A stretch of DNA of 64,000 bases from Acidimicrobiales bacterium. GTDB lineage: Bacteria > Actinomycetota > Acidimicrobiia > Acidimicrobiales > SZUA-35. A program made the translations under genes and the position numbers. Below the pieces are notes generated by a model. It made no database searches, was not told the DNA's origin, and saw only the letters and a list, made by a program, of their open reading frames with translations. The stretch is from assembly GCA_965216655.1 (NCBI GenBank), contig CBDCGP010000005.1, positions 83,329 through 147,328 of the forward strand. The letters run 5' to 3'. Below are positions 1 to 64,000 of the stretch, piece after piece (the first letter of the stretch is position 1; the number at the start of each line of letters is the position of its first letter).

Positions 1-3125
<3,125 letters not shown>

Positions 3126-3130
3126 GCCCC

Positions 3131-3159
3131 CATTATTGGTGTTTTTGGATATTTGTCAA
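3131..3159 (-). promoter_or_regulatory. Candidate sigma70-type promoter giving a leaderless deoR mRNA
   Basis: On the minus strand: TTGACA (3159-3154), a 17-nt spacer, then ATAATG (3136-3131), followed by 5 nt (3130-3126) and the deoR ATG at 3125. There is no room for an SD sequence. Confidence 0.35.
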
Positions 3160-3345
3160 CAAATTCCAACAAAACGAGACCAGTTAGCCCCATATGACCG
3201 CTATTTATGTTCGTCACATCAATATTTCGAACTAAATTAGTTGACAATATCCCGGGTAGATGCCACATTCGACTAGTATCAGTCGATTGGGGGTGGGCCG
3301 TCATGGCGCCTCCTCGAAGTTCCGTTCACCAACAAGGGGAGAACC

Positions 3346-4689
3346 ATGTCCGGACGCGTACGACGTTCACCAAATCCGAGTCAGGTCGGATTCCCGCTTA
3401 CCCGCAGGAAGTTCATCGCCGGCAGTGCCTCGGCGGTCGGTGCAGCCGCCTTCCTTGCCGCATGCGGCAGCGACGACGACTCCACCGAAGCCGGCTCCAG
3501 CGGCGGCACCTTCGAGCTGGGAACCGCCTCCGGCACCCTGCGCGTCGGCTCCAACTACTCCGACGAGAAGCCCAACGAGGGGCTTCGAGCCGCCCTCGAC
3601 GCCTTTCCCAACGAGGACGTGACCATCGAACTGAACGAGGTGGATCACAACACCTATCAGGAGCAGATCGTCGCCTACATGCAGGATCCGCCGGACGACG
3701 TCGCCCCGTGGTTCGCGGCCTACCGCCTGGTGCCACTGGCCTCCGCCGGCCTCCTGATGGACATCAGCGACGTGTGGACCACCGCCCTCGACGACGTCCT
3801 CTCCGGCGGCTTCAAGCAGGCCTCGACCTATGAGGACGCCCAGTACCTCGTGCCCTGGACCTTCTACTCCTGGGGCATTCACTACCGCAAGAGCGTCTGG
3901 GAATCGGTCGGCGCCACGCCTCCTGAGGATTGGGAGGGCCTGCTCGCCCTCTGCGAGGAGCTGCAGGGCCAGGGCATCACCCCCTTCTCCTCGGGCAACG
4001 ACGGCCGCTGGCCGGCGATGGGCACCTTCGATCAGATCAACTTCCGGCTCAACGGCTACCAGTATCACGTCGACCTGATGGCCGGCCGGGAGAGCTGGAC
4101 CGACGACCGGACCAAGGACGTGTTCGCCCGCTGGGCCGAGATTCTGCCCTACCACCAGGAGAACCCCAACGGTCGTGAGTGGCAGGACGCCGGTCAGGCC
4201 TTGGTCGACGGCGAGACGGCGATGTATACCATCGGCAACTTCGTCGGTGACCTGTTCCCCAACGAGGAACTCGAGGATCTCGACTTCTTCCCGTTCCCGA
4301 CCCTCAACGAGGAGCACGGCCAGGACACGGTCGAGGCCCCGATCGACGGGTGGGTCGTGGTCGCCGATCCGGAGAACGAGCAGGCCGCCAAGGAACTGGT
4401 CGCCCACATGGGCACCGCGGCGGCACAGAACGCCTTCCTCGAAGTGGCGCCCGGTGTGCAGGCTCCGGCTGAAGGTGTCGACACCAGCTCCTACTCCGAG
4501 CTGCAGAAGAAGTCGGCCGACCTGGTGCAGAACGCGGCCAACGTGACCCAGTTCCTCGATCGCGACACGCTGCCCGCGTTCGCCAACGAGGCGGGCCAGG
4601 CGTTCGCCGACTTCCTGAACGACCCCTCCGGCATCGATGCGATCCTGGAGGATCTGCAGGGCAAGGCCGAGACGCTCCTCACCGAGTAG
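3346..4689 (+). CDS. ABC sugar transporter substrate-binding lipoprotein (SBP family 1)
   Basis: 447-aa ORF. It has a Tat-like RRKF motif, a lipobox LAAC-G and a GGGGAGAA SD upstream. Composition is typical of a sugar SBP. Confidence 0.85.
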   Translation: MSGRVRRSPNPSQVGFPLTRRKFIAGSASAVGAAAFLAACGSDDDSTEAGSSGGTFELGTASGTLRVGSNYSDEKPNEGLRAALDAFPNEDVTIELNEVDHNTYQEQIVAYMQDPPDDVAPWFAAYRLVPLASAGLLMDISDVWTTALDDVLSGGFKQASTYEDAQYLVPWTFYSWGIHYRKSVWESVGATPPEDWEGLLALCEELQGQGITPFSSGNDGRWPAMGTFDQINFRLNGYQYHVDLMAGRESWTDDRTKDVFARWAEILPYHQENPNGREWQDAGQALVDGETAMYTIGNFVGDLFPNEELEDLDFFPFPTLNEEHGQDTVEAPIDGWVVVADPENEQAAKELVAHMGTAAAQNAFLEVAPGVQAPAEGVDTSSYSELQKKSADLVQNAANVTQFLDRDTLPAFANEAGQAFADFLNDPSGIDAILEDLQGKAETLLTE

Positions 4690-4726
4690 TCGGCGGCACG
4701 ACAATCCACGGCAATCCGGCAATCCG

Positions 4727-4756
4727 ATGGGCCCACCCTTCGGTGGGTGGGCCCAT
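4727..4756 (+). other. Intercistronic perfect 12-bp stem-loop between the SBP and permease genes
   Basis: ATGGGCCCACCC-ttcggt-GGGTGGGCCCAT. It lies 38 nt after the SBP stop. The ORF-track start at 4747 falls inside the stem, so I moved the permease start to GTG 4780. Confidence 0.5.
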
Positions 4757-4779
4757 CGACAACACCACAAGGGGGATCG

Positions 4780-5805
4780 GTGACGACAGCAACGCCGCCC
4801 GTGCCTGAAGAGGCCACCGAAGGTATCGAAGCCGCCGACAACGACGCGGCAACCGCCGGCTCGTCGAACGGCCGGAAGTCCAGATCACAGTTCGAGGGGC
4901 GGGATCGGCGGGTCTTCCTCGCCATGTTGCTCATCCCCACGGCGATCCACGTGCTCATCGTGTGGATTCCGACATTGCTGTCGATCGTGTTGTCGTTCAC
5001 CCGATGGAACGGCATCAGGATGAGCGACCTGTCGTGGTCGGGTCTGACCAACTACGACGACATCATCCTCGGGGCTTTCCAGCCCGATTTCATCCAGGCC
5101 GTGCTCAACAACGTGTGGCTGCTCCTGTTCCTCTTCCTGGGACCGACGCTGCTGGGCATGTTCCTGGCCTACCTGCTCGACAAGAACATCAAGGGCACCC
5201 GGGTCTACCAGAGCGTGTTCTACACGCCCGTCGTGCTCTCGCTGGCCGTCGTCGGCTTCATCTGGCAGAACATCATGTACGACCAGGAGTACGGTCTGGC
5301 CACCTGGGCCTTCGGCGGCGGCGGAACCGTCGACTGGCTGGGCAACCAGGACTTCCTGATCTCCATCGGCGACTACGGTCTGTCGAAGAACTTCATCGCC
5401 ATCCTGGCCGCCATGGCCTGGCGCCACACCGGATACATCATGGTCCTCTACCTGGCCGGGCTCAAGAGCGTCGACGCCTCGCTGAAGGAGTCGGCCGCTC
5501 TCGACGGCTGCAACGAGTGGCAGACGTTCCGCCACGTGCTGTTCCCCACCCTCAAGCCGATCAACGTGATCGTGGTGGTCATCACCGTCATCGAGGCGTT
5601 GCGGGCGTTCGACATCGTGTACGTGCTCAACACGCCCCGCAACACCGAGCTGCTGTCGATCCTCACCACCGACAACCTCATCGGTGAGGGCGCCGACAAC
5701 ATAGGGCGGGGGTCGGCCTACGCCACCGTGCTGTTCCTGCTGTGTATCGGCTTCGTGCTCTGGTACGTCACCAACCACTATCGGAACCAGGAGACCTCGG
5801 TATGA
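4780..5805 (+). CDS. ABC sugar transporter permease (MalF/BPD type)
   Basis: In frame with the 4747 ORF. GTG 4780 is preceded by AAGGGGGA. The protein has multiple TM segments and an EAA-like loop (ESAALDGCNEWQTFRHVLFP). Confidence 0.8.
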   Translation: MTTATPPVPEEATEGIEAADNDAATAGSSNGRKSRSQFEGRDRRVFLAMLLIPTAIHVLIVWIPTLLSIVLSFTRWNGIRMSDLSWSGLTNYDDIILGAFQPDFIQAVLNNVWLLLFLFLGPTLLGMFLAYLLDKNIKGTRVYQSVFYTPVVLSLAVVGFIWQNIMYDQEYGLATWAFGGGGTVDWLGNQDFLISIGDYGLSKNFIAILAAMAWRHTGYIMVLYLAGLKSVDASLKESAALDGCNEWQTFRHVLFPTLKPINVIVVVITVIEALRAFDIVYVLNTPRNTELLSILTTDNLIGEGADNIGRGSAYATVLFLLCIGFVLWYVTNHYRNQETSV

Positions 5806-6773
5806 CCGACACCGACGCCAACGTCACCGACAGCGCAACCGACACCGATACCACCGGAGCCGACGTCGCCGAGGCCCAGAGCAATGGCGGTTCAGGCAAC
5901 CTCGTCATCGACAAGAAGCCGACGAAACCGGCTCGCTTCGCCCTCCACTTCTTCCTGATCGCACTCGGCGTCCTCTGGCTGGTGCCGCTCGTGGTGTCGC
6001 TCTACGCGTCGTTCCGGCCCTTCAGCGAAACCCAGGCCAAGGGGTTCCTGTCGACTCCCGACAAGCTGGACCTCGAGAACTATCGATCGGCCCTCGACCA
6101 GGGCGACTTCATCGACAAGTACTGGAACACCGCGCTGATCCTCGTGCCGTCGTTGTTGCTCACGCTGTTCCTGGCCTCCCTGGTCGCCTTCGTGGCCAGC
6201 CGCTACTCGTGGCGGTTCAACATCTTCTTCCTCGTGCTGTTCACTGCCGGCAACCTGCTGCCGCAGCAGATCATGGTCGCACCTTTGTTCCAGGCGTTCC
6301 GCCGGATCCCGCTGCCGGAGTTCATGTCGAACTCGGGCAACCTCAACGGATCGAACTGGGCGATCATCCTGTTGCACGTCGGCTTCCAGATGGGGTTCTG
6401 CACGTTCGTGCTGAGCAACTACATGAAGCTGTTGCCCAAGGAGCTCAACGAGGCGGCGATGGTCGACGGCGCCAGTCTGTGGACCATCTACTCCAAGGTG
6501 GTGATGCCGCTGACCCGCCCGGCGCTGGCCGCCCTGGCCACCCTCGAGTTCGCCTGGATCTACAACGACTTCTTCTGGGCCGTCATCTTCGAGCAGCGGG
6601 GCGACGATCGCCCCATCACCTCGGCGCTGGCCAACCTGGGTGGCGAGTTCGTGACCGACACCAACGTGGTGGCGGCGGCGTCGATCTTCGTGATCATCCC
6701 GGTGATGATCGTGTACTTCGCCCTCCAGAAACACTTCATAGCAGGTTTGACCATGGGCTCAACCAAGGGTTGA
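5802..6773 (+). CDS. ABC sugar transporter permease (MalG type)
   Basis: ATG 5802 overlaps the upstream stop (ATGA). EAA loop: EAAMVDGASLWTIYSKVVMP. The last 8 codons and the stop lie inside the first copy of a 42-bp tandem repeat. Confidence 0.8.
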   Translation: MTDTDANVTDSATDTDTTGADVAEAQSNGGSGNLVIDKKPTKPARFALHFFLIALGVLWLVPLVVSLYASFRPFSETQAKGFLSTPDKLDLENYRSALDQGDFIDKYWNTALILVPSLLLTLFLASLVAFVASRYSWRFNIFFLVLFTAGNLLPQQIMVAPLFQAFRRIPLPEFMSNSGNLNGSNWAIILLHVGFQMGFCTFVLSNYMKLLPKELNEAAMVDGASLWTIYSKVVMPLTRPALAALATLEFAWIYNDFFWAVIFEQRGDDRPITSALANLGGEFVTDTNVVAAASIFVIIPVMIVYFALQKHFIAGLTMGSTKG

Positions 6774-6870
6774 GACCAGTCAAACACTCTGACCATGGGC
6801 TCAACCAAAGGTTGAGACCAGTCAAACACTCTGACCATGGGCTCAACCAAAGGTTGAGGCCAGTCACTCT
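6749..6870. repeat. 42-bp tandem repeat x3, each unit carrying a CTCAACC-aaR-GGTTGAG hairpin
   Basis: Units at 6749-6790, 6791-6832 and 6833-6870. The third unit has one substitution and a 4-nt deletion. Read directly from the sequence. Confidence 0.9.
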
Positions 6871-7002
6871 GCACACACTGCTCTGCGCTCTCCCGATTGC
6901 ATTGAACAGACTGTGCAGCGAAATAGCCGGCACTTGCGCGAAGTAGCTTTAGCTCCTAGAACTAGTCTTACACACTGCTAGTTCACCGCCGATTGGAGCA
7001 CC

Positions 7003-8121
7003 ATGACTCAGATCGCACCCGCCCCCACAAGCCCCGCCGCCCGACTCACCGGATGGGACTCGATCGAGTTCTGGGTCGGCAACGCCCGGGCCATGGCCGG
7101 CTTCCTCACGGGTTCGTTCGGTTTCACCATCACCGCGTATGCCGGACCGGAGACCGGGGTGGCCGACAAGGCCTCCTACCTGCTCGAGCAGGGCAACATC
7201 CGCCTCGTCGTCACCTCCGGCCTCACCCCCGAATCGGAGATCTGGAATCACGTGCGCGCACACGGCGACGGCGCCCGCGACCTCGCCTTCTGTGTCGACG
7301 ACGCCACCGCCACCTTCGAGGCGGCCGTGGCCCGCGGGGCCCGCCCCGTCGACGAGCCCTACGAATTGACCGATGACCACGGCGTACTTCGACTGTCCGC
7401 GGTGGGAACCTACGGCGACACCAAGCACACGTTTGTGGACCGCCGCGACTACCACGGCTACTACTGTCCGGGATTCTCCCGCGACGGCGTGCCCCCGGCC
7501 CAGGTCGGCCCGACCGTCGGCCTGGTCGACATCGATCACGTGGTCGGCAACGTCGAGGAACGTCGGCTCGACGAATGGGTCTCCTTCTACGAGGAGGTGA
7601 TGGGGTTCTCCCAGCTTCGCCACTTCGACGAGTCGCAGATCTCCACCGAGTTCTCGGCGCTGCGGTCCACGGTGGTGTGGAACGGCAACAACATCGTTAT
7701 GCCGCTCAACGAACCGGCCGAGGGCAAACGCAAGAGCCAGATCCAGGAGTACATCGACACCTACCGGGGTCCGGGTGTGCAGCATCTGGCGTTCCGGACC
7801 GACGACGTCGTGCAGGCGATCGGTTCCCTCCGTCAACGTGGTGTACGTTTCCTCGAGGCCAACGACCTCTACTACGCCGACGTCATGACCCGACTCGACT
7901 TCCTCGATCTGCCGTGGGACGAGATCAAGAGGCTTGGCATCCTGGTCGACCACGAACCCGACGGCCATCTGCTGCAGCTGTTCACCGAACCCGTGACCGA
8001 CCGCCCGACCGTGTTCATCGAGATCATTCAGCGGGGCGGAGCCCGAGGCTTCGGCGAAGGCAACTTCAAGGCCCTGTTCGAGTCGATCGAGGCCGAACAG
8101 GCGCGGCGGGGCAACCTGTAG
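7003..8121 (+). CDS. hppD: 4-hydroxyphenylpyruvate dioxygenase
   Basis: 372-aa ORF with two VOC modules. It ends in the characteristic C-terminus GFGEGNFKALFESIEAEQARRGNL. Confidence 0.9.
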   Translation: MTQIAPAPTSPAARLTGWDSIEFWVGNARAMAGFLTGSFGFTITAYAGPETGVADKASYLLEQGNIRLVVTSGLTPESEIWNHVRAHGDGARDLAFCVDDATATFEAAVARGARPVDEPYELTDDHGVLRLSAVGTYGDTKHTFVDRRDYHGYYCPGFSRDGVPPAQVGPTVGLVDIDHVVGNVEERRLDEWVSFYEEVMGFSQLRHFDESQISTEFSALRSTVVWNGNNIVMPLNEPAEGKRKSQIQEYIDTYRGPGVQHLAFRTDDVVQAIGSLRQRGVRFLEANDLYYADVMTRLDFLDLPWDEIKRLGILVDHEPDGHLLQLFTEPVTDRPTVFIEIIQRGGARGFGEGNFKALFESIEAEQARRGNL

Positions 8122-8156
8122 GGGTCGGTCGAGCCCTTCCCGGTCGAACGAACCCG

Positions 8157-9413
8157 ATGAGCTGGATTCCGGTTCCCGACGGCTCACCGTTCCCGGTGAC
8201 CAACCTGCCGCTCGGTGTTGGTCGCCCGCGCTCGGGCGGCCCGGCCCGGGTCTGGACGGCGGTGGGTGACTCGGCGTTGGACCTGGCGGCGGTGGCGGCC
8301 GCCGGCGGATTCGATGGCATCTCCGGGTTGCCTGAGGGTTGCTTCGAGGAATCAACGCTGAACCGCTATCTGGCCGCGGGACCGGGCGTGTGGTCGGCCG
8401 TACGTACGCGGGTGCGGTCGATCGTCGACGACGATACGAACCAAGACCGATTCACGGCCGCCGTCTCGGCCCGCGCCGAGCTGACGATGTCGGTGCCGAC
8501 CCGACCGACCGACTACGTGGACTTCTACTCGTCGATCCACCACGCCACCAATCTCGGTCGTCTGTTCCGACCCGACGGCGATCCCCTGCTGCCCAACTGG
8601 CGGCGGATACCGATCGGCTATCACGGTCGAACCGGCACGCTGGTCCCCGACGGCACCGACATCGTCCGACCGGTCGGCTATCGGCTCGTCGACGGCGAAC
8701 CGTGCGTCGGACCGTCTCAGGCGCTCGACATCGAGTTGGAGGTCGGCACGGTCGTGGGCGTCGGCAGCGACCTCGGCGAACCGATCCCGATCTCGGACGC
8801 CGGCCGGCATCTGTATGGAATGTGTCTCGTCAACGACTGGTCGGCCCGGGACATCCAGGCCTACGAGTATCAGCCGCTCGGCCCGTTCCTGGGTAAGAGC
8901 TTCGCCACGTCGGTCTCACCGTGGCTGGTGTCGTTCGAGGCGCTCGAGCCGTTCCGTGTCGCTCCCCCACCCCAGCAACCGCCGCCGGCCGACTACCTGG
9001 CCACCGACGTGGCGTGGGGGTTCGACCTTCACCTGGAGGTGTGGCTCGAAACGGCGAGCATGCGAGCAGGCGGGGTCGAACCGGTTCGGGTCAGCGCCAC
9101 CACCTTCGCCGACATGTACTGGACGCCGGCCCAGCAGCTGGCCCACATGACAGTCAACGGCTCCTCGGTGAGCGCAGGCGATCTTTTCGCCTCGGGCACC
9201 GTGTCGGGTCCCGACCATGGCACCGAGGGCAGTTTCATCGAACTGACACTGCGGGGCGAGCGGCCCGTTGGACTTCCCGACGGCACCACCCGAGGGTTTC
9301 TCGCCGACGGCGATCGCGTGGAGCTCCGAGGGTGGGCGGGGTCGGATCCGGACACCCGCATTGGACTGGGCACCGTCACAGGCACCATTCTCGAAGCACA
9401 AGGAGGATTCTGA
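8157..9413 (+). CDS. fahA: Fumarylacetoacetase
   Basis: Internal ATG 8157 of the 7575 ORF. The upstream part of that ORF overlaps hppD and is spurious. Sequence begins MSWIPVPDGSPFPVTNLPLGV and continues with FAH-family features (RIPIGYHGR, DWSARDIQ, EYQPLGPFLGKSF). Confidence 0.85.
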   Translation: MSWIPVPDGSPFPVTNLPLGVGRPRSGGPARVWTAVGDSALDLAAVAAAGGFDGISGLPEGCFEESTLNRYLAAGPGVWSAVRTRVRSIVDDDTNQDRFTAAVSARAELTMSVPTRPTDYVDFYSSIHHATNLGRLFRPDGDPLLPNWRRIPIGYHGRTGTLVPDGTDIVRPVGYRLVDGEPCVGPSQALDIELEVGTVVGVGSDLGEPIPISDAGRHLYGMCLVNDWSARDIQAYEYQPLGPFLGKSFATSVSPWLVSFEALEPFRVAPPPQQPPPADYLATDVAWGFDLHLEVWLETASMRAGGVEPVRVSATTFADMYWTPAQQLAHMTVNGSSVSAGDLFASGTVSGPDHGTEGSFIELTLRGERPVGLPDGTTRGFLADGDRVELRGWAGSDPDTRIGLGTVTGTILEAQGGF

Positions 9414-10567
9414 TGCCGCACTATCGCCGAGTTGGCGATCTCCCCCGCAAACGTCATACGACGTTCTTCGATCCCGAGGGCAACCGCTACCTGGAGCAGC
9501 TGATGGGCCAGGAGGGATTCTCGTCGCGCTCGGCCCTTCTCTATCACCGCAACGCCCCGAGCGCCATCCTCGCGATCGAGCCGATGGATGACCCGGTTGG
9601 GGCGGCGCTGACCGCCGATCACCCGCTGACCCCCCGTCACCTGCGCACGGGCAAGACGCCGGCCGGAACCGACGTGGTCACCGGACGGCATGTGCTGCTC
9701 GGCAACAGTGACCTGCGCATCGCCCACGTCCGCGCCGGATCGTCGAGCCCGCTCTACCGAAACGCCACCGGCGACGAGCTGGTCTACGTCCAGGCGGGAA
9801 CCGCCACGGTGGAGACGGTGTTCGGTCCGTTGACCGTTGGGCCGGGCGACTACGTGGTCCTCCCGGCATCGACCACTCATCGCTGGGTCCACGATCAGGA
9901 GCTCGAGCTGTTGATCGTGGAGTCGAGCGGTCACGTCGAACCCCCGGCCCGGTATCTGTCGAGGGGCGGGCAGTTCCTGGAGCATGCTCCTTATTGCGAA
10001 CGGGATCTGCGAGCCCCGGAGGAGCTGCTTGGGGTGGAGGGCACCGACGTCGACGTGATCGTCCGCAGCCGCGCCGGCCTGAGCCGCCACACCCATCGCC
10101 ATCATCCCTTCGACGTGGTCGGTTGGGACGGACACCTCTACCCGTGGGCGTTCAACATCGCCGACTTCGAGCCGATCGTCGGCCGTATTCATCAGCCGCC
10201 CCCAGTCCATCAGACGTTCGCCGGGCCGGGTTTCGTCGTGTGCTCGTTCGTGCCCCGCCTCTACGATTTCCATCCCGAGGCGGTGAAGGTGCCGTACCAC
10301 CACGCCAATACCGACTCCGACGAGGTGCTGTTCTATTCCGACGGCGACTTCATGAGCCGGGCGGGGTCGGGCATCGGTGTCGGCTCGATCTCCTATCATC
10401 CGATGGGGTTCGTCCACGGTCCGCAGCCGGGGAGCTGGGAGGCCAGCGTCGATGCGGACCGCACCGGCGAGACGGCGGTGATGATCGACACCTTCAGCCC
10501 CCTGATGGTGTCGGACACCGCCCGTTCCATCTCCGACCCCGATTACCCGTGGAGCTGGGCCCGCTGA
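9413..10567 (+). CDS. hmgA: Homogentisate 1,2-dioxygenase (short cupin type)
   Basis: The ATG overlaps the fahA stop (TGATG). Sequence begins MPHYRRVGDLPRKRHTTF and contains GDELVYVQAG, VPYHHANTDSDEV and SYHPMGFVHGPQPG. Operon context with hppD and fahA supports the call. Confidence 0.8.
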   Translation: MPHYRRVGDLPRKRHTTFFDPEGNRYLEQLMGQEGFSSRSALLYHRNAPSAILAIEPMDDPVGAALTADHPLTPRHLRTGKTPAGTDVVTGRHVLLGNSDLRIAHVRAGSSSPLYRNATGDELVYVQAGTATVETVFGPLTVGPGDYVVLPASTTHRWVHDQELELLIVESSGHVEPPARYLSRGGQFLEHAPYCERDLRAPEELLGVEGTDVDVIVRSRAGLSRHTHRHHPFDVVGWDGHLYPWAFNIADFEPIVGRIHQPPPVHQTFAGPGFVVCSFVPRLYDFHPEAVKVPYHHANTDSDEVLFYSDGDFMSRAGSGIGVGSISYHPMGFVHGPQPGSWEASVDADRTGETAVMIDTFSPLMVSDTARSISDPDYPWSWAR

Positions 10568-10587
10568 GCGCGCTGAGCCGTGACGAG

Positions 10588-11763
10588 GTGGCGGAAGTGC
10601 GGGCTGCCACCCCGTTCACCGACGACCGGATCCACCTCAATCACGCCGGTGATTCACCGTCGTCGGCCGCGGTGCTGCAAACCCAGCTCGACCATCTTTC
10701 GAGAGAATCCGAGATCGGTGGCTATGAGGCCGCCGCGGAAGCGGCGGACGCAGACACCGCGGTCTACGAGTCGATCGCCACGATGCTCGGCTGCCTCCCG
10801 CACGAGATCGCCCGCCAGGAACACGCCACCGCGGCCTGGAACGCCGGCTTTTGGTCGCTGCCGATGGAGCATGGTCAGCGAATCCTGACCGCCGAGGTGG
10901 CCTACGGCGCCAACGCCGTGGCCTTCCTCCACGCCGAACGCACCAGGGGTGTGACGGTGGAGGTGATCCCGAGCGATTCGAGCGGACAGGTCGACGTATC
11001 CGCGCTGGCCGACCGACTGGGCGACGGGTCCGACGTTGCACTCATCGCCGTCACCCACGTTCCCACCAACGGGGGGCTGATCAACCCCGCCGCCGAGATC
11101 GGTGTGCTGGCCCGGGCGACCGGCGTTCCGTATCTCCTCGACGCCTGCCAGTCGATCGGACAGCTCGACCTCGACGTGACCCGGTTGGGGTGCGACCTGC
11201 TGTCGGCCACCGGACGCAAGTACCTACGGGGTCCGAGAGGAAGCGGCTTCCTCTACGCAGCGGGTTCGATCGTCGATCGCCTTGTGCCTGCCGTACCCGA
11301 CCACCACGGCGCCGACTGGACCACGACCCGTGCATACGAGTTCCACCCCGGGGCCCGCCGGTTCGAGCACTGGGAATACAATCACGCCGCGTGGCTGGGG
11401 TTGGGCGCTGCGGTCGATGAGGCGTTGGCCATCGGTCTGGACCGCATCGAGGCCACGGTGCGCCGTCAGGCCGACCGGCTGCGGGCGGCGTTGACCGACG
11501 CCGGTTTCCCCGTCTTCGATCTCGGCAAGGATCGGTGCGGGATCGTCACCACCAACATCGACGGCCCCAACGGCATCGACGCCGCCAAGGCGAAGCGGTT
11601 GATGGTCGACGCTGGTGTCAACGTGTCGGTCACCTCCCCCGACTCGACCCGGTGGGATTTCGAGCGTCGGGAGCTCGCGCCGATGCTGCGGCTTTCGGTT
11701 CACATGACGACGACCGACGACGAGATCGAGCGGACGGTCGACGTCATGCGGTCGCTCCGATGA
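10588..11763 (+). CDS. Class V aminotransferase-fold PLP enzyme (start uncertain: CTG 10564, CTG 10573 or GTG 10588)
   Basis: Tail of the 9994 ORF. It contains HVPTNGGLINP, a likely PLP-lysine motif SATGRKYLRGPRGSGFLY, and the ending RLSVHMTTTDDEIERTV. Confidence 0.7.
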   Translation: MAEVRAATPFTDDRIHLNHAGDSPSSAAVLQTQLDHLSRESEIGGYEAAAEAADADTAVYESIATMLGCLPHEIARQEHATAAWNAGFWSLPMEHGQRILTAEVAYGANAVAFLHAERTRGVTVEVIPSDSSGQVDVSALADRLGDGSDVALIAVTHVPTNGGLINPAAEIGVLARATGVPYLLDACQSIGQLDLDVTRLGCDLLSATGRKYLRGPRGSGFLYAAGSIVDRLVPAVPDHHGADWTTTRAYEFHPGARRFEHWEYNHAAWLGLGAAVDEALAIGLDRIEATVRRQADRLRAALTDAGFPVFDLGKDRCGIVTTNIDGPNGIDAAKAKRLMVDAGVNVSVTSPDSTRWDFERRELAPMLRLSVHMTTTDDEIERTVDVMRSLR

Positions 11764-11770
11764 CGCACCG

Positions 11771-11815
11771 AACCCGGGAGGCCACGGCGGCCGACGCGAC
11801 CGTGCCTCCCGGGTT
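11771..11815. terminator. Long imperfect hairpin between convergent genes (candidate bidirectional terminator)
   Basis: AACCCGGGAGGCCACGG ... CCGTGCCTCCCGGGTT, with one bulge. No clear U-tract. Confidence 0.45.
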
Positions 11816-11827
11816 GCGATTCCGAAG

Positions 11828-13210
11828 CTACTGACTGAACTCCTGGGTTTGCGGGTTGAGCCGGTCGAGCTTGATTGCCCCTCCGGTTGCATTGTCACTC
11901 GCCCGGAAGACGTTGAGCCCCCGGGTGATGTCCGACTCGTAGATGAAGTTGTTGTACCAGTAGGTCGACCACGATCCGCCGAGCTGGCAGAAGCCGCCAC
12001 AGAACGGGCCGGGGCCGAGCGACACGGGATCCGACCACGCCACCGGCACGGCGTTGGCCGGGTCGGTGAAGTCGACGACCCAGGTGCCGGCCTGGTAGTT
12101 GCCGCTCACAACGACATAGCGGCCGCTGCGGAGCGGCACGATGTTGTAGTTGTGGATGGTGCAGTTCTCGTCTTGACCTTGAGCCCGCGGAAGGACCCAC
12201 TCACCGAGTTTGGCTCCCGTGTTGGCATCGTAGAAGAACATCGTCTTGTCGACGTCGGGATCGTCGGCCTCACACTCGCCGGCTCCGCCGCCGCCCGGCT
12301 CCCACCCGGCGACCAGTACGTTGCCATCCCAGGTGAAGCCGGCCGAATGCCACCGACCGTTCGTCTCGGAACCACCAACTCCCGGTTCGACGATGGATAC
12401 GGTCGGCACCGGATCCCGGGGGTTGCTGATGTCCCAGATGTTGATGGTGTCGGCGCTGGCGCAGGCCGCCAGATTGACGTCGCCCAAGATCGCCGCCGCG
12501 TCATGACAGCCCGTGCGCACCAGAGGATCGGTGGGTCCGACCAACGGTTCCCGATGGATCAGGCTGATGGCACCGGGGTCGTCGAGGGGAACAGCCATGA
12601 CGTCCATGAAGTCCCCCAAGGCGTTCTGGCCCGCAATGTCGAGTCCGACGCCGCACCCTGAGCTGCTCGAATTGTTGCTGTAGATGATGAGGTCGCCATC
12701 GTCCACTCCTGCCACTGTCGTGGTGTGGGAGCCGCAAGGCAGCTCGAGCGATCCGACGAGTACGGGATCGGTGGCATCACTGACGTCGAAGACGTGGACG
12801 CCTTCGAAGCCGGGCGGCACGATGCTGTCACCGCATACTCGAGGGTCGGCACGTTTGGTGTTCCACGATCGGACGAGGATGTTGTCCCAGATCGCAATGT
12901 CGCCCTGATCACCGTTGCAGCTGGGATGCGAGAGCAATTTGGGATTGCCCGGCGCCGAGATGTCGATGATCCGGAATCCGTCGTAGTTCCCCTGGTAGGC
13001 CAGATCACCCTGGAAGGCGAGATCGGAGCTGATGACTCGCTGGCCGTCGGGAACGGCGAACGTTGCCGGCTGGGGACTGTGGCCCAGCGCATGCATATTG
13101 TTTGTGCTCGGCTCGGTGTCGTGCTCGGCGCCCGCCGGTGTCAGCGGCGAAATGATGAGCACGCCGACGAGCAGGGCCGACACGGCCAGAACGTAGCGAA
13201 CGTGTCGCAT
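11828..13210 (-). CDS. Secreted beta-propeller protein with LVIVD-type repeats
   Basis: 460-aa ORF with a signal peptide (MRHVRYVLAVSALLVGVLIISPLTPAGA). It carries repeated motifs of the form (I/V)xD(I/V)S.P..P (IIDISAPGNPKLL, VFDVSDATDPVLV, IWDISNPRDPV). Confidence 0.6.
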   Translation of the reverse strand: MRHVRYVLAVSALLVGVLIISPLTPAGAEHDTEPSTNNMHALGHSPQPATFAVPDGQRVISSDLAFQGDLAYQGNYDGFRIIDISAPGNPKLLSHPSCNGDQGDIAIWDNILVRSWNTKRADPRVCGDSIVPPGFEGVHVFDVSDATDPVLVGSLELPCGSHTTTVAGVDDGDLIIYSNNSSSSGCGVGLDIAGQNALGDFMDVMAVPLDDPGAISLIHREPLVGPTDPLVRTGCHDAAAILGDVNLAACASADTINIWDISNPRDPVPTVSIVEPGVGGSETNGRWHSAGFTWDGNVLVAGWEPGGGGAGECEADDPDVDKTMFFYDANTGAKLGEWVLPRAQGQDENCTIHNYNIVPLRSGRYVVVSGNYQAGTWVVDFTDPANAVPVAWSDPVSLGPGPFCGGFCQLGGSWSTYWYNNFIYESDITRGLNVFRASDNATGGAIKLDRLNPQTQEFSQ

Positions 13211-13382
13211 GAGATGATCCTCCTGAGGTTTGACCCGCCCGCGCTGGGATTGCCTGGTTGTCTGATGACGAGTTGACGATCAAGTTGCGGTGGCCTTGGC
13301 ATCGACGAGCGTGTCGTCTCGATGGTGGCGGAGGTCATCTGACGGATGGGGCAGAGGAACGACCGCCCTGTCCCCCGTGTCT

Positions 13383-13922
13383 TTAGGCGAACGCCGAGCA
13401 GAAGCCGTCGAGCAGGATCGGGTCGCCTACGGTCAGCGGATCGATGCCGCGGATGTCGTGACGGCCCGAGATGCTCAGGACGCTCGGACCGTCGGGTCCG
13501 AAGAACAACACCACCCGGCCCGCATCGACAACGGAGTTGTCGCCTTGGTTGACGAGTACCGACAAGCCGTTGATCTCGATGGTCACCGAGCCGTCGTCAC
13601 CAAAGAGGATCCGCTGGATGAACGAGTCCGGGCCCTCCTGCAGTGTCTCCCCGGTGTCCAGGTTGGTGATGGTGTTCGCCTCACGGACCTGGTCCTGGAT
13701 GCGGACCACTTGACCGTCCTGATCAAAAAACAGGGTGCGCTCGACCGTGCCCTCGATGTCCCAGCTCAGCGGCAAACCGCACGAGGGGGCGACGCCGGTG
13801 ATGGTCTGAGCAAACGTGAACGACTGGGTGACCGGCGGAACCGCTCCTGCTCGATCGCTCCCCGTGACCACAAACGCGGCGAGTAGAAGGACACCCGCCA
13901 CCAACGTCGAAAGGCGACGCAT
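13383..13922 (-). CDS. Secreted hypothetical protein
   Basis: Internal ATG 13922 of the 13383-14186 ORF gives the signal peptide MRRLSTLVAGVLLLAAFVVTGSDRAGA. I recognised no family. Confidence 0.55.
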   Translation of the reverse strand: MRRLSTLVAGVLLLAAFVVTGSDRAGAVPPVTQSFTFAQTITGVAPSCGLPLSWDIEGTVERTLFFDQDGQVVRIQDQVREANTITNLDTGETLQEGPDSFIQRILFGDDGSVTIEINGLSVLVNQGDNSVVDAGRVVLFFGPDGPSVLSISGRHDIRGIDPLTVGDPILLDGFCSAFA

Positions 13923-14073
13923 CACGATTCCCCCATCGTTCGTATTTTGGTGGATCCACAGTGTACTACAGCGCTCCTGGTAGGTGCCAAGAAGTCCAAC
14001 CTCGAACTTTCGCGAACCATCCAGCGGTGACGGGAAGTACAAGCAGACAGACACACCAAGGGAGAACTCGGCC

Positions 14074-14703
14074 ATGGCCACGCCAGCCGGAACGACAGCA
14101 TCATCACCGACAGCATCGACTTCACCGTCAGTCTCACCAAGAACGTCACACCGTGAGCCGGCCCGACCGGCACTGGCTCCACTCATCGCCGTCGCGGCGG
14201 TCGGCGGTGCAGTGGCGCTGACGCTCGGGCTCTACGGCCGGATCCACACCCCCACCGGCCAACCGATCAACGACCTCGGATTCTCATCGCTGCTCGCCAT
14301 GAAGGCGTGGACCACGACCCTCGCCGCCACGCTCGGCCTGTGGCAGTTGACGTCGGCGGCATGGATGTGGGGTCGACTACCCGGTGTGGGATCCGCTCCC
14401 GGCTGGGTCGCCCCGACCCACCGCTGGTCCGGAACCGTCGCCTTCGTTGCCACCCTGCCCGCCGCCTACCACTGCCTGTGGGCGCTCGGGTTCCAGACGA
14501 CGACCACCAGGGTGGTCGCCCACTCGCTGCTGGGCTGTGCGTTCTACGGAGCCATCGCCACAAAACTCCTCGTCCTCCGGTCACCCCGCCTCCCGGGATG
14601 GACGCTGCCTGCCGTCGGTGGACTGCTCGTGACCGTGCTCACGGCCATCTGGTTCACCTCCTCCTACTGGTACTTCACGACTATCGCCTTCCCCGGCCTC
14701 TGA
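14074..14703 (+). CDS. Integral membrane protein (about 4 TM) upstream of a cupredoxin gene
   Basis: ATG 14074 is preceded by GGGAGAA. It has hydrophobic segments with conserved His and Trp. Family not verified. Confidence 0.6.
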   Translation: MATPAGTTASSPTASTSPSVSPRTSHREPARPALAPLIAVAAVGGAVALTLGLYGRIHTPTGQPINDLGFSSLLAMKAWTTTLAATLGLWQLTSAAWMWGRLPGVGSAPGWVAPTHRWSGTVAFVATLPAAYHCLWALGFQTTTTRVVAHSLLGCAFYGAIATKLLVLRSPRLPGWTLPAVGGLLVTVLTAIWFTSSYWYFTTIAFPGL

Positions 14704-14810
14704 CGGCTCGTCCGTAGCAGGGGTCCCGACCGAACGTGTCGCCCCGACGCCTGCTTCGAGCTGCCCCAAAACGACCTGACAATCCGATGATTCGAGAGGA
14801 CCCGAACAAC

Positions 14811-15305
14811 ATGAACACGCAACCCGAAGAGAAGAAGAGTCGCCTGACCATCACCGCCGCCATCATCGTGGCGGCCGGACTGGCCGCCGGGGTGGCACTG
14901 GCCCGACCGGCCATCGGTTGGCCGGATCCGGCCGGCGCCGACCTCCAGGCCGCAAATCAGGGGGAAGCACCCGTGTCCGCCTACGGCTCGGCGGAAGGCT
15001 ACGGCTCTCCAGCCGCCGTTGACACACCGGTCGCCGAGACACCAGCCACGGCGACCCCGACGGCCATCACCATTCAGAACTTCGAGTTCGGAGCGCCGGT
15101 CACCGTTGCCCCGGACTCGACGCTGGCCGTCACCAACGCCGACACGGCCCCCCACACGCTGACCTTCACCGACGGGACCGTCGACACCGGAACCGTCGAG
15201 CCCGGTTCCACCGTGGTGGTCCAGGCACCATCGACGCCGGGAACCTACACGTTCTTCTGCGCCATCCATCCGTCGATGACCGGCCAACTGATCGTTGCCG
15301 GCTGA
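14811..15305 (+). CDS. Membrane-anchored cupredoxin (amicyanin/plastocyanin-like type-1 copper protein)
   Basis: ATG 14811. It has an N-terminal TM anchor. The C-terminal domain carries type-1 Cu ligands (APHTLTF ... FFCAIHPSMTG, spacing C-x2-H-x2-M). Confidence 0.75.
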   Translation: MNTQPEEKKSRLTITAAIIVAAGLAAGVALARPAIGWPDPAGADLQAANQGEAPVSAYGSAEGYGSPAAVDTPVAETPATATPTAITIQNFEFGAPVTVAPDSTLAVTNADTAPHTLTFTDGTVDTGTVEPGSTVVVQAPSTPGTYTFFCAIHPSMTGQLIVAG

Positions 15306-15332
15306 CTCGAGGAGCAATCCAATGTCCACTCG

Positions 15333-15370
15333 ACGCGCGTTCTCGGGCAAAACCGCCCGGGTTCGCGCGT
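15333..15370. terminator. Imperfect hairpin between the convergent cupredoxin and lyase genes
   Basis: ACGCGCG-ttc-TCGGGC-aaaacc-GCCCGG-gtt-CGCGCGT. Confidence 0.3.
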
Positions 15371-15408
15371 AACTCTGACGTGCAGCGAGTCAACCCCGCC
15401 GCTGTTCG

Positions 15409-16296
15409 TCAGCGGTACCGGTGCTGAAGCCCGGTGATCTCGTCGAGTCCTATCAGGTCGGTGAAGTCGGCGAACGACGGAAGCGTGGCCTCCACGTCGA
15501 TCGGCGTGCCGGCCGCCTTCACCGCCGCCAGCGTCGACCTGATCGCACCGGTTGCGGCCAGTAGGACCGTGATCGGCATGATCACCAGGGCGAACCCGAG
15601 TTCGGCGAGTTCAGCGAACGACAGAGACGGTGACTTGCCCCCCTCGACCCAATTGTGGAGCAGGGGGGTGTCGCCGTACTCGGCCACGATCAGCTCGATC
15701 TCGTCCCGGGTCTGCAGCGCCTCGATGAACAAGACGTCGGCCCCCGCCTCCACCGCGGCGTCGGCCCGGCGCCGGGCCTCGTCGAGTCCCAGCGGGGCCC
15801 GGGCGTCGGTGCGGGCGATGATCAGGAAGTCGTCCGACGCCCGGGCATCGACGGCGGCCCGGATCTTGGCCGCGAACTCGGCGATCGGCACCACCTCCTT
15901 GCCCTCCATGTGGCCGCACCGCTTCGGCAGCACCTGATCCTCGAGGTGTATGGCCGCCACCCCGGCCCGCTCGTACTGCTGCACCGTGTGGACAACGTTG
16001 ATCGGATTGCCGTATCCCGTGTCGGCGTCGGCCACCAGCGGAACGTCGACCGCAGCGGCGATGCGGCGGGCGTTGTCGACCATCTCGGCCAGCCCCAGCA
16101 GACCGATGTCGGGGCGCCCCAGCAGAGAGGCCGCTGTTCCGAAGCCGGTCATGTACACACCGTCGAAGCCGGCCTGCTCGATCAACCGGGCGCCGAGGGC
16201 GTCATAGCAACCGGGCAGGAGAACCGGCCCGTCACCGGCCTCCATCAACCGGCGAAGACGATCGGGCGGCGCGGGCGACGACAAAAGATCAGCCAT
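15409..16296 (-). CDS. Isocitrate lyase/PEP mutase superfamily C-C lyase (methylisocitrate-lyase-like), copy 1
   Basis: 295-aa ORF. It contains DADTGYG and the lyase signature EDQVLPKRCGH. Confidence 0.8.
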   Translation of the reverse strand: MADLLSSPAPPDRLRRLMEAGDGPVLLPGCYDALGARLIEQAGFDGVYMTGFGTAASLLGRPDIGLLGLAEMVDNARRIAAAVDVPLVADADTGYGNPINVVHTVQQYERAGVAAIHLEDQVLPKRCGHMEGKEVVPIAEFAAKIRAAVDARASDDFLIIARTDARAPLGLDEARRRADAAVEAGADVLFIEALQTRDEIELIVAEYGDTPLLHNWVEGGKSPSLSFAELAELGFALVIMPITVLLAATGAIRSTLAAVKAAGTPIDVEATLPSFADFTDLIGLDEITGLQHRYR

Positions 16297-16369
16297 AGCG
16301 CCAATCTAGGACGGCCACTGCGGCCGGCGGCAACTTGAGCACCCTCCGAGGCCAACCTACACTGGCCCG

Positions 16370-17044
16370 GTGGCTGAGCCGGACTCCCGATCGGATTCGT
16401 TGGGAACGGCAGCCGGTGACGATCTGGCCGACGACTACCGGCAAGCCGGATTCGGTCAGGGGCTCGGAGTCGGCGACAAACTCGGCGTGCTGGTCGTCGA
16501 CGTGTGCCGGGCCTACGCCGATCCGCAGTCACCGCTGTTCGCCGACTGCCAACCGGCCTTCGACGCATGCGAGAACCTGGTCGGATCGGCCAGGGCCAAC
16601 GGCATTCCGGTGGTGTGGACCCGGGTTCGCTACCAACCCGGTGGCGCCGACGGCGGCCTGTTCTACCAGAAGGTCGGTGCGCTGTCGTGCTTCGACGAGG
16701 GAAACCCGTTCGGCGACTGGCTCGACGGGCTGGAGCCGGCCGCGGACGAGGTTGTGGTGACCAAACAATACGCCTCGTCGTTCTTCGGCACGTCGCTGGC
16801 GTCGTCGCTCAACACGGCGGGGATCGACACGCTGCTCATCTGCGGCGTGTCGACGTCGGGCTGCGTGAGGGCCAGCGCGCTCGACGCGCTCCAGCACGGC
16901 TTCCGCCCACTCGTCGTGGCCGACGCCTGCGGCGACCGCGACCAACGGGTGCACGACGCCAACCTGTTCGACCTCGGCGCCAAGTACGCCGACGTCATCG
17001 ACCTGCCGACGGCGGTTGAACTCACAAACCAGAAGGGGAATTGA
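16370..17044 (+). CDS. Isochorismatase-family cysteine hydrolase (N-carbamoylsarcosine-amidase-like), copy 1
   Basis: GTG start. It contains VLVVDVCRAY and the nucleophile region LLICGVSTSGCVRASALDA. Confidence 0.75.
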   Translation: MAEPDSRSDSLGTAAGDDLADDYRQAGFGQGLGVGDKLGVLVVDVCRAYADPQSPLFADCQPAFDACENLVGSARANGIPVVWTRVRYQPGGADGGLFYQKVGALSCFDEGNPFGDWLDGLEPAADEVVVTKQYASSFFGTSLASSLNTAGIDTLLICGVSTSGCVRASALDALQHGFRPLVVADACGDRDQRVHDANLFDLGAKYADVIDLPTAVELTNQKGN

Positions 17045-17045
17045 C

Positions 17046-18095
17046 ATGGACCTGGGAATCTTCATCCCGATCGGCAACAACGGGTGGATGATGTCGAAGA
17101 ACGCTCCGCAGTACATGCCGAGCTTCGAGCTCAACCGCACCACCGCCGAACGGGCGGAGGAGGCCGGCTACGACTTCCTGCTGTCGATGGTGAAGCTGCG
17201 GGGGTTCGGCGGCGACACCGAGTTCTGGGATCACAACCTCGAGTCGTTCAACCTGATGGCCGGACTGGCCGCCGTCACCAACGACATCCAACTCTTCGCC
17301 TCGGTGGCCCTGCCGACGTTGCATCCGGCCATGGTGGCCCGCATGGCCTCCACCATCGATGACATCTCCGACGGGCGGTTCGGCATCAACATCGTGTCCG
17401 GCTGGAACCAGAGCGAGTACGCCCAGATGGGGGTGTGGCCCGGCGACTGGTACTACGAGAAACGGTATGACTACGCCACCGAGTACGTCACCATCATGAA
17501 GGAGCTGTGGGCCACAGGGGTCAGCGACTTCAAGGGCGAGTACTTCCAGCTCGACGACTGCCGGCTGTCACCGCCACCTCGTGATGGCGCCGTGCCGCTC
17601 GTGTGCGCCGGCCAGTCGGATCGGGGCATGGAGTTCTGCGCCAACCACGGCGACTACCAGTTCATCATCGGCACCGGCGACCTCGACGTGGTCCGCACTG
17701 ATGCCGCCCGCCTCATGGCGGCTGCGGAGGAGAGCGGGCGGGACGTCGGCGTCTACGTGTTGTTCCAGATCACGATGGGCGAGACCGACGACGAGGCCGA
17801 GGCCAAGTGGCAGCACTACCGCGACGGGGCCGATCTGGAGGCCATCAAGTTCATGACCGGCCAGGCCGAACTCGACACGTCGGGCGCCACCGCCGAGAAG
17901 ATCACCGAGATGCAGGGGGCGTTCAACCTCAACATCGGCCCGATCGTCGGATCACACGCCACGATCGCGTCACGGCTCGACGAGGTGTCCGAGATCCCCG
18001 GGGTCAAAGGGGTGATGTGTGTGTTCGACGACTATCCGCCGGCCACGGCCGAGTTCGGGTCCGAGGTCATGCCCAAGATGGAGAGCCGGTCATGA
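17046..18095 (+). CDS. RutA-like flavin-dependent (LLM) monooxygenase
   Basis: The ATG at 17046 lies 1 nt after the upstream stop. It shows long collinear matches to E. coli RutA as I remember it (IPIGNNGW, APQYMP.FELN, SM(V/I)KLRGFGG.TEFWDHNLESF.LMAGLAAVT, DFKG, CAGQSD). Confidence 0.8.
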   Translation: MDLGIFIPIGNNGWMMSKNAPQYMPSFELNRTTAERAEEAGYDFLLSMVKLRGFGGDTEFWDHNLESFNLMAGLAAVTNDIQLFASVALPTLHPAMVARMASTIDDISDGRFGINIVSGWNQSEYAQMGVWPGDWYYEKRYDYATEYVTIMKELWATGVSDFKGEYFQLDDCRLSPPPRDGAVPLVCAGQSDRGMEFCANHGDYQFIIGTGDLDVVRTDAARLMAAAEESGRDVGVYVLFQITMGETDDEAEAKWQHYRDGADLEAIKFMTGQAELDTSGATAEKITEMQGAFNLNIGPIVGSHATIASRLDEVSEIPGVKGVMCVFDDYPPATAEFGSEVMPKMESRS

Positions 18096-18607
18096 CCGAC
18101 GAAACCGACGGGACCGACACCGTGGTTCGGACCGTGATCGGAAACCCGAATCCCGGCGGTCGCACCACCACCATCGGCGAGGCGGTGGCCGACGCCGTGG
18201 CCGATCTGATCGGCGGCAGTCGGGCCGACACCATCGAGCTGGCCGAGATCGGCCCCCACCTCTTCGAGTGGGGCAACGAGGACGTCAAGGCCCTCACGGA
18301 GGAGGTGGCGTCGAGCACGGTCAACGTGTTCGCCTGTCCCACTTACAAGGCGACCTACACCGGGCTGTTGAAGGCGTTCCTCGACAACTACAGCAACGAC
18401 GGATTGGCCGGCACGATCGCCGTGCCGGTGATGGTCGGCGCCACCCCCCGCCACGCGCTGGCCCCCGAGGTGCACCTGAGGCCGCTCCTCGTTGAGCTGG
18501 GAGCCTCGGTGCCCACTCGGGGGCTCTACGTTCTCGATTCGGAAATGGACGGACTGGGCGCCACGGTCGAGGCGTGGATCCAGGGTGTCGACGGTCAGCT
18601 CGGCTGA
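18092..18607 (+). CDS. NAD(P)H-dependent FMN reductase
   Basis: ATGA overlap with the monooxygenase gene. 171 aa with flavodoxin-like fold motifs (PNPGGRTT, CPTYKATYTGLLKAFLD). Confidence 0.7.
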   Translation: MTDETDGTDTVVRTVIGNPNPGGRTTTIGEAVADAVADLIGGSRADTIELAEIGPHLFEWGNEDVKALTEEVASSTVNVFACPTYKATYTGLLKAFLDNYSNDGLAGTIAVPVMVGATPRHALAPEVHLRPLLVELGASVPTRGLYVLDSEMDGLGATVEAWIQGVDGQLG

Positions 18608-18625
18608 TCGCCGATCACACGGATC

Positions 18626-18883
18626 TCACTCGTCGACCTCCTCCTCACCCTCCTCGATCTCCTCCTCGACCTGGTCCTCCGCCTCATCGAGTTCGGCGTC
18701 GGCCTCATCGAGTTCCTCTTCCAGCTGATCGACGCCTTCATCGATGGTCTCGTCGATCTCGCCGATCTCCTCGTCGAGTTCGGCTCCGTCGCCGTCTTCG
18801 TCCTCGGCGCAGGCGGCCAGTCCGCCCATGCCGACAGCCATGACGGCAGCGGTCAAGAATCCGGCAAATCGTTGTGATCGCAC
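18626..18883 (-). CDS. Small lipoprotein with an extremely acidic tail
   Basis: 85 aa. It has a signal peptide with lipobox (GGLAAC), followed by about 60 residues that are almost entirely D/E/L/I/G. Confidence 0.5.
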   Translation of the reverse strand: MRSQRFAGFLTAAVMAVGMGGLAACAEDEDGDGAELDEEIGEIDETIDEGVDQLEEELDEADAELDEAEDQVEEEIEEGEEEVDE

Positions 18884-18968
18884 GTCAACTCCTCACTGTT
18901 GATGGTTTGCCGTCTCGACGCGTACCCGGCTCCGTCCGACGTCAAACCACCGATCAGGACCGCCGTCA

Positions 18969-19637
18969 CTACCCGTGCGACAGGTTCGTCCAGGCCTCGA
19001 GGATGCGGTCGGCCATCAAACGGTGTTCGCGGGCGATGCCCCGAAGCTCCCGGTTCTCGGTTCGACCGCCGATCGCCACCGCGCCGAACCGGTTACCCCG
19101 GAAGTAGGGCCACAGGTGATCCGGCTGGAAGAACCGGTCCAGGTCGCCCGGAACGTCGATTCCGGTGGGACCGCCGTCGGGCGGTTCGGCCAGGGCGGGA
19201 AGATCCAGCGCTTCGAGCGCCTCGATGACGTCGTCGTCGTGGGTCCGGTCGGCGAAGTCGCGGCCCCGGTAGCCGAAGGCCTCGTTGCCGCCCGGGTCGA
19301 TGACGAGCAGTGCCGGCAATGCGATACCGCCCCGTTCCTCGGGATCGAACAGGCCGAGCGGTTGCAGAAGGGTCTCACCACCGGGATCACTCACATAGCG
19401 GACGTGAGGCGTCGGCCACCGGGCGAACATGCCGGCCTGGCGAACCTCGTCGTCGACGCTGACCGCGATGACCTCGGCCCCGGCCGCGTGAATCCGCTCA
19501 CTGATGGATGCCAGCCGCACGAGCTGGCCGCAGCAATACGGTCACCAGTCACCCCGGTACGTCATCAGCAGCACCGCGCCACTGCCTCGACGTAGGTTCA
19601 ACACATCGTGACGGGCGGTGCTCTCTGATTCGTGCAT
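18969..19637 (-). CDS. Redoxin/peroxiredoxin-like (AhpC-TSA fold) selenoprotein, with in-frame UGA (Sec) at 19544-19542
   Basis: My own reverse-complement of 19501-19640 reads MHESESTARHDVLNLRRGSGAVLLMTYRGDW-TGA-PYCCGQLVRLASISERI. This continues into the 18969-19520 ORF. The UGA sits exactly where the W-C-P-x-C redox cysteine is expected. Confidence 0.75.
19510..19528 (-). promoter_or_regulatory. Candidate bacterial SECIS hairpin for the redoxin UGA
   Basis: The mRNA reads UGA, then 13 nt, then GCCAGC-UCGUGCG-GCUGGC. That is a 6-bp stem with a GU-containing loop about 19 nt after the UGA. Confidence 0.4.
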
Positions 19638-19705
19638 CGCCGAACCGTAGCATCGGCCCGTGCCGGGCCGGTTATCGGGGGGCGTTCGCCACTACCAAGT
19701 CGCGG

Positions 19706-21538
19706 TCAATCCGCTTCGTGGCGGACGGCCCGCTCGGCCGGGCCGATGGTGACATCGCACAGCGTGGCGGCGCTGCCGACGATCCCGATGTGGGAGAAGG
19801 CCTGCGGAAAGTTGCCGAGCTGGCGTCGGGCGCCGGGATCGTACTCCTCGGCCAGCAGGCCAACGTCGTTTCGCAGATCGAGAAGGTGCTCGTAGAGTTG
19901 CCGGGCCTGATCGCGACGGCCGGAGAGCGCCAGGGCATCGACCATCCAGAAGCTGCAGAGCAGGAACGTGCCCTCCTCGCCTCCGACGCCGTCGTCGGAG
20001 CGATCGGTGGCGTAGCGATGGACCAGTCCGTCGGTGGTCAGTTCACGCTGGATGGCTTCGACGGTGGCCGTGACGCGGCGATCGGACGGGGGCAGGAAGC
20101 CGACCACCGGAACGAGCAGGGCCGATGCGTCGAGTACGTCGGAACCGTAGGTCTGGATGAAGACGCCATCGGCGTTCACACCGTTGGCACACACCGTTTC
20201 GTGGATCTCGGCGGCGGTTCGTCGCCATCGGTCGGCGTCACCGGGAAGGCCGCCCTGGTCGATGGTCCGGGCGGCACGATCGAAGGCCACCCACGCCATG
20301 ACCTGGGAGTAGGTGTGCCGGGCGGGCTCGCCCCGAGCCTCCCAGATGCCGTCGTCGGGTCGATTCCAGTTGCCCTCGAGCCAGTCCAGCATGGCCAGTT
20401 GCAGCTGCCAGGCGTTCTCGTCGGGTTCCATCCCGGCCTCACGGGCAAGATGCAGGGTTTCGGCCACCTCGCCGTAGACATCGATCTGTAGCTGATCCCA
20501 GGCGCCGTTGCCAGTGCGGACCGGCCGGGAGCCGGCATAGCCGCTCAGCCAATCGAGCTCGATCTCGGGAAGGCGGCGCTCACCGGTCAGTCCGTACATG
20601 ATCTGAACCCGTCCCGGGTCGCCGGCGATCGCCCGCAGGAGCCAGTCCCGCCACGCGGTTGCCTCCTCGGTGCAGCCCGAGGTGAGCATGGCTCCGAGGG
20701 TGAAGGCGGCGTCCCGCAGCCAGCAGTAGCGGTAGTCCCAGTTGCGCGTGCCGCCGATCCACTCCGGCAGTGATGTGGTCGGTGCGGCGACGAATCCTCC
20801 CGAGGGACGGTGCGACAGTCCCTTGAGCGTCACGAGCGAGGACCGGACGTCGTCGGCGTAGGCTCCCGTATAGGAGATTCTCGCCGCCCAGTCCTGCCAC
20901 CATCGGGTGGCGGCCTCCAGTAGATCGGCGGCGCTGCCGGCCGGTGGGGGCTCGTCGGCCGCTCGATACCAGGTCATCAAGAAGCCGACCCGGTCCCCTG
21001 CGCCGACCGTGAACTCGGCGACGGTCGACATGTCGTCGGGGTGCATGTCGACGTCGGACGTCAGGGTCATGGCGTCGGGGCCGCCGACGGCCAAGATCCC
21101 GCCGTCGATGCGACGGACCCAGGGCACGATGCTGCCGTAGTCGAAGCGGATCCGCAGTTCCGATCTCATGGGAACTTCACCACTGCGACCTTCGACGATT
21201 CGGACGAGCCGATGGGGCTCGGCGTCGTCGTCGGAGACGGTCAGGGCGTCGAAGACGCGGACCGTTCCCGACTCCGTGTTGTGTTCGGTGCACAGCACGA
21301 GTGAGTCCTCGAGATACCACCGGTTGGTTCGGACCCGGTCACCGTTGGCCGCCGGTCCGAGGCTCCAGTGACCGCTGTCATCACCGCCGACGAGACGGGC
21401 GAAGCAGGCCGGCGAGTCGAATCGGGGAAAACACAGCCAGTCGACCGATCCAGCCGACGACACGAGTGCACCGGAGCGGCAGTCGCTGAGGTACGCATAG
21501 TCCTCGATCGGGGGCTGTCGGAACGCAGAGCCGCTCAT
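19706..21538 (-). CDS. Glycoside hydrolase family 15 protein (glucoamylase/trehalase-like), cytoplasmic
   Basis: 610 aa. The N-terminus IEDYAYLSDCRSGALVSSAGSVDWLCFPRFDSP is typical of actinobacterial GH15. It also contains WDYRYCWLRDA. Confidence 0.85.
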   Translation of the reverse strand: MSGSAFRQPPIEDYAYLSDCRSGALVSSAGSVDWLCFPRFDSPACFARLVGGDDSGHWSLGPAANGDRVRTNRWYLEDSLVLCTEHNTESGTVRVFDALTVSDDDAEPHRLVRIVEGRSGEVPMRSELRIRFDYGSIVPWVRRIDGGILAVGGPDAMTLTSDVDMHPDDMSTVAEFTVGAGDRVGFLMTWYRAADEPPPAGSAADLLEAATRWWQDWAARISYTGAYADDVRSSLVTLKGLSHRPSGGFVAAPTTSLPEWIGGTRNWDYRYCWLRDAAFTLGAMLTSGCTEEATAWRDWLLRAIAGDPGRVQIMYGLTGERRLPEIELDWLSGYAGSRPVRTGNGAWDQLQIDVYGEVAETLHLAREAGMEPDENAWQLQLAMLDWLEGNWNRPDDGIWEARGEPARHTYSQVMAWVAFDRAARTIDQGGLPGDADRWRRTAAEIHETVCANGVNADGVFIQTYGSDVLDASALLVPVVGFLPPSDRRVTATVEAIQRELTTDGLVHRYATDRSDDGVGGEEGTFLLCSFWMVDALALSGRRDQARQLYEHLLDLRNDVGLLAEEYDPGARRQLGNFPQAFSHIGIVGSAATLCDVTIGPAERAVRHEAD

Positions 21539-21566
21539 TACTGGCTGTCCATGGTGACCCCACCCA

Positions 21567-23072
21567 TTATGGCGTCCGATACCGGGGGCGAAACGCCAGG
21601 AGTGATTCGCCGAGACCTCCGGGTCGGCTGGAGCCGAGCCAGGCGGCGGCCTGGGCGTGGCGGACGGCCTCCACCTCGTCGGCGCCTACCGCCTCGCCAC
21701 GCAGATGGCGGAGCGCGAGCATGGCGGCGCTGCACGCCGCGGTCAGCTCGGCGGCGATGATGCGCCCCCGTTCGGTGGCGGGGCTGAGCTCGGGCCAGCG
21801 ACGGTTGGCGTCGGTCAACACTTCCATCGCCGCTCGGACCGCCTCGTCGTCGAGGTCGCCGACCACGGGGAACAGCACGTCGAAGACGGCGGCGCCCAGC
21901 GGTGTGCCGTTGGCCGTCCACGCACCGAGGTTCTCGCCAAGGTGTCCAACGCGGTCGAGCAGTGCACCGAATCCCGGCCGGGCACCGAGGAGATCGTCCA
22001 CGATCGAACCCACGTCGAGCCTGTTCTCACCGGGGCCGAGAACCGCGGCACCGTGCCACGCGGCGTGGGCGGCCCGGACGATCGACGGCACCGACACCAC
22101 CAATGGTTGCCAGTGACCGTGGTCGCCCCAGTCACAGAGCATCATCGCACGGGCGCCACGTCGGGTGCCGACCGCCACCGCGTCGGCGATGTTGGCCGCG
22201 GCGTTGGCGTTGCGACCGATCAACGTGGCCCACGACGAGGTTCCGGCCGCCACCCGGAACGGCACCGCGGCATCGACCAGCAGTCGAACATGGGCCTCGA
22301 ACCCGTCAGCGGCGTCGTCGGGCAACCCGAGACGGTCCTCGAACGCGGCCGGCAGCAGACCTCGCCAGCTGCGGCCCGGAGCCTCGTAGTTCCAGCCAAC
22401 GACGGTCACCCCGTCGGGCACCCACTCCACCGCCTCGGCATCCCGGCGGAACTGGTCACCCCAGATCATCACCTCGAGGCCGTCGGCCACCAGCGGTTCG
22501 ATGATGCGCCGGAGATGTGCTCGATAGACGACGCCTCGGCCGAGACGGTCGACTTGCGCCCGGGATCGGCCAAGGCCCAACTCGAACGGTTCGTCGCCGC
22601 CGATCATGACGCGACCGGCGCCGGTAGCCTCGACCAGCCGGCGGGCCAGGCCAATGGCGAAGTCGGCGTTGTCGGCCGTCGGCGCCAGACACGACGGCGG
22701 AGCTGTGCCATCGCCCACCAGCGAGGGATATCCATCGGGACACTCGGCCCGATCCCGGTACCGATCATGGGCCAGCCATCGCTCCATGTGCCCGAAGCAG
22801 TTGAGGCTGGGGACCAGCTCGATACCGGCGTCGGCCGCCCGCCGCCGGAGCCAGGCCATGTCGTCGCCGGTGAGGGCCGATGCGTCGGCCCACACGGTCT
22901 CGTGCCCGGGGTGGGCAAAGGTGTGTTCGATGTAGAGGTGAAGTTCGGTGTAGCGCAGGCGGCCCAGGAGATCGATGAGCCAACCGAGCGTGTCGAGGGT
23001 CGGTACCCGATCCCTCGACACGTCGAGCTGGAATGCCCGCCGGGTCAGGACCGGATCACCGTTGAAGTCCAT
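21567..23072 (-). CDS. GH20-like (beta-N-acetylhexosaminidase catalytic-domain family) protein, no signal peptide
   Basis: 501 aa. It contains RAFQLDVSRD, YTELHLYIEHTF, VPSLNCFGHM and the adjacent D-E pair in MIGGDEPFE. The start lies 15 nt after the selD stop. Confidence 0.7.
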   Translation of the reverse strand: MDFNGDPVLTRRAFQLDVSRDRVPTLDTLGWLIDLLGRLRYTELHLYIEHTFAHPGHETVWADASALTGDDMAWLRRRAADAGIELVPSLNCFGHMERWLAHDRYRDRAECPDGYPSLVGDGTAPPSCLAPTADNADFAIGLARRLVEATGAGRVMIGGDEPFELGLGRSRAQVDRLGRGVVYRAHLRRIIEPLVADGLEVMIWGDQFRRDAEAVEWVPDGVTVVGWNYEAPGRSWRGLLPAAFEDRLGLPDDAADGFEAHVRLLVDAAVPFRVAAGTSSWATLIGRNANAAANIADAVAVGTRRGARAMMLCDWGDHGHWQPLVVSVPSIVRAAHAAWHGAAVLGPGENRLDVGSIVDDLLGARPGFGALLDRVGHLGENLGAWTANGTPLGAAVFDVLFPVVGDLDDEAVRAAMEVLTDANRRWPELSPATERGRIIAAELTAACSAAMLALRHLRGEAVGADEVEAVRHAQAAAWLGSSRPGGLGESLLAFRPRYRTP

Positions 23073-23087
23073 CGGGGCCGGATGCCG

Positions 23088-24131
23088 TCAGGCCAGTTTG
23101 AACAACGGTTCGCCTTCAGAGATCGAGCCGATCCTGGCCGCCGTGTGGCCACTGTCGGCCAAAGCCCCCAGCACCGACTCGGTTTCACCGGGGTCGACGC
23201 CGAACACCAGCCCGCCCGAGGTCTGGGCATCGGCGATCAACAGCTGCGATCGCTCGTCGTGGGAGCCGGGGTCGAGCAGCTCAGCACCCCACGCCAGGTT
23301 GCGCCGGCTGCCTCCCGGCACCATACCTTCGGCCGCCAGATCGGCGGCCCCGGGCAGGAACGGAACGGCGTCGAACTCGACCGTCACCCGGACCTGGGAC
23401 TCCACGGCCATCCGCCCGAGGTGGCCGAGCAGGCCGAACCCGGTGACGTCGGTGCAGCCGGTCGCCCCGGCCTCGACGGCCACCCGGGAGGCGACGTCGT
23501 TGATCCGGGTCATCGAGGCGATGGCCGCCTCGGCCACCTCCGCCGGCGCGACATCGGCCTTGATGGCGGTGGTGATGACGCCGACACCGAGTGGTTTGGT
23601 CAGGATCAGATCCTGGCCCGGCTGAAGGCCGGCGTTGGTGAGGATCCGATCGGGGTGGACCTCCCCGGTGACCGACATGCCGTACTTGGGTTCCGGGTCG
23701 TCGATGGTGTGACCGCCCACGATGGCGAACCCGGCGGCGGTGGCGATGTCCTGGCCGCCGGCGAGGAGTTCACCGAGGAGCGAGGTGGGGAGCGCGTCGG
23801 TGTTCCAGCCCACCAGGTTCAGCGCGAACAGGGGGCGGCCACCCATGGCGTAGACGTCGGAGACGCTGTTGGCCGCGGCCACCCGGCCCCACGTGCGAGC
23901 GTCGTCGACGACGGGGGTGATGAAATCGGCGGTCGAGATGAGGGCCCGGTTGTCGTCCAGTTTCCAGACGGCGGCGTCGTCACCGGTGTCGGTGCCGACC
24001 AGGAGTTCGGCCGGTTGGTCGGGGTGCAGGTCGCGCACGACGTGCGCGAGCTCGCCGGGGGCGAGCTTGCAGCCTCAACCGGCGCCGTGGCTGAACTGGG
24101 TGAGACGGTGGGTCACGTGTTCGTCGGTCAC
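23088..24131 (-). CDS. selD: Selenophosphate synthetase (SelD/SenC), Sec-containing, with in-frame UGA at 24077-24075
   Basis: The track ORF (23088-24038) is clearly SelD (GTDTGDDAAVW, AANSVSDVYAMGG). Extending upstream in frame gives VTDEHVTHRLTQFSHGAG-TGA-GCKLAPGELAHVVRDLH. This equals the E. coli LTQYSHGAGCGCKI loop with Sec in place of Cys17. GTG start at 24131. Confidence 0.9.
24033..24067 (-). promoter_or_regulatory. Candidate SECIS region for the selD UGA (two adjacent hairpins)
   Basis: The mRNA downstream of the UGA carries AGCUCGCC-ccc-GGCGAGCU (24067-24049) and GCGCAC-guc-GUGCGC (24047-24033). Confidence 0.4.
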
Positions 24132-24172
24132 AGCATTCAGGCTAGCCAGGCCGGCACTGGTACGGTTTTTCC

Positions 24173-25471
24173 ATGGCACTGGAGACCTGGGTCGACAGCG
24201 ACGATCTTGCCGAGTGGGTGCAGGACGCCACCGAGTATCTGATCGGAACCGTGGCCGATTTCGACCACGACGACGAGCGCTGGATGGGCCCGTATCTGCC
24301 GATAGTCAACCCGCCCATCTGGGAGCTGGCCCATGTCGGCTGGTTCGCCGAGTGGTTCGTGCTCCGCCAGTTGCACGGTCGCGATCCGCTCATGGAGAAC
24401 GTCGACGAACGCTACGACTCGGCGTTGGTGGCCCACAAGACCCGATGGCAGCTCGACTACCCCGACTCGGCCCGCACCATCGACTACGTCCGCCGGGTGG
24501 CCGACGGGTTGGTCGACGTCGTCGGCAACGACGGCGGCCTCGACTCCACCGCCTACTACGTCGCCTACGCCGTCATGCATCACGACGCCCATTGCGAGGC
24601 GCTCACCTACACCCGCCAGACCCTCGATTGGGGGCCACGCCCCGGCGGCTCCGCGTCTGAACCGGTCACCGGGGAACCGATCTCCGGCGATCGACGGGTG
24701 GGCGGCGGTCGGGTCCTCCTCGGGGCGTCCCGGAAGCAGCCCTTCGTCATGGACAACGAGAAGTGGGCCCACCCGGTGCAGGTCGACGAGTTCGATCTGG
24801 CTGTCGCCCCGGTCACCGTGGCCGATTTCGCAGCCTTCGTCGACGACGGCGGTTATGGCAACGACACCGTGTGGTCACCCGACGGCCTGACCTGGCGCCA
24901 TGATACCGGCGCCACCGAACCGGCGTACTGGCGCCGTGGCGCCGATGGCTGGGAACGCCGCATCGGTGCCGACTGGCAGCCGATCGCCGACACCGCCGAC
25001 CATCCGATGGTGCACGTCAGCTGGTGGGAGGCCGAGGCCTGGTGCACCTGGGCCGGGCGGCGGCTGCCCACCGAGGCCGAGTGGGAGGCGGCCGCCACCA
25101 CCACGCCGTCGGGCGAACGGCTTCCCTGGTTCCCGTGGGGCGGACGGGATCCGCTCCCCTCCGAGGCGGCGCTCGACGGCCGGACCGGCGGCACCGTACC
25201 GGTCGGAGCCTTCGGAGCCGGCGACGGTCCGTGGGGCCACCGGCAGCTCATCGGCAACGTCTGGGAGTGGACGGCCACCACGTTCGGCCCGTATCCCCAC
25301 TTCGAGCCCGACGCCTACCGCGACAACTCCGAGCCGTGGTTCGGCACCCGCAAGGTGCTGCGGGGCGGATCGTGGGCCACCCGCAACCGCTACGTGCGGT
25401 CGACCTACCGCAACTACTTCACCCCTGACCGGCGCGACGTCTACGCCGGATTCCGCACCTGCCCACGGTGA
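24173..25471 (+). CDS. senA: EgtB-like DinB_2 + FGE-sulfatase-domain C-S/C-Se bond-forming enzyme; SenA-type (selenoneine synthase) by context
   Basis: 432 aa. The N-terminal DinB-like part has WELAHVGWFAEWF and VMHHDAHCEAL. The C-terminal FGE part has HPMVHVSWWEAEAWCTWAGRRLPTEAEWE, GNVWEWT and RGGSW. It is divergent from selD and followed by a GT-B gene. No egtA/C/D neighbours. Confidence 0.7.
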   Translation: MALETWVDSDDLAEWVQDATEYLIGTVADFDHDDERWMGPYLPIVNPPIWELAHVGWFAEWFVLRQLHGRDPLMENVDERYDSALVAHKTRWQLDYPDSARTIDYVRRVADGLVDVVGNDGGLDSTAYYVAYAVMHHDAHCEALTYTRQTLDWGPRPGGSASEPVTGEPISGDRRVGGGRVLLGASRKQPFVMDNEKWAHPVQVDEFDLAVAPVTVADFAAFVDDGGYGNDTVWSPDGLTWRHDTGATEPAYWRRGADGWERRIGADWQPIADTADHPMVHVSWWEAEAWCTWAGRRLPTEAEWEAAATTTPSGERLPWFPWGGRDPLPSEAALDGRTGGTVPVGAFGAGDGPWGHRQLIGNVWEWTATTFGPYPHFEPDAYRDNSEPWFGTRKVLRGGSWATRNRYVRSTYRNYFTPDRRDVYAGFRTCPR

Positions 25472-25508
25472 CCACCAGCCGGCCCGTTCGCCCGGCGGTC
25501 GCAGTGAC

Positions 25509-26511
25509 GTGAGCGGTCGCTCCATCGTCATCGCCGCCCCGATCCGGCCGACGGCCCGGTCGGGCAACGACGTGACCGCCGGTCGTTGGGCTGATCATCT
25601 CGAGCGGCTCGGCCACCACGTCACGGTCGTGGCGGCCGACGAGCAGGCCGACCGGCCCGACGAGGAGACGGCTGCGCTGCTCGACGCCGCCGACATGCTG
25701 ATCGCCATCCATGCCCGGCGGTCCGCTCCGGTCATTGCCTGGTGGGCCGACCGGCATCCGGACCGACCGGTCGTCGTCGCCCTCAGCGGAACCGACCTCT
25801 ACGGTGATTTGCCGACCAGCGATGGCGCAGTGGCCTCGGTGGAGCGCGCCTCGGCACTCATCGTGCTCCAGCGGGCGGCGGCGGAGCGAGTGGCCGGCCT
25901 GAGGGCCGAGTGGGGTGACAAGACCACGGTGATCCATCAGTCGGTGGCGCCGCCGTTGCCGCCCCGCCGACCGGCGGACGACGAGCTCAGGGTCGTGGTG
26001 CTGGCCCATCTCCGGTCGGTCAAGGACCCGCTGTTGACGGCAAGGGCGGCCCGACACCTCGACCCGGCGAGCCGGGTCACCGTCCACCACGCGGGACAGG
26101 CCTTCGACCGGCGATGGGAGGAGGAGGCGATCGAGGAGCAGGCCGCCAACCCCCGCTACCACTGGCACCGCGAACTCGACCGGGACGCCGCACTCGAACT
26201 GCTCGCCACCGGTCGCGCCCTGGCCTGCACGTCGCTGACCGAGGGAGGCGCCAACGTCGTCACCGAAGCCATTGGCCCTCGGCGTGCCCGTCATCGGCAC
26301 CCGGATCGACGGCAACACCGGGTTGCTGGGTCATGACTACCCCGGGCTGATACCGGTCCGCGATGTGGAGGCCATGGCCGACCTGCTGCGTCGCCTCGAA
26401 ACCGATCCCCTGCTGTTGGCCGAGCTGCAGCGCCGCACCAATGAGCTGAAACCCATCACCGACCCGGCCGCCGAGCGGGCCGGTCTGGCCGCGGTGCTCG
26501 CCTCCCTCTGA
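25509..26511 (+). CDS. senB: GT-B glycosyltransferase, SenB-type (selenosugar synthase) by context; split by a 1-nt frameshift near 26275 as assembled
   Basis: GTG 25509 lies 38 nt after senA. Frame 1 reads up to ...TEGGANVVTEAI. Frame 2 (26272 ORF) continues ALGVPVIGTRIDGNTGLLG, restoring the canonical GT-B motif E-A-x-A-x-G-x-P-V. Removing one G (26274-75) or one C (26276-78) repairs the frame. Confidence 0.65.
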
Positions 26512-28233
26512 TCAGCGGATGGATCGGCGAATCGCGGCCGACGCGAAATCGACGGCCACGGTGACCACGAACAGCGCCACGATGGTGGCCAGAATGCCGT
26601 CGTAGTTGAACGACGCCGTCTGTTCGTCGAGGCGGCGGCCGAGGCCGGCGGCGCCGACGACGCCCACGATGACCGTCTCCCGGATCGCCACCTCCCACCG
26701 GTAGAGACCGAGGGCGACGAACCGTCCGGCCACCGCAGGCACGGTGGCCAGTGTGAACGACCCGGCGGCGGTGGCCCCGGTGGCGGCCAGGATCCGGGCC
26801 GGGCGTTGGTCATGGTTCTCCAGCACCTCGCCTTGGAGCCGACCCAGCACGCCTGTGTTGTAGACCGCCAGCGCCACGGCCCCGGGCCACAGTCCGGGAA
26901 ACAGCACGAAGACCGTGATGAAGGCCCACACCGGCGGCGGCACCGAGCGGGCCACGAGCAGGACGAACCGGACGATGGCGGCCAGTGCGCTGCGGACCGC
27001 CGCCCCCACACCGGACGCCGCCCGGCGGGGGCGTTGGGCGACGAAGGCCACAGGAGACGCCATGGCGAAAGCCAGGCCGATCGACAGGATGGCCAAGGCG
27101 ATGGTGTCGAGCGAGTCGTCGACGAGTTCCCGCAAACCGCCCGCGCCGATCTCGGGAGGCCAGCTGTCCTCAACCAGTTCGCCGGCCAGCAGCCGGGCCC
27201 GGTCGTCCCACAACGTCGAGACGTCGATGCCGAGCCGCCAGTAGGCGATCGGCAGCGAAACGGTGAGCAGCAGCGCGCTGAAGCGCAGGAACCGGTCGTT
27301 GTTCGGACGGCCGTTGGTCCGGGTGGTCCGCGTGGCCGGGGAGGCCAGGCTGGAGCCGGTGGTCTCGGCCACCGAAACGTGGGTCTCGGCGGCCAGGGCG
27401 TTGCGCCGCCGCCGGACCGCCGATGACCAACGGTCGGCGATACCGGACAGGATGATGAGCGCCCACAGCAGGGTCCACATCTCGTCATAGCGCAGCGATT
27501 GGAATGAGAGCGCCAGCTGGAATCCGAGTCCGCCGGCCCCGACGATCCCGAGCACGGCGGCGCTGCGAAGGCTGCACTCGAAGCGGTAGAACGCGTACGA
27601 GAGCAGGTCGCTCAGCGCCTGGGGGATGGTGGCGAAGGTGAGGGCGACGACCCGGCCGGCACCGGCGGCTCGCATGGAACGCTCGGCGTCACCGGACACC
27701 TCGTCGATCAGTTCGGCGAAGACCTTGGCGGTGACCGCGCCGAACGGGATGCCGATGGCCAGCACGGCGACAAGGGGGTTGAGACCGAGGATGTTGACGA
27801 GGATCAGTCCGAACACGACCTCGTGCATCGAGCGGGGGATGACCATCAGGGTCCGGCCGACCATCCAGCCGAGCCGACCACGGCCCATCGTGCCGTGGAT
27901 CGGCGTCCAGATCCGTTCGGTGAGCAGCGGGCCGAACACCATGCCGATGGCCACGGCCAGCGCGGTGCCCAGGAGCGCATAGCCCACCGTCACCGCCGAC
28001 TCCCGCAGGGTCAGCTCCAGCATTTCGGCGCTGAGGTCGGGGCGGACCATGGCGGCGAAGAAGGCGGTGACCTGCGACCAGCCCCGTTCGTTGATCAGCT
28101 CGGAGGGATCGGCGCCGGCCTTGGCCACCGACCAGGCCACCAGTCCGGCGACGACGGCCGCCCACCATCGCCGGTCCCGCCGCACCGGGCGCTGCGCGAT
28201 GACGACCGGGCGACGTTCGAGAACGGTCGTCAC
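26512..28233 (-). CDS. phnE: Phosphonate-type ABC transporter permease (fused double PhnE)
   Basis: 573 aa, made of two PhnE-like halves. It is convergent and abutting senB. GTGA-type overlap with phnC. Confidence 0.85.
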   Translation of the reverse strand: MTTVLERRPVVIAQRPVRRDRRWWAAVVAGLVAWSVAKAGADPSELINERGWSQVTAFFAAMVRPDLSAEMLELTLRESAVTVGYALLGTALAVAIGMVFGPLLTERIWTPIHGTMGRGRLGWMVGRTLMVIPRSMHEVVFGLILVNILGLNPLVAVLAIGIPFGAVTAKVFAELIDEVSGDAERSMRAAGAGRVVALTFATIPQALSDLLSYAFYRFECSLRSAAVLGIVGAGGLGFQLALSFQSLRYDEMWTLLWALIILSGIADRWSSAVRRRRNALAAETHVSVAETTGSSLASPATRTTRTNGRPNNDRFLRFSALLLTVSLPIAYWRLGIDVSTLWDDRARLLAGELVEDSWPPEIGAGGLRELVDDSLDTIALAILSIGLAFAMASPVAFVAQRPRRAASGVGAAVRSALAAIVRFVLLVARSVPPPVWAFITVFVLFPGLWPGAVALAVYNTGVLGRLQGEVLENHDQRPARILAATGATAAGSFTLATVPAVAGRFVALGLYRWEVAIRETVIVGVVGAAGLGRRLDEQTASFNYDGILATIVALFVVTVAVDFASAAIRRSIR

Positions 28234-28988
28234 GCCGGAGTGGGCTGGTCGAGCAGGTAGAGCTCGGTCAGCATCGCCTCGTCGACCTCGGCCGCCGGCA
28301 GATCGAAGTGCAGCCGGCCGTCACGGAGGGCGACGATGCGGTCGCAATGCCGGAGGGCCAGGGGGGCGTCGTGCATGCTGGCGACCATCCCCCGCCCGGC
28401 TTGTCGGGCCATGCGGGCCAGCACCGTCATCACCGCGTCGGACCGGGAGGGGTCGAGCGCACTGACCGGTTCGTCGGCCAGCAACAGGTCGGGCTCCTGG
28501 AACAGGGCGCGGGCGATGGCCGTCCGCTGTTGCTGGCCGCCGGAGAGTTGGTCGGCCCGCTCCCACAGCTTCTCGGCGATGCCGACGGAGTCGAGCGCGG
28601 CCGAGATCTCGTCGATCGGGGTGGGGCGGACGAGAGCCCGAGCGGCTCTGGCCCACGACCAGCGTCCCAACCGGCCGGCGGCCACGTTGCTCGCCACCCG
28701 CAGCGGCCCGACGAGCGCGAAGTCCTGGCTGATCAGCCCGATCCGGCTGCGATGGTGGCGGTGGGATCGACGGCCGAGCGCGGTGCTGTCCACGCCGAGC
28801 ACCTCGACCCGCCCGGCGCTGGGCAGCACGAGCCCGGCGGCCAGCGACAACACGGTTGACTTGCCGGCGCCCGACGGGCCGACCAGCGCGACCAGCTCAC
28901 CGGCGGCGACCGACAGCGTGAGCCCGTCGACCGCCGCCGGGTCGGAACCGGGATACTGCACGGTGACGTCGTCGAACCGGACGAGCAC
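28230..28988 (-). CDS. phnC: Phosphonate-type ABC transporter ATP-binding protein
   Basis: 252 aa. It has Walker A (GPSGAGKST), the signature LSGGQQQR, Walker B (LLLADEP) and a PhnC-like insert region. Confidence 0.9.
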
Positions 28989-28995
28989 GTTTTTC

Positions 28996-30044
28996 TCAGC
29001 CCTCGATGCTGCCGATCTCCCGGCCGACGGCCTCGATGCTGGCGTAATTGTCGTTGCTGGTCTCGATGAACGACCCGGCGCCGAAGAATTCGAGGATCTC
29101 GGCCTCTTCGGGATTGGACGGATCGAGCGAGGTGAAGGCCTCGATGACCGACGTCGTCAGATCGTCACCGAGCTCGGGGCGGGCCACCCAGTGGTAGTCG
29201 AAGTAGGTCGGGGTCTCGAAGATGACCTGAACCTTCTCGAGGTTGACCTCACCGGCTTCGACCCGGGCGTCCCACACCTGCGAATTGAGGGCACCGACCT
29301 CGAAGGTTCCGGCCTCGACCAGTTCGATGGTGGCGTCATGGGAGCCGCTGAACCCGGGCTCCCCGTCGAGGTCGTCGAGGCTGACCCCGGCGTCGCTGAG
29401 GAACGACTGGGGCATGAGCCGTCCGGATGTGCTCGACTCCGAGCCGAACGTCAGTGTGCGACCGGCGATGGCGCTCAAACCGGCCACGTCGTCGAATGGG
29501 TTCGATGCCGGTGTCGGTGCCGGCGATGAACACCGAGGTGAACTCCTCGTCGATGTCACGCTGGGCGATGGCATCAGCGCCGTCGACCTGCAGCCGAGCC
29601 TGAACACCGGTGAGCCCGCCGAACCAGACGAGGTCGAGATCGCCGACCCGGAAGGCGGTGACGGCGGCGTCGTACTCGGTGACCGGCTCGAAGCGAACCT
29701 CGACCCCCGGTCTCGGCGGCCAGGTAGTCGGCCACCAGCTGGTAGTTGCGGGCCAGGACCTCGGGGTCCTGATCGGGGATGGCCCCGATAACCAGCTCGC
29801 CGTCGAAGTCACCGGCGTCTTCGGCGGCGTCGCCGGCCTCGTCGCTTTCATCGGCTGCGTCGTCGGTTGTTTCTTCCGAGGTGTCGTCGGCGTCGGCGTC
29901 GTCAGCCGCTTCGGTGGTATCCGACGCTGCGGTGGTCTCGGATGACTCGCCGGCCTCGGTCGAGTCGTCGTCGGAGCCACAGGCTGCGGCCAGGAATGCC
30001 AACAGCACGAGGGGAACGAGAAAACGAAGATTGATGTGGCGCAT
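28996..30044 (-). pseudogene. phnD: PhnD-type periplasmic binding lipoprotein, interrupted by two 1-nt frameshifts as assembled
   Basis: Three collinear frames. Frame A: MRHINLRF..LAAACGSDDD..GELVIGAIPDQDPEVLARNYQLVADYLAAETG. Frame B: VEVRFEPVTEYDAAVTAFRVGDLDLVWFGGLTGVQA...[11 protein letters not shown]. Frame C: [25 protein letters not shown]...[11 protein letters not shown]. The shifts are at the C5 run 29704-29708 and the GGG run 29498-29500. Confidence 0.75.
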
Positions 30045-30151
30045 GGGTGGACTCTTTCCGACAGCCGCGTTCAGATGAGGGACCGAGGATACCCAAGCCC
30101 CTAGTTGACAACCGCGGGACCGGCGTGTGAATTCCATCGCAGCTTTTGTCC

Positions 30152-30179
30152 GTCTACGACCCGTTACCGGGTCGTAGAC
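30152..30179. other. Perfect 12-bp stem / 4-nt loop hairpin
   Basis: GTCTACGACCCG-ttac-CGGGTCGTAGAC. No U-tract on either side. Confidence 0.6.
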
Positions 30180-30228
30180 AAGCAAAACCTCATAGATCCT
30201 GTCTTCGAGCACAAACCGTCCCGAGGCG

Positions 30229-30272
30229 TTCGCGGGTGATTTCGACCACAAGTGGTCGTTCTCGCCCGCGAA
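30229..30272. other. Compound hairpin (8-bp outer stem plus 6-bp inner stem)
   Basis: TTCGCGGG-tgatt-CGACCA-caag-TGGTCG-ttctcg-CCCGCGAA. Confidence 0.5.
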
Positions 30273-30327
30273 TGATCAACCTTTCTGCAGGTAGACGAGT
30301 CCGCAACACCCGAGCCGCCTCACTTGG

Positions 30328-30687
30328 TCAAATGAGGATGTCTTTCATGGCGAAGAAGGAGGTACTCCTGATTGTCTCCAGTGACGGGGATCCATGAGAG
30401 ATCTCCCCCTTGAGGCCCAAAGCAACAAAGACCAGGTACATCGTCCAAGCCATCAGGAACTTGGCCGATGTAACGGGGCCGATCCATCGTTCGTCTTCGC
30501 TCCGCACAATGACCTTGCGCAAGATGGCCACGATCGGAAATACCGCAATTCCGATAGGGATCACTATCCAGCCCAGCGATCCAGAGATACCGAACCCGAC
30601 TACTCCTCGTGCCACGATCCATGCGTCTGAGAAAGCGCGCTCACAGGAGACGTCCAATCTGTAAATGGTGCAAAATTTCGAGGCCAA
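30328..30687 (-). CDS. Small hypothetical membrane protein (about 3 TM) in a visibly lower-GC islet
   Basis: 119-aa ORF with hydrophobic segments (GVVGFGISGSLGWIVIPIGIAVFPIVAIL; FLMAWTMYLVFVALGL). Codon usage is A/T-richer than in the neighbours. I recognised no family. Confidence 0.4.
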   Translation of the reverse strand: MASKFCTIYRLDVSCERAFSDAWIVARGVVGFGISGSLGWIVIPIGIAVFPIVAILRKVIVRSEDERWIGPVTSAKFLMAWTMYLVFVALGLKGEISHGSPSLETIRSTSFFAMKDILI

Positions 30688-30719
30688 CTGGTTCCGCTAA
30701 CACCAGGGCTCAGCTTGTC

Positions 30720-32638
30720 CTACGACGACAACGAGGCGGCGGCCTTTCGGGCCTTGGCCGCACGGGCCCGTACGATCGGGTCGAGTTCGACCTTGCGGAG
30801 GCGGATCTCGTCGGGGGTCACCTCCACGCATTCGTCGTCGCCGATGAACTCGAGCGCCTGCTCCAACGACAACTCCCGCGGCGGCGACAGCTTCACCGTG
30901 GCGTCGGCCGCGGCGGCCCGGTGATTGGTGAGCTGCTTTCTCCTTGCCAGACGTTGACGTCCATGTCCTCGGCCCGGCTGTTCTCCCCCACGATCATGCC
31001 GCAGTACACCTCGGTGCCGGGCGGTATCAGCATCTGGGCCCGCTCCTGCAGACCGAGCATGGCGTACGTCGTGGCGGGACCCCGACGGTCGGCCACCATG
31101 GAGCCCGAGCGGCGGGTGCGGATCTCCCCGAACCACGGCTCGAAGCCATCCATCGACTGATTGACCACGCCGGTGCCGCGGGTCTCGGTCAGGAACTCGG
31201 TGCGGAAACCGATCAGACCACGGGCCGGAACCAGGTAGTCGAGCCGCACCCACCCCGTGCCGTGGTTGACCATCTGGTCCATCCGCCCCTTCCGGCCCGC
31301 CAACAGCTGGGTCACCGCGCCGAGGTGCTCCTCCGGTACATCGATGATCACCCGCTCGACGGGCTCGTGGACGGCGCCGTCGATCTCCCGGGTCACCACC
31401 TGCGGTTTGCCGACCGTCAGCTCGAACCCCTCTCGCCGCATCGTCTCCACCAGCACCGCGAGCTGGAGTTCCCCACGGGCCTGGACCTCCCACACGTCCG
31501 GCTTCTCGGTGCCGAGCACACGGAGGCTCATGTTGCCGACCAGCTCGGCGTCGAGCCGTCCCTTGACCAGGCGGGCGGTCAGCTTCGACCCGGACTGACC
31601 GGCCAGCGGCGACGAATTGACACCGATCGTCATCGACAATGACGGCTCGTCGACCTCGATCACCGGCATCGGACGGGGATCGTCGGCGTCGACCAAGGTC
31701 TCACCGATGAGAATGTCGTCGATGCCGGCCACGGCCACCAGATCTCCGGGACCGGCCTCGTCGGCCGACACCCGCTCCAACGCCTCGGTCAGGTACAGCT
31801 CGGCGATCTTCACCCGGTCGACCGTGCCGTCGATCCGACTCAAGCCGACCGACGCGCCCCGCCGTATAGTGCCGTTCATCATGCGACACAACGCCAGGCG
31901 ACCGACGTAGGGGCTGACGTCGAGGTTCGTCACCCAGGCCTGGAGGGGATGGCCCTCGGTGTAGATCGGGGCGGGAACGACCTCGACGATCGCCTCGAAC
32001 AGTGGGGTCAGGTCGGCTCCGCCGGCAGCGCCACCAACCGGGGAGGAGTCACCGGCGACCAGCTCATCCACGGCGTCGAGGTCCGTGGTGGCCCAACCGG
32101 TGCGGGCCGCGCAGTAGAGGATCGGAAAGTCGATCTGGTCATCCCGGGCATCGATATCGAGGAACAGCTCGTAGACCTCGTCGACCACCTCCTTGGCCCG
32201 GGCGTCACCCCGGTCGACCTTGTTGACGACCAGGATCACCGGGAGGTCGAGGGCGAGCGCCTTGCGCAGCACGAAACGGGTCTGGGGCAGCGGACCCTCG
32301 GCGGCGTCGACCAGGAGCACGATCCCGTCGACCATCGTCAACGCCCGCTCGACCTCGCCGCCGAAGTCGGCGTGGCCGGGGGTGTCGACGATGTTGAACG
32401 TGAGGTCACCCCACCGCACCGACGTGTTCTTGGCCAGGATGGTGATGCCCTTCTCCCGCTCGAGGTCGCCGGAATCCATCACCCGGTCGGCGACGTCCTC
32501 ATTCGCCCGGAACACGCCGGTCTGACGGAGCATGGCGTCGACGAGCGTGGTCTTGCCGTGATCGACGTGGGCCACGATGGCCACATTGCGCAGGTCGGAC
32601 CGGCGGCTCTCAGGTTGTGGTTCACGGCCAGCGGCCAT
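30720..32638 (-). CDS. typA: Translational GTPase TypA/BipA; 1-nt frameshift near 30937-30939 as assembled
   Basis: ATG 32638. The N-terminus carries [18 protein letters not shown] and [12 protein letters not shown]. The frame is lost after DMDVNV. The C-terminus ([42 protein letters not shown]) lies in the 30720 ORF. Adding one A to the AAA run restores WQGEKQLTN. Confidence 0.85.
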
Positions 32639-32770
32639 ATGGCGGTTCCTCTCACGAACCAATGCGACCAGACAACGATAGGGCCTCCCGCCGATGCGAC
32701 CTACGTTGGGCCTCGACGCCACCCCGGCGCCGGAAGTACTCTGGATGAACAGCGTCCGTTGGAGGTCGAC

Positions 32771-33380
32771 ATGGCCGCCCGCCCAACCCCGGTGGAAGTA
32801 TTCGGGGTCGGATCCGACGGCGAGTTGATACCGCTCACCCCCGGATCCTCCCCCGGCGACGACACGGCATCGGCGCGGACCGACGCCGACCGGGCGTGGA
32901 TCCTCGGTCCGCTGGATGAGCTGGGCGGCATCGGCGGCGAGTCGGACGACGGCGCCGGGGGCTTGCCGTCGTACCAGGCCCGCAAGGCCCACCGACCGGG
33001 CGGGTTCGGCGACCGACCGACCAGAACCGGCGGACGCGAGGACGTGGTGGCGCCGGTGCACGTGCTGCCGGGACCGGCCAGCCGGGCACTGCACGCCGGC
33101 GACCTGTTCCGCGAACCGCTGCCCGGTCTCGTCGTCGACATCGACAGCCTCGAGGTCGATTCGAGGGGATCGACCTGGTCGGCCACCGTGACCTGCCGGG
33201 GATTCGGCGCAACCACCGTAAGGCGACGCTTCGGGCCTACCCGTCGCCGTCGGCCAACCTCACGGTGCTCGAACTCGTACCCACCAGGCGGCGGCTGGTT
33301 CAGACGAGGGCGTTCGTGAAGGCCGGGGTGCCGGCCATCGCCACCCTCTGCTCGCGTATCAGCCGGACGGCCCGGACCTG
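32771..33380 (+). CDS. Hypothetical protein, possibly frameshifted near 33190
   Basis: ATG 32771 has a GGAGG SD 5 nt upstream, inside the tail of the 31949 ORF. After ...STWSATV the listed frame turns Arg/Pro-rich. The adjacent frame reads DLPGIRRNHRKATLRAYPSPSANLTVLELVPTRRRLVQTRAFVKAGVPAIATL and stops at 33378-33380. Confidence 0.3.
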
Positions 33381-35407
33381 ACCGGCGGCCTGGGTTCGGT
33401 CTGCCCCTCATCGGCGGCCGAGGGCGGCGCGGCCTGGGATCGGGACGGCGACGGCGGCGGCGACGTCGATGTCGATGTCGGTGTCGATGCCGGCTGCGAA
33501 ACCTCGTCGGCGGTTTCCGACGCATCAGTGCCGGCAATGCTGTCGACGTAGCAGAGCCGATCGATGATGATGCCGGACTCGACGGGCACCTCGCCGAACT
33601 GGAGCCCGATGGTGTCACCGATGCGGCGGACCGTGCACTCGACCGGCGTCGGCATCCCATCGAGCGAGAAGCGAATCAGATCGCCCAGCTCGGCGTTGAG
33701 ATCCTCGTAGATCTCCACCGCCGCGCCCGACGGCGACAGATCGGCCAGTCGACCGAGGATCACTTTGCCGTCGACCTCGAGATCGGCCCGTCGTCCCTCG
33801 ACCGGGACCCGATAGATCCGCCGGCGCTGCTGATAGCGGAAGCCGTACCGCCAGGCGAGCGCCAGCTGACTGCCCTCCCAGACCGCCAGCAGGAAGGTGA
33901 GGGTCGCGGCAAACGGGGTCAGACCGTAGCCGGTGGCCTGGCGGGCGATCCCCAGGACGACACCGACCACGAGGATCATCGTCAACAGCACCAGCGACGG
34001 ATTCGAGCGGAGGAACACACTCCAGTGGCCGGTGACGCCGTCCTTCACCGTCACCTTGAACACCTCTTTCCCTCCAGGGCCCGACACCAGGGTGCGCAGG
34101 GCCGACAGTTGGGCGGGCAGCGACAGGATTTCGGCCCGGCTCATGTCGCCGAGCGCCACCCGACCTCGGGACAGGGCGAGCATCCCGACGCCGCCGCCGG
34201 CGATCGCGCCCCCCAGGATCGTCACCATCACCACCGGGTCGGCCTGGAATGGAATTCGCCCGGAACCCAGGATCAGGGCCACGCCGAGGATGAGCAGAAT
34301 GCGGCGCAGCCCGGCCAGCACGGCGATCAGTGTTGCCACGTACGAGAGCCGCTGGCGAAGGGTGAGCCCCGGGATGGTCAACGGGCTGTCGTCGGTGTGC
34401 AACAAGGCGATGTTGCCCGATCCCCACCGGTCACGCTGGGTCACATAGGAGCTGTGGTCGGTGGCGCCGAGGCCGAACGACAGCGCCACCGGGTGGTAGC
34501 GGCTCCGCCAACCCCTGGCGTGCAGCCGCACCGACGTGTGGAAGTCCTCGGTGATGGTCCCCTCGGCCACACCGCCCGCCTCCCTCAGGGCCTCGGTCCG
34601 CAGCATCCCGCCGGTTCCGCACCAGTAGGCGGCATTGTGCCGGTCCTTCCCCCACTGGATGATGTCGTAGAACAGCGATTGATCGTGACGGCCATGGGAG
34701 TAGTGCTGGAAACTGTCGGTGTTGTAGAAACCGTGCGGCGTCTGCACGAGCGCGACGTCCGGGTCCTCGAAGTAGGGGACGAGCGTCGACACGTAGTCGG
34801 GCTGGGGCACCATGTCACAGTCGAGCACGGTGACCAGCTCGGCGGTCAGATGGTTGAGCGCATTGTTGATGTTCCCGGCCTTCGCCCCCTTGTTGTCCGA
34901 CCGGGTCAGATACGTGATTCCCAACTGTTCCGCCAGGTCGGCCATCTCCTGCCGTCGACCGTCGTCGAGGAGCCACACCTCGAGCGGTCCGTCGTAGTCC
35001 TGACCGAGGCAGCCGGCCAGCGTCGGGCGGACCACCTCGATGGGTTCGTTGTACACCGGTATGAGCACGTCGACGGCGGGTCTGGCCGTGCCCACCGGTG
35101 GATCGAACGGAGGCACCCGCCAACCGTCGAACAAGAGCGCCAGTTGGGCGATCATCGCCAGAACCTCACCGATGATGAGCACGAGGTTGATCGGCCAGAA
35201 CGAGTCGGGATCGTTGAACGTGCTGAGCCGGAACACGGCGTAGTTGACCATCGCAACGACCCCGATGATCATGAACAGGTGGGCGAACGCCCACTCCCGG
35301 GCCAGCGGTTGTCGGTTCGGCTTGCCGTGCAGGGTCGCCTGGGAGTCCGGGAGGTCGTCGGGTGCAGGCGCGTCCGCGCCGGCACTCCGCTCGTTGGACG
35401 GACTCAT
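33359..35407 (-). CDS. Processive GT2 beta-glycan synthase (cellulose-synthase-like) with a C-terminal PilZ domain
   Basis: 682 aa. GT2 motifs: LLDDG, DCDMVP, TEDFHTS, QRDRWGSG (QxxRW). PilZ motifs: RRRIYR (RxxxR) and DLSPSGAAV (DxSxxG). It has a Pro/Ser/Thr-rich tail. Confidence 0.85.
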   Translation of the reverse strand: MSPSNERSAGADAPAPDDLPDSQATLHGKPNRQPLAREWAFAHLFMIIGVVAMVNYAVFRLSTFNDPDSFWPINLVLIIGEVLAMIAQLALLFDGWRVPPFDPPVGTARPAVDVLIPVYNEPIEVVRPTLAGCLGQDYDGPLEVWLLDDGRRQEMADLAEQLGITYLTRSDNKGAKAGNINNALNHLTAELVTVLDCDMVPQPDYVSTLVPYFEDPDVALVQTPHGFYNTDSFQHYSHGRHDQSLFYDIIQWGKDRHNAAYWCGTGGMLRTEALREAGGVAEGTITEDFHTSVRLHARGWRSRYHPVALSFGLGATDHSSYVTQRDRWGSGNIALLHTDDSPLTIPGLTLRQRLSYVATLIAVLAGLRRILLILGVALILGSGRIPFQADPVVMVTILGGAIAGGGVGMLALSRGRVALGDMSRAEILSLPAQLSALRTLVSGPGGKEVFKVTVKDGVTGHWSVFLRSNPSLVLLTMILVVGVVLGIARQATGYGLTPFAATLTFLLAVWEGSQLALAWRYGFRYQQRRRIYRVPVEGRRADLEVDGKVILGRLADLSPSGAAVEIYEDLNAELGDLIRFSLDGMPTPVECTVRRIGDTIGLQFGEVPVESGIIIDRLCYVDSIAGTDASETADEVSQPASTPTSTSTSPPPSPSRSQAAPPSAADEGQTEPRPPVRSGPSG

Positions 35408-35513
35408 GGTGGCCCCGTCGGCCGCCGCAACGGTGATTCAAGCGGTGGCCGGGGCCGAGGCCGCCCGCGCCGCCAATGGGCCCCAACGTTTGACAACGAA
35501 CTATCATCGGCCC

Positions 35514-36383
35514 ATGGCCGGTCCGTCCCGAGAGCTGTACCGTGCCGGTTCGCTGGCCGTCGGCACCTTTCGCTGCAGGCCGGGCGACGACGCCTTCGAC
35601 GGCGGCTGGATCGAGCATCCCACGATCGTGTTCCCCCGAACCTGTGTGAAGATCACCCAGGAGGGAACCGACACCGTGCTGGCCGACCCCAACACGGTCG
35701 TGCTCTACCGCGGCGGCCAGGAGTACTCGCGGGCCGCCGTCGACTCGATCGGTGACCACTGCGAATGGTTCGAGGTCGACCCGGCGTGGATGCGGGAGGC
35801 GGCCGCGCCCTACGATCCGGAGTTGACCGCACCGGACGCTCCGGCCGTGCGCCACACCCATGCCCCGTCGCAACCGGAGGCCTATGTGCTCCAACGGTCC
35901 TTGACTCGGATGCTGGGCGCCGCCGGCCCGGCGCCCACCGGGCTCGTGGTCGAGGAGGCGCTCCTTCGACTCGTCGACCTGGTCATTCCACCCGCCTACG
36001 TACGACGGGCCTCCGTCGACGCCGTCGGGGCCGTCGGGGCCGAGCACGTGGGGCTGGTCGACGACGCCAAAGCCCACATGGCACTCAACTTCAACCGCCC
36101 GTTGTCGCTCTCCGACATCGGCGCAGCCGTCGGCTCCTCACGATTTCACCTCGCCCGCGTGTTCCGACGGACGACGGGAACGTCGCTCCACCGATACCTG
36201 ACGTCACTGCGGCTGCGGGCCGCGCTCAACCGAATGACCGATTCGAGCGAGGGCCTGGCCGACATCGCGGTGGCCGTCGGGTTCTCCAGCCACAGTCATC
36301 TGACGCAGGCGTTCCGGCAGGCGTTCGGCACGACACCGAGTCGTTATCGCCGTCAGCCGGAGGCGTTCGCGGCGACGATGTAG
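35514..36383 (+). CDS. AraC-family transcriptional regulator
   Basis: Internal ATG 35514 of the 35244 ORF. It has a C-terminal double HTH (LSLSDIGAAVGSSRFHLARVFRR ... IAVAVGFSSHSHLTQAFRQAFG). Confidence 0.8.
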   Translation: MAGPSRELYRAGSLAVGTFRCRPGDDAFDGGWIEHPTIVFPRTCVKITQEGTDTVLADPNTVVLYRGGQEYSRAAVDSIGDHCEWFEVDPAWMREAAAPYDPELTAPDAPAVRHTHAPSQPEAYVLQRSLTRMLGAAGPAPTGLVVEEALLRLVDLVIPPAYVRRASVDAVGAVGAEHVGLVDDAKAHMALNFNRPLSLSDIGAAVGSSRFHLARVFRRTTGTSLHRYLTSLRLRAALNRMTDSSEGLADIAVAVGFSSHSHLTQAFRQAFGTTPSRYRRQPEAFAATM

Positions 36384-37762
36384 GCCACACCGACACCGGT
36401 GAGCAGGTAGTCGGACCGGCCGTCACCGTTGAGGTCGCCGACGGCCAGCGCGTCGACCCCCAGGAACTCGCCTGCGGTCGTGCTGGTGATCGTTCGCAGT
36501 ACGGTCCCGTCGACGCCGGAGTAGATCCGCACGGTCCCGGCCGATGGCGCCCCCTCCGACGACCCCCAGGCCGCCACCACCAGATCCCGGACGCCGTCAC
36601 CGTTCACGTCGTCGATCGCCCGGCCCGGGCCGAGGCCCTCGCCGGTCACGACACCGGACTCGACCAGGATCCGTTTGCCGGTCGCCCCGGAGAAGACGTA
36701 GAAGGCACCGGTGCCGTTGACCGGCGTTCCGCCACCGGGGTTGGCGCTCGTACCGCCCTGACCGCCGCGGCCGGCGGCGTAGTCGGCCACGAACACGTCG
36801 GGGGTGCCGTCGCCGTCGACGTCTCCGGCGCGGCGGGCGAAGAAGCGGGCGAAGTTCTCGGCATCGACGGTCGGCTTGAGTTTGTGCACGATCGAACCGT
36901 CGGCGCCGGAGAGGATGTAGGCCTCTCCCCGACCGGATCCGGCCGCCGCTCCTCCGTCGCGGCCGGTGGCCCCCCAGGCGCCGGCCACCTGGTCGGGTAC
37001 GCCGTCGCCCGTCACGTCGCCGATCACGTCGACGGCCGAGCCCAGGAGATCCCAGGCGTGTTTCCCGTCGACGCTCCACAGCTCCGAGCCGTCGGCGCCG
37101 GAGAAGACGGTGACCCGACCGGCCTGGGTCTTGGCGGTGCTCGCGTTCTCGGCTCCGACGATGAGGTCGGCGTGACCGTCGCCGTTGACGTCGCCGGCCC
37201 CCGACACCGCGGTGCCCATTCGGGTGAGCACAGCGGGCGTGAACTCATGGATGAGCGAGTGGTCGGCGCCGGAGAGCACGAGCGCCCGACCGAACGGTGT
37301 CGGGGTGACGGCGGCGAAGCCGGGGGCCCCGACGATGTAGTCGGGGGTGCCGTCGGCGTCGACGTCTCCGGCCGTGGCCATCGAGTAGCCCATCAGCTCG
37401 CCGGCCACACCGTCGATCGTGTTGAGCACCGAGCCGTCGGCGCCGGAGAACACGTACGCCCGCCCGGCCAGCGGGCCACCGGTCGGATCGGTGATGGCGG
37501 TCACGCCGTAGTCGGCGACCCCGTCGCCGTCGAGGTCACCGAGATCGGCCCCGACCCAGCCGAAGTTGTCACCCGGGTTGTCGCCGACGTGGGTTCGGAG
37601 AACGTCGACGTCCGGCTCGACGAACCCCATGGCGTAGGCCACGGTCGGGGCGATCAGGATCAGCGCGGCGGCGAGCGCGGTGACGATCGGCCAGCGGCGG
37701 GCCCGGTGCGGGTTGGAGTTACGGGGGTTGGAAGTACCGGGACTGGCGTGACGGAGCGGCAT
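36353..37762 (-). CDS. Secreted FG-GAP/VCBS-repeat (integrin-alpha-like beta-propeller) protein
   Basis: 469 aa with a signal/TM segment. It carries repeated GD(V/L)(D/N)GDG.(P/A)D motifs. Confidence 0.75.
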   Translation of the reverse strand: MPLRHASPGTSNPRNSNPHRARRWPIVTALAAALILIAPTVAYAMGFVEPDVDVLRTHVGDNPGDNFGWVGADLGDLDGDGVADYGVTAITDPTGGPLAGRAYVFSGADGSVLNTIDGVAGELMGYSMATAGDVDADGTPDYIVGAPGFAAVTPTPFGRALVLSGADHSLIHEFTPAVLTRMGTAVSGAGDVNGDGHADLIVGAENASTAKTQAGRVTVFSGADGSELWSVDGKHAWDLLGSAVDVIGDVTGDGVPDQVAGAWGATGRDGGAAAGSGRGEAYILSGADGSIVHKLKPTVDAENFARFFARRAGDVDGDGTPDVFVADYAAGRGGQGGTSANPGGGTPVNGTGAFYVFSGATGKRILVESGVVTGEGLGPGRAIDDVNGDGVRDLVVAAWGSSEGAPSAGTVRIYSGVDGTVLRTITSTTAGEFLGVDALAVGDLNGDGRSDYLLTGVGVAYIVAANASG

Positions 37763-37871
37763 GGTGGTCCTCCTCGATCCGAACCACCATCATCGCTGGG
37801 GCCAGGCGTCGGAAGCTGTCAAAATCGTGCTCGTTTGGGCGGCGGGTCTCCACGTGTGTTGTGATGCTCAG

Positions 37872-38396
37872 ATGGTGTCAACCACACGGACCCAGACCGA
37901 TCCTCTCATTGTCACGGCCGTCCTGGCCGTGATCGCCATCGGCCTCTCGACCTGGCTGTACCGGTCGGCGTTCAACGACCAGTTCCGCTGCAACTACCTG
38001 ATCGTCGACGGGGTCGACGCCCCGCAGTTCATGTGCGACGGGGCCGACATCGGTGGCGCAACCGGGGTGGCGGGAGCGGTCGACTCGGTGGCCGATGCGC
38101 TGGGTCTCGGCGGTGACGAGCCTGTTGTTGGCGATGCGTTGAGTGTGCCCGGGCTCTCCGGCCTCATCAACGGGCCGCTCGACGTGGTCCGCCGCATCGG
38201 CGTGGTCGTCGGTTTGCTACTACTGGCGGCAACGGCCGCGCTGCTGACCTGGATCAACCGCAACCTTCGGCGGCTCCTGCGCCTGCTGCGATTCGACCCC
38301 GAGGCGTGGCGACAGGCCGCATTCACCGGGCGGACGTTCTTCTCGATCTACCTCGTGTTGCTGATGCCGGTGGTGATCCTGGCGATCACTGTTTGA
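37872..38396 (+). CDS. Hypothetical membrane protein
   Basis: ATG 37872 within the 37761 ORF. It has an N-terminal TM segment and two C-terminal TM segments. No family recognised. Confidence 0.45.
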   Translation: MVSTTRTQTDPLIVTAVLAVIAIGLSTWLYRSAFNDQFRCNYLIVDGVDAPQFMCDGADIGGATGVAGAVDSVADALGLGGDEPVVGDALSVPGLSGLINGPLDVVRRIGVVVGLLLLAATAALLTWINRNLRRLLRLLRFDPEAWRQAAFTGRTFFSIYLVLLMPVVILAITV

Positions 38397-38402
38397 TCGA
38401 CG

Positions 38403-39101
38403 TCAGAGGTCAACGGTTCGGCCGTCGGCCAGTTCGACGACGGCCGTCAGTTGCCGCTCCCCCGCCGTCACCACAACCTCACCGTTGTCGAGCCCGAGGT
38501 CGAGCGAGATCAACAGATCGACGATCGCGTGGTCCGGGTGGGCGATCCGCAGCGCGGCCAGCCGGCCCAGACGAGGGGTCGACCGGGCCGGGGTTTCGGT
38601 TGCACCCCAGTCGATGACGAACGGGATGACGCCGTCGCTCGCCGGATTGGCCCGTCCGAGCGACGCCGAGGCGGGCCGGGTCAGCCGCCACGAGATCTCG
38701 ACGCCGTCTGGTCGGCGGCGGCTCATCGCCGTGATCTCACCGGGATCGAAACCGGCCGCCCGCATCCGGTCGGCCACCGACTCGATCGTCTCGTCGCCGG
38801 TCGGGTGGATGGCGAACGACGCCATCCGCGGCGGGCCCAGGCCGTCGACTCCGAACGGCCGGGCGCCGGTGTGATCGGCCTGATCCGGATCGACCGAGAT
38901 GATCTCGAAGTAGGTGCTGTCGTCGAACGAGGCCAGGGCGTTGCGGGTGCCGGCCCCCGGATGGGAGCCGCCCGCCACGGCCCGGACCCCGGTCAGCGAC
39001 TCGACGGCGGCCGTACCGGCATCGAGATCGGGAACGGCGTAGACGAGGTGATCGATGGTTGGCACCTCGCCAAAATAGCGTTCTGCGGCCCCCCGACCCA
39101 C
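38403..39101 (-). CDS. VOC (glyoxalase-like domain) family protein
   Basis: 232 aa. It contains IDHLVYAVPDLD and YFEIISVDP, typical of glyoxalase-like domains. Confidence 0.6.
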   Translation of the reverse strand: MGRGAAERYFGEVPTIDHLVYAVPDLDAGTAAVESLTGVRAVAGGSHPGAGTRNALASFDDSTYFEIISVDPDQADHTGARPFGVDGLGPPRMASFAIHPTGDETIESVADRMRAAGFDPGEITAMSRRRPDGVEISWRLTRPASASLGRANPASDGVIPFVIDWGATETPARSTPRLGRLAALRIAHPDHAIVDLLISLDLGLDNGEVVVTAGERQLTAVVELADGRTVDL

Positions 39102-39160
39102 CGAAACGGGGGCCGGGGAACCGCAGAACGGTTTGACTATTTATGTGTGACTGAAGCCGG

Positions 39161-42100
39161 CTAGCCGATCCCGAGATGGGTCAGCGAGCGGGCCATGACC
39201 TCGGTGCGCTCGGCCTCCGACGTGATGCCCTCGAAGCCGAAGCCGAAGTACAGGGTGTCCTCGGTGGCGACGATGCTGGCGATCTCGAAGAGGATGCCGA
39301 CCCGCTCCCAGTCATTGGGGTTGGGGGCGCTGCCCTCGGGCGAGCCGGGAATGGTGAACCCATCCAGTCCGTCCTCGAACGACGTCTCGAGCAGCGTTCC
39401 GGTGTTGGCGGTGACCGACACGTCGTCGACGAAGACGCCGAGATCGCCGGTGGCCCAGTCGGTGGCGAACGTGATCGAGATCTCGACCTCGGAACCGGCG
39501 TAGGCCGACAGGTCGATCGACCACTGCTCGATGCCCGCCGACGGGCCGCTGGTGGCGTGCCACTCGCCGGTGGTACCGGTTGGGCTGCAGGTGCCGTCGG
39601 GGTTCAACGTCTGGTAGCTGAACAGCTGCGGATGCAGCTGATCGGCCCAGCCGGAGGTACACGACTGACCGGTGTTCTGGCTGGTGTGGCCGTTGGCATC
39701 GGGCAGCGTGGTCCAGTCGTCGCCACCCGCGGTGCGGGCCTCGACGAACATGAAGTCCCAGTTGGCTTCGGTGGAGTACGACGTGGCGAAGTCGAACGTG
39801 GCCGAGGTGGCTCCGGTGAGGTCGACGGTGGTGGCCAGACGCTTGTAGGCCACGTCGTCGTGCCCGGTGGCCACTTGCCAATCGCCGGTCACCGGCTCGA
39901 ACGGAGCGCCGCCACCGGTCTCCCAGCGGGCCAGCCGCTCGGAGGCCGCGATCAGCGGGAACTCCTCGTTCGGAAGGATGCTGTCGGTGACCACGAACGA
40001 TGCGGTACCGGTGCCGAGACCGGCATCGGTCGCACCCTGGTTGTTCGCCGAGTCGCCGCCGTCGAGGCTGAAGGTGTAGCCGTCGAAGGCCCCACCGGTC
40101 CCGGCGACGTCGTAGGACGTGCCGTCGGGAGCCAGACCGCCCCGCCGTGATCGACTGAAGGCGCCGAACCAGTACTGGTAGACGTCGTCGGTCAGGATCA
40201 GGCAGTTGTCGACGCAGGTCTCCGACGGAGCGCCGTTCTGGCCGTAGTTGAGCGGGAAGAACTCCTCGAAACCGTGGTTCTTGCCCGTGGCCAGGACCTT
40301 GCCGCCCTCGTTGACGTAGTCACGGATGTTCATGTTCATCTCGTGGGCGAACAGGGTGGTGTTGAGACCACCCTGGTAGTCGGTCACCAACTTCTCGCCG
40401 GTGTACCAGATGACGCCGTCGTAGTGGTTGAGCACACCCATGGGGTGCGGGGCCACCTCGTCGTCGACACCGAGCACGTCATAGCTGACGCCGTTGGCAT
40501 CGAGGGCGTCGGTGTAGTACTCGACATACTCCAGCGGAGCGAGACCACCGAGTGCGGTCCCGGGGCTGTTGTCGGCCAGAACCAGGACCTCAGCGCCCGA
40601 TGTGTTGACCACCTCGTAGGTGAAGTGCTCTGACTCGATCTTGGCCGCCGCCGGGTTGCCACCGCCTGACGGCGTGTCAACGGCGGTGAACCAGACCTCG
40701 ACCGAGTCGCCTTCGCTTTGGCCGGTCACGGTGGCCCGATACTCGCCGTACCAGACGTTGCCGTTGTCGCCATAGCGCTGACCGCCGCCCCACTCGGGCA
40801 CCGACTTGGTGACCTCGGGGCCGCCGTTGATCGAGTAGTGCATGCGGAGCTGCTTGTGCTCACGACGGGTCCAGACCGCAACCTCCTGGTCGGCGCCCCA
40901 ACTCTCGGTGAAGGCGTCGACCTGGAAATCGGGAGCCGGGCTCAGCACCGCCGAGTCGGCCGGGTTGGCCGGGTCGGCCGCCGATTCGGCGATCGACAGC
41001 TGGTAGTTGATGTTCTTCTCGAACTCGAACTGAACCAGCGCCTCGGAGTCGGGGAACTCGAATCCGGAACGTCCTTCGTCCTGACAGTACGTCGGGCCGA
41101 ACTCGTCGTCCGGGTCGTAGGTGGTGGCCGTCTGACAGGTGGCCAGCTCCGGTGTGTAGGCCATGATGCCGTGGGCACCGACGGCGTGACCGGTGGTGGT
41201 GCCGTTGGTGATGTACAGCTCAGCCGACAGATCCGGGTCGTAACCCTCGACACCGGGGTCGGCGTCGGTGCCGTTGATGGCGATGTTGATCAGATCATCC
41301 GGTGTCGGGCTGTCGACCTGGTTACCGGTGCCGTAGAGCAGCAGCTCGGCCGCCGAGTGGTAGTTGACCAGGAACGAGAAGTCGTACTGGCCCATCAGGG
41401 CGTCGAGAGCCTGGGTCTCGGGCTCCGAGGAGGGGGCCGTGCCCCGGTACACCTGGCTGGTCGGGTTGTCGGACGAACCCTCGTTGTCCTGACCCCAGTT
41501 GGTGGCGAAGTTGCGGTTGAGGTCGACGCCGTCGATTGTGGTGATCTCACCGTCGCCGTTGTTGTCGCGCAGGTTCTTGCGCCACAGGCGGTTGCCCTCG
41601 GTGAACGTCCAGTCGTAGCCGTCCGGGTTGGCGACGATGATGAACCAGATCTCCGTGGTGTCGAGAATCTCGGTGATCCGATCGTCGGTGCCGTAGTTCT
41701 CCAGGTAGTGGCGCATCAGCCGCCGGTTGACCTCGGGTGAGATCCACTCCCGGGCGTGCTGGGCCGAGATGTTCAAAATGGCGGGACGGGAACCCCGGCG
41801 CTTGGTGTCGGCCTTCTCGGTGACGCGCATCGCCCAGATGTCGTCGCCGTTGAGCGACTGGCCGATGGTGATGAGTTCGGTGAGGTCATCGTACTCGTTG
41901 GCGAGGAACTCCATCTCGTCCTTCAGACCGCCGGGTTCACCCCATTGGCGCCAGACCTCGAAGCCGTTCTCGGCCTCTTCGAACGCGGCCTGAGCCGTGG
42001 TCTGGCCGTTGCGGTTCCGCTTGAGCGAGATGTCGAGGTCAAAGGCCCTGCGGGCCTTGTTGGCCTCGCCCGGCGACATGATGACCTCGATCGTCACGAC

Positions 42101-42307
42101 CTCGCCTTCGAAGCTCTCCGACACGACGTCGTAGCCTTCGGTTCGCATGGCGTTGGCCACGTCGGCGGTGGTCTCGATCACGTAGAGGTCAAGGCGTCCT
42201 TGACCACTCATTTCACTTGGCGACCCCTCCGGTGGGTCGGCCGATACCGCCGTGGGCACGGCAAGCATCGCGATGGCCGCAAGTACGGCCAGCAATCGTT
42301 TCAGCAT
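39161..42307 (-). CDS. Large secreted M14-family zinc carboxypeptidase with C-terminal accessory domains
   Basis: 1048 aa with a signal peptide. M14 motifs: SAQHAREW (HxxE), ANPDGYD, VDLNRNF, NYHSAAELLLYG. Confidence 0.85.
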   Translation of the reverse strand: MLKRLLAVLAAIAMLAVPTAVSADPPEGSPSEMSGQGRLDLYVIETTADVANAMRTEGYDVVSESFEGEVVTIEVIMSPGEANKARRAFDLDISLKRNRNGQTTAQAAFEEAENGFEVWRQWGEPGGLKDEMEFLANEYDDLTELITIGQSLNGDDIWAMRVTEKADTKRRGSRPAILNISAQHAREWISPEVNRRLMRHYLENYGTDDRITEILDTTEIWFIIVANPDGYDWTFTEGNRLWRKNLRDNNGDGEITTIDGVDLNRNFATNWGQDNEGSSDNPTSQVYRGTAPSSEPETQALDALMGQYDFSFLVNYHSAAELLLYGTGNQVDSPTPDDLINIAINGTDADPGVEGYDPDLSAELYITNGTTTGHAVGAHGIMAYTPELATCQTATTYDPDDEFGPTYCQDEGRSGFEFPDSEALVQFEFEKNINYQLSIAESAADPANPADSAVLSPAPDFQVDAFTESWGADQEVAVWTRREHKQLRMHYSINGGPEVTKSVPEWGGGQRYGDNGNVWYGEYRATVTGQSEGDSVEVWFTAVDTPSGGGNPAAAKIESEHFTYEVVNTSGAEVLVLADNSPGTALGGLAPLEYVEYYTDALDANGVSYDVLGVDDEVAPHPMGVLNHYDGVIWYTGEKLVTDYQGGLNTTLFAHEMNMNIRDYVNEGGKVLATGKNHGFEEFFPLNYGQNGAPSETCVDNCLILTDDVYQYWFGAFSRSRRGGLAPDGTSYDVAGTGGAFDGYTFSLDGGDSANNQGATDAGLGTGTASFVVTDSILPNEEFPLIAASERLARWETGGGAPFEPVTGDWQVATGHDDVAYKRLATTVDLTGATSATFDFATSYSTEANWDFMFVEARTAGGDDWTTLPDANGHTSQNTGQSCTSGWADQLHPQLFSYQTLNPDGTCSPTGTTGEWHATSGPSAGIEQWSIDLSAYAGSEVEISITFATDWATGDLGVFVDDVSVTANTGTLLETSFEDGLDGFTIPGSPEGSAPNPNDWERVGILFEIASIVATEDTLYFGFGFEGITSEAERTEVMARSLTHLGIG

Positions 42308-42531
42308 GTTTTTCTTCCCCTGGATGAAGTTTGTGCGGCATAACGTCCCAACGAATCGAGACGTAGGGGAACGAACCTAGTTCATTGACGCTGTGACACC
42401 AAAGTGGATGGATCAGATTTACCCAACGACAACCAACCACCCCCCGATCTGCTCACCCTGCCGCGTACCCGCTGGTAACAAAGTGAACAGTTCGTTCAAT
42501 CGTCGGCTTACACCCCGGGCGGGCGGCGGGC

Positions 42532-43581
42532 TCAGGCGACGTCGAGCGGAGCCGTGAGCCGGGTGTCGGCAAGCACGATCCCCCCTCGTTCGCCGACCTC
42601 GACCGAACCGTAGCGTTGGGCGAACACCGGCGGAAGCGTGCGGTCTCCGGGGAGTGACAGCCACATCCGCAGCAGGTGCCGTCGCCGGGCGGGTTCAGCG
42701 TGATCGACGAATGCGGTCCGGTCGTGGAGCAACGAATGGTTGTAGACGAACTGCATGTCGCCCGGCTCTAGGTCCATCGCCAGATACACCTCGGGCCGGT
42801 TGCAGATCTCGTCCCACACGTCGAGCGCTTCGACCTGCTCCGGTTTCAGATGCGGCGCGTCTGCGAAGCGCGACGCCGACTCGATGTAGGTTCGCTGGTA
42901 GAGCACCGTCAGCCTGTCGTCGTGCCACGACAACACCGGGATCTCGAACCAGGGGTCGGCACCAACCGGCACCTCTCCCCGCCGATCGGTGGCGATCGGC
43001 TCGAACAACACCGGCGCCAGATCGGGTCGCTCGTCCACCATGATCCGGTACGCCGTTTCGGCGCTCACCAACAGCGATCGACCACCCGATCGTGCGGTGG
43101 TGCGACAGAGCAGCACGACGCAGTCGGTCGAATCGGTGTGGAAGCTCTGCCGTTCGTTGGTCTGGTAGATGCGGGTGCCCGGGTCGGCAAGATCACCACC
43201 GACGTCTTTGACATGACCGAGGAGATGGCCGGAGGCGTTCTGTGACCGCAGCGTTCCGAGGAGCCGGCCGACGACGAGGAAGCCGACCGCCTCGAGGCGG
43301 CGATCGATCCGGCCGACCGGGTAGCCCTTCAGGAGCGTGAACCCGAGACCGTCGATGAGGTCGGCTCGGATGGCGGCCGCCAGCCGTTGCAGAGACTCGG
43401 GTACATCGGTTCCGAGGTCGAGGGCGGTCAGATCCTCGTCGAGGTGACGACGGGCGAGCGCCAACAGATCGTCGAGTTGTTCGTCGGTCCAGCGCCGGAT
43501 CCAGCGCTCGGGGGACGAGGCGAGGTCCGACCCCATCCAGGTGGCGGGCCGATCGGGAGTCGATGTTGGAGTCGTGGTCAT
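42532..43581 (-). CDS. TauD/TfdA-family Fe(II)/2-oxoglutarate dioxygenase
   Basis: 349 aa. It has the HxD facial-triad motif (SFHTDSTD) and the distal His (NHSLLHDR). Confidence 0.75.
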   Translation of the reverse strand: MTTTPTSTPDRPATWMGSDLASSPERWIRRWTDEQLDDLLALARRHLDEDLTALDLGTDVPESLQRLAAAIRADLIDGLGFTLLKGYPVGRIDRRLEAVGFLVVGRLLGTLRSQNASGHLLGHVKDVGGDLADPGTRIYQTNERQSFHTDSTDCVVLLCRTTARSGGRSLLVSAETAYRIMVDERPDLAPVLFEPIATDRRGEVPVGADPWFEIPVLSWHDDRLTVLYQRTYIESASRFADAPHLKPEQVEALDVWDEICNRPEVYLAMDLEPGDMQFVYNHSLLHDRTAFVDHAEPARRRHLLRMWLSLPGDRTLPPVFAQRYGSVEVGERGGIVLADTRLTAPLDVA

Positions 43582-43597
43582 CGGTCTTGCCGCCTCG

Positions 43598-44542
43598 TCA
43601 CGTGCGGGAGCGGAAGGCGTCGAGAATCTCCGACCCCGATGCCAACCAGACGTCGTCGGGGGCGACCAGCGCTTCCAGCGCCCGACCGAGGGCGGCGATG
43701 CGGTGGGGCTGGCCCGACATCCAGGGGTGGATCGTGACCGAGACGATCCGGCCGTCGGTGGCGGAACTCTCCCGGTGGACGACGGCCATCGCGTCGGTGA
43801 CCTGGTCGACGAACGACTGCTCCGACTGCTGGTAGTGCATCTGAATCGTCTGGTCGTCGAGTTCGTGACTCAACGGCATGGCGTGGATGATCCCATTGGC
43901 CGTGGTCAGCGGGAACGGCATGTCGTCGTTGTACCAGTCGCACACGTACTCGACGCCCCGGGCGGCGAGCAGGTCGAGCGTGTTGCCGGACTCGGACCGG
44001 CCGGGTGAGAGCCAACCGGTGACCGGCTGCCCCGAGGCCGAGCGCAACACCTGCAGAGCCTCGTCGATGAGGGCGGCCTCGGCGTCGACGTCGAGGCCGC
44101 CGTGGTGCAGCGAACCCATGTCGACACCGTTGGCGACGACCTCCCATCCCCGGTCGACCACCTCCCTCATCAGCCGCGGGTACCGCTCCGCCACCTTGGA
44201 GTTGAAACTGACCGACGGTCGCATGCCCATCCGGTCGAGCAGCCTGAACACCCGGAACACACCGACCCGGTTGCCGTAGTCACGCAATGTGTAGTGCCGG
44301 AGGTCCGGATAGGGGGTGACCATGCCGCCCGGCGCCTTGAACGGCTGGGCCGGCTGGTCGAGGGGGAAGAACTCGAGGGCGACGTTCACCCACACGGCGA
44401 CCCGGGCCCCGCCGGGCCACGCGACGGGCTCGCGGTCGTGCATCATCGACCACTCGTACCATCGGTGGCCCATGCCGTGGCCCCGGTTGGCGAACTGCAT
44501 GTAGGAGTCGGGGAGGCCCGGATGCGGCTCGGCCATCGTCAT
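43598..44542 (-). CDS. NodB-homology (polysaccharide deacetylase / PuuE-allantoinase-like) hydrolase, copy B
   Basis: ATG 44542 overlaps the upstream stop (ATGA). It contains RDYGNRVGVFRVFRLLDRMGMRPS and SVTIHPWMSGQPHRI. Confidence 0.75.
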   Translation of the reverse strand: MTMAEPHPGLPDSYMQFANRGHGMGHRWYEWSMMHDREPVAWPGGARVAVWVNVALEFFPLDQPAQPFKAPGGMVTPYPDLRHYTLRDYGNRVGVFRVFRLLDRMGMRPSVSFNSKVAERYPRLMREVVDRGWEVVANGVDMGSLHHGGLDVDAEAALIDEALQVLRSASGQPVTGWLSPGRSESGNTLDLLAARGVEYVCDWYNDDMPFPLTTANGIIHAMPLSHELDDQTIQMHYQQSEQSFVDQVTDAMAVVHRESSATDGRIVSVTIHPWMSGQPHRIAALGRALEALVAPDDVWLASGSEILDAFRSRT

Positions 44543-45513
44543 GCCCCCTCCCCGTTCGCTTCCGCAATGGCGGCCACCGCGGTGTCGTAGTGGTGCTCGT
44601 AGTAGTACTCGGCGATCTCCCGACCGGTGGTGACCCACACGTCGTCGTGGCCGGTGATGTACTCGATCGCCTCCTCGAACGCGCCGATCCGGTGGGGCCG
44701 GCTGACGGCATAGGGATGCAGCGGAATACACATGACCGTCCCGTTCTCCGCGCCGTCGGCGTGGAGCTGGTCGAAGTTGGCCTTCAGCATGTCGGCGTAG
44801 CGTCGGGGCGACTGCTGGTTGACGTTGTAGACGATGATGTCGTTCATCTCGAGCGAATACGGAATGGAGATGAGCCGACCCGAACGAACGTTGACCGGCT
44901 GGGGTTGATCGTCGCAGAACAGGTCGCAGGTGTAGAGAATCCCGTACTCGGCCAGCAGATCCATGGTCCGCTCCGTGTGGGTCAGCGCCGGGGCCAGGTA
45001 CCCGGCGATGCGTTGCCCCGTGGCCCGCTCGACCGTTTCGAGCGAATCCTCGATCACCGCTCGTTCCTGGGCCTCGGTCATCCCGTAGGAGTAGTGGGTG
45101 TTGTAGATGCCGTGGGAGAAGATCTCCCAGTCTCGTTCCAGACAGGCCTCGATCAGCTCCGGATGGTGGTCACAGACCGCCACGTTCAGCGACACGCTGC
45201 CCCGCACCCCATGGCGATCCATGGCCTCCATCATTCGCATCGTGCCGACCCGGTTGCCGTAGTCGCGCAGCGAGTAGTTCAAAACGTCGGGTTCCGTGCG
45301 GGCCCACGCCTTGCGGGTGGGGTTGGGTTGGGGGTGGAGCTCGTAGAACTCGATGTTGGGGGCAACCCAGAACGCCAGTCGGGCCCCGTTCGGCCAAGTC
45401 AGCTTCGGTCGGCCCTCCCACGGCCAGTACTCGTAGAGGCAGGGGTCGGCCGGATCGGAGAACGGCTCGCGCATGGGCACGACGGGGGTGGCGGCCGCTG
45501 AGCCGTCAGTCAT
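44539..45513 (-). CDS. NodB-homology (PuuE-allantoinase-like) hydrolase, copy A
   Basis: ATG 45513. It contains RDYGNRVGTMRMMEAMDRHGVRGS and CIPLHPYAVSRPHRI. It is a paralogue of the downstream gene. Confidence 0.75.
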   Translation of the reverse strand: MTDGSAAATPVVPMREPFSDPADPCLYEYWPWEGRPKLTWPNGARLAFWVAPNIEFYELHPQPNPTRKAWARTEPDVLNYSLRDYGNRVGTMRMMEAMDRHGVRGSVSLNVAVCDHHPELIEACLERDWEIFSHGIYNTHYSYGMTEAQERAVIEDSLETVERATGQRIAGYLAPALTHTERTMDLLAEYGILYTCDLFCDDQPQPVNVRSGRLISIPYSLEMNDIIVYNVNQQSPRRYADMLKANFDQLHADGAENGTVMCIPLHPYAVSRPHRIGAFEEAIEYITGHDDVWVTTGREIAEYYYEHHYDTAVAAIAEANGEGA

Positions 45514-46180
45514 CACCGCCTCCCGACTCGATGTACGCCAGCACATCGGTGAACGGCAACACATCACCGTACTTGAGGGAGATGTCGCACAGGTTGGCGA
45601 AGTGGGGGATCTCGTGTTTGTCGGCCACGCACTCCTCGGGCACGATCGTGCGGTATCCCCGCGACAGGCTGTCGACCACTGCGGCCCGAACGCAACCCGA
45701 GGTCGATCCGCCGGTGATGATCACGGTGTCGACTTGGTGCCACACGAGAAGACTCGACAGCTGGGTCTCGAAGAACGGCGACGGCATCTTCTTCTCGTAG
45801 ATCACGTCCCGCACCCGGTCGACGTCGAGCCGATCGTCGAGCTCCGAGCGACGCGAGCCCCGCTTGATGTTCTGGAGTGAGTTCTCGGTGTCGGTGCGGG
45901 TGCCCCAGATGCCGCAGTCCTCCCCCGACTCCATGTAGGCCACGTAGGTCCAGACCACCGGCCAGCCCCGGGCCCTGGTGGCGGCGACCAGTTGATTGAC
46001 GTAGTCGAGCTGGTTCGGGTCGGTCTGGTAGGCGGTGGGGAACTCGTCGACCCTCGTGTAAGCGTTCTGCAGGTCGACGTTGACCAGTGCCGCCTTCTCG
46101 CCGAACCCGAACCGGGCCCGATTGGGGTTGGCCTTGATCTGTTCGTAGTACTGGCGGGCGGTCAGATCCGACGACTCCAT
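45506..46180 (-). CDS. Isochorismatase-family cysteine hydrolase, copy 2
   Basis: ATG 46180. It contains ALVNVDLQNAY and VIITGGSTSGCVRAAVVDS. Confidence 0.8.
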   Translation of the reverse strand: MESSDLTARQYYEQIKANPNRARFGFGEKAALVNVDLQNAYTRVDEFPTAYQTDPNQLDYVNQLVAATRARGWPVVWTYVAYMESGEDCGIWGTRTDTENSLQNIKRGSRRSELDDRLDVDRVRDVIYEKKMPSPFFETQLSSLLVWHQVDTVIITGGSTSGCVRAAVVDSLSRGYRTIVPEECVADKHEIPHFANLCDISLKYGDVLPFTDVLAYIESGGGDD

Positions 46181-46181
46181 G

Positions 46182-46592
46182 TCATGCTCCTTGGGTGAAC
46201 GTTCGGCTTGGTGGGGGCTGGTAGGGACGATCCCGGTCGATGACCACCGACTCGGCCAGGAGGTAGAACCGGAAGTCGGTGCGGCCGGCCGGCCCCCGCT
46301 CCGGGTCGATCGGGTTCTGCTCGAACCACTCCAGGTAGCGACGGTAGGCGTCGTGGTCGGCGAAGTGGAGTTCCACGATCCGGTAGAAGGTGGCCGGTTC
46401 GGTGGTCGTCTCGGTCCCGGCGCTGGTGGCGGTGATCGGACGCACGATGTCGTCGGCCACCAGTCGGTCGAGGTGGGGGTTGGCCAGCAGATCGGGAAAG
46501 TGGATCTCGGCCAGCCACCGCTCATAGTCTTCGACCGACACGCCGTCGACGATGTCATAGCCGAGAATCGCCTTGACCGCCGGCTCGCTCAT
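46182..46592 (-). CDS. Small EthD/Dabb-like (ferredoxin-fold) protein, tentative
   Basis: ATG 46592 overlaps the upstream stop (ATGA). 136 aa. The family assignment comes from general resemblance only. Confidence 0.4.
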   Translation of the reverse strand: MSEPAVKAILGYDIVDGVSVEDYERWLAEIHFPDLLANPHLDRLVADDIVRPITATSAGTETTTEPATFYRIVELHFADHDAYRRYLEWFEQNPIDPERGPAGRTDFRFYLLAESVVIDRDRPYQPPPSRTFTQGA

Positions 46593-47530
46593 TGCCCGGC
46601 CTCCCGTGCACCCGCTTCGGGCTCGGGTTCGACATCCCCTTCGCCGTGGTCGGCCGCGTTCTCGGCGATGCGGGCCTCCCATGCATTGGCCGCATTCAAT
46701 CCGACCACCTCGTTGACCTCGGCGAAGGTGGCCATGCGGTCGAGCCACGACTCTGTCGAGCCTTCGGTCGAGAGGTCGGCCAGAAGCTGCCGGGCCACCG
46801 GGACCAGCGCCCGGGTCAGGGCCCCCGGGTAGATGACGAGATGGAATCCCAGCTCACCCAACCGCTTCGCCGGCAGGAGCGGCGTCTTGCCGAACTCGAC
46901 CATGTTGGCCATCAGCCGGTGGCCGGCCAGTTCCCGGCCGACCCGCTCCAGCTCGCCCTCGTCCTGTGGGGCTTCGACGAAGAGGATGTCGGCCCCGGCC
47001 GCCGCGTAGCGGGCGGCCCGATCGAGCGCCTCGTCGAGACCGAGCGGGGCACGTGCGTCGGTGCGGGCGATGATGAGCAGCCCGTCATCGCCGGAGCGGG
47101 CGTCGACGGCGGCGGTGATTCGCTGCACCATCTCGTCGGGCCCGACGACGGTCTTGCCCTCGAAGTGACCGCACTTCTTGGGGAAGGCCTGGTCTTCCAG
47201 TTGGACCGCGGCAACCCCGGCCCGCTCGTAGAGCTTCACGGTGCGGGCCACGTTGTGGACCCCGCCGTAGCCGGTGTCGCCGTCGCAGATGACGGGCACG
47301 TCGACAGCGGCGCACACGTGCTCGGCCACCGCCGCCATCTCGGTCTGGGTGACCATGCCGAGGTCCGGTTGGCCGAGCACCGAGTTGGCCACGCCGGCCC
47401 CGCTGAGGTACACGGCCGGGAACCCCTCGGCCTCGATGAGCCGGGCGAACAGGGCGTTGAAGGCACCGGGGGCGACAACAGGCGGGGCGTCGTCGAGCAG
47501 ATTTCGCAGGCGGGCGGCCGGGGTGGTCAT
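46589..47530 (-). CDS. Isocitrate lyase/PEP mutase superfamily C-C lyase, copy 2
   Basis: 313 aa. It contains DGDTGYG and EDQAFPKKCGH. It is a paralogue of 15409-16296. Confidence 0.8.
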   Translation of the reverse strand: MTTPAARLRNLLDDAPPVVAPGAFNALFARLIEAEGFPAVYLSGAGVANSVLGQPDLGMVTQTEMAAVAEHVCAAVDVPVICDGDTGYGGVHNVARTVKLYERAGVAAVQLEDQAFPKKCGHFEGKTVVGPDEMVQRITAAVDARSGDDGLLIIARTDARAPLGLDEALDRAARYAAAGADILFVEAPQDEGELERVGRELAGHRLMANMVEFGKTPLLPAKRLGELGFHLVIYPGALTRALVPVARQLLADLSTEGSTESWLDRMATFAEVNEVVGLNAANAWEARIAENAADHGEGDVEPEPEAGAREAGQ

Positions 47531-47557
47531 CGACGTGCTCCGTTCATCCGATCTCGC

Positions 47558-48082
47558 TCACCGTCGCACCCCTCCGCCGCCGGCGAACAGCGCGGCCAGA
47601 TGGTTCTCCAGGCCCCCGACGGCCAGGATCGAACCGATCTCGTCGGGTAGGGCCACTGCGTTCAGCACCTCGCCGGTGTCGACCACGGTGACGCGGCCCG
47701 CGGCGATGTCGATCGACAGCCGCTGCCCTTCCTCGATGCGATCGGCGGCCGCACACTCGACCGGGGCGAGGCCGACGTTGATGCAGTTCCGGAAGAAGAT
47801 CCGGGCGAAGCTGCGGGCCACGATCGCCCCGACGCCGGCCGCCTGCAGGCCCCTCGGCGCCATCTCGCGACTGGATCCGTTGCCGAAGTTGCGGCCCCCG
47901 ACCACGATGTCACCCGGCGCGATCTCCTGGGCGAAGCCGGGTCGTATGCCGTCCATGACGTGCCTGGCGATCTCGGGGAGGTCGTGGAGGAGGTATTTGC
48001 CCGGCACGATCACGTCGGTGTCGATGTCGTCGCCGAACGTCCACGCTCGACCCTCGATCGATTGACCCACAGAGTCACTCAT
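47558..48082 (-). CDS. Aconitase-family dehydratase small subunit (LeuD-like)
   Basis: ATG 48082, overlapping the large-subunit stop by 8 nt. It contains DDIDTDVIVPGKYL and GRNFGNGSSRE. Confidence 0.8.
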   Translation of the reverse strand: MSDSVGQSIEGRAWTFGDDIDTDVIVPGKYLLHDLPEIARHVMDGIRPGFAQEIAPGDIVVGGRNFGNGSSREMAPRGLQAAGVGAIVARSFARIFFRNCINVGLAPVECAAADRIEEGQRLSIDIAAGRVTVVDTGEVLNAVALPDEIGSILAVGGLENHLAALFAGGGGVRR

Positions 48083-49407
48083 CGTGGCCCCCCGTTCCAA
48101 CGGGCTCGACGTGATCGCCGGTGAGCAGCTCGCGGGGATCGACGATGCGACCGGCGACGGCGGCCGCGGCCACCGCGTAGGGCGATGCCAGGTACAGGCT
48201 GGATTCGGGGCTGCCCATACGGCCCCGGAAGTTGCGGTTCGTGGTGGAGATCGCCACCTCACCAGCGGCGAGGATGCCGGCCCCGATTCCCGGGCAGGCT
48301 CCGCAGCCGGTCGACAGGATGTGGGCGCCGGCCTCCATCAGCGTTGCGGCCGTGCCGTCGGTCATGGCCTGCTGTAGAGCGGCCCGCGAGGCCGGCGCCA
48401 CCTGGAGCACCACGCCGTCGGCCACCCGTCGACCGTGGAGAACCCTCGCCGCCATGGCCAGATCCTCGTATTTGGCGCCGGTACAGGAGCCGATGTAGGC
48501 CCGACCGATGGCCGGTTCCTCCAGCTCGGAGATGGCGACCACGTCGTCGTGTCGATCGGGGCGGGCGACCACCGGCTCGATCGAGGCGGCGTCGTAGCGC
48601 CAGACGTCGGAGAACATGGCGTCGGCATCGCTGACCGGACCCTCTTCGGCGCTGATACCCAGCGCGGCCAGGTGTTCGACGGTGACCGAATCCGCCGGAA
48701 TCACCCCGGTCTTGGCTCCGATCTCGGCGCACATGTTGGTGAGCACGCTGCGCTCCTGCACGCTCATCATGTCGACGGTGGAGCCGGAGAACTCGAGCAC
48801 CTTGTACAAGGCACCGTCCATCCCCCGGTCGCCGATGATGGTGAGGATCAGGTCCTTGGCCGTGACCCCGTCGGGCAGCGAGCCGTCGATGACCACGCTG
48901 ATGGTGTGCGGCACCCGCAGCCACGTGCGACCCGTGGTGACCACACCGAGGATGTCGGTCGAACCGACGCCGAGCGCCAGACAACCCATGACGCCGGCGG
49001 TACAGGTGTGCGAGTCGGAGCCGGTATAGAGCATGCCGGGGCGGGCGTATCCCTTCTCCACCATCAGTGTGTGGGCGATCCCCTGCGCCTCGTGGAAGCG
49101 TTCGATGCCGAACGCGGTGGCGAAGGAGCGGGTGGTCTGGAGGATCTCGGCCGCGGAGACGTTGTTGGCCGGCACGTAGTGGTCGCACACCAGCACGATG
49201 CGGTCGGGGTCCCACACGCCGACGCCGAACCGTTCCATCGCCGGCCAGATCCTCCGAGGACCGCTGGAGTCGTGCATCATCGCCACGTCGACGTCGACCC
49301 ACAGCACTTCATCGACGCCCACGTGATCCCGTCCCGCGGCCCGGGCGATGATCTTCTGGGCCACGGTCATTCCAGATGCCGTCGGCGAGGCTGCCGGCCG
49401 CGTCATC
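48075..49407 (-). CDS. Aconitase-family dehydratase large subunit (LeuC-like); start ATG 49407 or 49370
   Basis: It contains GSDSHT, IGSCTG and STGCGACPG (Fe-S ligand positions), plus TTNRNFRGRMG. Confidence 0.8.
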
Positions 49408-49410
49408 GGG

Positions 49411-50367
49411 TCACGCCTCCGACACGCCTTCGGTCCGAGCGAGCCGCTGCCGGAGTTCGTCGACCTCGGCCTGCAACCGGGCGATGGTGGCCGCATCCGC
49501 CGATCCACCACCGACCAGAGGATCGGCTCCCCACGACGCGTCATCGCCGGCGAGGTCGTCGACGAGATCGTCGTCGTCGCCCTCCTCGGCCGCCATCGGC
49601 GCCCGTTCGAGCACCGCCCGGAGGAAGGCCCGGGTGCGGTCTTCGCGGGGGTTGCCGAGCACCTGCTGGGCCTTCCCCTCCTCGACCACCCGCCCGTGGT
49701 CGATGAACAGCACCCGGTCGGAGACATCGGCGGCAAACCCCATCTCGTGGGTGACCACGATCATCGTCATGCCGTCCTGTGCCAGCCGCTTCATGACCAG
49801 GAGGATCTCGCCGGCCAGCTCCGGGTCGACCGCCGAGGTGACCTCGTCGAACAGCATGACCCGGGGTTCCATGGCCAGCGCCCGGGCGATCGCCACCCGT
49901 TGCTGCTGGCCACCCGACATCTGTAGCGGGTAGTGGTCGGCCCGGTGCGACAGCCCGACCGAGTCGAGCAACTCCTGGGCCCGGGCGACGGCGGCCTTCT
50001 TGTCGACGCCCTTCACCGCCATCGGAGCCTCGATCACATTCTCCAGTGCGGTCATGTGGGGGAAGAGGTTGAAGCGCTGGAAGACCATTCCGACGTCTTC
50101 GCGGATCCGGCGGACCTTGCCTTTCGACGCGAACCGTATTCGGCCATCGGGTCCGTTCTCGCACAGTGCTTGACCGTCGATCTGGATCAAGCCGGCGTCG
50201 GGGCGCTCGAGCAGGTTGATGCATCGCAGGATGGTGGTCTTCCCGGAACCCGACGGACCGATGATCGAGACGACCTCGCCGGCCTCGACGTCGAGGCTGA
50301 TGCCGTCGAGGATCTTCAGGTCCCCGAACCACTTCTCCAGACCGTCGACTCGTACCAGTGGGGCCAT
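49411..50367 (-). CDS. Polar amino-acid-type ABC transporter ATP-binding protein with an acidic/coiled C-terminal extension
   Basis: ATG 50367. It has [26 protein letters not shown] and [11 protein letters not shown]. About 65 extra C-terminal residues follow ([16 protein letters not shown]...[18 protein letters not shown]). Confidence 0.9.
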
Positions 50368-50369
50368 GA

Positions 50370-51026
50370 TCACACCTTCAATCGGAACGTACGCTCGAGG
50401 CCCTGCTGGGCGAGGACGAGCACGGTGGTGAGGGCGAGGTAGATGAGCGCGAGCGCCAGCAGCGGTTCGAGCGCCTTGAAGTCGCGGCTGATGATCCGGG
50501 TCGTGAGCAGCGCCATCTCCGGCACGGTGATCACGGTGGCCAGCGACGTCTGCTTCATCGTGTTGATGGCGTTGCCGATGAACGGCGGCACGATGATCCG
50601 CACACTCTGCGGCAACACGATCTTCCGCATGGCATGCGCCTTGCTCATGCCCAACGCCTCCGCCGCCTCGAACTGTCCCTGGTCGACGGCCAGGATGCCG
50701 GATCGGATCGACTCGGCCTGGTAGCTGGCCGTCCACAGCGACAGCGAGACGACAGCGGCCCAGAACGGCGACAGCAACAGGCTCCGTCCCAGCTCGGGGA
50801 AGGCGAAGAACACGTAGAACATGATGAGGAGCAGCGGCACGCCGCGAAGCAGCCAGGCGTAGAACGCGGCGAACCATCGCAACGGCGCCACCGGCGACAG
50901 CCGCAACAGGGCGAGGGCCAGGCCCAGCACGGTTGATATGAGGATCGACCATGCGAACAGCGACACCGTGGTACCGAGACCATCGAGGATGGCGGGCAGG
51001 ATGTCGGCGATGTAGGCGAAGTCCAT
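50370..51026 (-). CDS. Amino-acid ABC transporter permease (HisM/GlnP type)
   Basis: 218 aa with 5 predicted TM segments. EAA loop: [21 protein letters not shown]. Confidence 0.85.
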
Positions 51027-51032
51027 GGCCGT

Positions 51033-51680
51033 CTACACCTTCACCGCATAGCGACGCTCGAACCAGCTCTGCGACAGCGTCATGAGCGAGGTCACCACGA
51101 GGTAGATCACGCCGGCGGCGGTCAGTATCTCGATCGGCTGGAAGGTGGAGTTGGCCAACTGGCGCGACCGGCCGGTCAGCTCGGTAAGGCCGATGACCGC
51201 GGCCAGCGAGGTCGACTTGAACAGCAGGGTCGAGTTGCTGACGTAGTTGGGGATCATCACCCGGATTCCTTGGGGGATGACAATGCGCCGCATGTAGTGG
51301 GCCCTGGTGAAGCCGAGTGCCTCCGATGCCTCATATTGGCCGGGATCGACGGCCAGCAGGCCGGCCCGGATGATCTCGGCCTTGTAGGCCGCCGACGACG
51401 CGGCCAACCCGAGGATCGCCGACTGGAACGGGCTCCAACCCAGACTGTTGCCAAGCCAGAAGAACGCGAAGAACAGGATCACCAGCGCCGGCAGGCCGCG
51501 AAAGACCCACACGAATGTGGCCGAGAACCACCGCAGCGCCCTGTATCGAGACATGCGCATGAGCGCCAGGATCAGGCCCAGCACCGTGGCCAGCACCAGC
51601 GAGATGACGAACAGTTGGATCGAGATCCAGCTCGCCTCCCAGAAGATGGCGCGGGACCGCCAGACGATGTCCCAGCTCAT
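51033..51680 (-). CDS. Amino-acid ABC transporter permease (HisQ/GlnP type)
   Basis: 215 aa. EAA loop: [21 protein letters not shown]. Confidence 0.85.
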
Positions 51681-51704
51681 CGTCTGGCGCCCCCTGGCGA
51701 ACCG

Positions 51705-52730
51705 TCAGCAATCACCGGCCGGCAGCTCGTCATACGGCTCGGTGGCGTTGATGTCGCTCGGGACCGGGATGCACTGGCCGAACCACGCTTTCTGGATCTC
51801 GGCCAGGGTGCCGTCTTCGATCATCTCGTTGAGCACCACATCGACGGCATCCCGCTTGTCCTCCATCCCGAGCTGGAAGGCCAGGGACAGCGGATGGGCG
51901 GCCACCGTGGGACCGGCGATCGCCAGCTCGTCGTCGTTGGCCGCGGCGAAGGCCGCCACCAGCGAATCCTGGCTGAGGGCATCGACCCGACCCTGCTTGA
52001 GGGCGGTCAACGCCTCACCGGCACCGGCAAAACCGGAGTATTCGGCATAGCCGAGCGCTTCCTCGTTCTCGAGCAGGTAGCCCTCCTGAGAACTGCCCTG
52101 GATACCTCCGGCGTTGAGACCCGAGAGGTCATCGAGGCCGGCCGAATCGGCGTCCTCGGCCCGGACCTGGGCGATGATGCCGGTGGAGGTCATGGGCCGG
52201 GAGAACGCAAAGCTCTCCTGCCGCTCCGGTGTCGGCCAGATACCGGAATCGGCGATGTCGTAGAGGCCCTGCGACAGACCCTCGAGTTCGGCCACGAAGT
52301 CGACGGTCGGCAGTTCGAGCTCCAGGCCGAGACGGTCCGCGATCTCCTTGGCGATATCGATCGTGTAGCCCTCGTTCTCGCCGGTGTCGGGGTTGATGGC
52401 CGTGAACGGCGGGAAGTTGCCCGTGGTTACCACGATCAGCTTGCCCTCCTCGACGAGGCCCGGGACCTCACCGGCTGCGGCGTCGTCGGGTTCCTCGGCA
52501 TCATCGGCCGGTTCCTCGTCCGTGTCTTCGGTCGGCTCGTCGGCGGCTTCTTCGGTCGTGTCGGTCGTTTCCTCGGTCGTGTCGTCCGATTCAGCCGCCG
52601 TGTCATCACCCGCGTCGGTGGCCTCGTCGTCGTCGGAACCGCACGCGGCAGCGATGATCGAGAAGGCGGCCAACAAGGCCAACAGGCGCCAGAGAACGGG
52701 ATTCCCCGACTTCGCTCTCCCTACGTTCAT
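51705..52730 (-). CDS. Family-3 substrate-binding lipoprotein with a long acidic linker
   Basis: 341 aa. It has the lipobox IAAACGSDDD followed by a D/E/T-rich stretch of about 60 aa. An SBP_bac_3-like domain follows (GKLIVVTTGNFPPF, GYTIDIAKEIADRLG). Confidence 0.8.
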   Translation of the reverse strand: MNVGRAKSGNPVLWRLLALLAAFSIIAAACGSDDDEATDAGDDTAAESDDTTEETTDTTEEAADEPTEDTDEEPADDAEEPDDAAAGEVPGLVEEGKLIVVTTGNFPPFTAINPDTGENEGYTIDIAKEIADRLGLELELPTVDFVAELEGLSQGLYDIADSGIWPTPERQESFAFSRPMTSTGIIAQVRAEDADSAGLDDLSGLNAGGIQGSSQEGYLLENEEALGYAEYSGFAGAGEALTALKQGRVDALSQDSLVAAFAAANDDELAIAGPTVAAHPLSLAFQLGMEDKRDAVDVVLNEMIEDGTLAEIQKAWFGQCIPVPSDINATEPYDELPAGDC

Positions 52731-52791
52731 GTCTCATTTCCCCTTTGTTTTGTGACTGTCGTGTGGCTGTGTTGTGGCGACGTCCGCCACC

Positions 52792-53628
52792 CTAGTTCGC
52801 CGCGAGACGACCGTGGAAACCGGTGGGAGCGAGTGCTGCACCGGGCTGCGCGGTCGACATGGCGGTCCAATGGCGGCCCAGATCGCGGGCCGCGTTCTTC
52901 AGTTCGTCGATCACGGTCATCATGTGGTCCAACCGGTCGTCCGGCGCGTAGAGACTGAGGGCGCCGATGGTCGCCCCGTCGTGATCGGTGACGGGGGCGG
53001 CCACGGCCGCCGCACCGTCGACCGTTTCGCTCTCGCTCGAACTCCAGCCCCGCCGGCGGGCGTCGGCCACCAGGCGGTGAACATCGACGCCGTCGGTGAC
53101 GGAATTGCGGCCGAGCGGCCGGCGTTCATCCCGGCCGAGGAGCGCGTCGAGTTCGCCGTCGGACATGCCGGCCATCAACACCCGTCCGACCGCCCCGGAC
53201 CAGAGCGGCGCGCTCCAGCCCCGACCCCTGAGCCAGCGGATCCCGCGCAGACCCTGCACCTCGGCCACACAGGTCCGGTGGTCGCCGGTGCGGACGTGCA
53301 GCGCCGCCGTCTCCTCGCTGATGGTGACGAGACGATGGAGGTACGGCTCGGCGATCGCCCCGAGGGTGGCTCCCCCGCCGTCCAGGGTTGCCGCCAACGC
53401 CAGTTTCGGCGTGAGGGCGTAGCCGCGATCGGCGCCGATCCGGTTGACCACGCCCGACGCCTCGAGCGTGTTGAGAAGGCGATGCACCGTGGAGCGGGGC
53501 AAGTCCAGCTTCTCGGCCACCGTGCGGGCCGAGGGGGGATGGTCGATCTCGGCGATGGCGAACAGCACGTCGAAGGCGCGCGTGACCGACTGCACGAGGC
53601 GGGCGTCGATGGCCGTCGTCTTGTTCAC
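52792..53628 (-). CDS. IclR-family transcriptional regulator
   Basis: GTG 53628 is preceded by GCAGGAG. It has a wHTH (VQSVTRAFDVLFAIAEIDHPPSARTVAEKLDLPRSTVHRLLNTLE) and an IclR effector domain. Confidence 0.8.
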   Translation of the reverse strand: MNKTTAIDARLVQSVTRAFDVLFAIAEIDHPPSARTVAEKLDLPRSTVHRLLNTLEASGVVNRIGADRGYALTPKLALAATLDGGGATLGAIAEPYLHRLVTISEETAALHVRTGDHRTCVAEVQGLRGIRWLRGRGWSAPLWSGAVGRVLMAGMSDGELDALLGRDERRPLGRNSVTDGVDVHRLVADARRRGWSSSESETVDGAAAVAAPVTDHDGATIGALSLYAPDDRLDHMMTVIDELKNAARDLGRHWTAMSTAQPGAALAPTGFHGRLAAN

Positions 53629-53650
53629 TCCTGCCGGCGCCTCCAGCCCG

Positions 53651-53702
53651 TGTGTCCACCGTTTGTGTCCACCGCTTGTGTTCACCGCCTGTGTCCATGA
53701 TC
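53651..53702. repeat. Four head-to-tail 13-bp direct repeats TGTGTCCACCGYT (candidate operator array)
   Basis: The copies are 53651-63 TGTGTCCACCGTT, 53664-76 TGTGTCCACCGCT, 53677-89 TGTGTTCACCGCC and 53690-702 TGTGTCCATGATC. They lie in the divergent IclR / flavin-oxidoreductase intergenic region. Confidence 0.85.
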
Positions 53703-53747
53703 CGGATTCTTGTCCGGATGGTGGACCGTACCGTAGACTCGGCGGCC

Positions 53748-55784
53748 ATGGCGGTCAACCCCGACCACGAATCGTCACCTGTCGGCGTCGCCTTCACCCC
53801 GGTTCGACTCGGTTCGGTGGAGGTGCGGAACCGGATCTTCGTGCCGGCCCATACCACGAACTTCGGGGTCGACAACCTTCCAACCGACCGCCATGTCACC
53901 TACCACGAGGAGCGGGCTCGGGGAGGTGCCGGACTGATCATCATGGAGTCGCTCCGGGTCCACCCCACCAGTCTCGGCAAGCCCCAGGGCCTGGCCGCCT
54001 TCGACCCGCGGTGTGTGGAACCGCTGGCGAGAATCGCCGAGGCCGTGCACCGCCACGACACGAGGATCTTCGGCCAGATCATCCACTTGGGACGCCAGAT
54101 CGACGGCAATGCCCTCCGCCTCCCGCCGTGGGGTCCGTCCCCCATCGCATGGGACGCCTCGGTTGCCGCTCCCCACGTGATGACCGAGAGCGACATCGCC
54201 GAGGTGGTCGACGGGCATGTGGTCAGCGCCGGCCACGTACTGGCGGCCGGGTTCGACGGGCTGGAAGTACACGTCGGCCACGGCCATCTCCTCCAGCAGT
54301 TCCTGTCGCCGGCCACCAACACCCGCACCGACGGTTACGGCGGCGACGACGCCGGTCGCATGCGATTCGCCGTGGAGGTGCTTCGAGCGGTGCGTGACTC
54401 GGTCGGTCCCGACGTGTGTCTGGGCATACGGATCAGTGCGGATGAGTATGCGGACGGCGGCCTGACCCTGGCCGACATGGAACGGATCGTGCCCGCCATC
54501 GCCGATCAGGTCGAACTCGACTTCGTCAACGTGTCGCACTCGGCCTACCACGGCAGCTACGCCCTCTCGACCCAGATGGCCGACATGACGTTCCCCCGCG
54601 ACATGTTCCGCCACCTGGCCCCCGCCATCGGCCGCAGCCTCAAGGCCGCTGGACACACCATGGCGATCATGGCGGTGTGCAAGTACCGAACGGTGGCCGA
54701 CGCCGAGGAGACTCTGGTCGACGGCGATGTGGACCTCGTCGGCATGGCCCGCGCCCACATCGCCGACCCCGCCCTGGTGAACAAGGCCGTAACGGGGCGG
54801 GTCGACGAGACGAGAACCTGCATCGGCTGCAACCAGGGCTGCGCCGGATTTCTGGAGAAGGGCCTTCCGATCACCTGCGTGGTCAACCCGACGGTCGGTC
54901 GGGAGCGTTCGTGGTCAACCGATCCCGTCGACGATCGGGCCGAGCGGTCGAAGCAGGTGCTGGTGGTGGGCGGCGGACCGGCCGGGCTCGAAGCGGCCTG
55001 GGTGGCAGCGGCCCGAGGTCACCGGGTCGACCTGATCGAGCGAGGTGATCGCCTTGGCGGTCGGATTCGCCTGGTCGACCATCTTCCCAAACGCCGCGAT
55101 TTTCTGACCCTGGTCGACCAGCAGATCGCCGCCTGCGATCGCCACGGGGTGATCGTGCACTGCAACACCGAGTTCGATCCGTCGGCCTTCGCCGAGCGGT
55201 GGGCCGACGGCGACGGCTCCTTCGGTGGCCGCCCCGACCACCTGGTCGCCGCCACCGGGGCCCGCCCCCAACCGTTGGCCTTCCCCGGTGGCGGAACCGG
55301 TCTCACGCTCGATGAGGCGTTGTTGCGTCGCTGGGAGCCAGGCCGGCGGGTGGCGTTCTATGACCTGATGGGAGACTGGTCGTCGCTCGGGGTGGTGGAG
55401 CACCTAGCCGATTCGGGGGTCGACGTCACCTACCTCACACCCGTCGGCGGATGCGGCTGGAAGATCACCGTGTACAGTCGCACGGCTCTGATCTCACGGC
55501 TCCGTCAGGCCCGGGTTGCCGTCGGCCCGCTGCGGTCGGCCGTGTCCTATCGCAACGGCGTGTTCACCGTGGAGGACCTGTCGACAGGCGACCACGAGAC
55601 GCTGGCCGTCGACGCAGTGGTGGCCGCCGGCAACCCGGCCGCCGACGAACTCGGGCACTCGATGGCGGCTCGGCTGGCGGCGGTGTCGCCGGAGACCGCG
55701 GTGACGGTGATCGGCGACTGCCTCGCTCCCCGCTCGTCGCTGGAGGCCGTCTACGAGGGACACCGGGTGGGCCGTGAGCTCTGA
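53748..55784 (+). CDS. OYE-type NADH:flavin oxidoreductase fused to an FAD/NAD(P) domain (2,4-dienoyl-CoA-reductase-like); alternative start 53718
   Basis: It contains RNRIFVPAHTTNF, the Fe-S motif CIGCNQGC and the Rossmann motif VLVVGGGPAGLEAA. Confidence 0.8.
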   Translation: MAVNPDHESSPVGVAFTPVRLGSVEVRNRIFVPAHTTNFGVDNLPTDRHVTYHEERARGGAGLIIMESLRVHPTSLGKPQGLAAFDPRCVEPLARIAEAVHRHDTRIFGQIIHLGRQIDGNALRLPPWGPSPIAWDASVAAPHVMTESDIAEVVDGHVVSAGHVLAAGFDGLEVHVGHGHLLQQFLSPATNTRTDGYGGDDAGRMRFAVEVLRAVRDSVGPDVCLGIRISADEYADGGLTLADMERIVPAIADQVELDFVNVSHSAYHGSYALSTQMADMTFPRDMFRHLAPAIGRSLKAAGHTMAIMAVCKYRTVADAEETLVDGDVDLVGMARAHIADPALVNKAVTGRVDETRTCIGCNQGCAGFLEKGLPITCVVNPTVGRERSWSTDPVDDRAERSKQVLVVGGGPAGLEAAWVAAARGHRVDLIERGDRLGGRIRLVDHLPKRRDFLTLVDQQIAACDRHGVIVHCNTEFDPSAFAERWADGDGSFGGRPDHLVAATGARPQPLAFPGGGTGLTLDEALLRRWEPGRRVAFYDLMGDWSSLGVVEHLADSGVDVTYLTPVGGCGWKITVYSRTALISRLRQARVAVGPLRSAVSYRNGVFTVEDLSTGDHETLAVDAVVAAGNPAADELGHSMAARLAAVSPETAVTVIGDCLAPRSSLEAVYEGHRVGREL

Positions 55785-56805
55785 GCCGGTTCTGGTGACC
55801 GGGGCCAGCGGATTCATCGGCATCAATCTCCTGCACATCTTGACCGAGGCGGGTCGACCGGTCGTGGGGCTGGCCGATCGGCCGGTGCCCCGGCAGGCCC
55901 TCGCCTCACTGGCCGAGCTCGGCCCGGTTCCGACGGTGGACATCGTCGACGTTCGAGACGCCGAGGCGGTGGCCGAGGCCATGGTCCGACATCGGCCGAG
56001 GGCCGTCATCCACGCTGCCGCGGTGACCGCCGGAGCGGACCGGGAGGCAGCTGATGCCCGGACCGTGGTCGACGTCAACATCGGCGGCACCCAGTCGGTC
56101 CTCGACGCCTGCACCGCCGCCGGGGTGAAGCGGCTCGTCCACGTCTCCAGCGGTGCCGTGTATGGGCCGGCGACGTTCGGCTCTGCTCTCCTGGCCGAAA
56201 CCACGCTCGTCGCCCCGACGTTTCCTCCGCCGTCGTACTACGGCATCACCAAGCTGGCAGCCGAGCAACTCGCCCTCCGCCACGGCGTCGTTCACGACCT
56301 CGAGGTTGTGGCGGCTCGTTTGTCGGCCGTCTTCGGCCCGTGGGAGTATCCGACCGGCGTTCGCGATTTCATGAGTCCGATGCAGCAGATGGTGCGGGCC
56401 GCCCATACCGGCTCGCCGATCCGTCTGGTGGCCGACCAGCCCCGCAACTGGGTCTACGCCCCCGACGCGGCACGGGTTCTCGTCGCGCTGGCCGACGCTC
56501 GTCGCCCGGCCCACGACTGTTACAACGTGTGCCCCGAGTTCACCACCACCACCGCCATCGCCTTCCTCGACCGGCTCGCCCGCCATCACCCCGGCCTCGA
56601 CCCTGCGGTGGTCGACACCCCGGAACGGGCCACCATCGGATTCGACGCCGACCCGCACCTGCCTCGGGCGCCGGTGTCGGGGCGACGCCTGGCCGAAGAG
56701 CCGGCGCTAACCACAGCCGAACCGCCGTGGACCGACCCGCAAGATGCGTTTGACGACTACCTCCGATGGGCCGACGCAAACCCATCGTGGTTGGGGCCGA
56801 CGTGA
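55774..56805 (+). CDS. NAD-dependent epimerase/dehydratase (SDR extended family)
   Basis: GTG start overlapping the upstream gene by 11 nt. It contains VLVTGASGFIG and YGITK (YxxxK). Confidence 0.75.
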   Translation: MSSEPVLVTGASGFIGINLLHILTEAGRPVVGLADRPVPRQALASLAELGPVPTVDIVDVRDAEAVAEAMVRHRPRAVIHAAAVTAGADREAADARTVVDVNIGGTQSVLDACTAAGVKRLVHVSSGAVYGPATFGSALLAETTLVAPTFPPPSYYGITKLAAEQLALRHGVVHDLEVVAARLSAVFGPWEYPTGVRDFMSPMQQMVRAAHTGSPIRLVADQPRNWVYAPDAARVLVALADARRPAHDCYNVCPEFTTTTAIAFLDRLARHHPGLDPAVVDTPERATIGFDADPHLPRAPVSGRRLAEEPALTTAEPPWTDPQDAFDDYLRWADANPSWLGPT

Positions 56806-56822
56806 TCGCGCCAGACGTCCGC

Positions 56823-57389
56823 TCAGATGGTGACGTCGGGCCGGTCGGCATAGACGAATCTCACGGCTTCCGGATCGGGGTTGCCTTCATCTGGCCCGAC
56901 CCAGATCCGGGTGAGACCAATCCTCTCAGCGACCCGCCACGAGGCTGTGTTGTGTTCGAGCATGAAGGCGACGACCGGTCGCACGGGGTCGACCTCATTC
57001 GCAGCCGCGATTGCGGCACGCGCCAACTCGCTCGCATAGCCTCGACCGTGACACTCAGGGGCGAACCGGTAGTAGAGGTTCCACCGGTCATGTTCGGAGA
57101 CCAGGCGGCAGCCACCGCAGCCGATGATCGGTCCGTCCGGCTCATCGCGGATCGACCAGTAGCCAAGTCCAGCGCCCTGCCAATCCGCGATACTCGAGTG
57201 GACGAACTGCGCAGTCGTTTCTCGCGACGTGTGACGCCCGGAGGGGAAGTGCGTCCAGACGCGGGCGTCAGCGTGTATCCGGTGCCACTCGTCGATATCA
57301 GACTCGTGGACGTGATCGAGCACAAGGCGATCGGTGCGCCGGTGGTCCCAACTGTTCGACTCGGTTGCGACGGCACCCGGCTCAGACAT
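56823..57389 (-). CDS. GNAT-family N-acetyltransferase (RimJ/RimL-like)
   Basis: 188 aa. It contains HGRGYASELARAAI (acetyl-CoA binding region). GC is somewhat lower than in the neighbours. Confidence 0.75.
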   Translation of the reverse strand: MSEPGAVATESNSWDHRRTDRLVLDHVHESDIDEWHRIHADARVWTHFPSGRHTSRETTAQFVHSSIADWQGAGLGYWSIRDEPDGPIIGCGGCRLVSEHDRWNLYYRFAPECHGRGYASELARAAIAAANEVDPVRPVVAFMLEHNTASWRVAERIGLTRIWVGPDEGNPDPEAVRFVYADRPDVTI

Positions 57390-57484
57390 AGGTCCAAGAG
57401 TACGGGGTGGCGCGAGAGCTCATGGCTTCAACCGTCGCGCACTATCCGGCCATACCCTGAATCGGAGAGAGGAAGGGGCTGGTC

Positions 57485-57925
57485 GTGACTTGGGACCCTG
57501 CGATACCGATGACACCTCGGCTGACGAGAGTTCTGGAGACCGAGGCAAGGAAGGCTGCCGACCGAAGTGACGGCTACCTCGGCACGGAGCATCTGCTGGA
57601 AGCGCTGCTCGATGATCTCGATGGCATCGGCGGTCAGATCCTTGCTCGCCTCGGCGTCGTAGATGATGCCCGTGATGAGCTTGAACGACTCTGGTCATCG
57701 CCGTCGCACGGGTCGGTGCTGATGGTCGACTGCGATCCCGATCCCGCCGGTCGGCCGTATCAGATGGCGACGGTTGCAGAGCGACCTGGCGCGCCAGCGC
57801 GCCTGAATCTGGACAATAGCGGCCGGCCCCAGGTGAGACTCGATGGTGAGCTTGTGCCCGCTCCCGATGCAGTTGCTGAGGCGGCGTTCCGGTGGCAAGG
57901 CCGTGCCGAGGAGCCACACGAATAG
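57485..57925 (+). CDS. Stand-alone Clp N-terminal (Clp_N repeat) domain protein
   Basis: It contains LTRVLETEARKAADRSDGYLGTEHLLEALLDD...GGQILARLGV. GTG 57485 is preceded by GGAAGGGG. Confidence 0.6.
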   Translation: MTWDPAIPMTPRLTRVLETEARKAADRSDGYLGTEHLLEALLDDLDGIGGQILARLGVVDDARDELERLWSSPSHGSVLMVDCDPDPAGRPYQMATVAERPGAPARLNLDNSGRPQVRLDGELVPAPDAVAEAAFRWQGRAEEPHE

Positions 57926-57936
57926 AGCCACCTAAA

Positions 57937-57952
57937 CGGTTCCGCGGAACCG
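57937..57952. terminator. Short palindromic hairpin between convergent genes
   Basis: CGGTTCCGCGGAACCG. Confidence 0.3.
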
Positions 57953-57977
57953 CCGCAGCCGCGAACTGAGAGCGACC

Positions 57978-58382
57978 TCAGAGAACGCCGGATTCTGCGA
58001 GGTCATTCCACACCTTCTGGTCGACGATCACACCATCTCGTACCGTGAACCGGTCGATGTAGCGAACGCTGTCGAAACCCGTGCCGTCCAGCGCCTCGCC
58101 GCTCAGCGTGCCGAACACGTACACGATCGACTCCCCGCCGGACGGTGAGCCGTCGATCACGTCGAACCGATCGAATGTCTTGGTCACCGAGCGGAACCGA
58201 CCGGCCGAGGAGGCAACCTGCTCCTCCAAACTCGTGAACCGACGACCGCCGGGAAAGGTGATGACCACGTCGTCGGCGAGATGCTGTCGGGCTGCGTCGA
58301 GGTCACGAGCCTCCATCAGCCGGAGGAAGGTCGAGACCATGTCAACGAGTTCGTCCGCAGTGGCGGCCGCCGGCTCAGCCAT
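57978..58382 (-). CDS. SnoaL-like / NTF2-fold protein
   Basis: 134 aa. The size and pattern (DVVITFPGG ... [20 protein letters not shown]) are typical of the fold. The start overlaps the upstream stop by 8 nt. Confidence 0.55.
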
Positions 58383-59139
58383 CGGATGCCTGCTCGGCGG
58401 CCGACGCCATGGCGTGGATCATCCTGGGCTTGGGCACCTGGGGACGGGGGTACGCCGACCGGCTGTGGGTCAACCCGAGCGACAGCATCGTCTGGATCAG
58501 CTTGTACGACAGCGGGCCCGGGTTGACCACCGGCACGTCGAGCACCGACGACAGGTGCCCGTGGGCCTGATGCATCGTGGTGGAACCGAGACAGATCACA
58601 TCGGCCCCCTGGTCGACCAGGCGGCGACAGGCCGCCTCCATCCTGGGCAGCACCGCGTCCTCCTTTCCGGTGAGCAGGTTGGCGAAATCCGGCGGCGTGT
58701 CGAAGTGGTCGACCGCGGCGCACCGAGACCGCAGCCCCCACTCGTCGAGTACCTTCTCGTAGCGGGCCAGCGCCGGCTTCCACTGGGCCAGCACCCCGAA
58801 TCGGCGACCGAGGCTGAGCGAGAACAGTAGCGACGCCCGACCGGGGGCGAGCACGGGAATGTCGAGCATCGACCGCAGGGCATCGGCGCCGCTGTCGGAC
58901 ACGGTGTCGATGACCACGGCGTCGAAGCCATCGGCCTCGGCGCTGAGGCCGGCCTCGAAGAGACCGAGGTCGAGCAGCAGCCAGTCGTGGGGACTCGTGA
59001 AGCTCGTCGGCCCGGCCTTCACCGGGCGGTACTCGAACGTGACGTCCGGGGCCATCGTGATCTCACGCGTCTGAGCGGAGCGATTGGCGATCTGCTCGTC
59101 GTCGAGGGCGAACGGAACCAGCACCAGAATGCGACTCAT
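58375..59139 (-). CDS. Asp/Glu/hydantoin racemase family protein, copy B
   Basis: ATG 59139 (ATGA overlap). It contains [22 protein letters not shown] and [12 protein letters not shown]. Confidence 0.75.
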
Positions 59140-59942
59140 CGTGCGCCGCCATCCGTTGCCGGTGAATCGTCGATACCGGCGGCTTCGGCCGCAGCGGCAC
59201 CGTCGAGCATGGCGTGGACCATGCCCCGTTTCGGCACCTGGGGCGGGGGGTAGGCGGCCGGACTCTGGGTCAAGCCCAGATCGGCGAGAGCCTCGGCGAT
59301 GAAGTAGGAAAGCGGACCGGGGTTGATGACCGGCACATCGAGGTTGTCCTGTAGGAAGCGGTGGGCCTCGTGCATCGTGGTGGACCCGAGGCAGATCACG
59401 TCGGCTCCATCCTCGGCGACCAGGGCGTTGGCCGCGTCGAGCAGCAGCGGCAAGGCATGGTCCTTGCCCGCCATGAGCGTACGGTTGTCGGGGGTGACGT
59501 CGATCGAGCGGATCCCGGCGCAGCGGTCGGCCAGGCCGATCTCCGACAGCACCTTGTGGTAGATGGGGAACCACTGTTTCCACATCGTCACGATGCCGAA
59601 TCGGCGGCCGAGCATGGCCGCCATCACGTATTGGCTCCGTCCGGGTCCGACGACCGGAATGTCGAGCATCGACCGCAGCGCCGCCACGCCGGAGTCGCTC
59701 ACCGTGTCGATGCAGACGGCGTCGTAGCCGTCGGCCTGCGCTGCCAGCCCCGACTCGAACAGCGATACGTCGGCCAGCAGGTAGTCGTGGTGGGAGACGT
59801 AGTTGGCCGGCGCCGCCTTGGTCGGCTTGAAATCGACAACCACGCCGTCGGGCAGCGGCGCCGCGTCGAGTTGCTTGCGCCGTAACGCCAGCTGGTCGTC
59901 GTCGAGCGGGAACGGTGCCAGCACGAGAATCCTGGTCATCAA
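59136..59942 (-). CDS. Asp/Glu/hydantoin racemase family protein, copy A
   Basis: 268 aa. It contains [21 protein letters not shown] and [12 protein letters not shown]. Confidence 0.75.
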   Translation of the reverse strand: MMTRILVLAPFPLDDDQLALRRKQLDAAPLPDGVVVDFKPTKAAPANYVSHHDYLLADVSLFESGLAAQADGYDAVCIDTVSDSGVAALRSMLDIPVVGPGRSQYVMAAMLGRRFGIVTMWKQWFPIYHKVLSEIGLADRCAGIRSIDVTPDNRTLMAGKDHALPLLLDAANALVAEDGADVICLGSTTMHEAHRFLQDNLDVPVINPGPLSYFIAEALADLGLTQSPAAYPPPQVPKRGMVHAMLDGAAAAEAAGIDDSPATDGGAR

Positions 59943-60012
59943 CCGACAGTAACGGACGGGTTCCGCCGTGTCGCATTGCCGGCTGGTCGGACCCCTCGAC
60001 TACCGTCGGACC

Positions 60013-61398
60013 ATGACGGTACGGCAGCTTGACACGGATGTGGTGGTGGCGGGGGCCGGAGCGGCCGGGCTGGCGGCGGCGATCCGGGCCGCCGACGGCG
60101 GCGCCACCGTGGCCCTACTGGAAGCCAGCGCCACCTTCCGTCAGGGTTCGAACACCTCGATGAGCACATCGATGATCCCGGTGGCCGACACCCGATGGCA
60201 GCGGGCCAAAGGCATCGACGACGACTCCAACGAGGTCCTGTACGACGACATCATGACCAAGACCAAAGGGCAGGCCGACCCGACGGTGGCCCGGGCCCTG
60301 GTGGAGGTCGGAGCCGAGCTGGCCGACTTCCTGGCCGAGGACTGCGAGATCCCGTTGGAGCTGGCCGACGACGTTATCTTCCCCGGCCATTCCCGCAGGC
60401 GCCACCTCTGCGTACACGACCGGGCCGGCCGCACGCTCCACCGTCACCTCCTGGAGGCGGCCGACAAGCGGGAGACGATCACGATGGTGATGCCGTGGCG
60501 GGTGACCGGGCTCAGCGCCGTGGCGCTCGAGTCGGGCGACGACGGCTGGGTGGTGACGGCCGAGTCCCCGGACGGTGGCACCCAGGAGATCGTGGCGGGT
60601 GCCGTGGTGCTCGCCACCAACGGATTCGGAGCCAACAGCGAGATGGTGGCCCGCCACATTCCCGAGGTTGCCGAGGGCCTGTACTTCGGTGGCGACCACA
60701 GCCTGGGCGACGCCATCCGCATCGGCGAGATGCTCGGGGCCGACACCGCCTTTCTCGATTCGTATCAGGGTCACGGCTCGGTGGCCACGCCGCACGGCGT
60801 GCTGTTGACCTGGACCACCGTCATGAACGGTGCATTCCTGGTCAACATCGAAGGCGAACGGTTCGGCGACGAGAGTACCGGCTACTCCGAGTACGCGGTG
60901 CAGGTGATCGCCCAACCGGAAGCCGTTGCCTGGGCCATCTACGACGAGGCGATCCACGAGGCCGCGCTCGTGTTCGCCGACTACCAGCAGCTCATCGAGG
61001 CCGACGGGATCCGCTGGGCCGACGACGCCGCGGGGCTGGCCGAGCTGATCGGCTGCGACCAAAGCGCCATCGCCGACACCTTGCGCCTCACCGGCGAATA
61101 TGCCGCCGGAACGGCCGACGACCCGTTCGGACGGACGTTGTGGCCCCACACGCTCGAGGCGCCCTTCGCCGCGGTGAAGGTGTCGGGCGCCCTGTTCCAC
61201 ACCCAGGGCGGCCTGGCGATCGACGGCGATGCCAACGTCTTGAGCAACAGAGAACCGCTACCCGGGCTCTACGCGGCGGGCGGGGCGGCGGCCGGCATCT
61301 CCGGACATGGCGCCACCGGCTACCTGTCCGGCAACGGGCTCTTGTCGGCGCTCGGCCTCGGCTACCTGGCGGCCAAGGCCATCACCCGAGCCTCATGA
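60013..61398 (+). CDS. FAD-dependent oxidoreductase (FAD_binding_2; fumarate-reductase/ketosteroid-dehydrogenase-like)
   Basis: ATG 60013. It contains DVVVAGAGAAGLAAA and FHTQGGLAID ... LYAAGGAA. Confidence 0.75.
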   Translation: MTVRQLDTDVVVAGAGAAGLAAAIRAADGGATVALLEASATFRQGSNTSMSTSMIPVADTRWQRAKGIDDDSNEVLYDDIMTKTKGQADPTVARALVEVGAELADFLAEDCEIPLELADDVIFPGHSRRRHLCVHDRAGRTLHRHLLEAADKRETITMVMPWRVTGLSAVALESGDDGWVVTAESPDGGTQEIVAGAVVLATNGFGANSEMVARHIPEVAEGLYFGGDHSLGDAIRIGEMLGADTAFLDSYQGHGSVATPHGVLLTWTTVMNGAFLVNIEGERFGDESTGYSEYAVQVIAQPEAVAWAIYDEAIHEAALVFADYQQLIEADGIRWADDAAGLAELIGCDQSAIADTLRLTGEYAAGTADDPFGRTLWPHTLEAPFAAVKVSGALFHTQGGLAIDGDANVLSNREPLPGLYAAGGAAAGISGHGATGYLSGNGLLSALGLGYLAAKAITRAS

Positions 61399-62351
61399 CG
61401 GTGATCGGTTCCAGCGTGCCGCCGCTCGGCCGGGTGGGTGCGTGGACCGGGCGCCTCCAACGTCGACCGACGGCCCAGGCGGTCGACATCGTGAACGAGC
61501 TGGCCGAACTCGGCTACCGGTCGGTGTGGATTCCCGAGTCGCCGTTCGGCAAGGACGTGCTCACCTTCGCAGCGGTGCTCCTGGGCGCCACATCAACATC
61601 GACGTCGGCACCACCTGCGTCGTCGGCACCACCTGCGTCGTCGGGCCCCGGCATCACCGTCGCCACCGGCATCGCCATCACCTGGGTCCGCGATCCGGTC
61701 GCGATGATGAACGCGGCCCGCACCATCGGCGACGCCCACCCCGAGCGGTTCGTGCTCGGCATCGGCATCAGCCACGAGAGCACAGCCAAGGCCCGGGGCC
61801 ACGCCTATCGACGGCCGGTGGAGGCAATGGCGGGCTATCTCGAGACGATGGCCGGGGCCCGGTTCGACGGCCATGACCCGCAGTGGCAGCCACCGGTGGT
61901 GATCGCCGCCCTCGGCCCCCGCATGCTCGACGTGGCCGCCCGCCTGGCCGACGGCGCCCACCCGTTCGTCGCTCCCCCGGAACACACCGCACGGGCTCGG
62001 GCGGCATTGGGGCCCGACAAGCTACTGGTGGTCGAGCAGGGGGTGGTGCTGGCCGGGGGCGACGAGGGACGACGGCTCGCCCGGAGCAACCTCGAACGGT
62101 TCCTGGCCTGGCCAAACTACCGGCGCCATTTTCTACGCCTGGGCTTCGACGAGTCGGAGTTCGCCGACGGCGGCAGTGATCGTCTGGTCGACGCCGTGTT
62201 CGCCATCGGTGACGAGGACGTCGTCGACCGGCGGATTCAAGCGCAGCTCGATGCCGGAGCCGACCACGTCTGCCTGCAGATCGTCACCGACGACCCTGAC
62301 GACGAGGTGGCCGCCTACCGGCGCCTGGCCGCCTCCATCACCCTGGCGTGA
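61395..62351 (+). CDS. LLM-class (probably F420-dependent) oxidoreductase
   Basis: ATGA overlap with the upstream gene. It contains GYRSVWIPES, GIGISHE, IAALGPRML and ADGAHPF. Confidence 0.7.
   Translation: MTVIGSSVPPLGRVGAWTGRLQRRPTAQAVDIVNELAELGYRSVWIPESPFGKDVLTFAAVLLGATSTSTSAPPASSAPPASSGPGITVATGIAITWVRDPVAMMNAARTIGDAHPERFVLGIGISHESTAKARGHAYRRPVEAMAGYLETMAGARFDGHDPQWQPPVVIAALGPRMLDVAARLADGAHPFVAPPEHTARARAALGPDKLLVVEQGVVLAGGDEGRRLARSNLERFLAWPNYRRHFLRLGFDESEFADGGSDRLVDAVFAIGDEDVVDRRIQAQLDAGADHVCLQIVTDDPDDEVAAYRRLAASITLA
61604..61645 (+). repeat. 18-bp in-frame tandem duplication inside the LLM gene
   Basis: GTCGGCACCACCTGCGTC occurs twice (61604-61621 and 61622-61639), followed by a partial third copy. 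It encodes SAPPAS-SAPPAS within a TSTSTS...GPG low-complexity insert. Confidence 0.85.
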
Positions 62352-62372
62352 CCGTCACGACCCCGTTTCTGA

Positions 62373-63269
62373 CTATTGGGACGGCATCCGGGCGACGAGC
62401 GCCGCGAGGTGCTCGTCGAAGTTGGGACGGGGTGGCGAGAGATCCGCGGCGTCGTGGCTCCAGCCGTGGCCGCAGAACAGCCGGTCGAACGGCAGTCCCG
62501 ACGCCGCGAAACGCCCGAGCGACTCGGTTTGCGCCTCCCAGGAATACCAGCACGCCCGCCGAAAGGCGATCAGCTCCTCGGACCGCGGGTTCCACGCCAG
62601 CGAATCGCCGGAGAACAGCAGATGGCCGTCGACGTGATACAGAACACTCCCCTTCGTGTGCCCGGGCACCGGGTAGGCGATCACCCCGGGCGCCACCTCC
62701 ACCGGATCGACGCCGTCGATGAGGTCGGTGGCGTAGGGCGCAGCGGAGGCGTCGTCGCTGTGGATCCAGACCCGGGCGCCGAAGGTATCGGCGTAGCGAT
62801 CGGCGTCGGCCACGTCGTCGCGATGCGACAACAATATATGGTCCACCCCGCCCATCTCGGCCAGCGGGCCCGCGACCTCACGGGTCCAACGGGGGGCGTC
62901 GATCATGAGGTTGCCACCGCGCTCGGCGGGCCGCGCGACGAGATAGGAGTGGGCGCCGAACGAGTCACGGGAGTTGTGGCCGAGCCGGTACACGTCGTCG
63001 CCCAACGGCTGGGGGAACACCGGATTCGGTGGACGGCGCTCCGTCTCGTGGCCGACCGATCGGGTCGGGCACACCAGCACCGCCCGCCACGCCATCTCGA
63101 TCTCCTCGGCCGTCTCGGGCTGACGGACAAAGAAGGACACACCGTCACCGGGGTTGCGTTCGATCAGCCCGGGAGCCACATGGCGGGCGGCGTCGCAGTC
63201 GATGCAGCGGTCGTCGACGAACCAGGGGCCGGGCGCCCCGGCCGGGTGGCGGGCGTCGAGTCGGGCCAT
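62373..63269 (-). CDS. Ferredoxin-like domain fused to an MBL-fold metallo-hydrolase
   Basis: The N-terminus has FVDDRCIDCDAARHVAPGL ... VLVCPTRSV (Cys pattern of a small Fe-S ferredoxin). An MBL core follows (HILLSHRDDV, PGHTKGS, CGHG). Confidence 0.65.
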   Translation of the reverse strand: MARLDARHPAGAPGPWFVDDRCIDCDAARHVAPGLIERNPGDGVSFFVRQPETAEEIEMAWRAVLVCPTRSVGHETERRPPNPVFPQPLGDDVYRLGHNSRDSFGAHSYLVARPAERGGNLMIDAPRWTREVAGPLAEMGGVDHILLSHRDDVADADRYADTFGARVWIHSDDASAAPYATDLIDGVDPVEVAPGVIAYPVPGHTKGSVLYHVDGHLLFSGDSLAWNPRSEELIAFRRACWYSWEAQTESLGRFAASGLPFDRLFCGHGWSHDAADLSPPRPNFDEHLAALVARMPSQ

Positions 63270-63300
63270 TGGTGAACCCTACGACCGGCGTCGTCGCCAG

Positions 63301-63333
63301 GTCAAGGCGGTGGGGTCAAGGCGGTGGGGTCAA
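63301..63333. repeat. 14-bp tandem direct repeat (2.3 copies) in a divergent promoter region
   Basis: GTCAAGGCGGTGGG GTCAAGGCGGTGGG GTCAA. Confidence 0.8.
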
Positions 63334-63358
63334 CTCACCGGATGTCTAGAGTCGGAGC

Positions 63359-63577
63359 ATGGATCTGATCGAGTTCGAAACCGAGCGTACGATGTCGCGG
63401 GAGGAGGCGGCCGCGGAGCTTCGGAAGCTGGCCGACGCCCTGGCCCGCAACAACCAGGTGCAGTTCGTCAAGGGCAACCTCAAACACACCGTGCGGGTGC
63501 CGAATCAGGTGACCGTCGAATACGAGGTGGAGGTCGGCGACGACGGCGGCCAGATCGAGTTCGAGATCACCTGGTAG
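63359..63577 (+). CDS. Amphi-Trp domain-containing small protein
   Basis: 72 aa. It reads MDLIEFETERTMSREEAAAELRKLADAL ... IEFEITW, ending in Trp, as in the amphi-Trp family I recall. Confidence 0.55.
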   Translation: MDLIEFETERTMSREEAAAELRKLADALARNNQVQFVKGNLKHTVRVPNQVTVEYEVEVGDDGGQIEFEITW

Positions 63578-63628
63578 GAGTCAGGGCAACGGCGGCCGAT
63601 GGTCGCCGGCTACCCAAACAGGCGCCGG

Positions 63629-64000
63629 TCAGCTCAGCAGCACGTCGATGGCCGACGCCAGATTGTGGGTCGATCGCAGATCGGACCACTCGGCGATGTC
63701 GGCCTCGGTCGGACGCTCGCCGGTGAGGATACGCTCGAGCACCGTTCGCTCGGTCCGCAGGTTGGACAAGCCGACAGCCTCGGTGCCCTCGCTGAAGTAG
63801 ACGACGATGGTGCCCCGCGTGACCTCGCCACGCCCGAGTAGATCCAGCCAGTAGCGGTTGCCCGCCGCGTCGGGCTCCCGGTTCAAGACGTTGGTGTAGA
63901 GGCGGTTGAGGAAGTCCTCGAAGGTGCCGCCGCCGTAGCGGCGCCGGAACTCGTCGGACTCGGCGAACCACTCGGCGATGTCCTCCAGCGATTCACCGCT
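63629..64000 (-). CDS. DUF4214-domain protein, C-terminal part (5' end beyond the right edge)
   Basis: The frame stays open to position 64000. It contains FRRRYGGGTFEDFLNRLYTNVLNREPDAAGNRYWLDLLGRGEVTRG, the typical DUF4214 pattern. Confidence 0.5.
   Translation of the reverse strand, partial: SGESLEDIAEWFAESDEFRRRYGGGTFEDFLNRLYTNVLNREPDAAGNRYWLDLLGRGEVTRGTIVVYFSEGTEAVGLSNLRTERTVLERILTGERPTEADIAEWSDLRSTHNLASAIDVLLS

Follow-up and report, generated by a model that had tools for sequence, protein, structure and literature searches.

What does a gene cluster headed by an IclR-type regulator degrade, and is its enzyme combination peculiar to one organism? The question is raised by positions 42532-53628 of a 64,000-nt stretch of an Acidimicrobiales genome (the window), in which the ORF listing and start-codon analysis gave 13 co-directional minus-strand genes, the regulator and the 12 further genes described in the earlier note. 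In gene order these are:

52792..53628, minus: IclR-family transcriptional regulator, 278 aa from GTG 53628 (PF09339 and PF01614)
51705..52730, minus: family-3 solute-binding lipoprotein (SBP), 341 aa (PF00497, E = 3.1e-28)
51033-51680, minus: ABC permease (PF00528)
50370-51026, minus: ABC permease (PF00528)
49411..50367, minus: ABC transporter ATPase of polar-amino-acid/Ehu type, 318 aa (PF00005)
48075..49406, minus: LeuC/HacA-type large subunit, aconitase-family hydro-lyase, 443 aa (NF001614, 491.9 bits, cut-off 385)
47558..48082, minus: LeuD/DmdB-type small subunit, aconitase-family hydro-lyase, 174 aa (TIGR02087 'LeuD/DmdB family', 172.6 bits, cut-off 108.95)
46589..47530, minus: ICL/PEPM-superfamily C-C lyase, 313 aa (PF13714, E = 1.1e-47)
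46182..46592, minus: EthD-like small conserved protein, 136 aa, dimeric alpha+beta-barrel (ferredoxin-like) fold
45506..46180, minus: isochorismatase-family amidase, 224 aa (PF00857, E = 5.4e-28)
44539..45513, minus: PDA1, putative PuuE-like CE4 ring-opening amidohydrolase paralogue 1, 324 aa (PF01522)
43598..44542, minus: PDA2, PuuE-like CE4 hydrolase paralogue 2, 314 aa (PF01522, E = 3.9e-6)
42532..43581, minus: TauD/TfdA-family Fe(II)/2-oxoglutarate dioxygenase, 349 aa, closing the predicted operon (PF02668, E = 2.1e-30)

Layout, regulation and import

From IclR to TauD the intergenic distances were 61, 24, 6, 2, 4, -8, 27, -4, 1, -8, -4 and 16 nt; the extremes are thus overlaps of 8 nt and, apart from the 61-nt IclR-SBP spacer, gaps of 27 nt, and all three values had been given correctly before. 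The four ATGA overlaps reported earlier hold loosely, as two were 4-nt ATGA overlaps (ICL/EthD and PDA1/PDA2) and two were 8-nt overlaps beginning with ATGA (ATGAGTGA and ATGACTGA). Pfam and NCBIfam profiles confirmed 12 of the 13 earlier family assignments, the exception being the EthD-like protein, for which the assignment stands at the level of fold only. A promoter/terminator scan, which is uninformative at the present GC content, returned no match within the cluster. The coherent catabolic cluster that had been proposed, equipped with its own importer and IclR regulator, is supported.

The nearest NCBIfam models of the regulator were PcaR/PcaU and BhcR, with scores far under cut-off. Two elements that may be involved in control were noted:

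52774..52791, minus: palindrome GGTGGCG-N5-CGCCAC, read in the sequence after the stop codon of IclR and ahead of the ribosome-binding site of the SBP gene
53651..53687, minus: CGGTG(G/A)ACACA repeated three times in tandem at a period of 13 nt, lying 23-59 nt before the IclR start within the divergent intergenic region

The palindrome is a candidate operator or RNA hairpin; its GGTGGCG...CGCCAC arms also precede the SBP start in the related contigs L002 and L003, and L088 carries a different palindrome at the equivalent position. The tandem copies are a candidate operator; in L088, too, the half-site GTGGACA is found upstream of IclR, there as an inverted pair.

The SBP carries a lipobox (AAAC-GS) followed by a long acidic linker rich in D/E/T, and its ligand could not be inferred because its PDB relatives are generic Gln/Arg/His binders. 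The best NCBIfam matches of the permeases were EhuC/EhuD and a cystine permease, none of them reaching cut-off, and the ATPase, which has an acidic, coiled-coil-like C-terminal extension of ~60 aa visible in its sequence, fell just below the cut-off of the EhuA model (TIGR03005, 342.1 bits, cut-off 345.4).

The amidohydrolase triad and a widespread core

Five or more further Acidimicrobiia-type contigs (L002, L003, L088, L089/L090 and L091) carry the complete 13-gene order, and since these are independent, the cluster is not a chance arrangement. Gene-neighbourhood comparison further revealed a conserved core, the triad of the isochorismatase-family amidase and the two PuuE-like CE4 hydrolases. 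The number of species genomes with this triad exceeds 590; they belong to at least six phyla, and plasmids carry it as well. Culturable carriers include Brevundimonas diminuta, Caulobacter endophyticus and Microbulbifer. In species-level sets covering at least six phyla, PDA2 adjoined PDA1 in 73 of 76 loci, and in 69 of 75 the gene immediately upstream of PDA1 was that of the amidase. LeuC, LeuD and the ICL/PEPM lyase often stood immediately upstream of the triad in unchanged order, and LeuC-LeuD-lyase-amidase-CE4-CE4 was also present in Rhodospirillales, Caulobacterales, Burkholderiales and Bacteroidota; on plasmids, LeuCD and the lyase flanked the triad in other orders. The enzyme combination, which had been taken as unusual, is not unique but built around a widespread conserved six-gene module, and it is TauD, the EthD-like protein, the ABC importer and IclR that are limited to Acidimicrobiia-type clusters.

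Within the module, PDA1 is the best-conserved gene (homologues at 63-84% identity in the >590 species genomes). It matched PuuE (3cl6, E = 3.3e-30) and a BpIH-like imidase template (3s6o, E = 1.3e-26), with Glu55, His134 and His266 conserved and Asn138 at the position of the PuuE Trp. PDA2 scored 107 bits against the PuuE model TIGR03212 (cut-off 424.6), and in the alignment to 1z7a an Asn (A-N-G) replaces the histidine of the PuuE S-H-G motif; PDA2 is probably a partner subunit of PDA1 in a hetero-oligomer. Both proteins deviate from the Glu-His-Trp triad of PuuE, and therefore their chemistry may differ. PuuE-like/HpPgdA-like CE4 enzymes such as BpIH work as cyclic imidases (PMC11424739), and in the nicotinate pathway of Aspergillus the CE4 cyclic imidase HxnM is followed by an amidase (PMC9304392, PMC8478523).

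The amidase matched N-carbamoylsarcosine amidase (4.6e-34), the maleamate amidase Ami (4l07, 8.5e-31) and NicF (3uao, 7.5e-23). Asp36, Lys131 and Cys163 align with an intact Asp-Lys-Cys catalytic triad, and Cys163 corresponds to the C-to-A mutant position of 4l08. We propose that it is a half-amide (or N-carbamoyl) amidohydrolase releasing NH3. The earlier suggestion of amide or ring hydrolyses thus has family-level backing from the CE4 proteins and the amidase. A hydantoin or ureide substrate would also fit, the amidase being equally close to N-carbamoylsarcosine amidase.

Putative diacid enzymes, accessory proteins and syntenic neighbours

A housekeeping LeuC was rejected for 48075..49406, which scored 206.9 against the bacterial leuC model TIGR00170 (cut-off 560). 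Its best PDB match was the isopropylmalate/citramalate isomerase of M. jannaschii (4nqy, E = 4.7e-106), and Cys308, Cys368 and Cys371 were present. The specificity loop of the LeuD-like subunit reads PGKYLLH, and that of triad-linked proteobacterial homologues PGxY(M/F/L)K. At family level, the pair is of the archaeal/DmdB type. The lyase scored 299 bits against PrpB (TIGR02317, cut-off 354) and matched petal death protein (PDP, 5e-61), 2-methylisocitrate lyases (MICL, ~1e-56) and 2,3-dimethylmalate lyase (3.6e-53). Its P-K-K-C121-G-H segment falls on the catalytic loop when aligned with PDP and MICL, a loop whose Cys is catalytic (PMC7609661), and we propose a retro-aldol lyase acting on a substituted malate. 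Hydration of a substituted unsaturated dicarboxylate followed by retro-aldol cleavage, as anticipated earlier, is backed at family level by the LeuCD type and the PKKCGH loop.

Of 43 well-flanked loci, just 15 had LeuC within 10 kb of the triad and 21 had the lyase. Recurrent neighbours of triad loci without LeuCD and lyase were CoA-transferase III (succinate-glutarate or mesaconate type), acyl-CoA dehydrogenase, enoyl-CoA or MaoC hydratase, and HMGL or RipC/Ccl lyases. We read this set as the CoA-ester counterpart of the desaturate, hydrate and cleave sequence on a branched dicarboxylate, one that would take the place of the last steps in other taxa. Many triad loci had neither variant close by, which counts against the model.

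The TauD protein contains H148-x-D150, H286 and an RRRH motif, and its nearest PDB entries were 7n7v ('predicted hydroxylase') and FrbJ (5eqn). It was part of the cluster in L002, L003, L088 and L089 (57-87% identity), in none of 80 triad loci of other phyla, and its homologues at 70% identity or less lay in unrelated genomic contexts. TauD is a lineage-specific accessory of Acidimicrobiia-type clusters, so the 2OG-dependent hydroxylation proposed earlier is unsupported as an early obligatory step. The EthD-like protein had no Pfam or NCBIfam match above threshold (EthD, E = 0.097), and its 331 homologues (65-88% identity) were all annotated as hypothetical. Its AF2 model (pLDDT 81) has beta-alpha-beta-beta-alpha-beta topology, and Foldseek placed it nearest to 4-methylmuconolactone methylisomerase (3hds, E = 3e-5), with matches also to the EthD-family structures 2ftr and 3bf4; the name holds for the barrel fold and not for the Pfam family. 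In L085-L087 the gene follows a CitE/HpcH-type lyase, and the protein is associated with C-C lyases.

The functional locus is larger than 42532-53628, with syntenic partners on to ~61.4 kb that the earlier note had missed:

53748..55784, plus: OYE/FadH-type FMN and NAD(P)-binding oxidoreductase, ~679 aa, divergent from IclR (PF00724 and PF07992)
55774..56805, plus: SDR of NAD-dependent epimerase/dehydratase type, 343 aa, in translational coupling with the OYE gene (PF01370, E = 6e-46)
57978..58382, minus: SnoaL_2-like small protein, associated by synteny (PF12680, E = 2.2e-9)
59136-59942 and 58375-59139, minus: tandem pair of the Asp/Glu/hydantoin-racemase family (PF01177, ~4e-29 and 2e-29)
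59968..61398, plus: FAD_binding_2 flavoprotein of fumarate-reductase/TcuA/L-aspartate-oxidase type, 476 aa, divergent from the racemase-like pair (PF00890, E = 5e-46)

These partners are syntenic in relatives and appear again in proteobacterial triad loci. The OYE/FadH gene keeps its position in L089, L090 and L091 (73-81% identity) and the SDR in L089 and L091 (70-75%). The NCBIfam relatives of the former, all under cut-off, were mycofactocin-type FadH/OYE (576 bits), BaiCD, bilirubin reductase and N-ethylmaleimide reductase, and we propose a C=C reductase acting on the ring or the diacid. The SnoaL-like protein is 61% identical to the product of the gene immediately upstream of IclR in L088, with homologues in triad loci L027, L038, L078 and L079 and EthD loci L085-L087. 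The flavoprotein is 70% identical to the neighbour in L088; homologues at 37-44% identity occur in triad loci L005, L013, L044, L047, L060 and L070, and on the B. plantarii plasmid L092 one lies between LeuD and the lyase.

The racemase-like copies share 54% identity; with the pair that immediately precedes IclR in L088 they share 78% and 76%, and triad loci L010 and L061 have pairs as well. For a low-confidence model (pLDDT 63), the closest entries were 3qvk, an allantoin racemase (E = 4e-13), and 2eq5, a hydantoin racemase, with maleate isomerase much farther away (~1e-5). This proximity, like that of the amidase, would also fit a hydantoin or ureide.

A proposed route from ring to oxo acid

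Our preferred reading, offered tentatively and at slightly less than even confidence, is that the locus forms a catabolic island whose substrate is a small polar N-containing ring compound, the likeliest candidate being a cyclic imide or amide with a substituted ring of five or six members. The Ehu-like ABC system would bring in the ring compound under IclR control; the likeness of the SBP to amino-acid binders is not an obvious choice for an imide and counts against the imide model. The OYE/FadH reductase and SDR may tune the oxidation state of the ring, and the allantoin-racemase-like pair may equalise its stereoisomers for a stereospecific hydrolase. The CE4 pair, PDA1 with Glu/His/His and PDA2 minus one His, would hydrolyse the ring to a half-amide, from which the amidase would take off the remaining amide N as NH3 to leave a substituted C4 dicarboxylate (succinate or maleate type). 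No aminotransferase, deaminase or urea-handling enzyme is encoded in the cluster, which fits N leaving wholly as NH3 at this step. The TcuA-like flavoprotein could desaturate a saturated diacid, the LeuCD/DmdAB-type Fe-S hydro-lyase would hydrate or isomerise the diacid, in its unsaturated or tertiary-hydroxy form, to give a substituted malate, and the ICL/PEPM lyase, through the catalytic Cys of its KKCGH loop, would split this malate into a 2-oxo acid and a carboxylate. TauD and the EthD-like barrel may serve in substrate tailoring, one possibility being hydroxylation or oxidative removal of a substituent.

The proposal builds on gene content, synteny, family membership and catalytic-residue conservation, and on these we infer the substrate class, the order of steps and hetero-oligomer formation. 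Each step has a characterised precedent in its own protein family (CE4 imidases, Ami/NicF, LeuCD relatives, and PDP/MICL/dimethylmalate lyase). In agreement with the earlier note, neither the literature searched nor RefSeq/PLSDB annotation yielded a characterised pathway that combines these enzymes. The cluster is a good orphan-pathway lead, assembled from known kinds of enzyme.

Organization and conservation of the locus

The cluster comprises thirteen co-directional minus-strand genes at 42532-53628, a reading borne out by the ORF listing and by inspection of all candidate starts. The order is IclR regulator, SBP_bac_3 lipoprotein (SBP), two BPD_transp_1 permeases, ABC ATPase, LeuC/HacA-type and LeuD/DmdB-type subunits, ICL/PEPM protein (the lyase), a small barrel protein, isochorismatase-family protein (the amidase), two CE4 proteins (PDA1 and PDA2) and a TauD-family dioxygenase. 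Pfam and NCBIfam agree with the family calls of the earlier note except for EthD; the LeuC and LeuD subunits both exceed curated NCBIfam cut-offs, and the nearest named family of the two CE4 proteins is PuuE allantoinase, far under its cut-off. The junctions, in gene order, measure 61, 24, 6, 2, 4, -8, 27, -4, 1, -8, -4 and 16 nt, as the spacing described earlier would have it, although only two of the four reported ATGA overlaps are 4-nt ATGA overlaps, the other two being 8-nt overlaps that begin with ATGA. A scan returned no promoter-like sites and a single terminator-like site on the opposite strand, and is uninformative at the GC content of the window (~67%).

The complete thirteen-gene order was also found in two comparison loci from other genomes, L002 (TauD 87% identical) and L003 (TauD 78%), in L089/L090 from an 'Acidimicrobiia bacterium' MAG, and in a more distant carrier, L088 (TauD 57%, small barrel protein 67% identity). 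In L091 the contig ends after the small-barrel gene, and only the first nine genes are visible. An apparent fusion of lyase and barrel in L003 (442-aa call, L003 5956-7284) was rejected as an assembly frameshift, the lyase C-terminus reading out of frame. Downstream of TauD by 224 nt, a gene for an M14 zinc carboxypeptidase (1048 aa) that looks secreted and has an InhA-like MAM domain keeps its position in L002 (83% identity) and not in L003, L088 or L089, and is probably a separate transcription unit. Farther out, a glycosyltransferase gene has a similar gene at the corresponding distance in L002, so synteny with that genome reaches well past the cluster.

The functional locus is larger than the limits set in the earlier note. 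The features named here are as follows.

33359-35407, minus strand, GT2 cellulose-synthase-like glycosyltransferase with a PilZ domain
39161-42307, minus strand, M14 zinc carboxypeptidase
43598-44542, minus strand, PDA2, PuuE-like CE4 paralogue
44539-45513, minus strand, PDA1, PuuE-like CE4 paralogue
46182-46592, minus strand, small barrel protein
46589-47530, minus strand, ICL/PEPM lyase
53748-55784, divergent from IclR, OYE/FadH-type oxidoreductase
55774-56805, overlapping the OYE gene, SDR
57978-58382, SnoaL_2 gene
58375-59942, tandem pair of the Asp/Glu/hydantoin-racemase family
59968-61398, divergent, FAD_binding_2 flavoprotein

The OYE and SDR genes occupy the identical position in L089, L090 and L091 (70-81% identity). 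Two unrelated small ORFs separate the SDR from the SnoaL_2 gene; the latter, the racemase-like pair and the flavoprotein are 61-78% identical to the genes directly preceding IclR in L088. Homologues of these genes also lie beside the triad of amidase, PDA1 and PDA2 elsewhere: FAD_binding_2 proteins adjoin it in six or seven proteobacterial loci (L005, L013, L044, L047, L060, L070) and in L092, a Burkholderia plantarii plasmid locus, and SnoaL-like proteins are found beside it in L027, L038, L078 and L079.

A widespread amidase and CE4-pair core

Homologues of PDA1 number in the thousands and are 63-84% identical across phyla. With each GTDB species represented by one genome, a scan gave at least 592 triad loci, 80 of which were analysed; these span Alpha- and Gammaproteobacteria, Burkholderiales, Bacteroidota, Gemmatimonadota, Rokubacteria and Marinimicrobia, with cultured carriers such as Brevundimonas diminuta, Caulobacter endophyticus, Microbulbifer spp., Parahaliea maris, Microvirga brassicacearum and Nitrospirillum iridis. 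Bacteria with the triad are marine, freshwater, soil-dwelling and plant-associated. When the window proteins were mapped onto the 80 loci, PDA2 lay directly downstream of PDA1 in 73 of 76 and the amidase directly upstream of PDA1 in 69 of 75. Of 43 loci flanked by 5 kb or more on either side, 21 have an ICL/PEPM homologue and 15 a LeuC homologue no farther than 10 kb away. The window order LeuC-LeuD-lyase-amidase-CE4-CE4 is matched in a subset (e.g., L005, L014, L018, L064 and L023), while three Caulobacterales loci (L062, L067, L076) have LeuC-LeuD-lyase-CE4-CE4 with the amidase on the opposite strand. The enzyme combination is therefore not unique, as had been implied: its amidase and CE4-pair core is widespread and is often accompanied by LeuCD and lyase in the same order. 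Plasmids carry it as well, in B. plantarii p1 as a transposase-flanked module with GntR, LeuCD, FAD oxidoreductase, lyase and MFS transporter genes, and in Sphingomonas pJE1 with two LeuCD pairs, lyase, CoA-transferase and an HMG-CoA-lyase-like gene; the product names of both plasmid copies are generic only.

For a neighbour census, all ORFs of the 80 loci were clustered and the representatives scanned. Family III CoA-transferases occur in 18 of the 80 loci (best models, succinate-glutarate and succinyl-CoA:mesaconate transferases), acyl-CoA dehydrogenases in 21, enoyl-CoA hydratases in 14, GntR/UTRA regulators in 16, aldehyde dehydrogenases in 11 and FAD_binding_4 oxidases in 10. HMGL-like lyases, joined in Microbulbifer by a RipC/Ccl-like lyase and a MaoC hydratase, and FAD_binding_2 flavoproteins of the TcuA or fumarate-reductase type also recur. 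The CoA gene set is the thioester counterpart of a sequence that desaturates, hydrates and cleaves a branched dicarboxylate, and shares its chemical logic with the flavoprotein, LeuCD and ICL-type lyase acting on the free acid.

Two further neighbours of the triad were observed. One, in 14 loci (e.g., L014 4962-6221, L062 18836-19996), is a protein of ~400 aa with a class-I SAM-methyltransferase domain, an N-terminal half without known domain and weak similarity to BioC, CpaM and Tam, which often adjoins an acyl-CoA dehydrogenase, a YciI-like protein and a GlcD-like FAD oxidase. The other is an array of three to five tandem paralogues of ~330 aa downstream of the CE4 pair in Rhodospirillaceae and Marinimicrobia MAGs (L014, L018, L040, L064); these proteins have no Pfam or NCBIfam match and look like two-module VOC/glyoxalase proteins, and in L014, L018 and L064 the array is broken by a small ORF (Rid-family in L014).

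No homologue of TauD, the small barrel protein, SBP or IclR was found in the 80 triad loci. The hydroxylation role, and the place in the pathway, that the earlier note gave to TauD are thus unsupported, TauD being missing from the widespread core. The protein is a family member by PF02668 (107 bits against 27) and has H148-T-D150 and a downstream His (N-H-S-L-L-H286), a facial-triad assignment made by inspection. It does not qualify as a taurine dioxygenase, its sole NCBIfam match being trimethyllysine dioxygenase (27 bits), and no sulfonate transport or assimilation genes were found in the cluster. At 56% and 70% identity, its homologues have unrelated neighbours: they lie beside a TauE-like exporter gene in an alphaproteobacterium (L001) or with M24 peptidase, Rieske oxygenase, PrpD and amidase genes in another Acidimicrobiia MAG (L004), which makes TauD a poor cluster marker. 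Marine metagenomes are very rich in this subfamily (P0015-P0120; 55-70% identity), single clusters reaching 328 members.

The EthD-like call for the small barrel protein fails by sequence (PF07110, 14.3 bits against a cut-off of 22, E = 0.097) and survives at superfamily level in the predicted fold. An AF2 model built from 32 homologues (pLDDT 81) has a ferredoxin-like beta-alpha-beta-beta-alpha-beta fold, with 4-methylmuconolactone methylisomerase 3hds as the best Foldseek match (E = 3e-5, TM 0.58/0.67) and the EthD-family structures 2ftr and 3bf4, SnoaB and OAC as further matches; the predicted model thereby places the protein in the dimeric alpha+beta-barrel superfamily (EthD, MLMI, ABM, Dabb). 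In three comparison loci (L085-L087) the small barrel gene follows a CitE/HpcH lyase, next to CoA-transferase III, PrpD and a SnoaL homologue, a position that ties the barrel to the C-C cleavage step.

These patterns bear on whether the cluster merely juxtaposes independent functions, namely an amino-acid importer, ureide hydrolases, a dioxygenase for a sulfonate or other compound, and a spare LeuCD/PrpB pair that serves branched-acid metabolism. Such a reading could appeal to the unrelated contexts of TauD homologues at 70% identity or less, to the many triads that have no lower-pathway genes nearby, and to co-transcription being a presumption. We nevertheless consider it very improbable: the overlaps and very short gaps at the junctions speak for translational coupling, the thirteen-gene order is kept in L088 at the identities given for its TauD and small barrel proteins, and genomes of different phyla and transposon-flanked plasmid segments alike preserve the order of the six-gene core.

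Proposed pathway and alternative readings

The best-supported reading, which we put forward tentatively, is a pathway for a cyclic imide or amide. In this model, the ring compound would be imported, and the OYE, SDR and racemase-like pair might optionally condition the redox state and stereochemistry of the ring; the PuuE-like pair would then open it hydrolytically and the isochorismatase-family amidase would deamidate the product. The flavoprotein would desaturate the resulting acid where needed, LeuCD would hydrate it and the ICL-type lyase would cleave it. The cluster has no aminotransferase, deaminase or urea-handling genes, which fits an exit of nitrogen as NH3.

PDA1 and PDA2 both pass PF01522, match the structures 3cl6, 1z7a, 3s6o, 3rxz and 3qbu, and are by homology members of the CE4/NodB-fold group of cyclic amide and imide hydrolases (PuuE, BpIH, HxnM). 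Imidase activity is documented in this group (PMC11424739, PMC9304392), the PuuE-like BpIH being a cyclic imidase (PMC11424739). Against the PuuE equivalog TIGR03212, however, they reach only 127.4 and 107.3 bits for a cut-off of 424.6. A Glu-His-Trp triad takes the place of the CE4 metal triad in PuuE (PMC11424739), and it is altered in both paralogues: PDA1 retains the Glu and both His of PuuE (Glu55 and His134 among them) and has Asn138 in place of the Trp (S-H-G-I-Y-N vs. S-H-G-Y-R-W), whereas PDA2 has A-N-G in place of S-H-G, that is, Asn for His. This residue pattern is consistent with a pair of one catalytic and one auxiliary subunit. In the alignment of the amidase, Asp36 (VNVD), Lys131 (EKK) and Cys163 (TSGCV) take the triad positions of Ami, N-carbamoylsarcosine amidase (CSHase) and NicF, Cys163 falling on the residue mutated in 4l08. 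The protein reaches no NCBIfam equivalog (RutB and BiuH at most 36 bits) and is about equally near N-carbamoylsarcosine amidase, its best PDB match (E = 4.6e-34), and maleamate amidase (8.5e-31).

The nearness of both CE4 proteins to allantoinase and of the amidase to an N-carbamoyl hydrolase would also suit a hydantoin or ureide pathway, a natural 'hydantoinase process'. Here a 5-substituted hydantoin or an allantoin-like ureide, racemised by the racemase-like pair, would be opened by the PuuE-like proteins to an N-carbamoyl compound, from which the isochorismatase-family enzyme, as N-carbamoyl amidase, would release an amino or hydroxy acid with CO2 and NH3; a substituted aspartate or malate skeleton would then be left to LeuCD, the lyase and the FAD_binding_2 flavoprotein (L-aspartate-oxidase type). 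The racemase-family model is weak (pLDDT 63), but its nearest structures are allantoin and hydantoin racemases (E 4e-13 to 2e-11, vs. about 1e-5 for maleate cis-trans isomerase, which is disfavoured on this basis), and racemase-like pairs stand beside the triad in L088, L010 and L061. As in purine degradation with PuuE and allantoin racemase, to both of which there is homology, a racemase would feed a stereospecific, metal-independent ring hydrolase. By alignment, both racemase paralogues nevertheless carry Thr79 and Ser186 at positions that we take to be those of the two catalytic Cys of hydantoin and allantoin racemases, so they may not be conventional two-thiol racemases, and most triad loci are devoid of racemase-like genes. 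Apart from the low PuuE equivalog scores, the window cluster has no urease, allophanate hydrolase, ureidoglycolate-type gene, aminotransferase or ammonia-lyase for an amino-acid or urea product. Gene families for urate (urate oxidase), HIU (HIU hydrolase), OHCU (OHCU decarboxylase) and allantoate are absent from it and from the recurrent neighbours of the 80 loci; unlike in the PuuE system, the linkage is to an amidase and dicarboxylate degradation. The CoA-dependent alternative modules indicate a dicarboxylate product and not an amino acid. The ureide pathway, which accounts less well for the dicarboxylate-degrading modules than the imide or amide model, is accordingly judged rather unlikely, while it is the alternative to which we give most weight.

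A lower pathway for a pyridine ring, similar to that for nicotinate, is improbable. The CE4 proteins would in that case replace NicD and deacylate an N-formyl- or N-acyl-maleamate, a NicF-like amidase would yield a substituted maleate, and LeuCD of the maleate/dimethylmaleate-hydratase type would hydrate it before cleavage. The amidase belongs to the same isochorismatase-like family as the maleamate amidases Ami and NicF, with their Asp-Lys-Cys triad, and its proposed reaction likewise converts the half-amide of a C4 dicarboxylate to the diacid; N-deacylation is the classical activity of CE4 enzymes (PF01522), LeuD falls in the 'LeuD/DmdB family' and 2,3-dimethylmalate lyase is among the relatives of the lyase. 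The identity to NicF and Ami is moderate only, however, and partners of the NicX, NicD and NicE type are absent. A ring-hydroxylating molybdoenzyme, flavin monooxygenase and NicX-type dioxygenase are missing from the cluster and not consistent in the 80 loci, the CE4 pair is of the PuuE type (metal-independent, cyclic amides) and not of the metal-dependent deacetylase type, and the importer is of the amino-acid type.

Returning to the imide or amide model, LeuC (NF001614, 491.9 against a cut-off of 385; TIGR01343, 452.9 against 385.7), with the Fe-S cysteines Cys308, Cys368 and Cys371, and LeuD (TIGR02087, 172.6 against 108.95) are of the archaeal-HacA/DmdAB type, and fall below the housekeeping LeuCD equivalogs (TIGR00170, 206.9 against 560; TIGR00171, 49.2 against 116.25). 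The nearest relative of LeuC is the M. jannaschii isopropylmalate/citramalate isomerase. The LeuD loop reads YLLH in the window, YLVH in the closest relatives (L002/L003) and Y(M/F)K in most proteobacterial homologues. In work on methanogen HacB/LeuD, a basic residue at this position reportedly goes with a tricarboxylate substrate and a hydrophobic one with an alkyl substituent; if this rule holds, the substituent of the diacid would differ between lineages.

The loop P-K-K-C121-G-H of the lyase aligns with PKKCGH of petal death protein and KRCGH of methylisocitrate lyase. The loop Cys is the general acid in the ICL/PEPM superfamily (PMC7609661), and its presence marks the protein as a C-C lyase rather than a PEP mutase. 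It is below the PrpB cut-off (TIGR02317, 299.1 against 354.4), and no methylcitrate synthase or dehydratase gene (prpC, prpD) was found in the cluster. Phosphonate metabolism, with a FrbJ/PhnY*-like TauD and a PEP-mutase-family enzyme, might be read from the match of the lyase to PF13714 'PEP_mutase' and to the CPEP phosphonomutase model (240 bits), and from the phosphonate hydroxylase FrbJ being the closest solved TauD relative after 7n7v. This disfavoured reading, for which we see next to no chance, was rejected on the lyase-type Cys loop and on missing partners, PhnZ, phosphonatase, C-P lyase and a phosphonate-type transporter all being absent from the cluster; PrpB, PDP and DMML also give the lyase better scores than do PEP mutase and phosphonopyruvate hydrolase, and the widespread core has no TauD.

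The closest parallel in toolkit and logic is the lower half of nicotinate (hxn) degradation in A. nidulans, with HxnT (OYE ene-reductase), HxnW (SDR), HxnM (CE4 imidase), HxnN (amidase) and HxnY (2OG dioxygenase), where reduction and oxidation turn the ring into a cyclic imide, which is opened by a polysaccharide-deacetylase-family imidase and deamidated to NH3 and a dicarboxylate, the OYE, SDR, CE4 imidase and amidase acting there in just the order proposed for the window locus (PMC9304392, PMC8478523). The window locus likewise joins OYE, SDR, CE4, amidase and 2OG-dioxygenase genes. Its amidase, however, is of the isochorismatase family and not amidase-signature FAAH-like, two PuuE-type CE4 paralogues stand in place of one HpPgdA-type protein, nicotinate hydroxylase and the monooxygenases are lacking, and the locus is bacterial, with an ABC importer, and adds the LeuCD and ICL-type lyase missing in the fungal pathway. 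For these last genes, the adjacent LeuCD-family hydratase and ICL/PEPM lyase, acting in series on a substituted maleate and malate, resemble the dimethylmaleate hydratase DmdAB and 2,3-dimethylmalate lyase Dml reportedly used in nicotinate fermentation by Eubacterium barkeri (Alhapel et al., 2006). A. niger DMML 3fa3 is a match of the window lyase, with an E-value of 3.6e-53. Unlike E. barkeri, the organisms carrying a cluster of the window type are aerobes, and the cluster lacks nicotinate dehydrogenase, enamidase, B12 mutase and methylitaconate isomerase. In Blastobacter sp. A17p-4, cyclic imides are said (Ogawa et al.) to pass through an imidase and a half-amidase into the TCA cycle; the likeness, cyclic imide to half-amide to dicarboxylate, is one of described chemistry and not of genes, and we know of no report that this pathway has a LeuCD and lyase module, a transporter or a regulator of its own. 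The TcuA-related flavoprotein, CoA-transferase, RipC/Ccl-like lyase and MaoC hydratase beside triads recall TcuA and the CoA-dependent modules for C5-dicarboxylates (itaconate, mesaconate), and their recurrence suggests a substituted succinate intermediate. All scores are under the equivalog cut-offs, TcuB and TcuC are absent, and the CoA genes are neighbours in other taxa and putative pathway members at most.

A more specific proposal, improbable in our estimation, is that the amidase and CE4-pair module with LeuCD/lyase or CoA branches is the missing bacterial route that mineralises monopyrrolic maleimides and succinimides. The substrates would be methyl-ethyl-maleimide, methyl-vinyl-maleimide and hematinic acid from the photo-oxidative breakdown of chlorophylls, hemes and bilins. 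The OYE-type enzyme would reduce the thiol-reactive maleimide, the racemase-like pair would equalise the ring stereoisomers, a hetero-oligomeric PuuE-like imidase and the half-amidase would release NH3, and the TcuA-like flavoprotein would re-desaturate the product. A DmdAB-like hydratase would then form a dialkyl-malate, to be split by the petal-death-protein-related lyase, with hematinic acid yielding pyruvate and glutarate. A glutarate product would explain the neighbours resembling succinate-glutarate CoA-transferase and the likeness, weak and among other acyl-CoA dehydrogenase models, to glutaryl-CoA dehydrogenase. If this proposal were true, the LeuD loops YMK (proteobacterial) and YLL (window) would reflect carboxyethyl and alkyl substituents, respectively.

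Importer, candidate operators and significance

The importer narrowly misses the Ehu equivalog for EhuA (342.1/345.4) and misses those for EhuC (143.8/197), EhuD (142.7/205) and EhuB (44/191); judged by these scores it is Ehu-related and not an Ehu system. The PDB relatives of the SBP are generic amino-acid binders, from which its ligand cannot be inferred. The ABC ATPase has a C-terminal extension of ~60 residues (49411-49600), an acidic stretch followed by a coiled-coil-like segment, which is unusual for ATPases of polar-amino-acid ABC importers; the gene product is 317-320 aa long in L002, L003, L088 and L089.

The regulator is an IclR protein by PF09339 (E = 1.1e-13) and PF01614 (E = 1.3e-23). 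In the intergenic region between the divergent IclR and OYE genes, 23-59 nt upstream of the IclR start, lie three exact tandem copies of CGGTG(G/A)ACACA (CGGTGGACACA repeats; 53651-53687, 13-nt period). Elsewhere in the 64-kb window only mismatched copies occur, and the half-site GTGGACA forms an inverted pair upstream of IclR in L088. These repeats are a candidate operator. Just upstream of the SBP ribosome-binding site, a palindrome GGTGGCG-N(3-5)-CGCCAC is present in three related clusters (window 52774-52791, with N5; L002 about 775-800; L003 about 585-605), with a different palindrome at this site in L088; an operator and an mRNA hairpin are both conceivable.

Every component is from a known enzyme family, and the locus is not a new kind of biological system; it would be a catabolic cluster for an N-heterocycle. 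The description of it as an orphan stands, since no assignment of this gene set was found in the full-text literature or in annotation. The homarine operon homABCDER (Nat Microbiol 2026, PMC13236597) was considered and set aside as different in content (FAD protein, HomB, peptidase, ALDH). What makes the locus worth pursuing is the conserved, widespread amidase and CE4-pair module, together with the interchange between a free-acid and a CoA-dependent lower branch. In the Acidimicrobiia version, importer, regulator and tailoring enzymes lie together, which is convenient for binding-protein and IclR ligand screening. Annotation of the triad is generic only, although it is present in at least 592 species genomes and on plasmids, and thousands of genes would gain an annotation if its substrate were identified. 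The stereoselective imidases, among which BpIH is already exploited industrially, would then be joined by a heteromeric PuuE-like ring hydrolase, and a supply of dissolved organic nitrogen and carbon evidently used by many heterotrophs would come to light.
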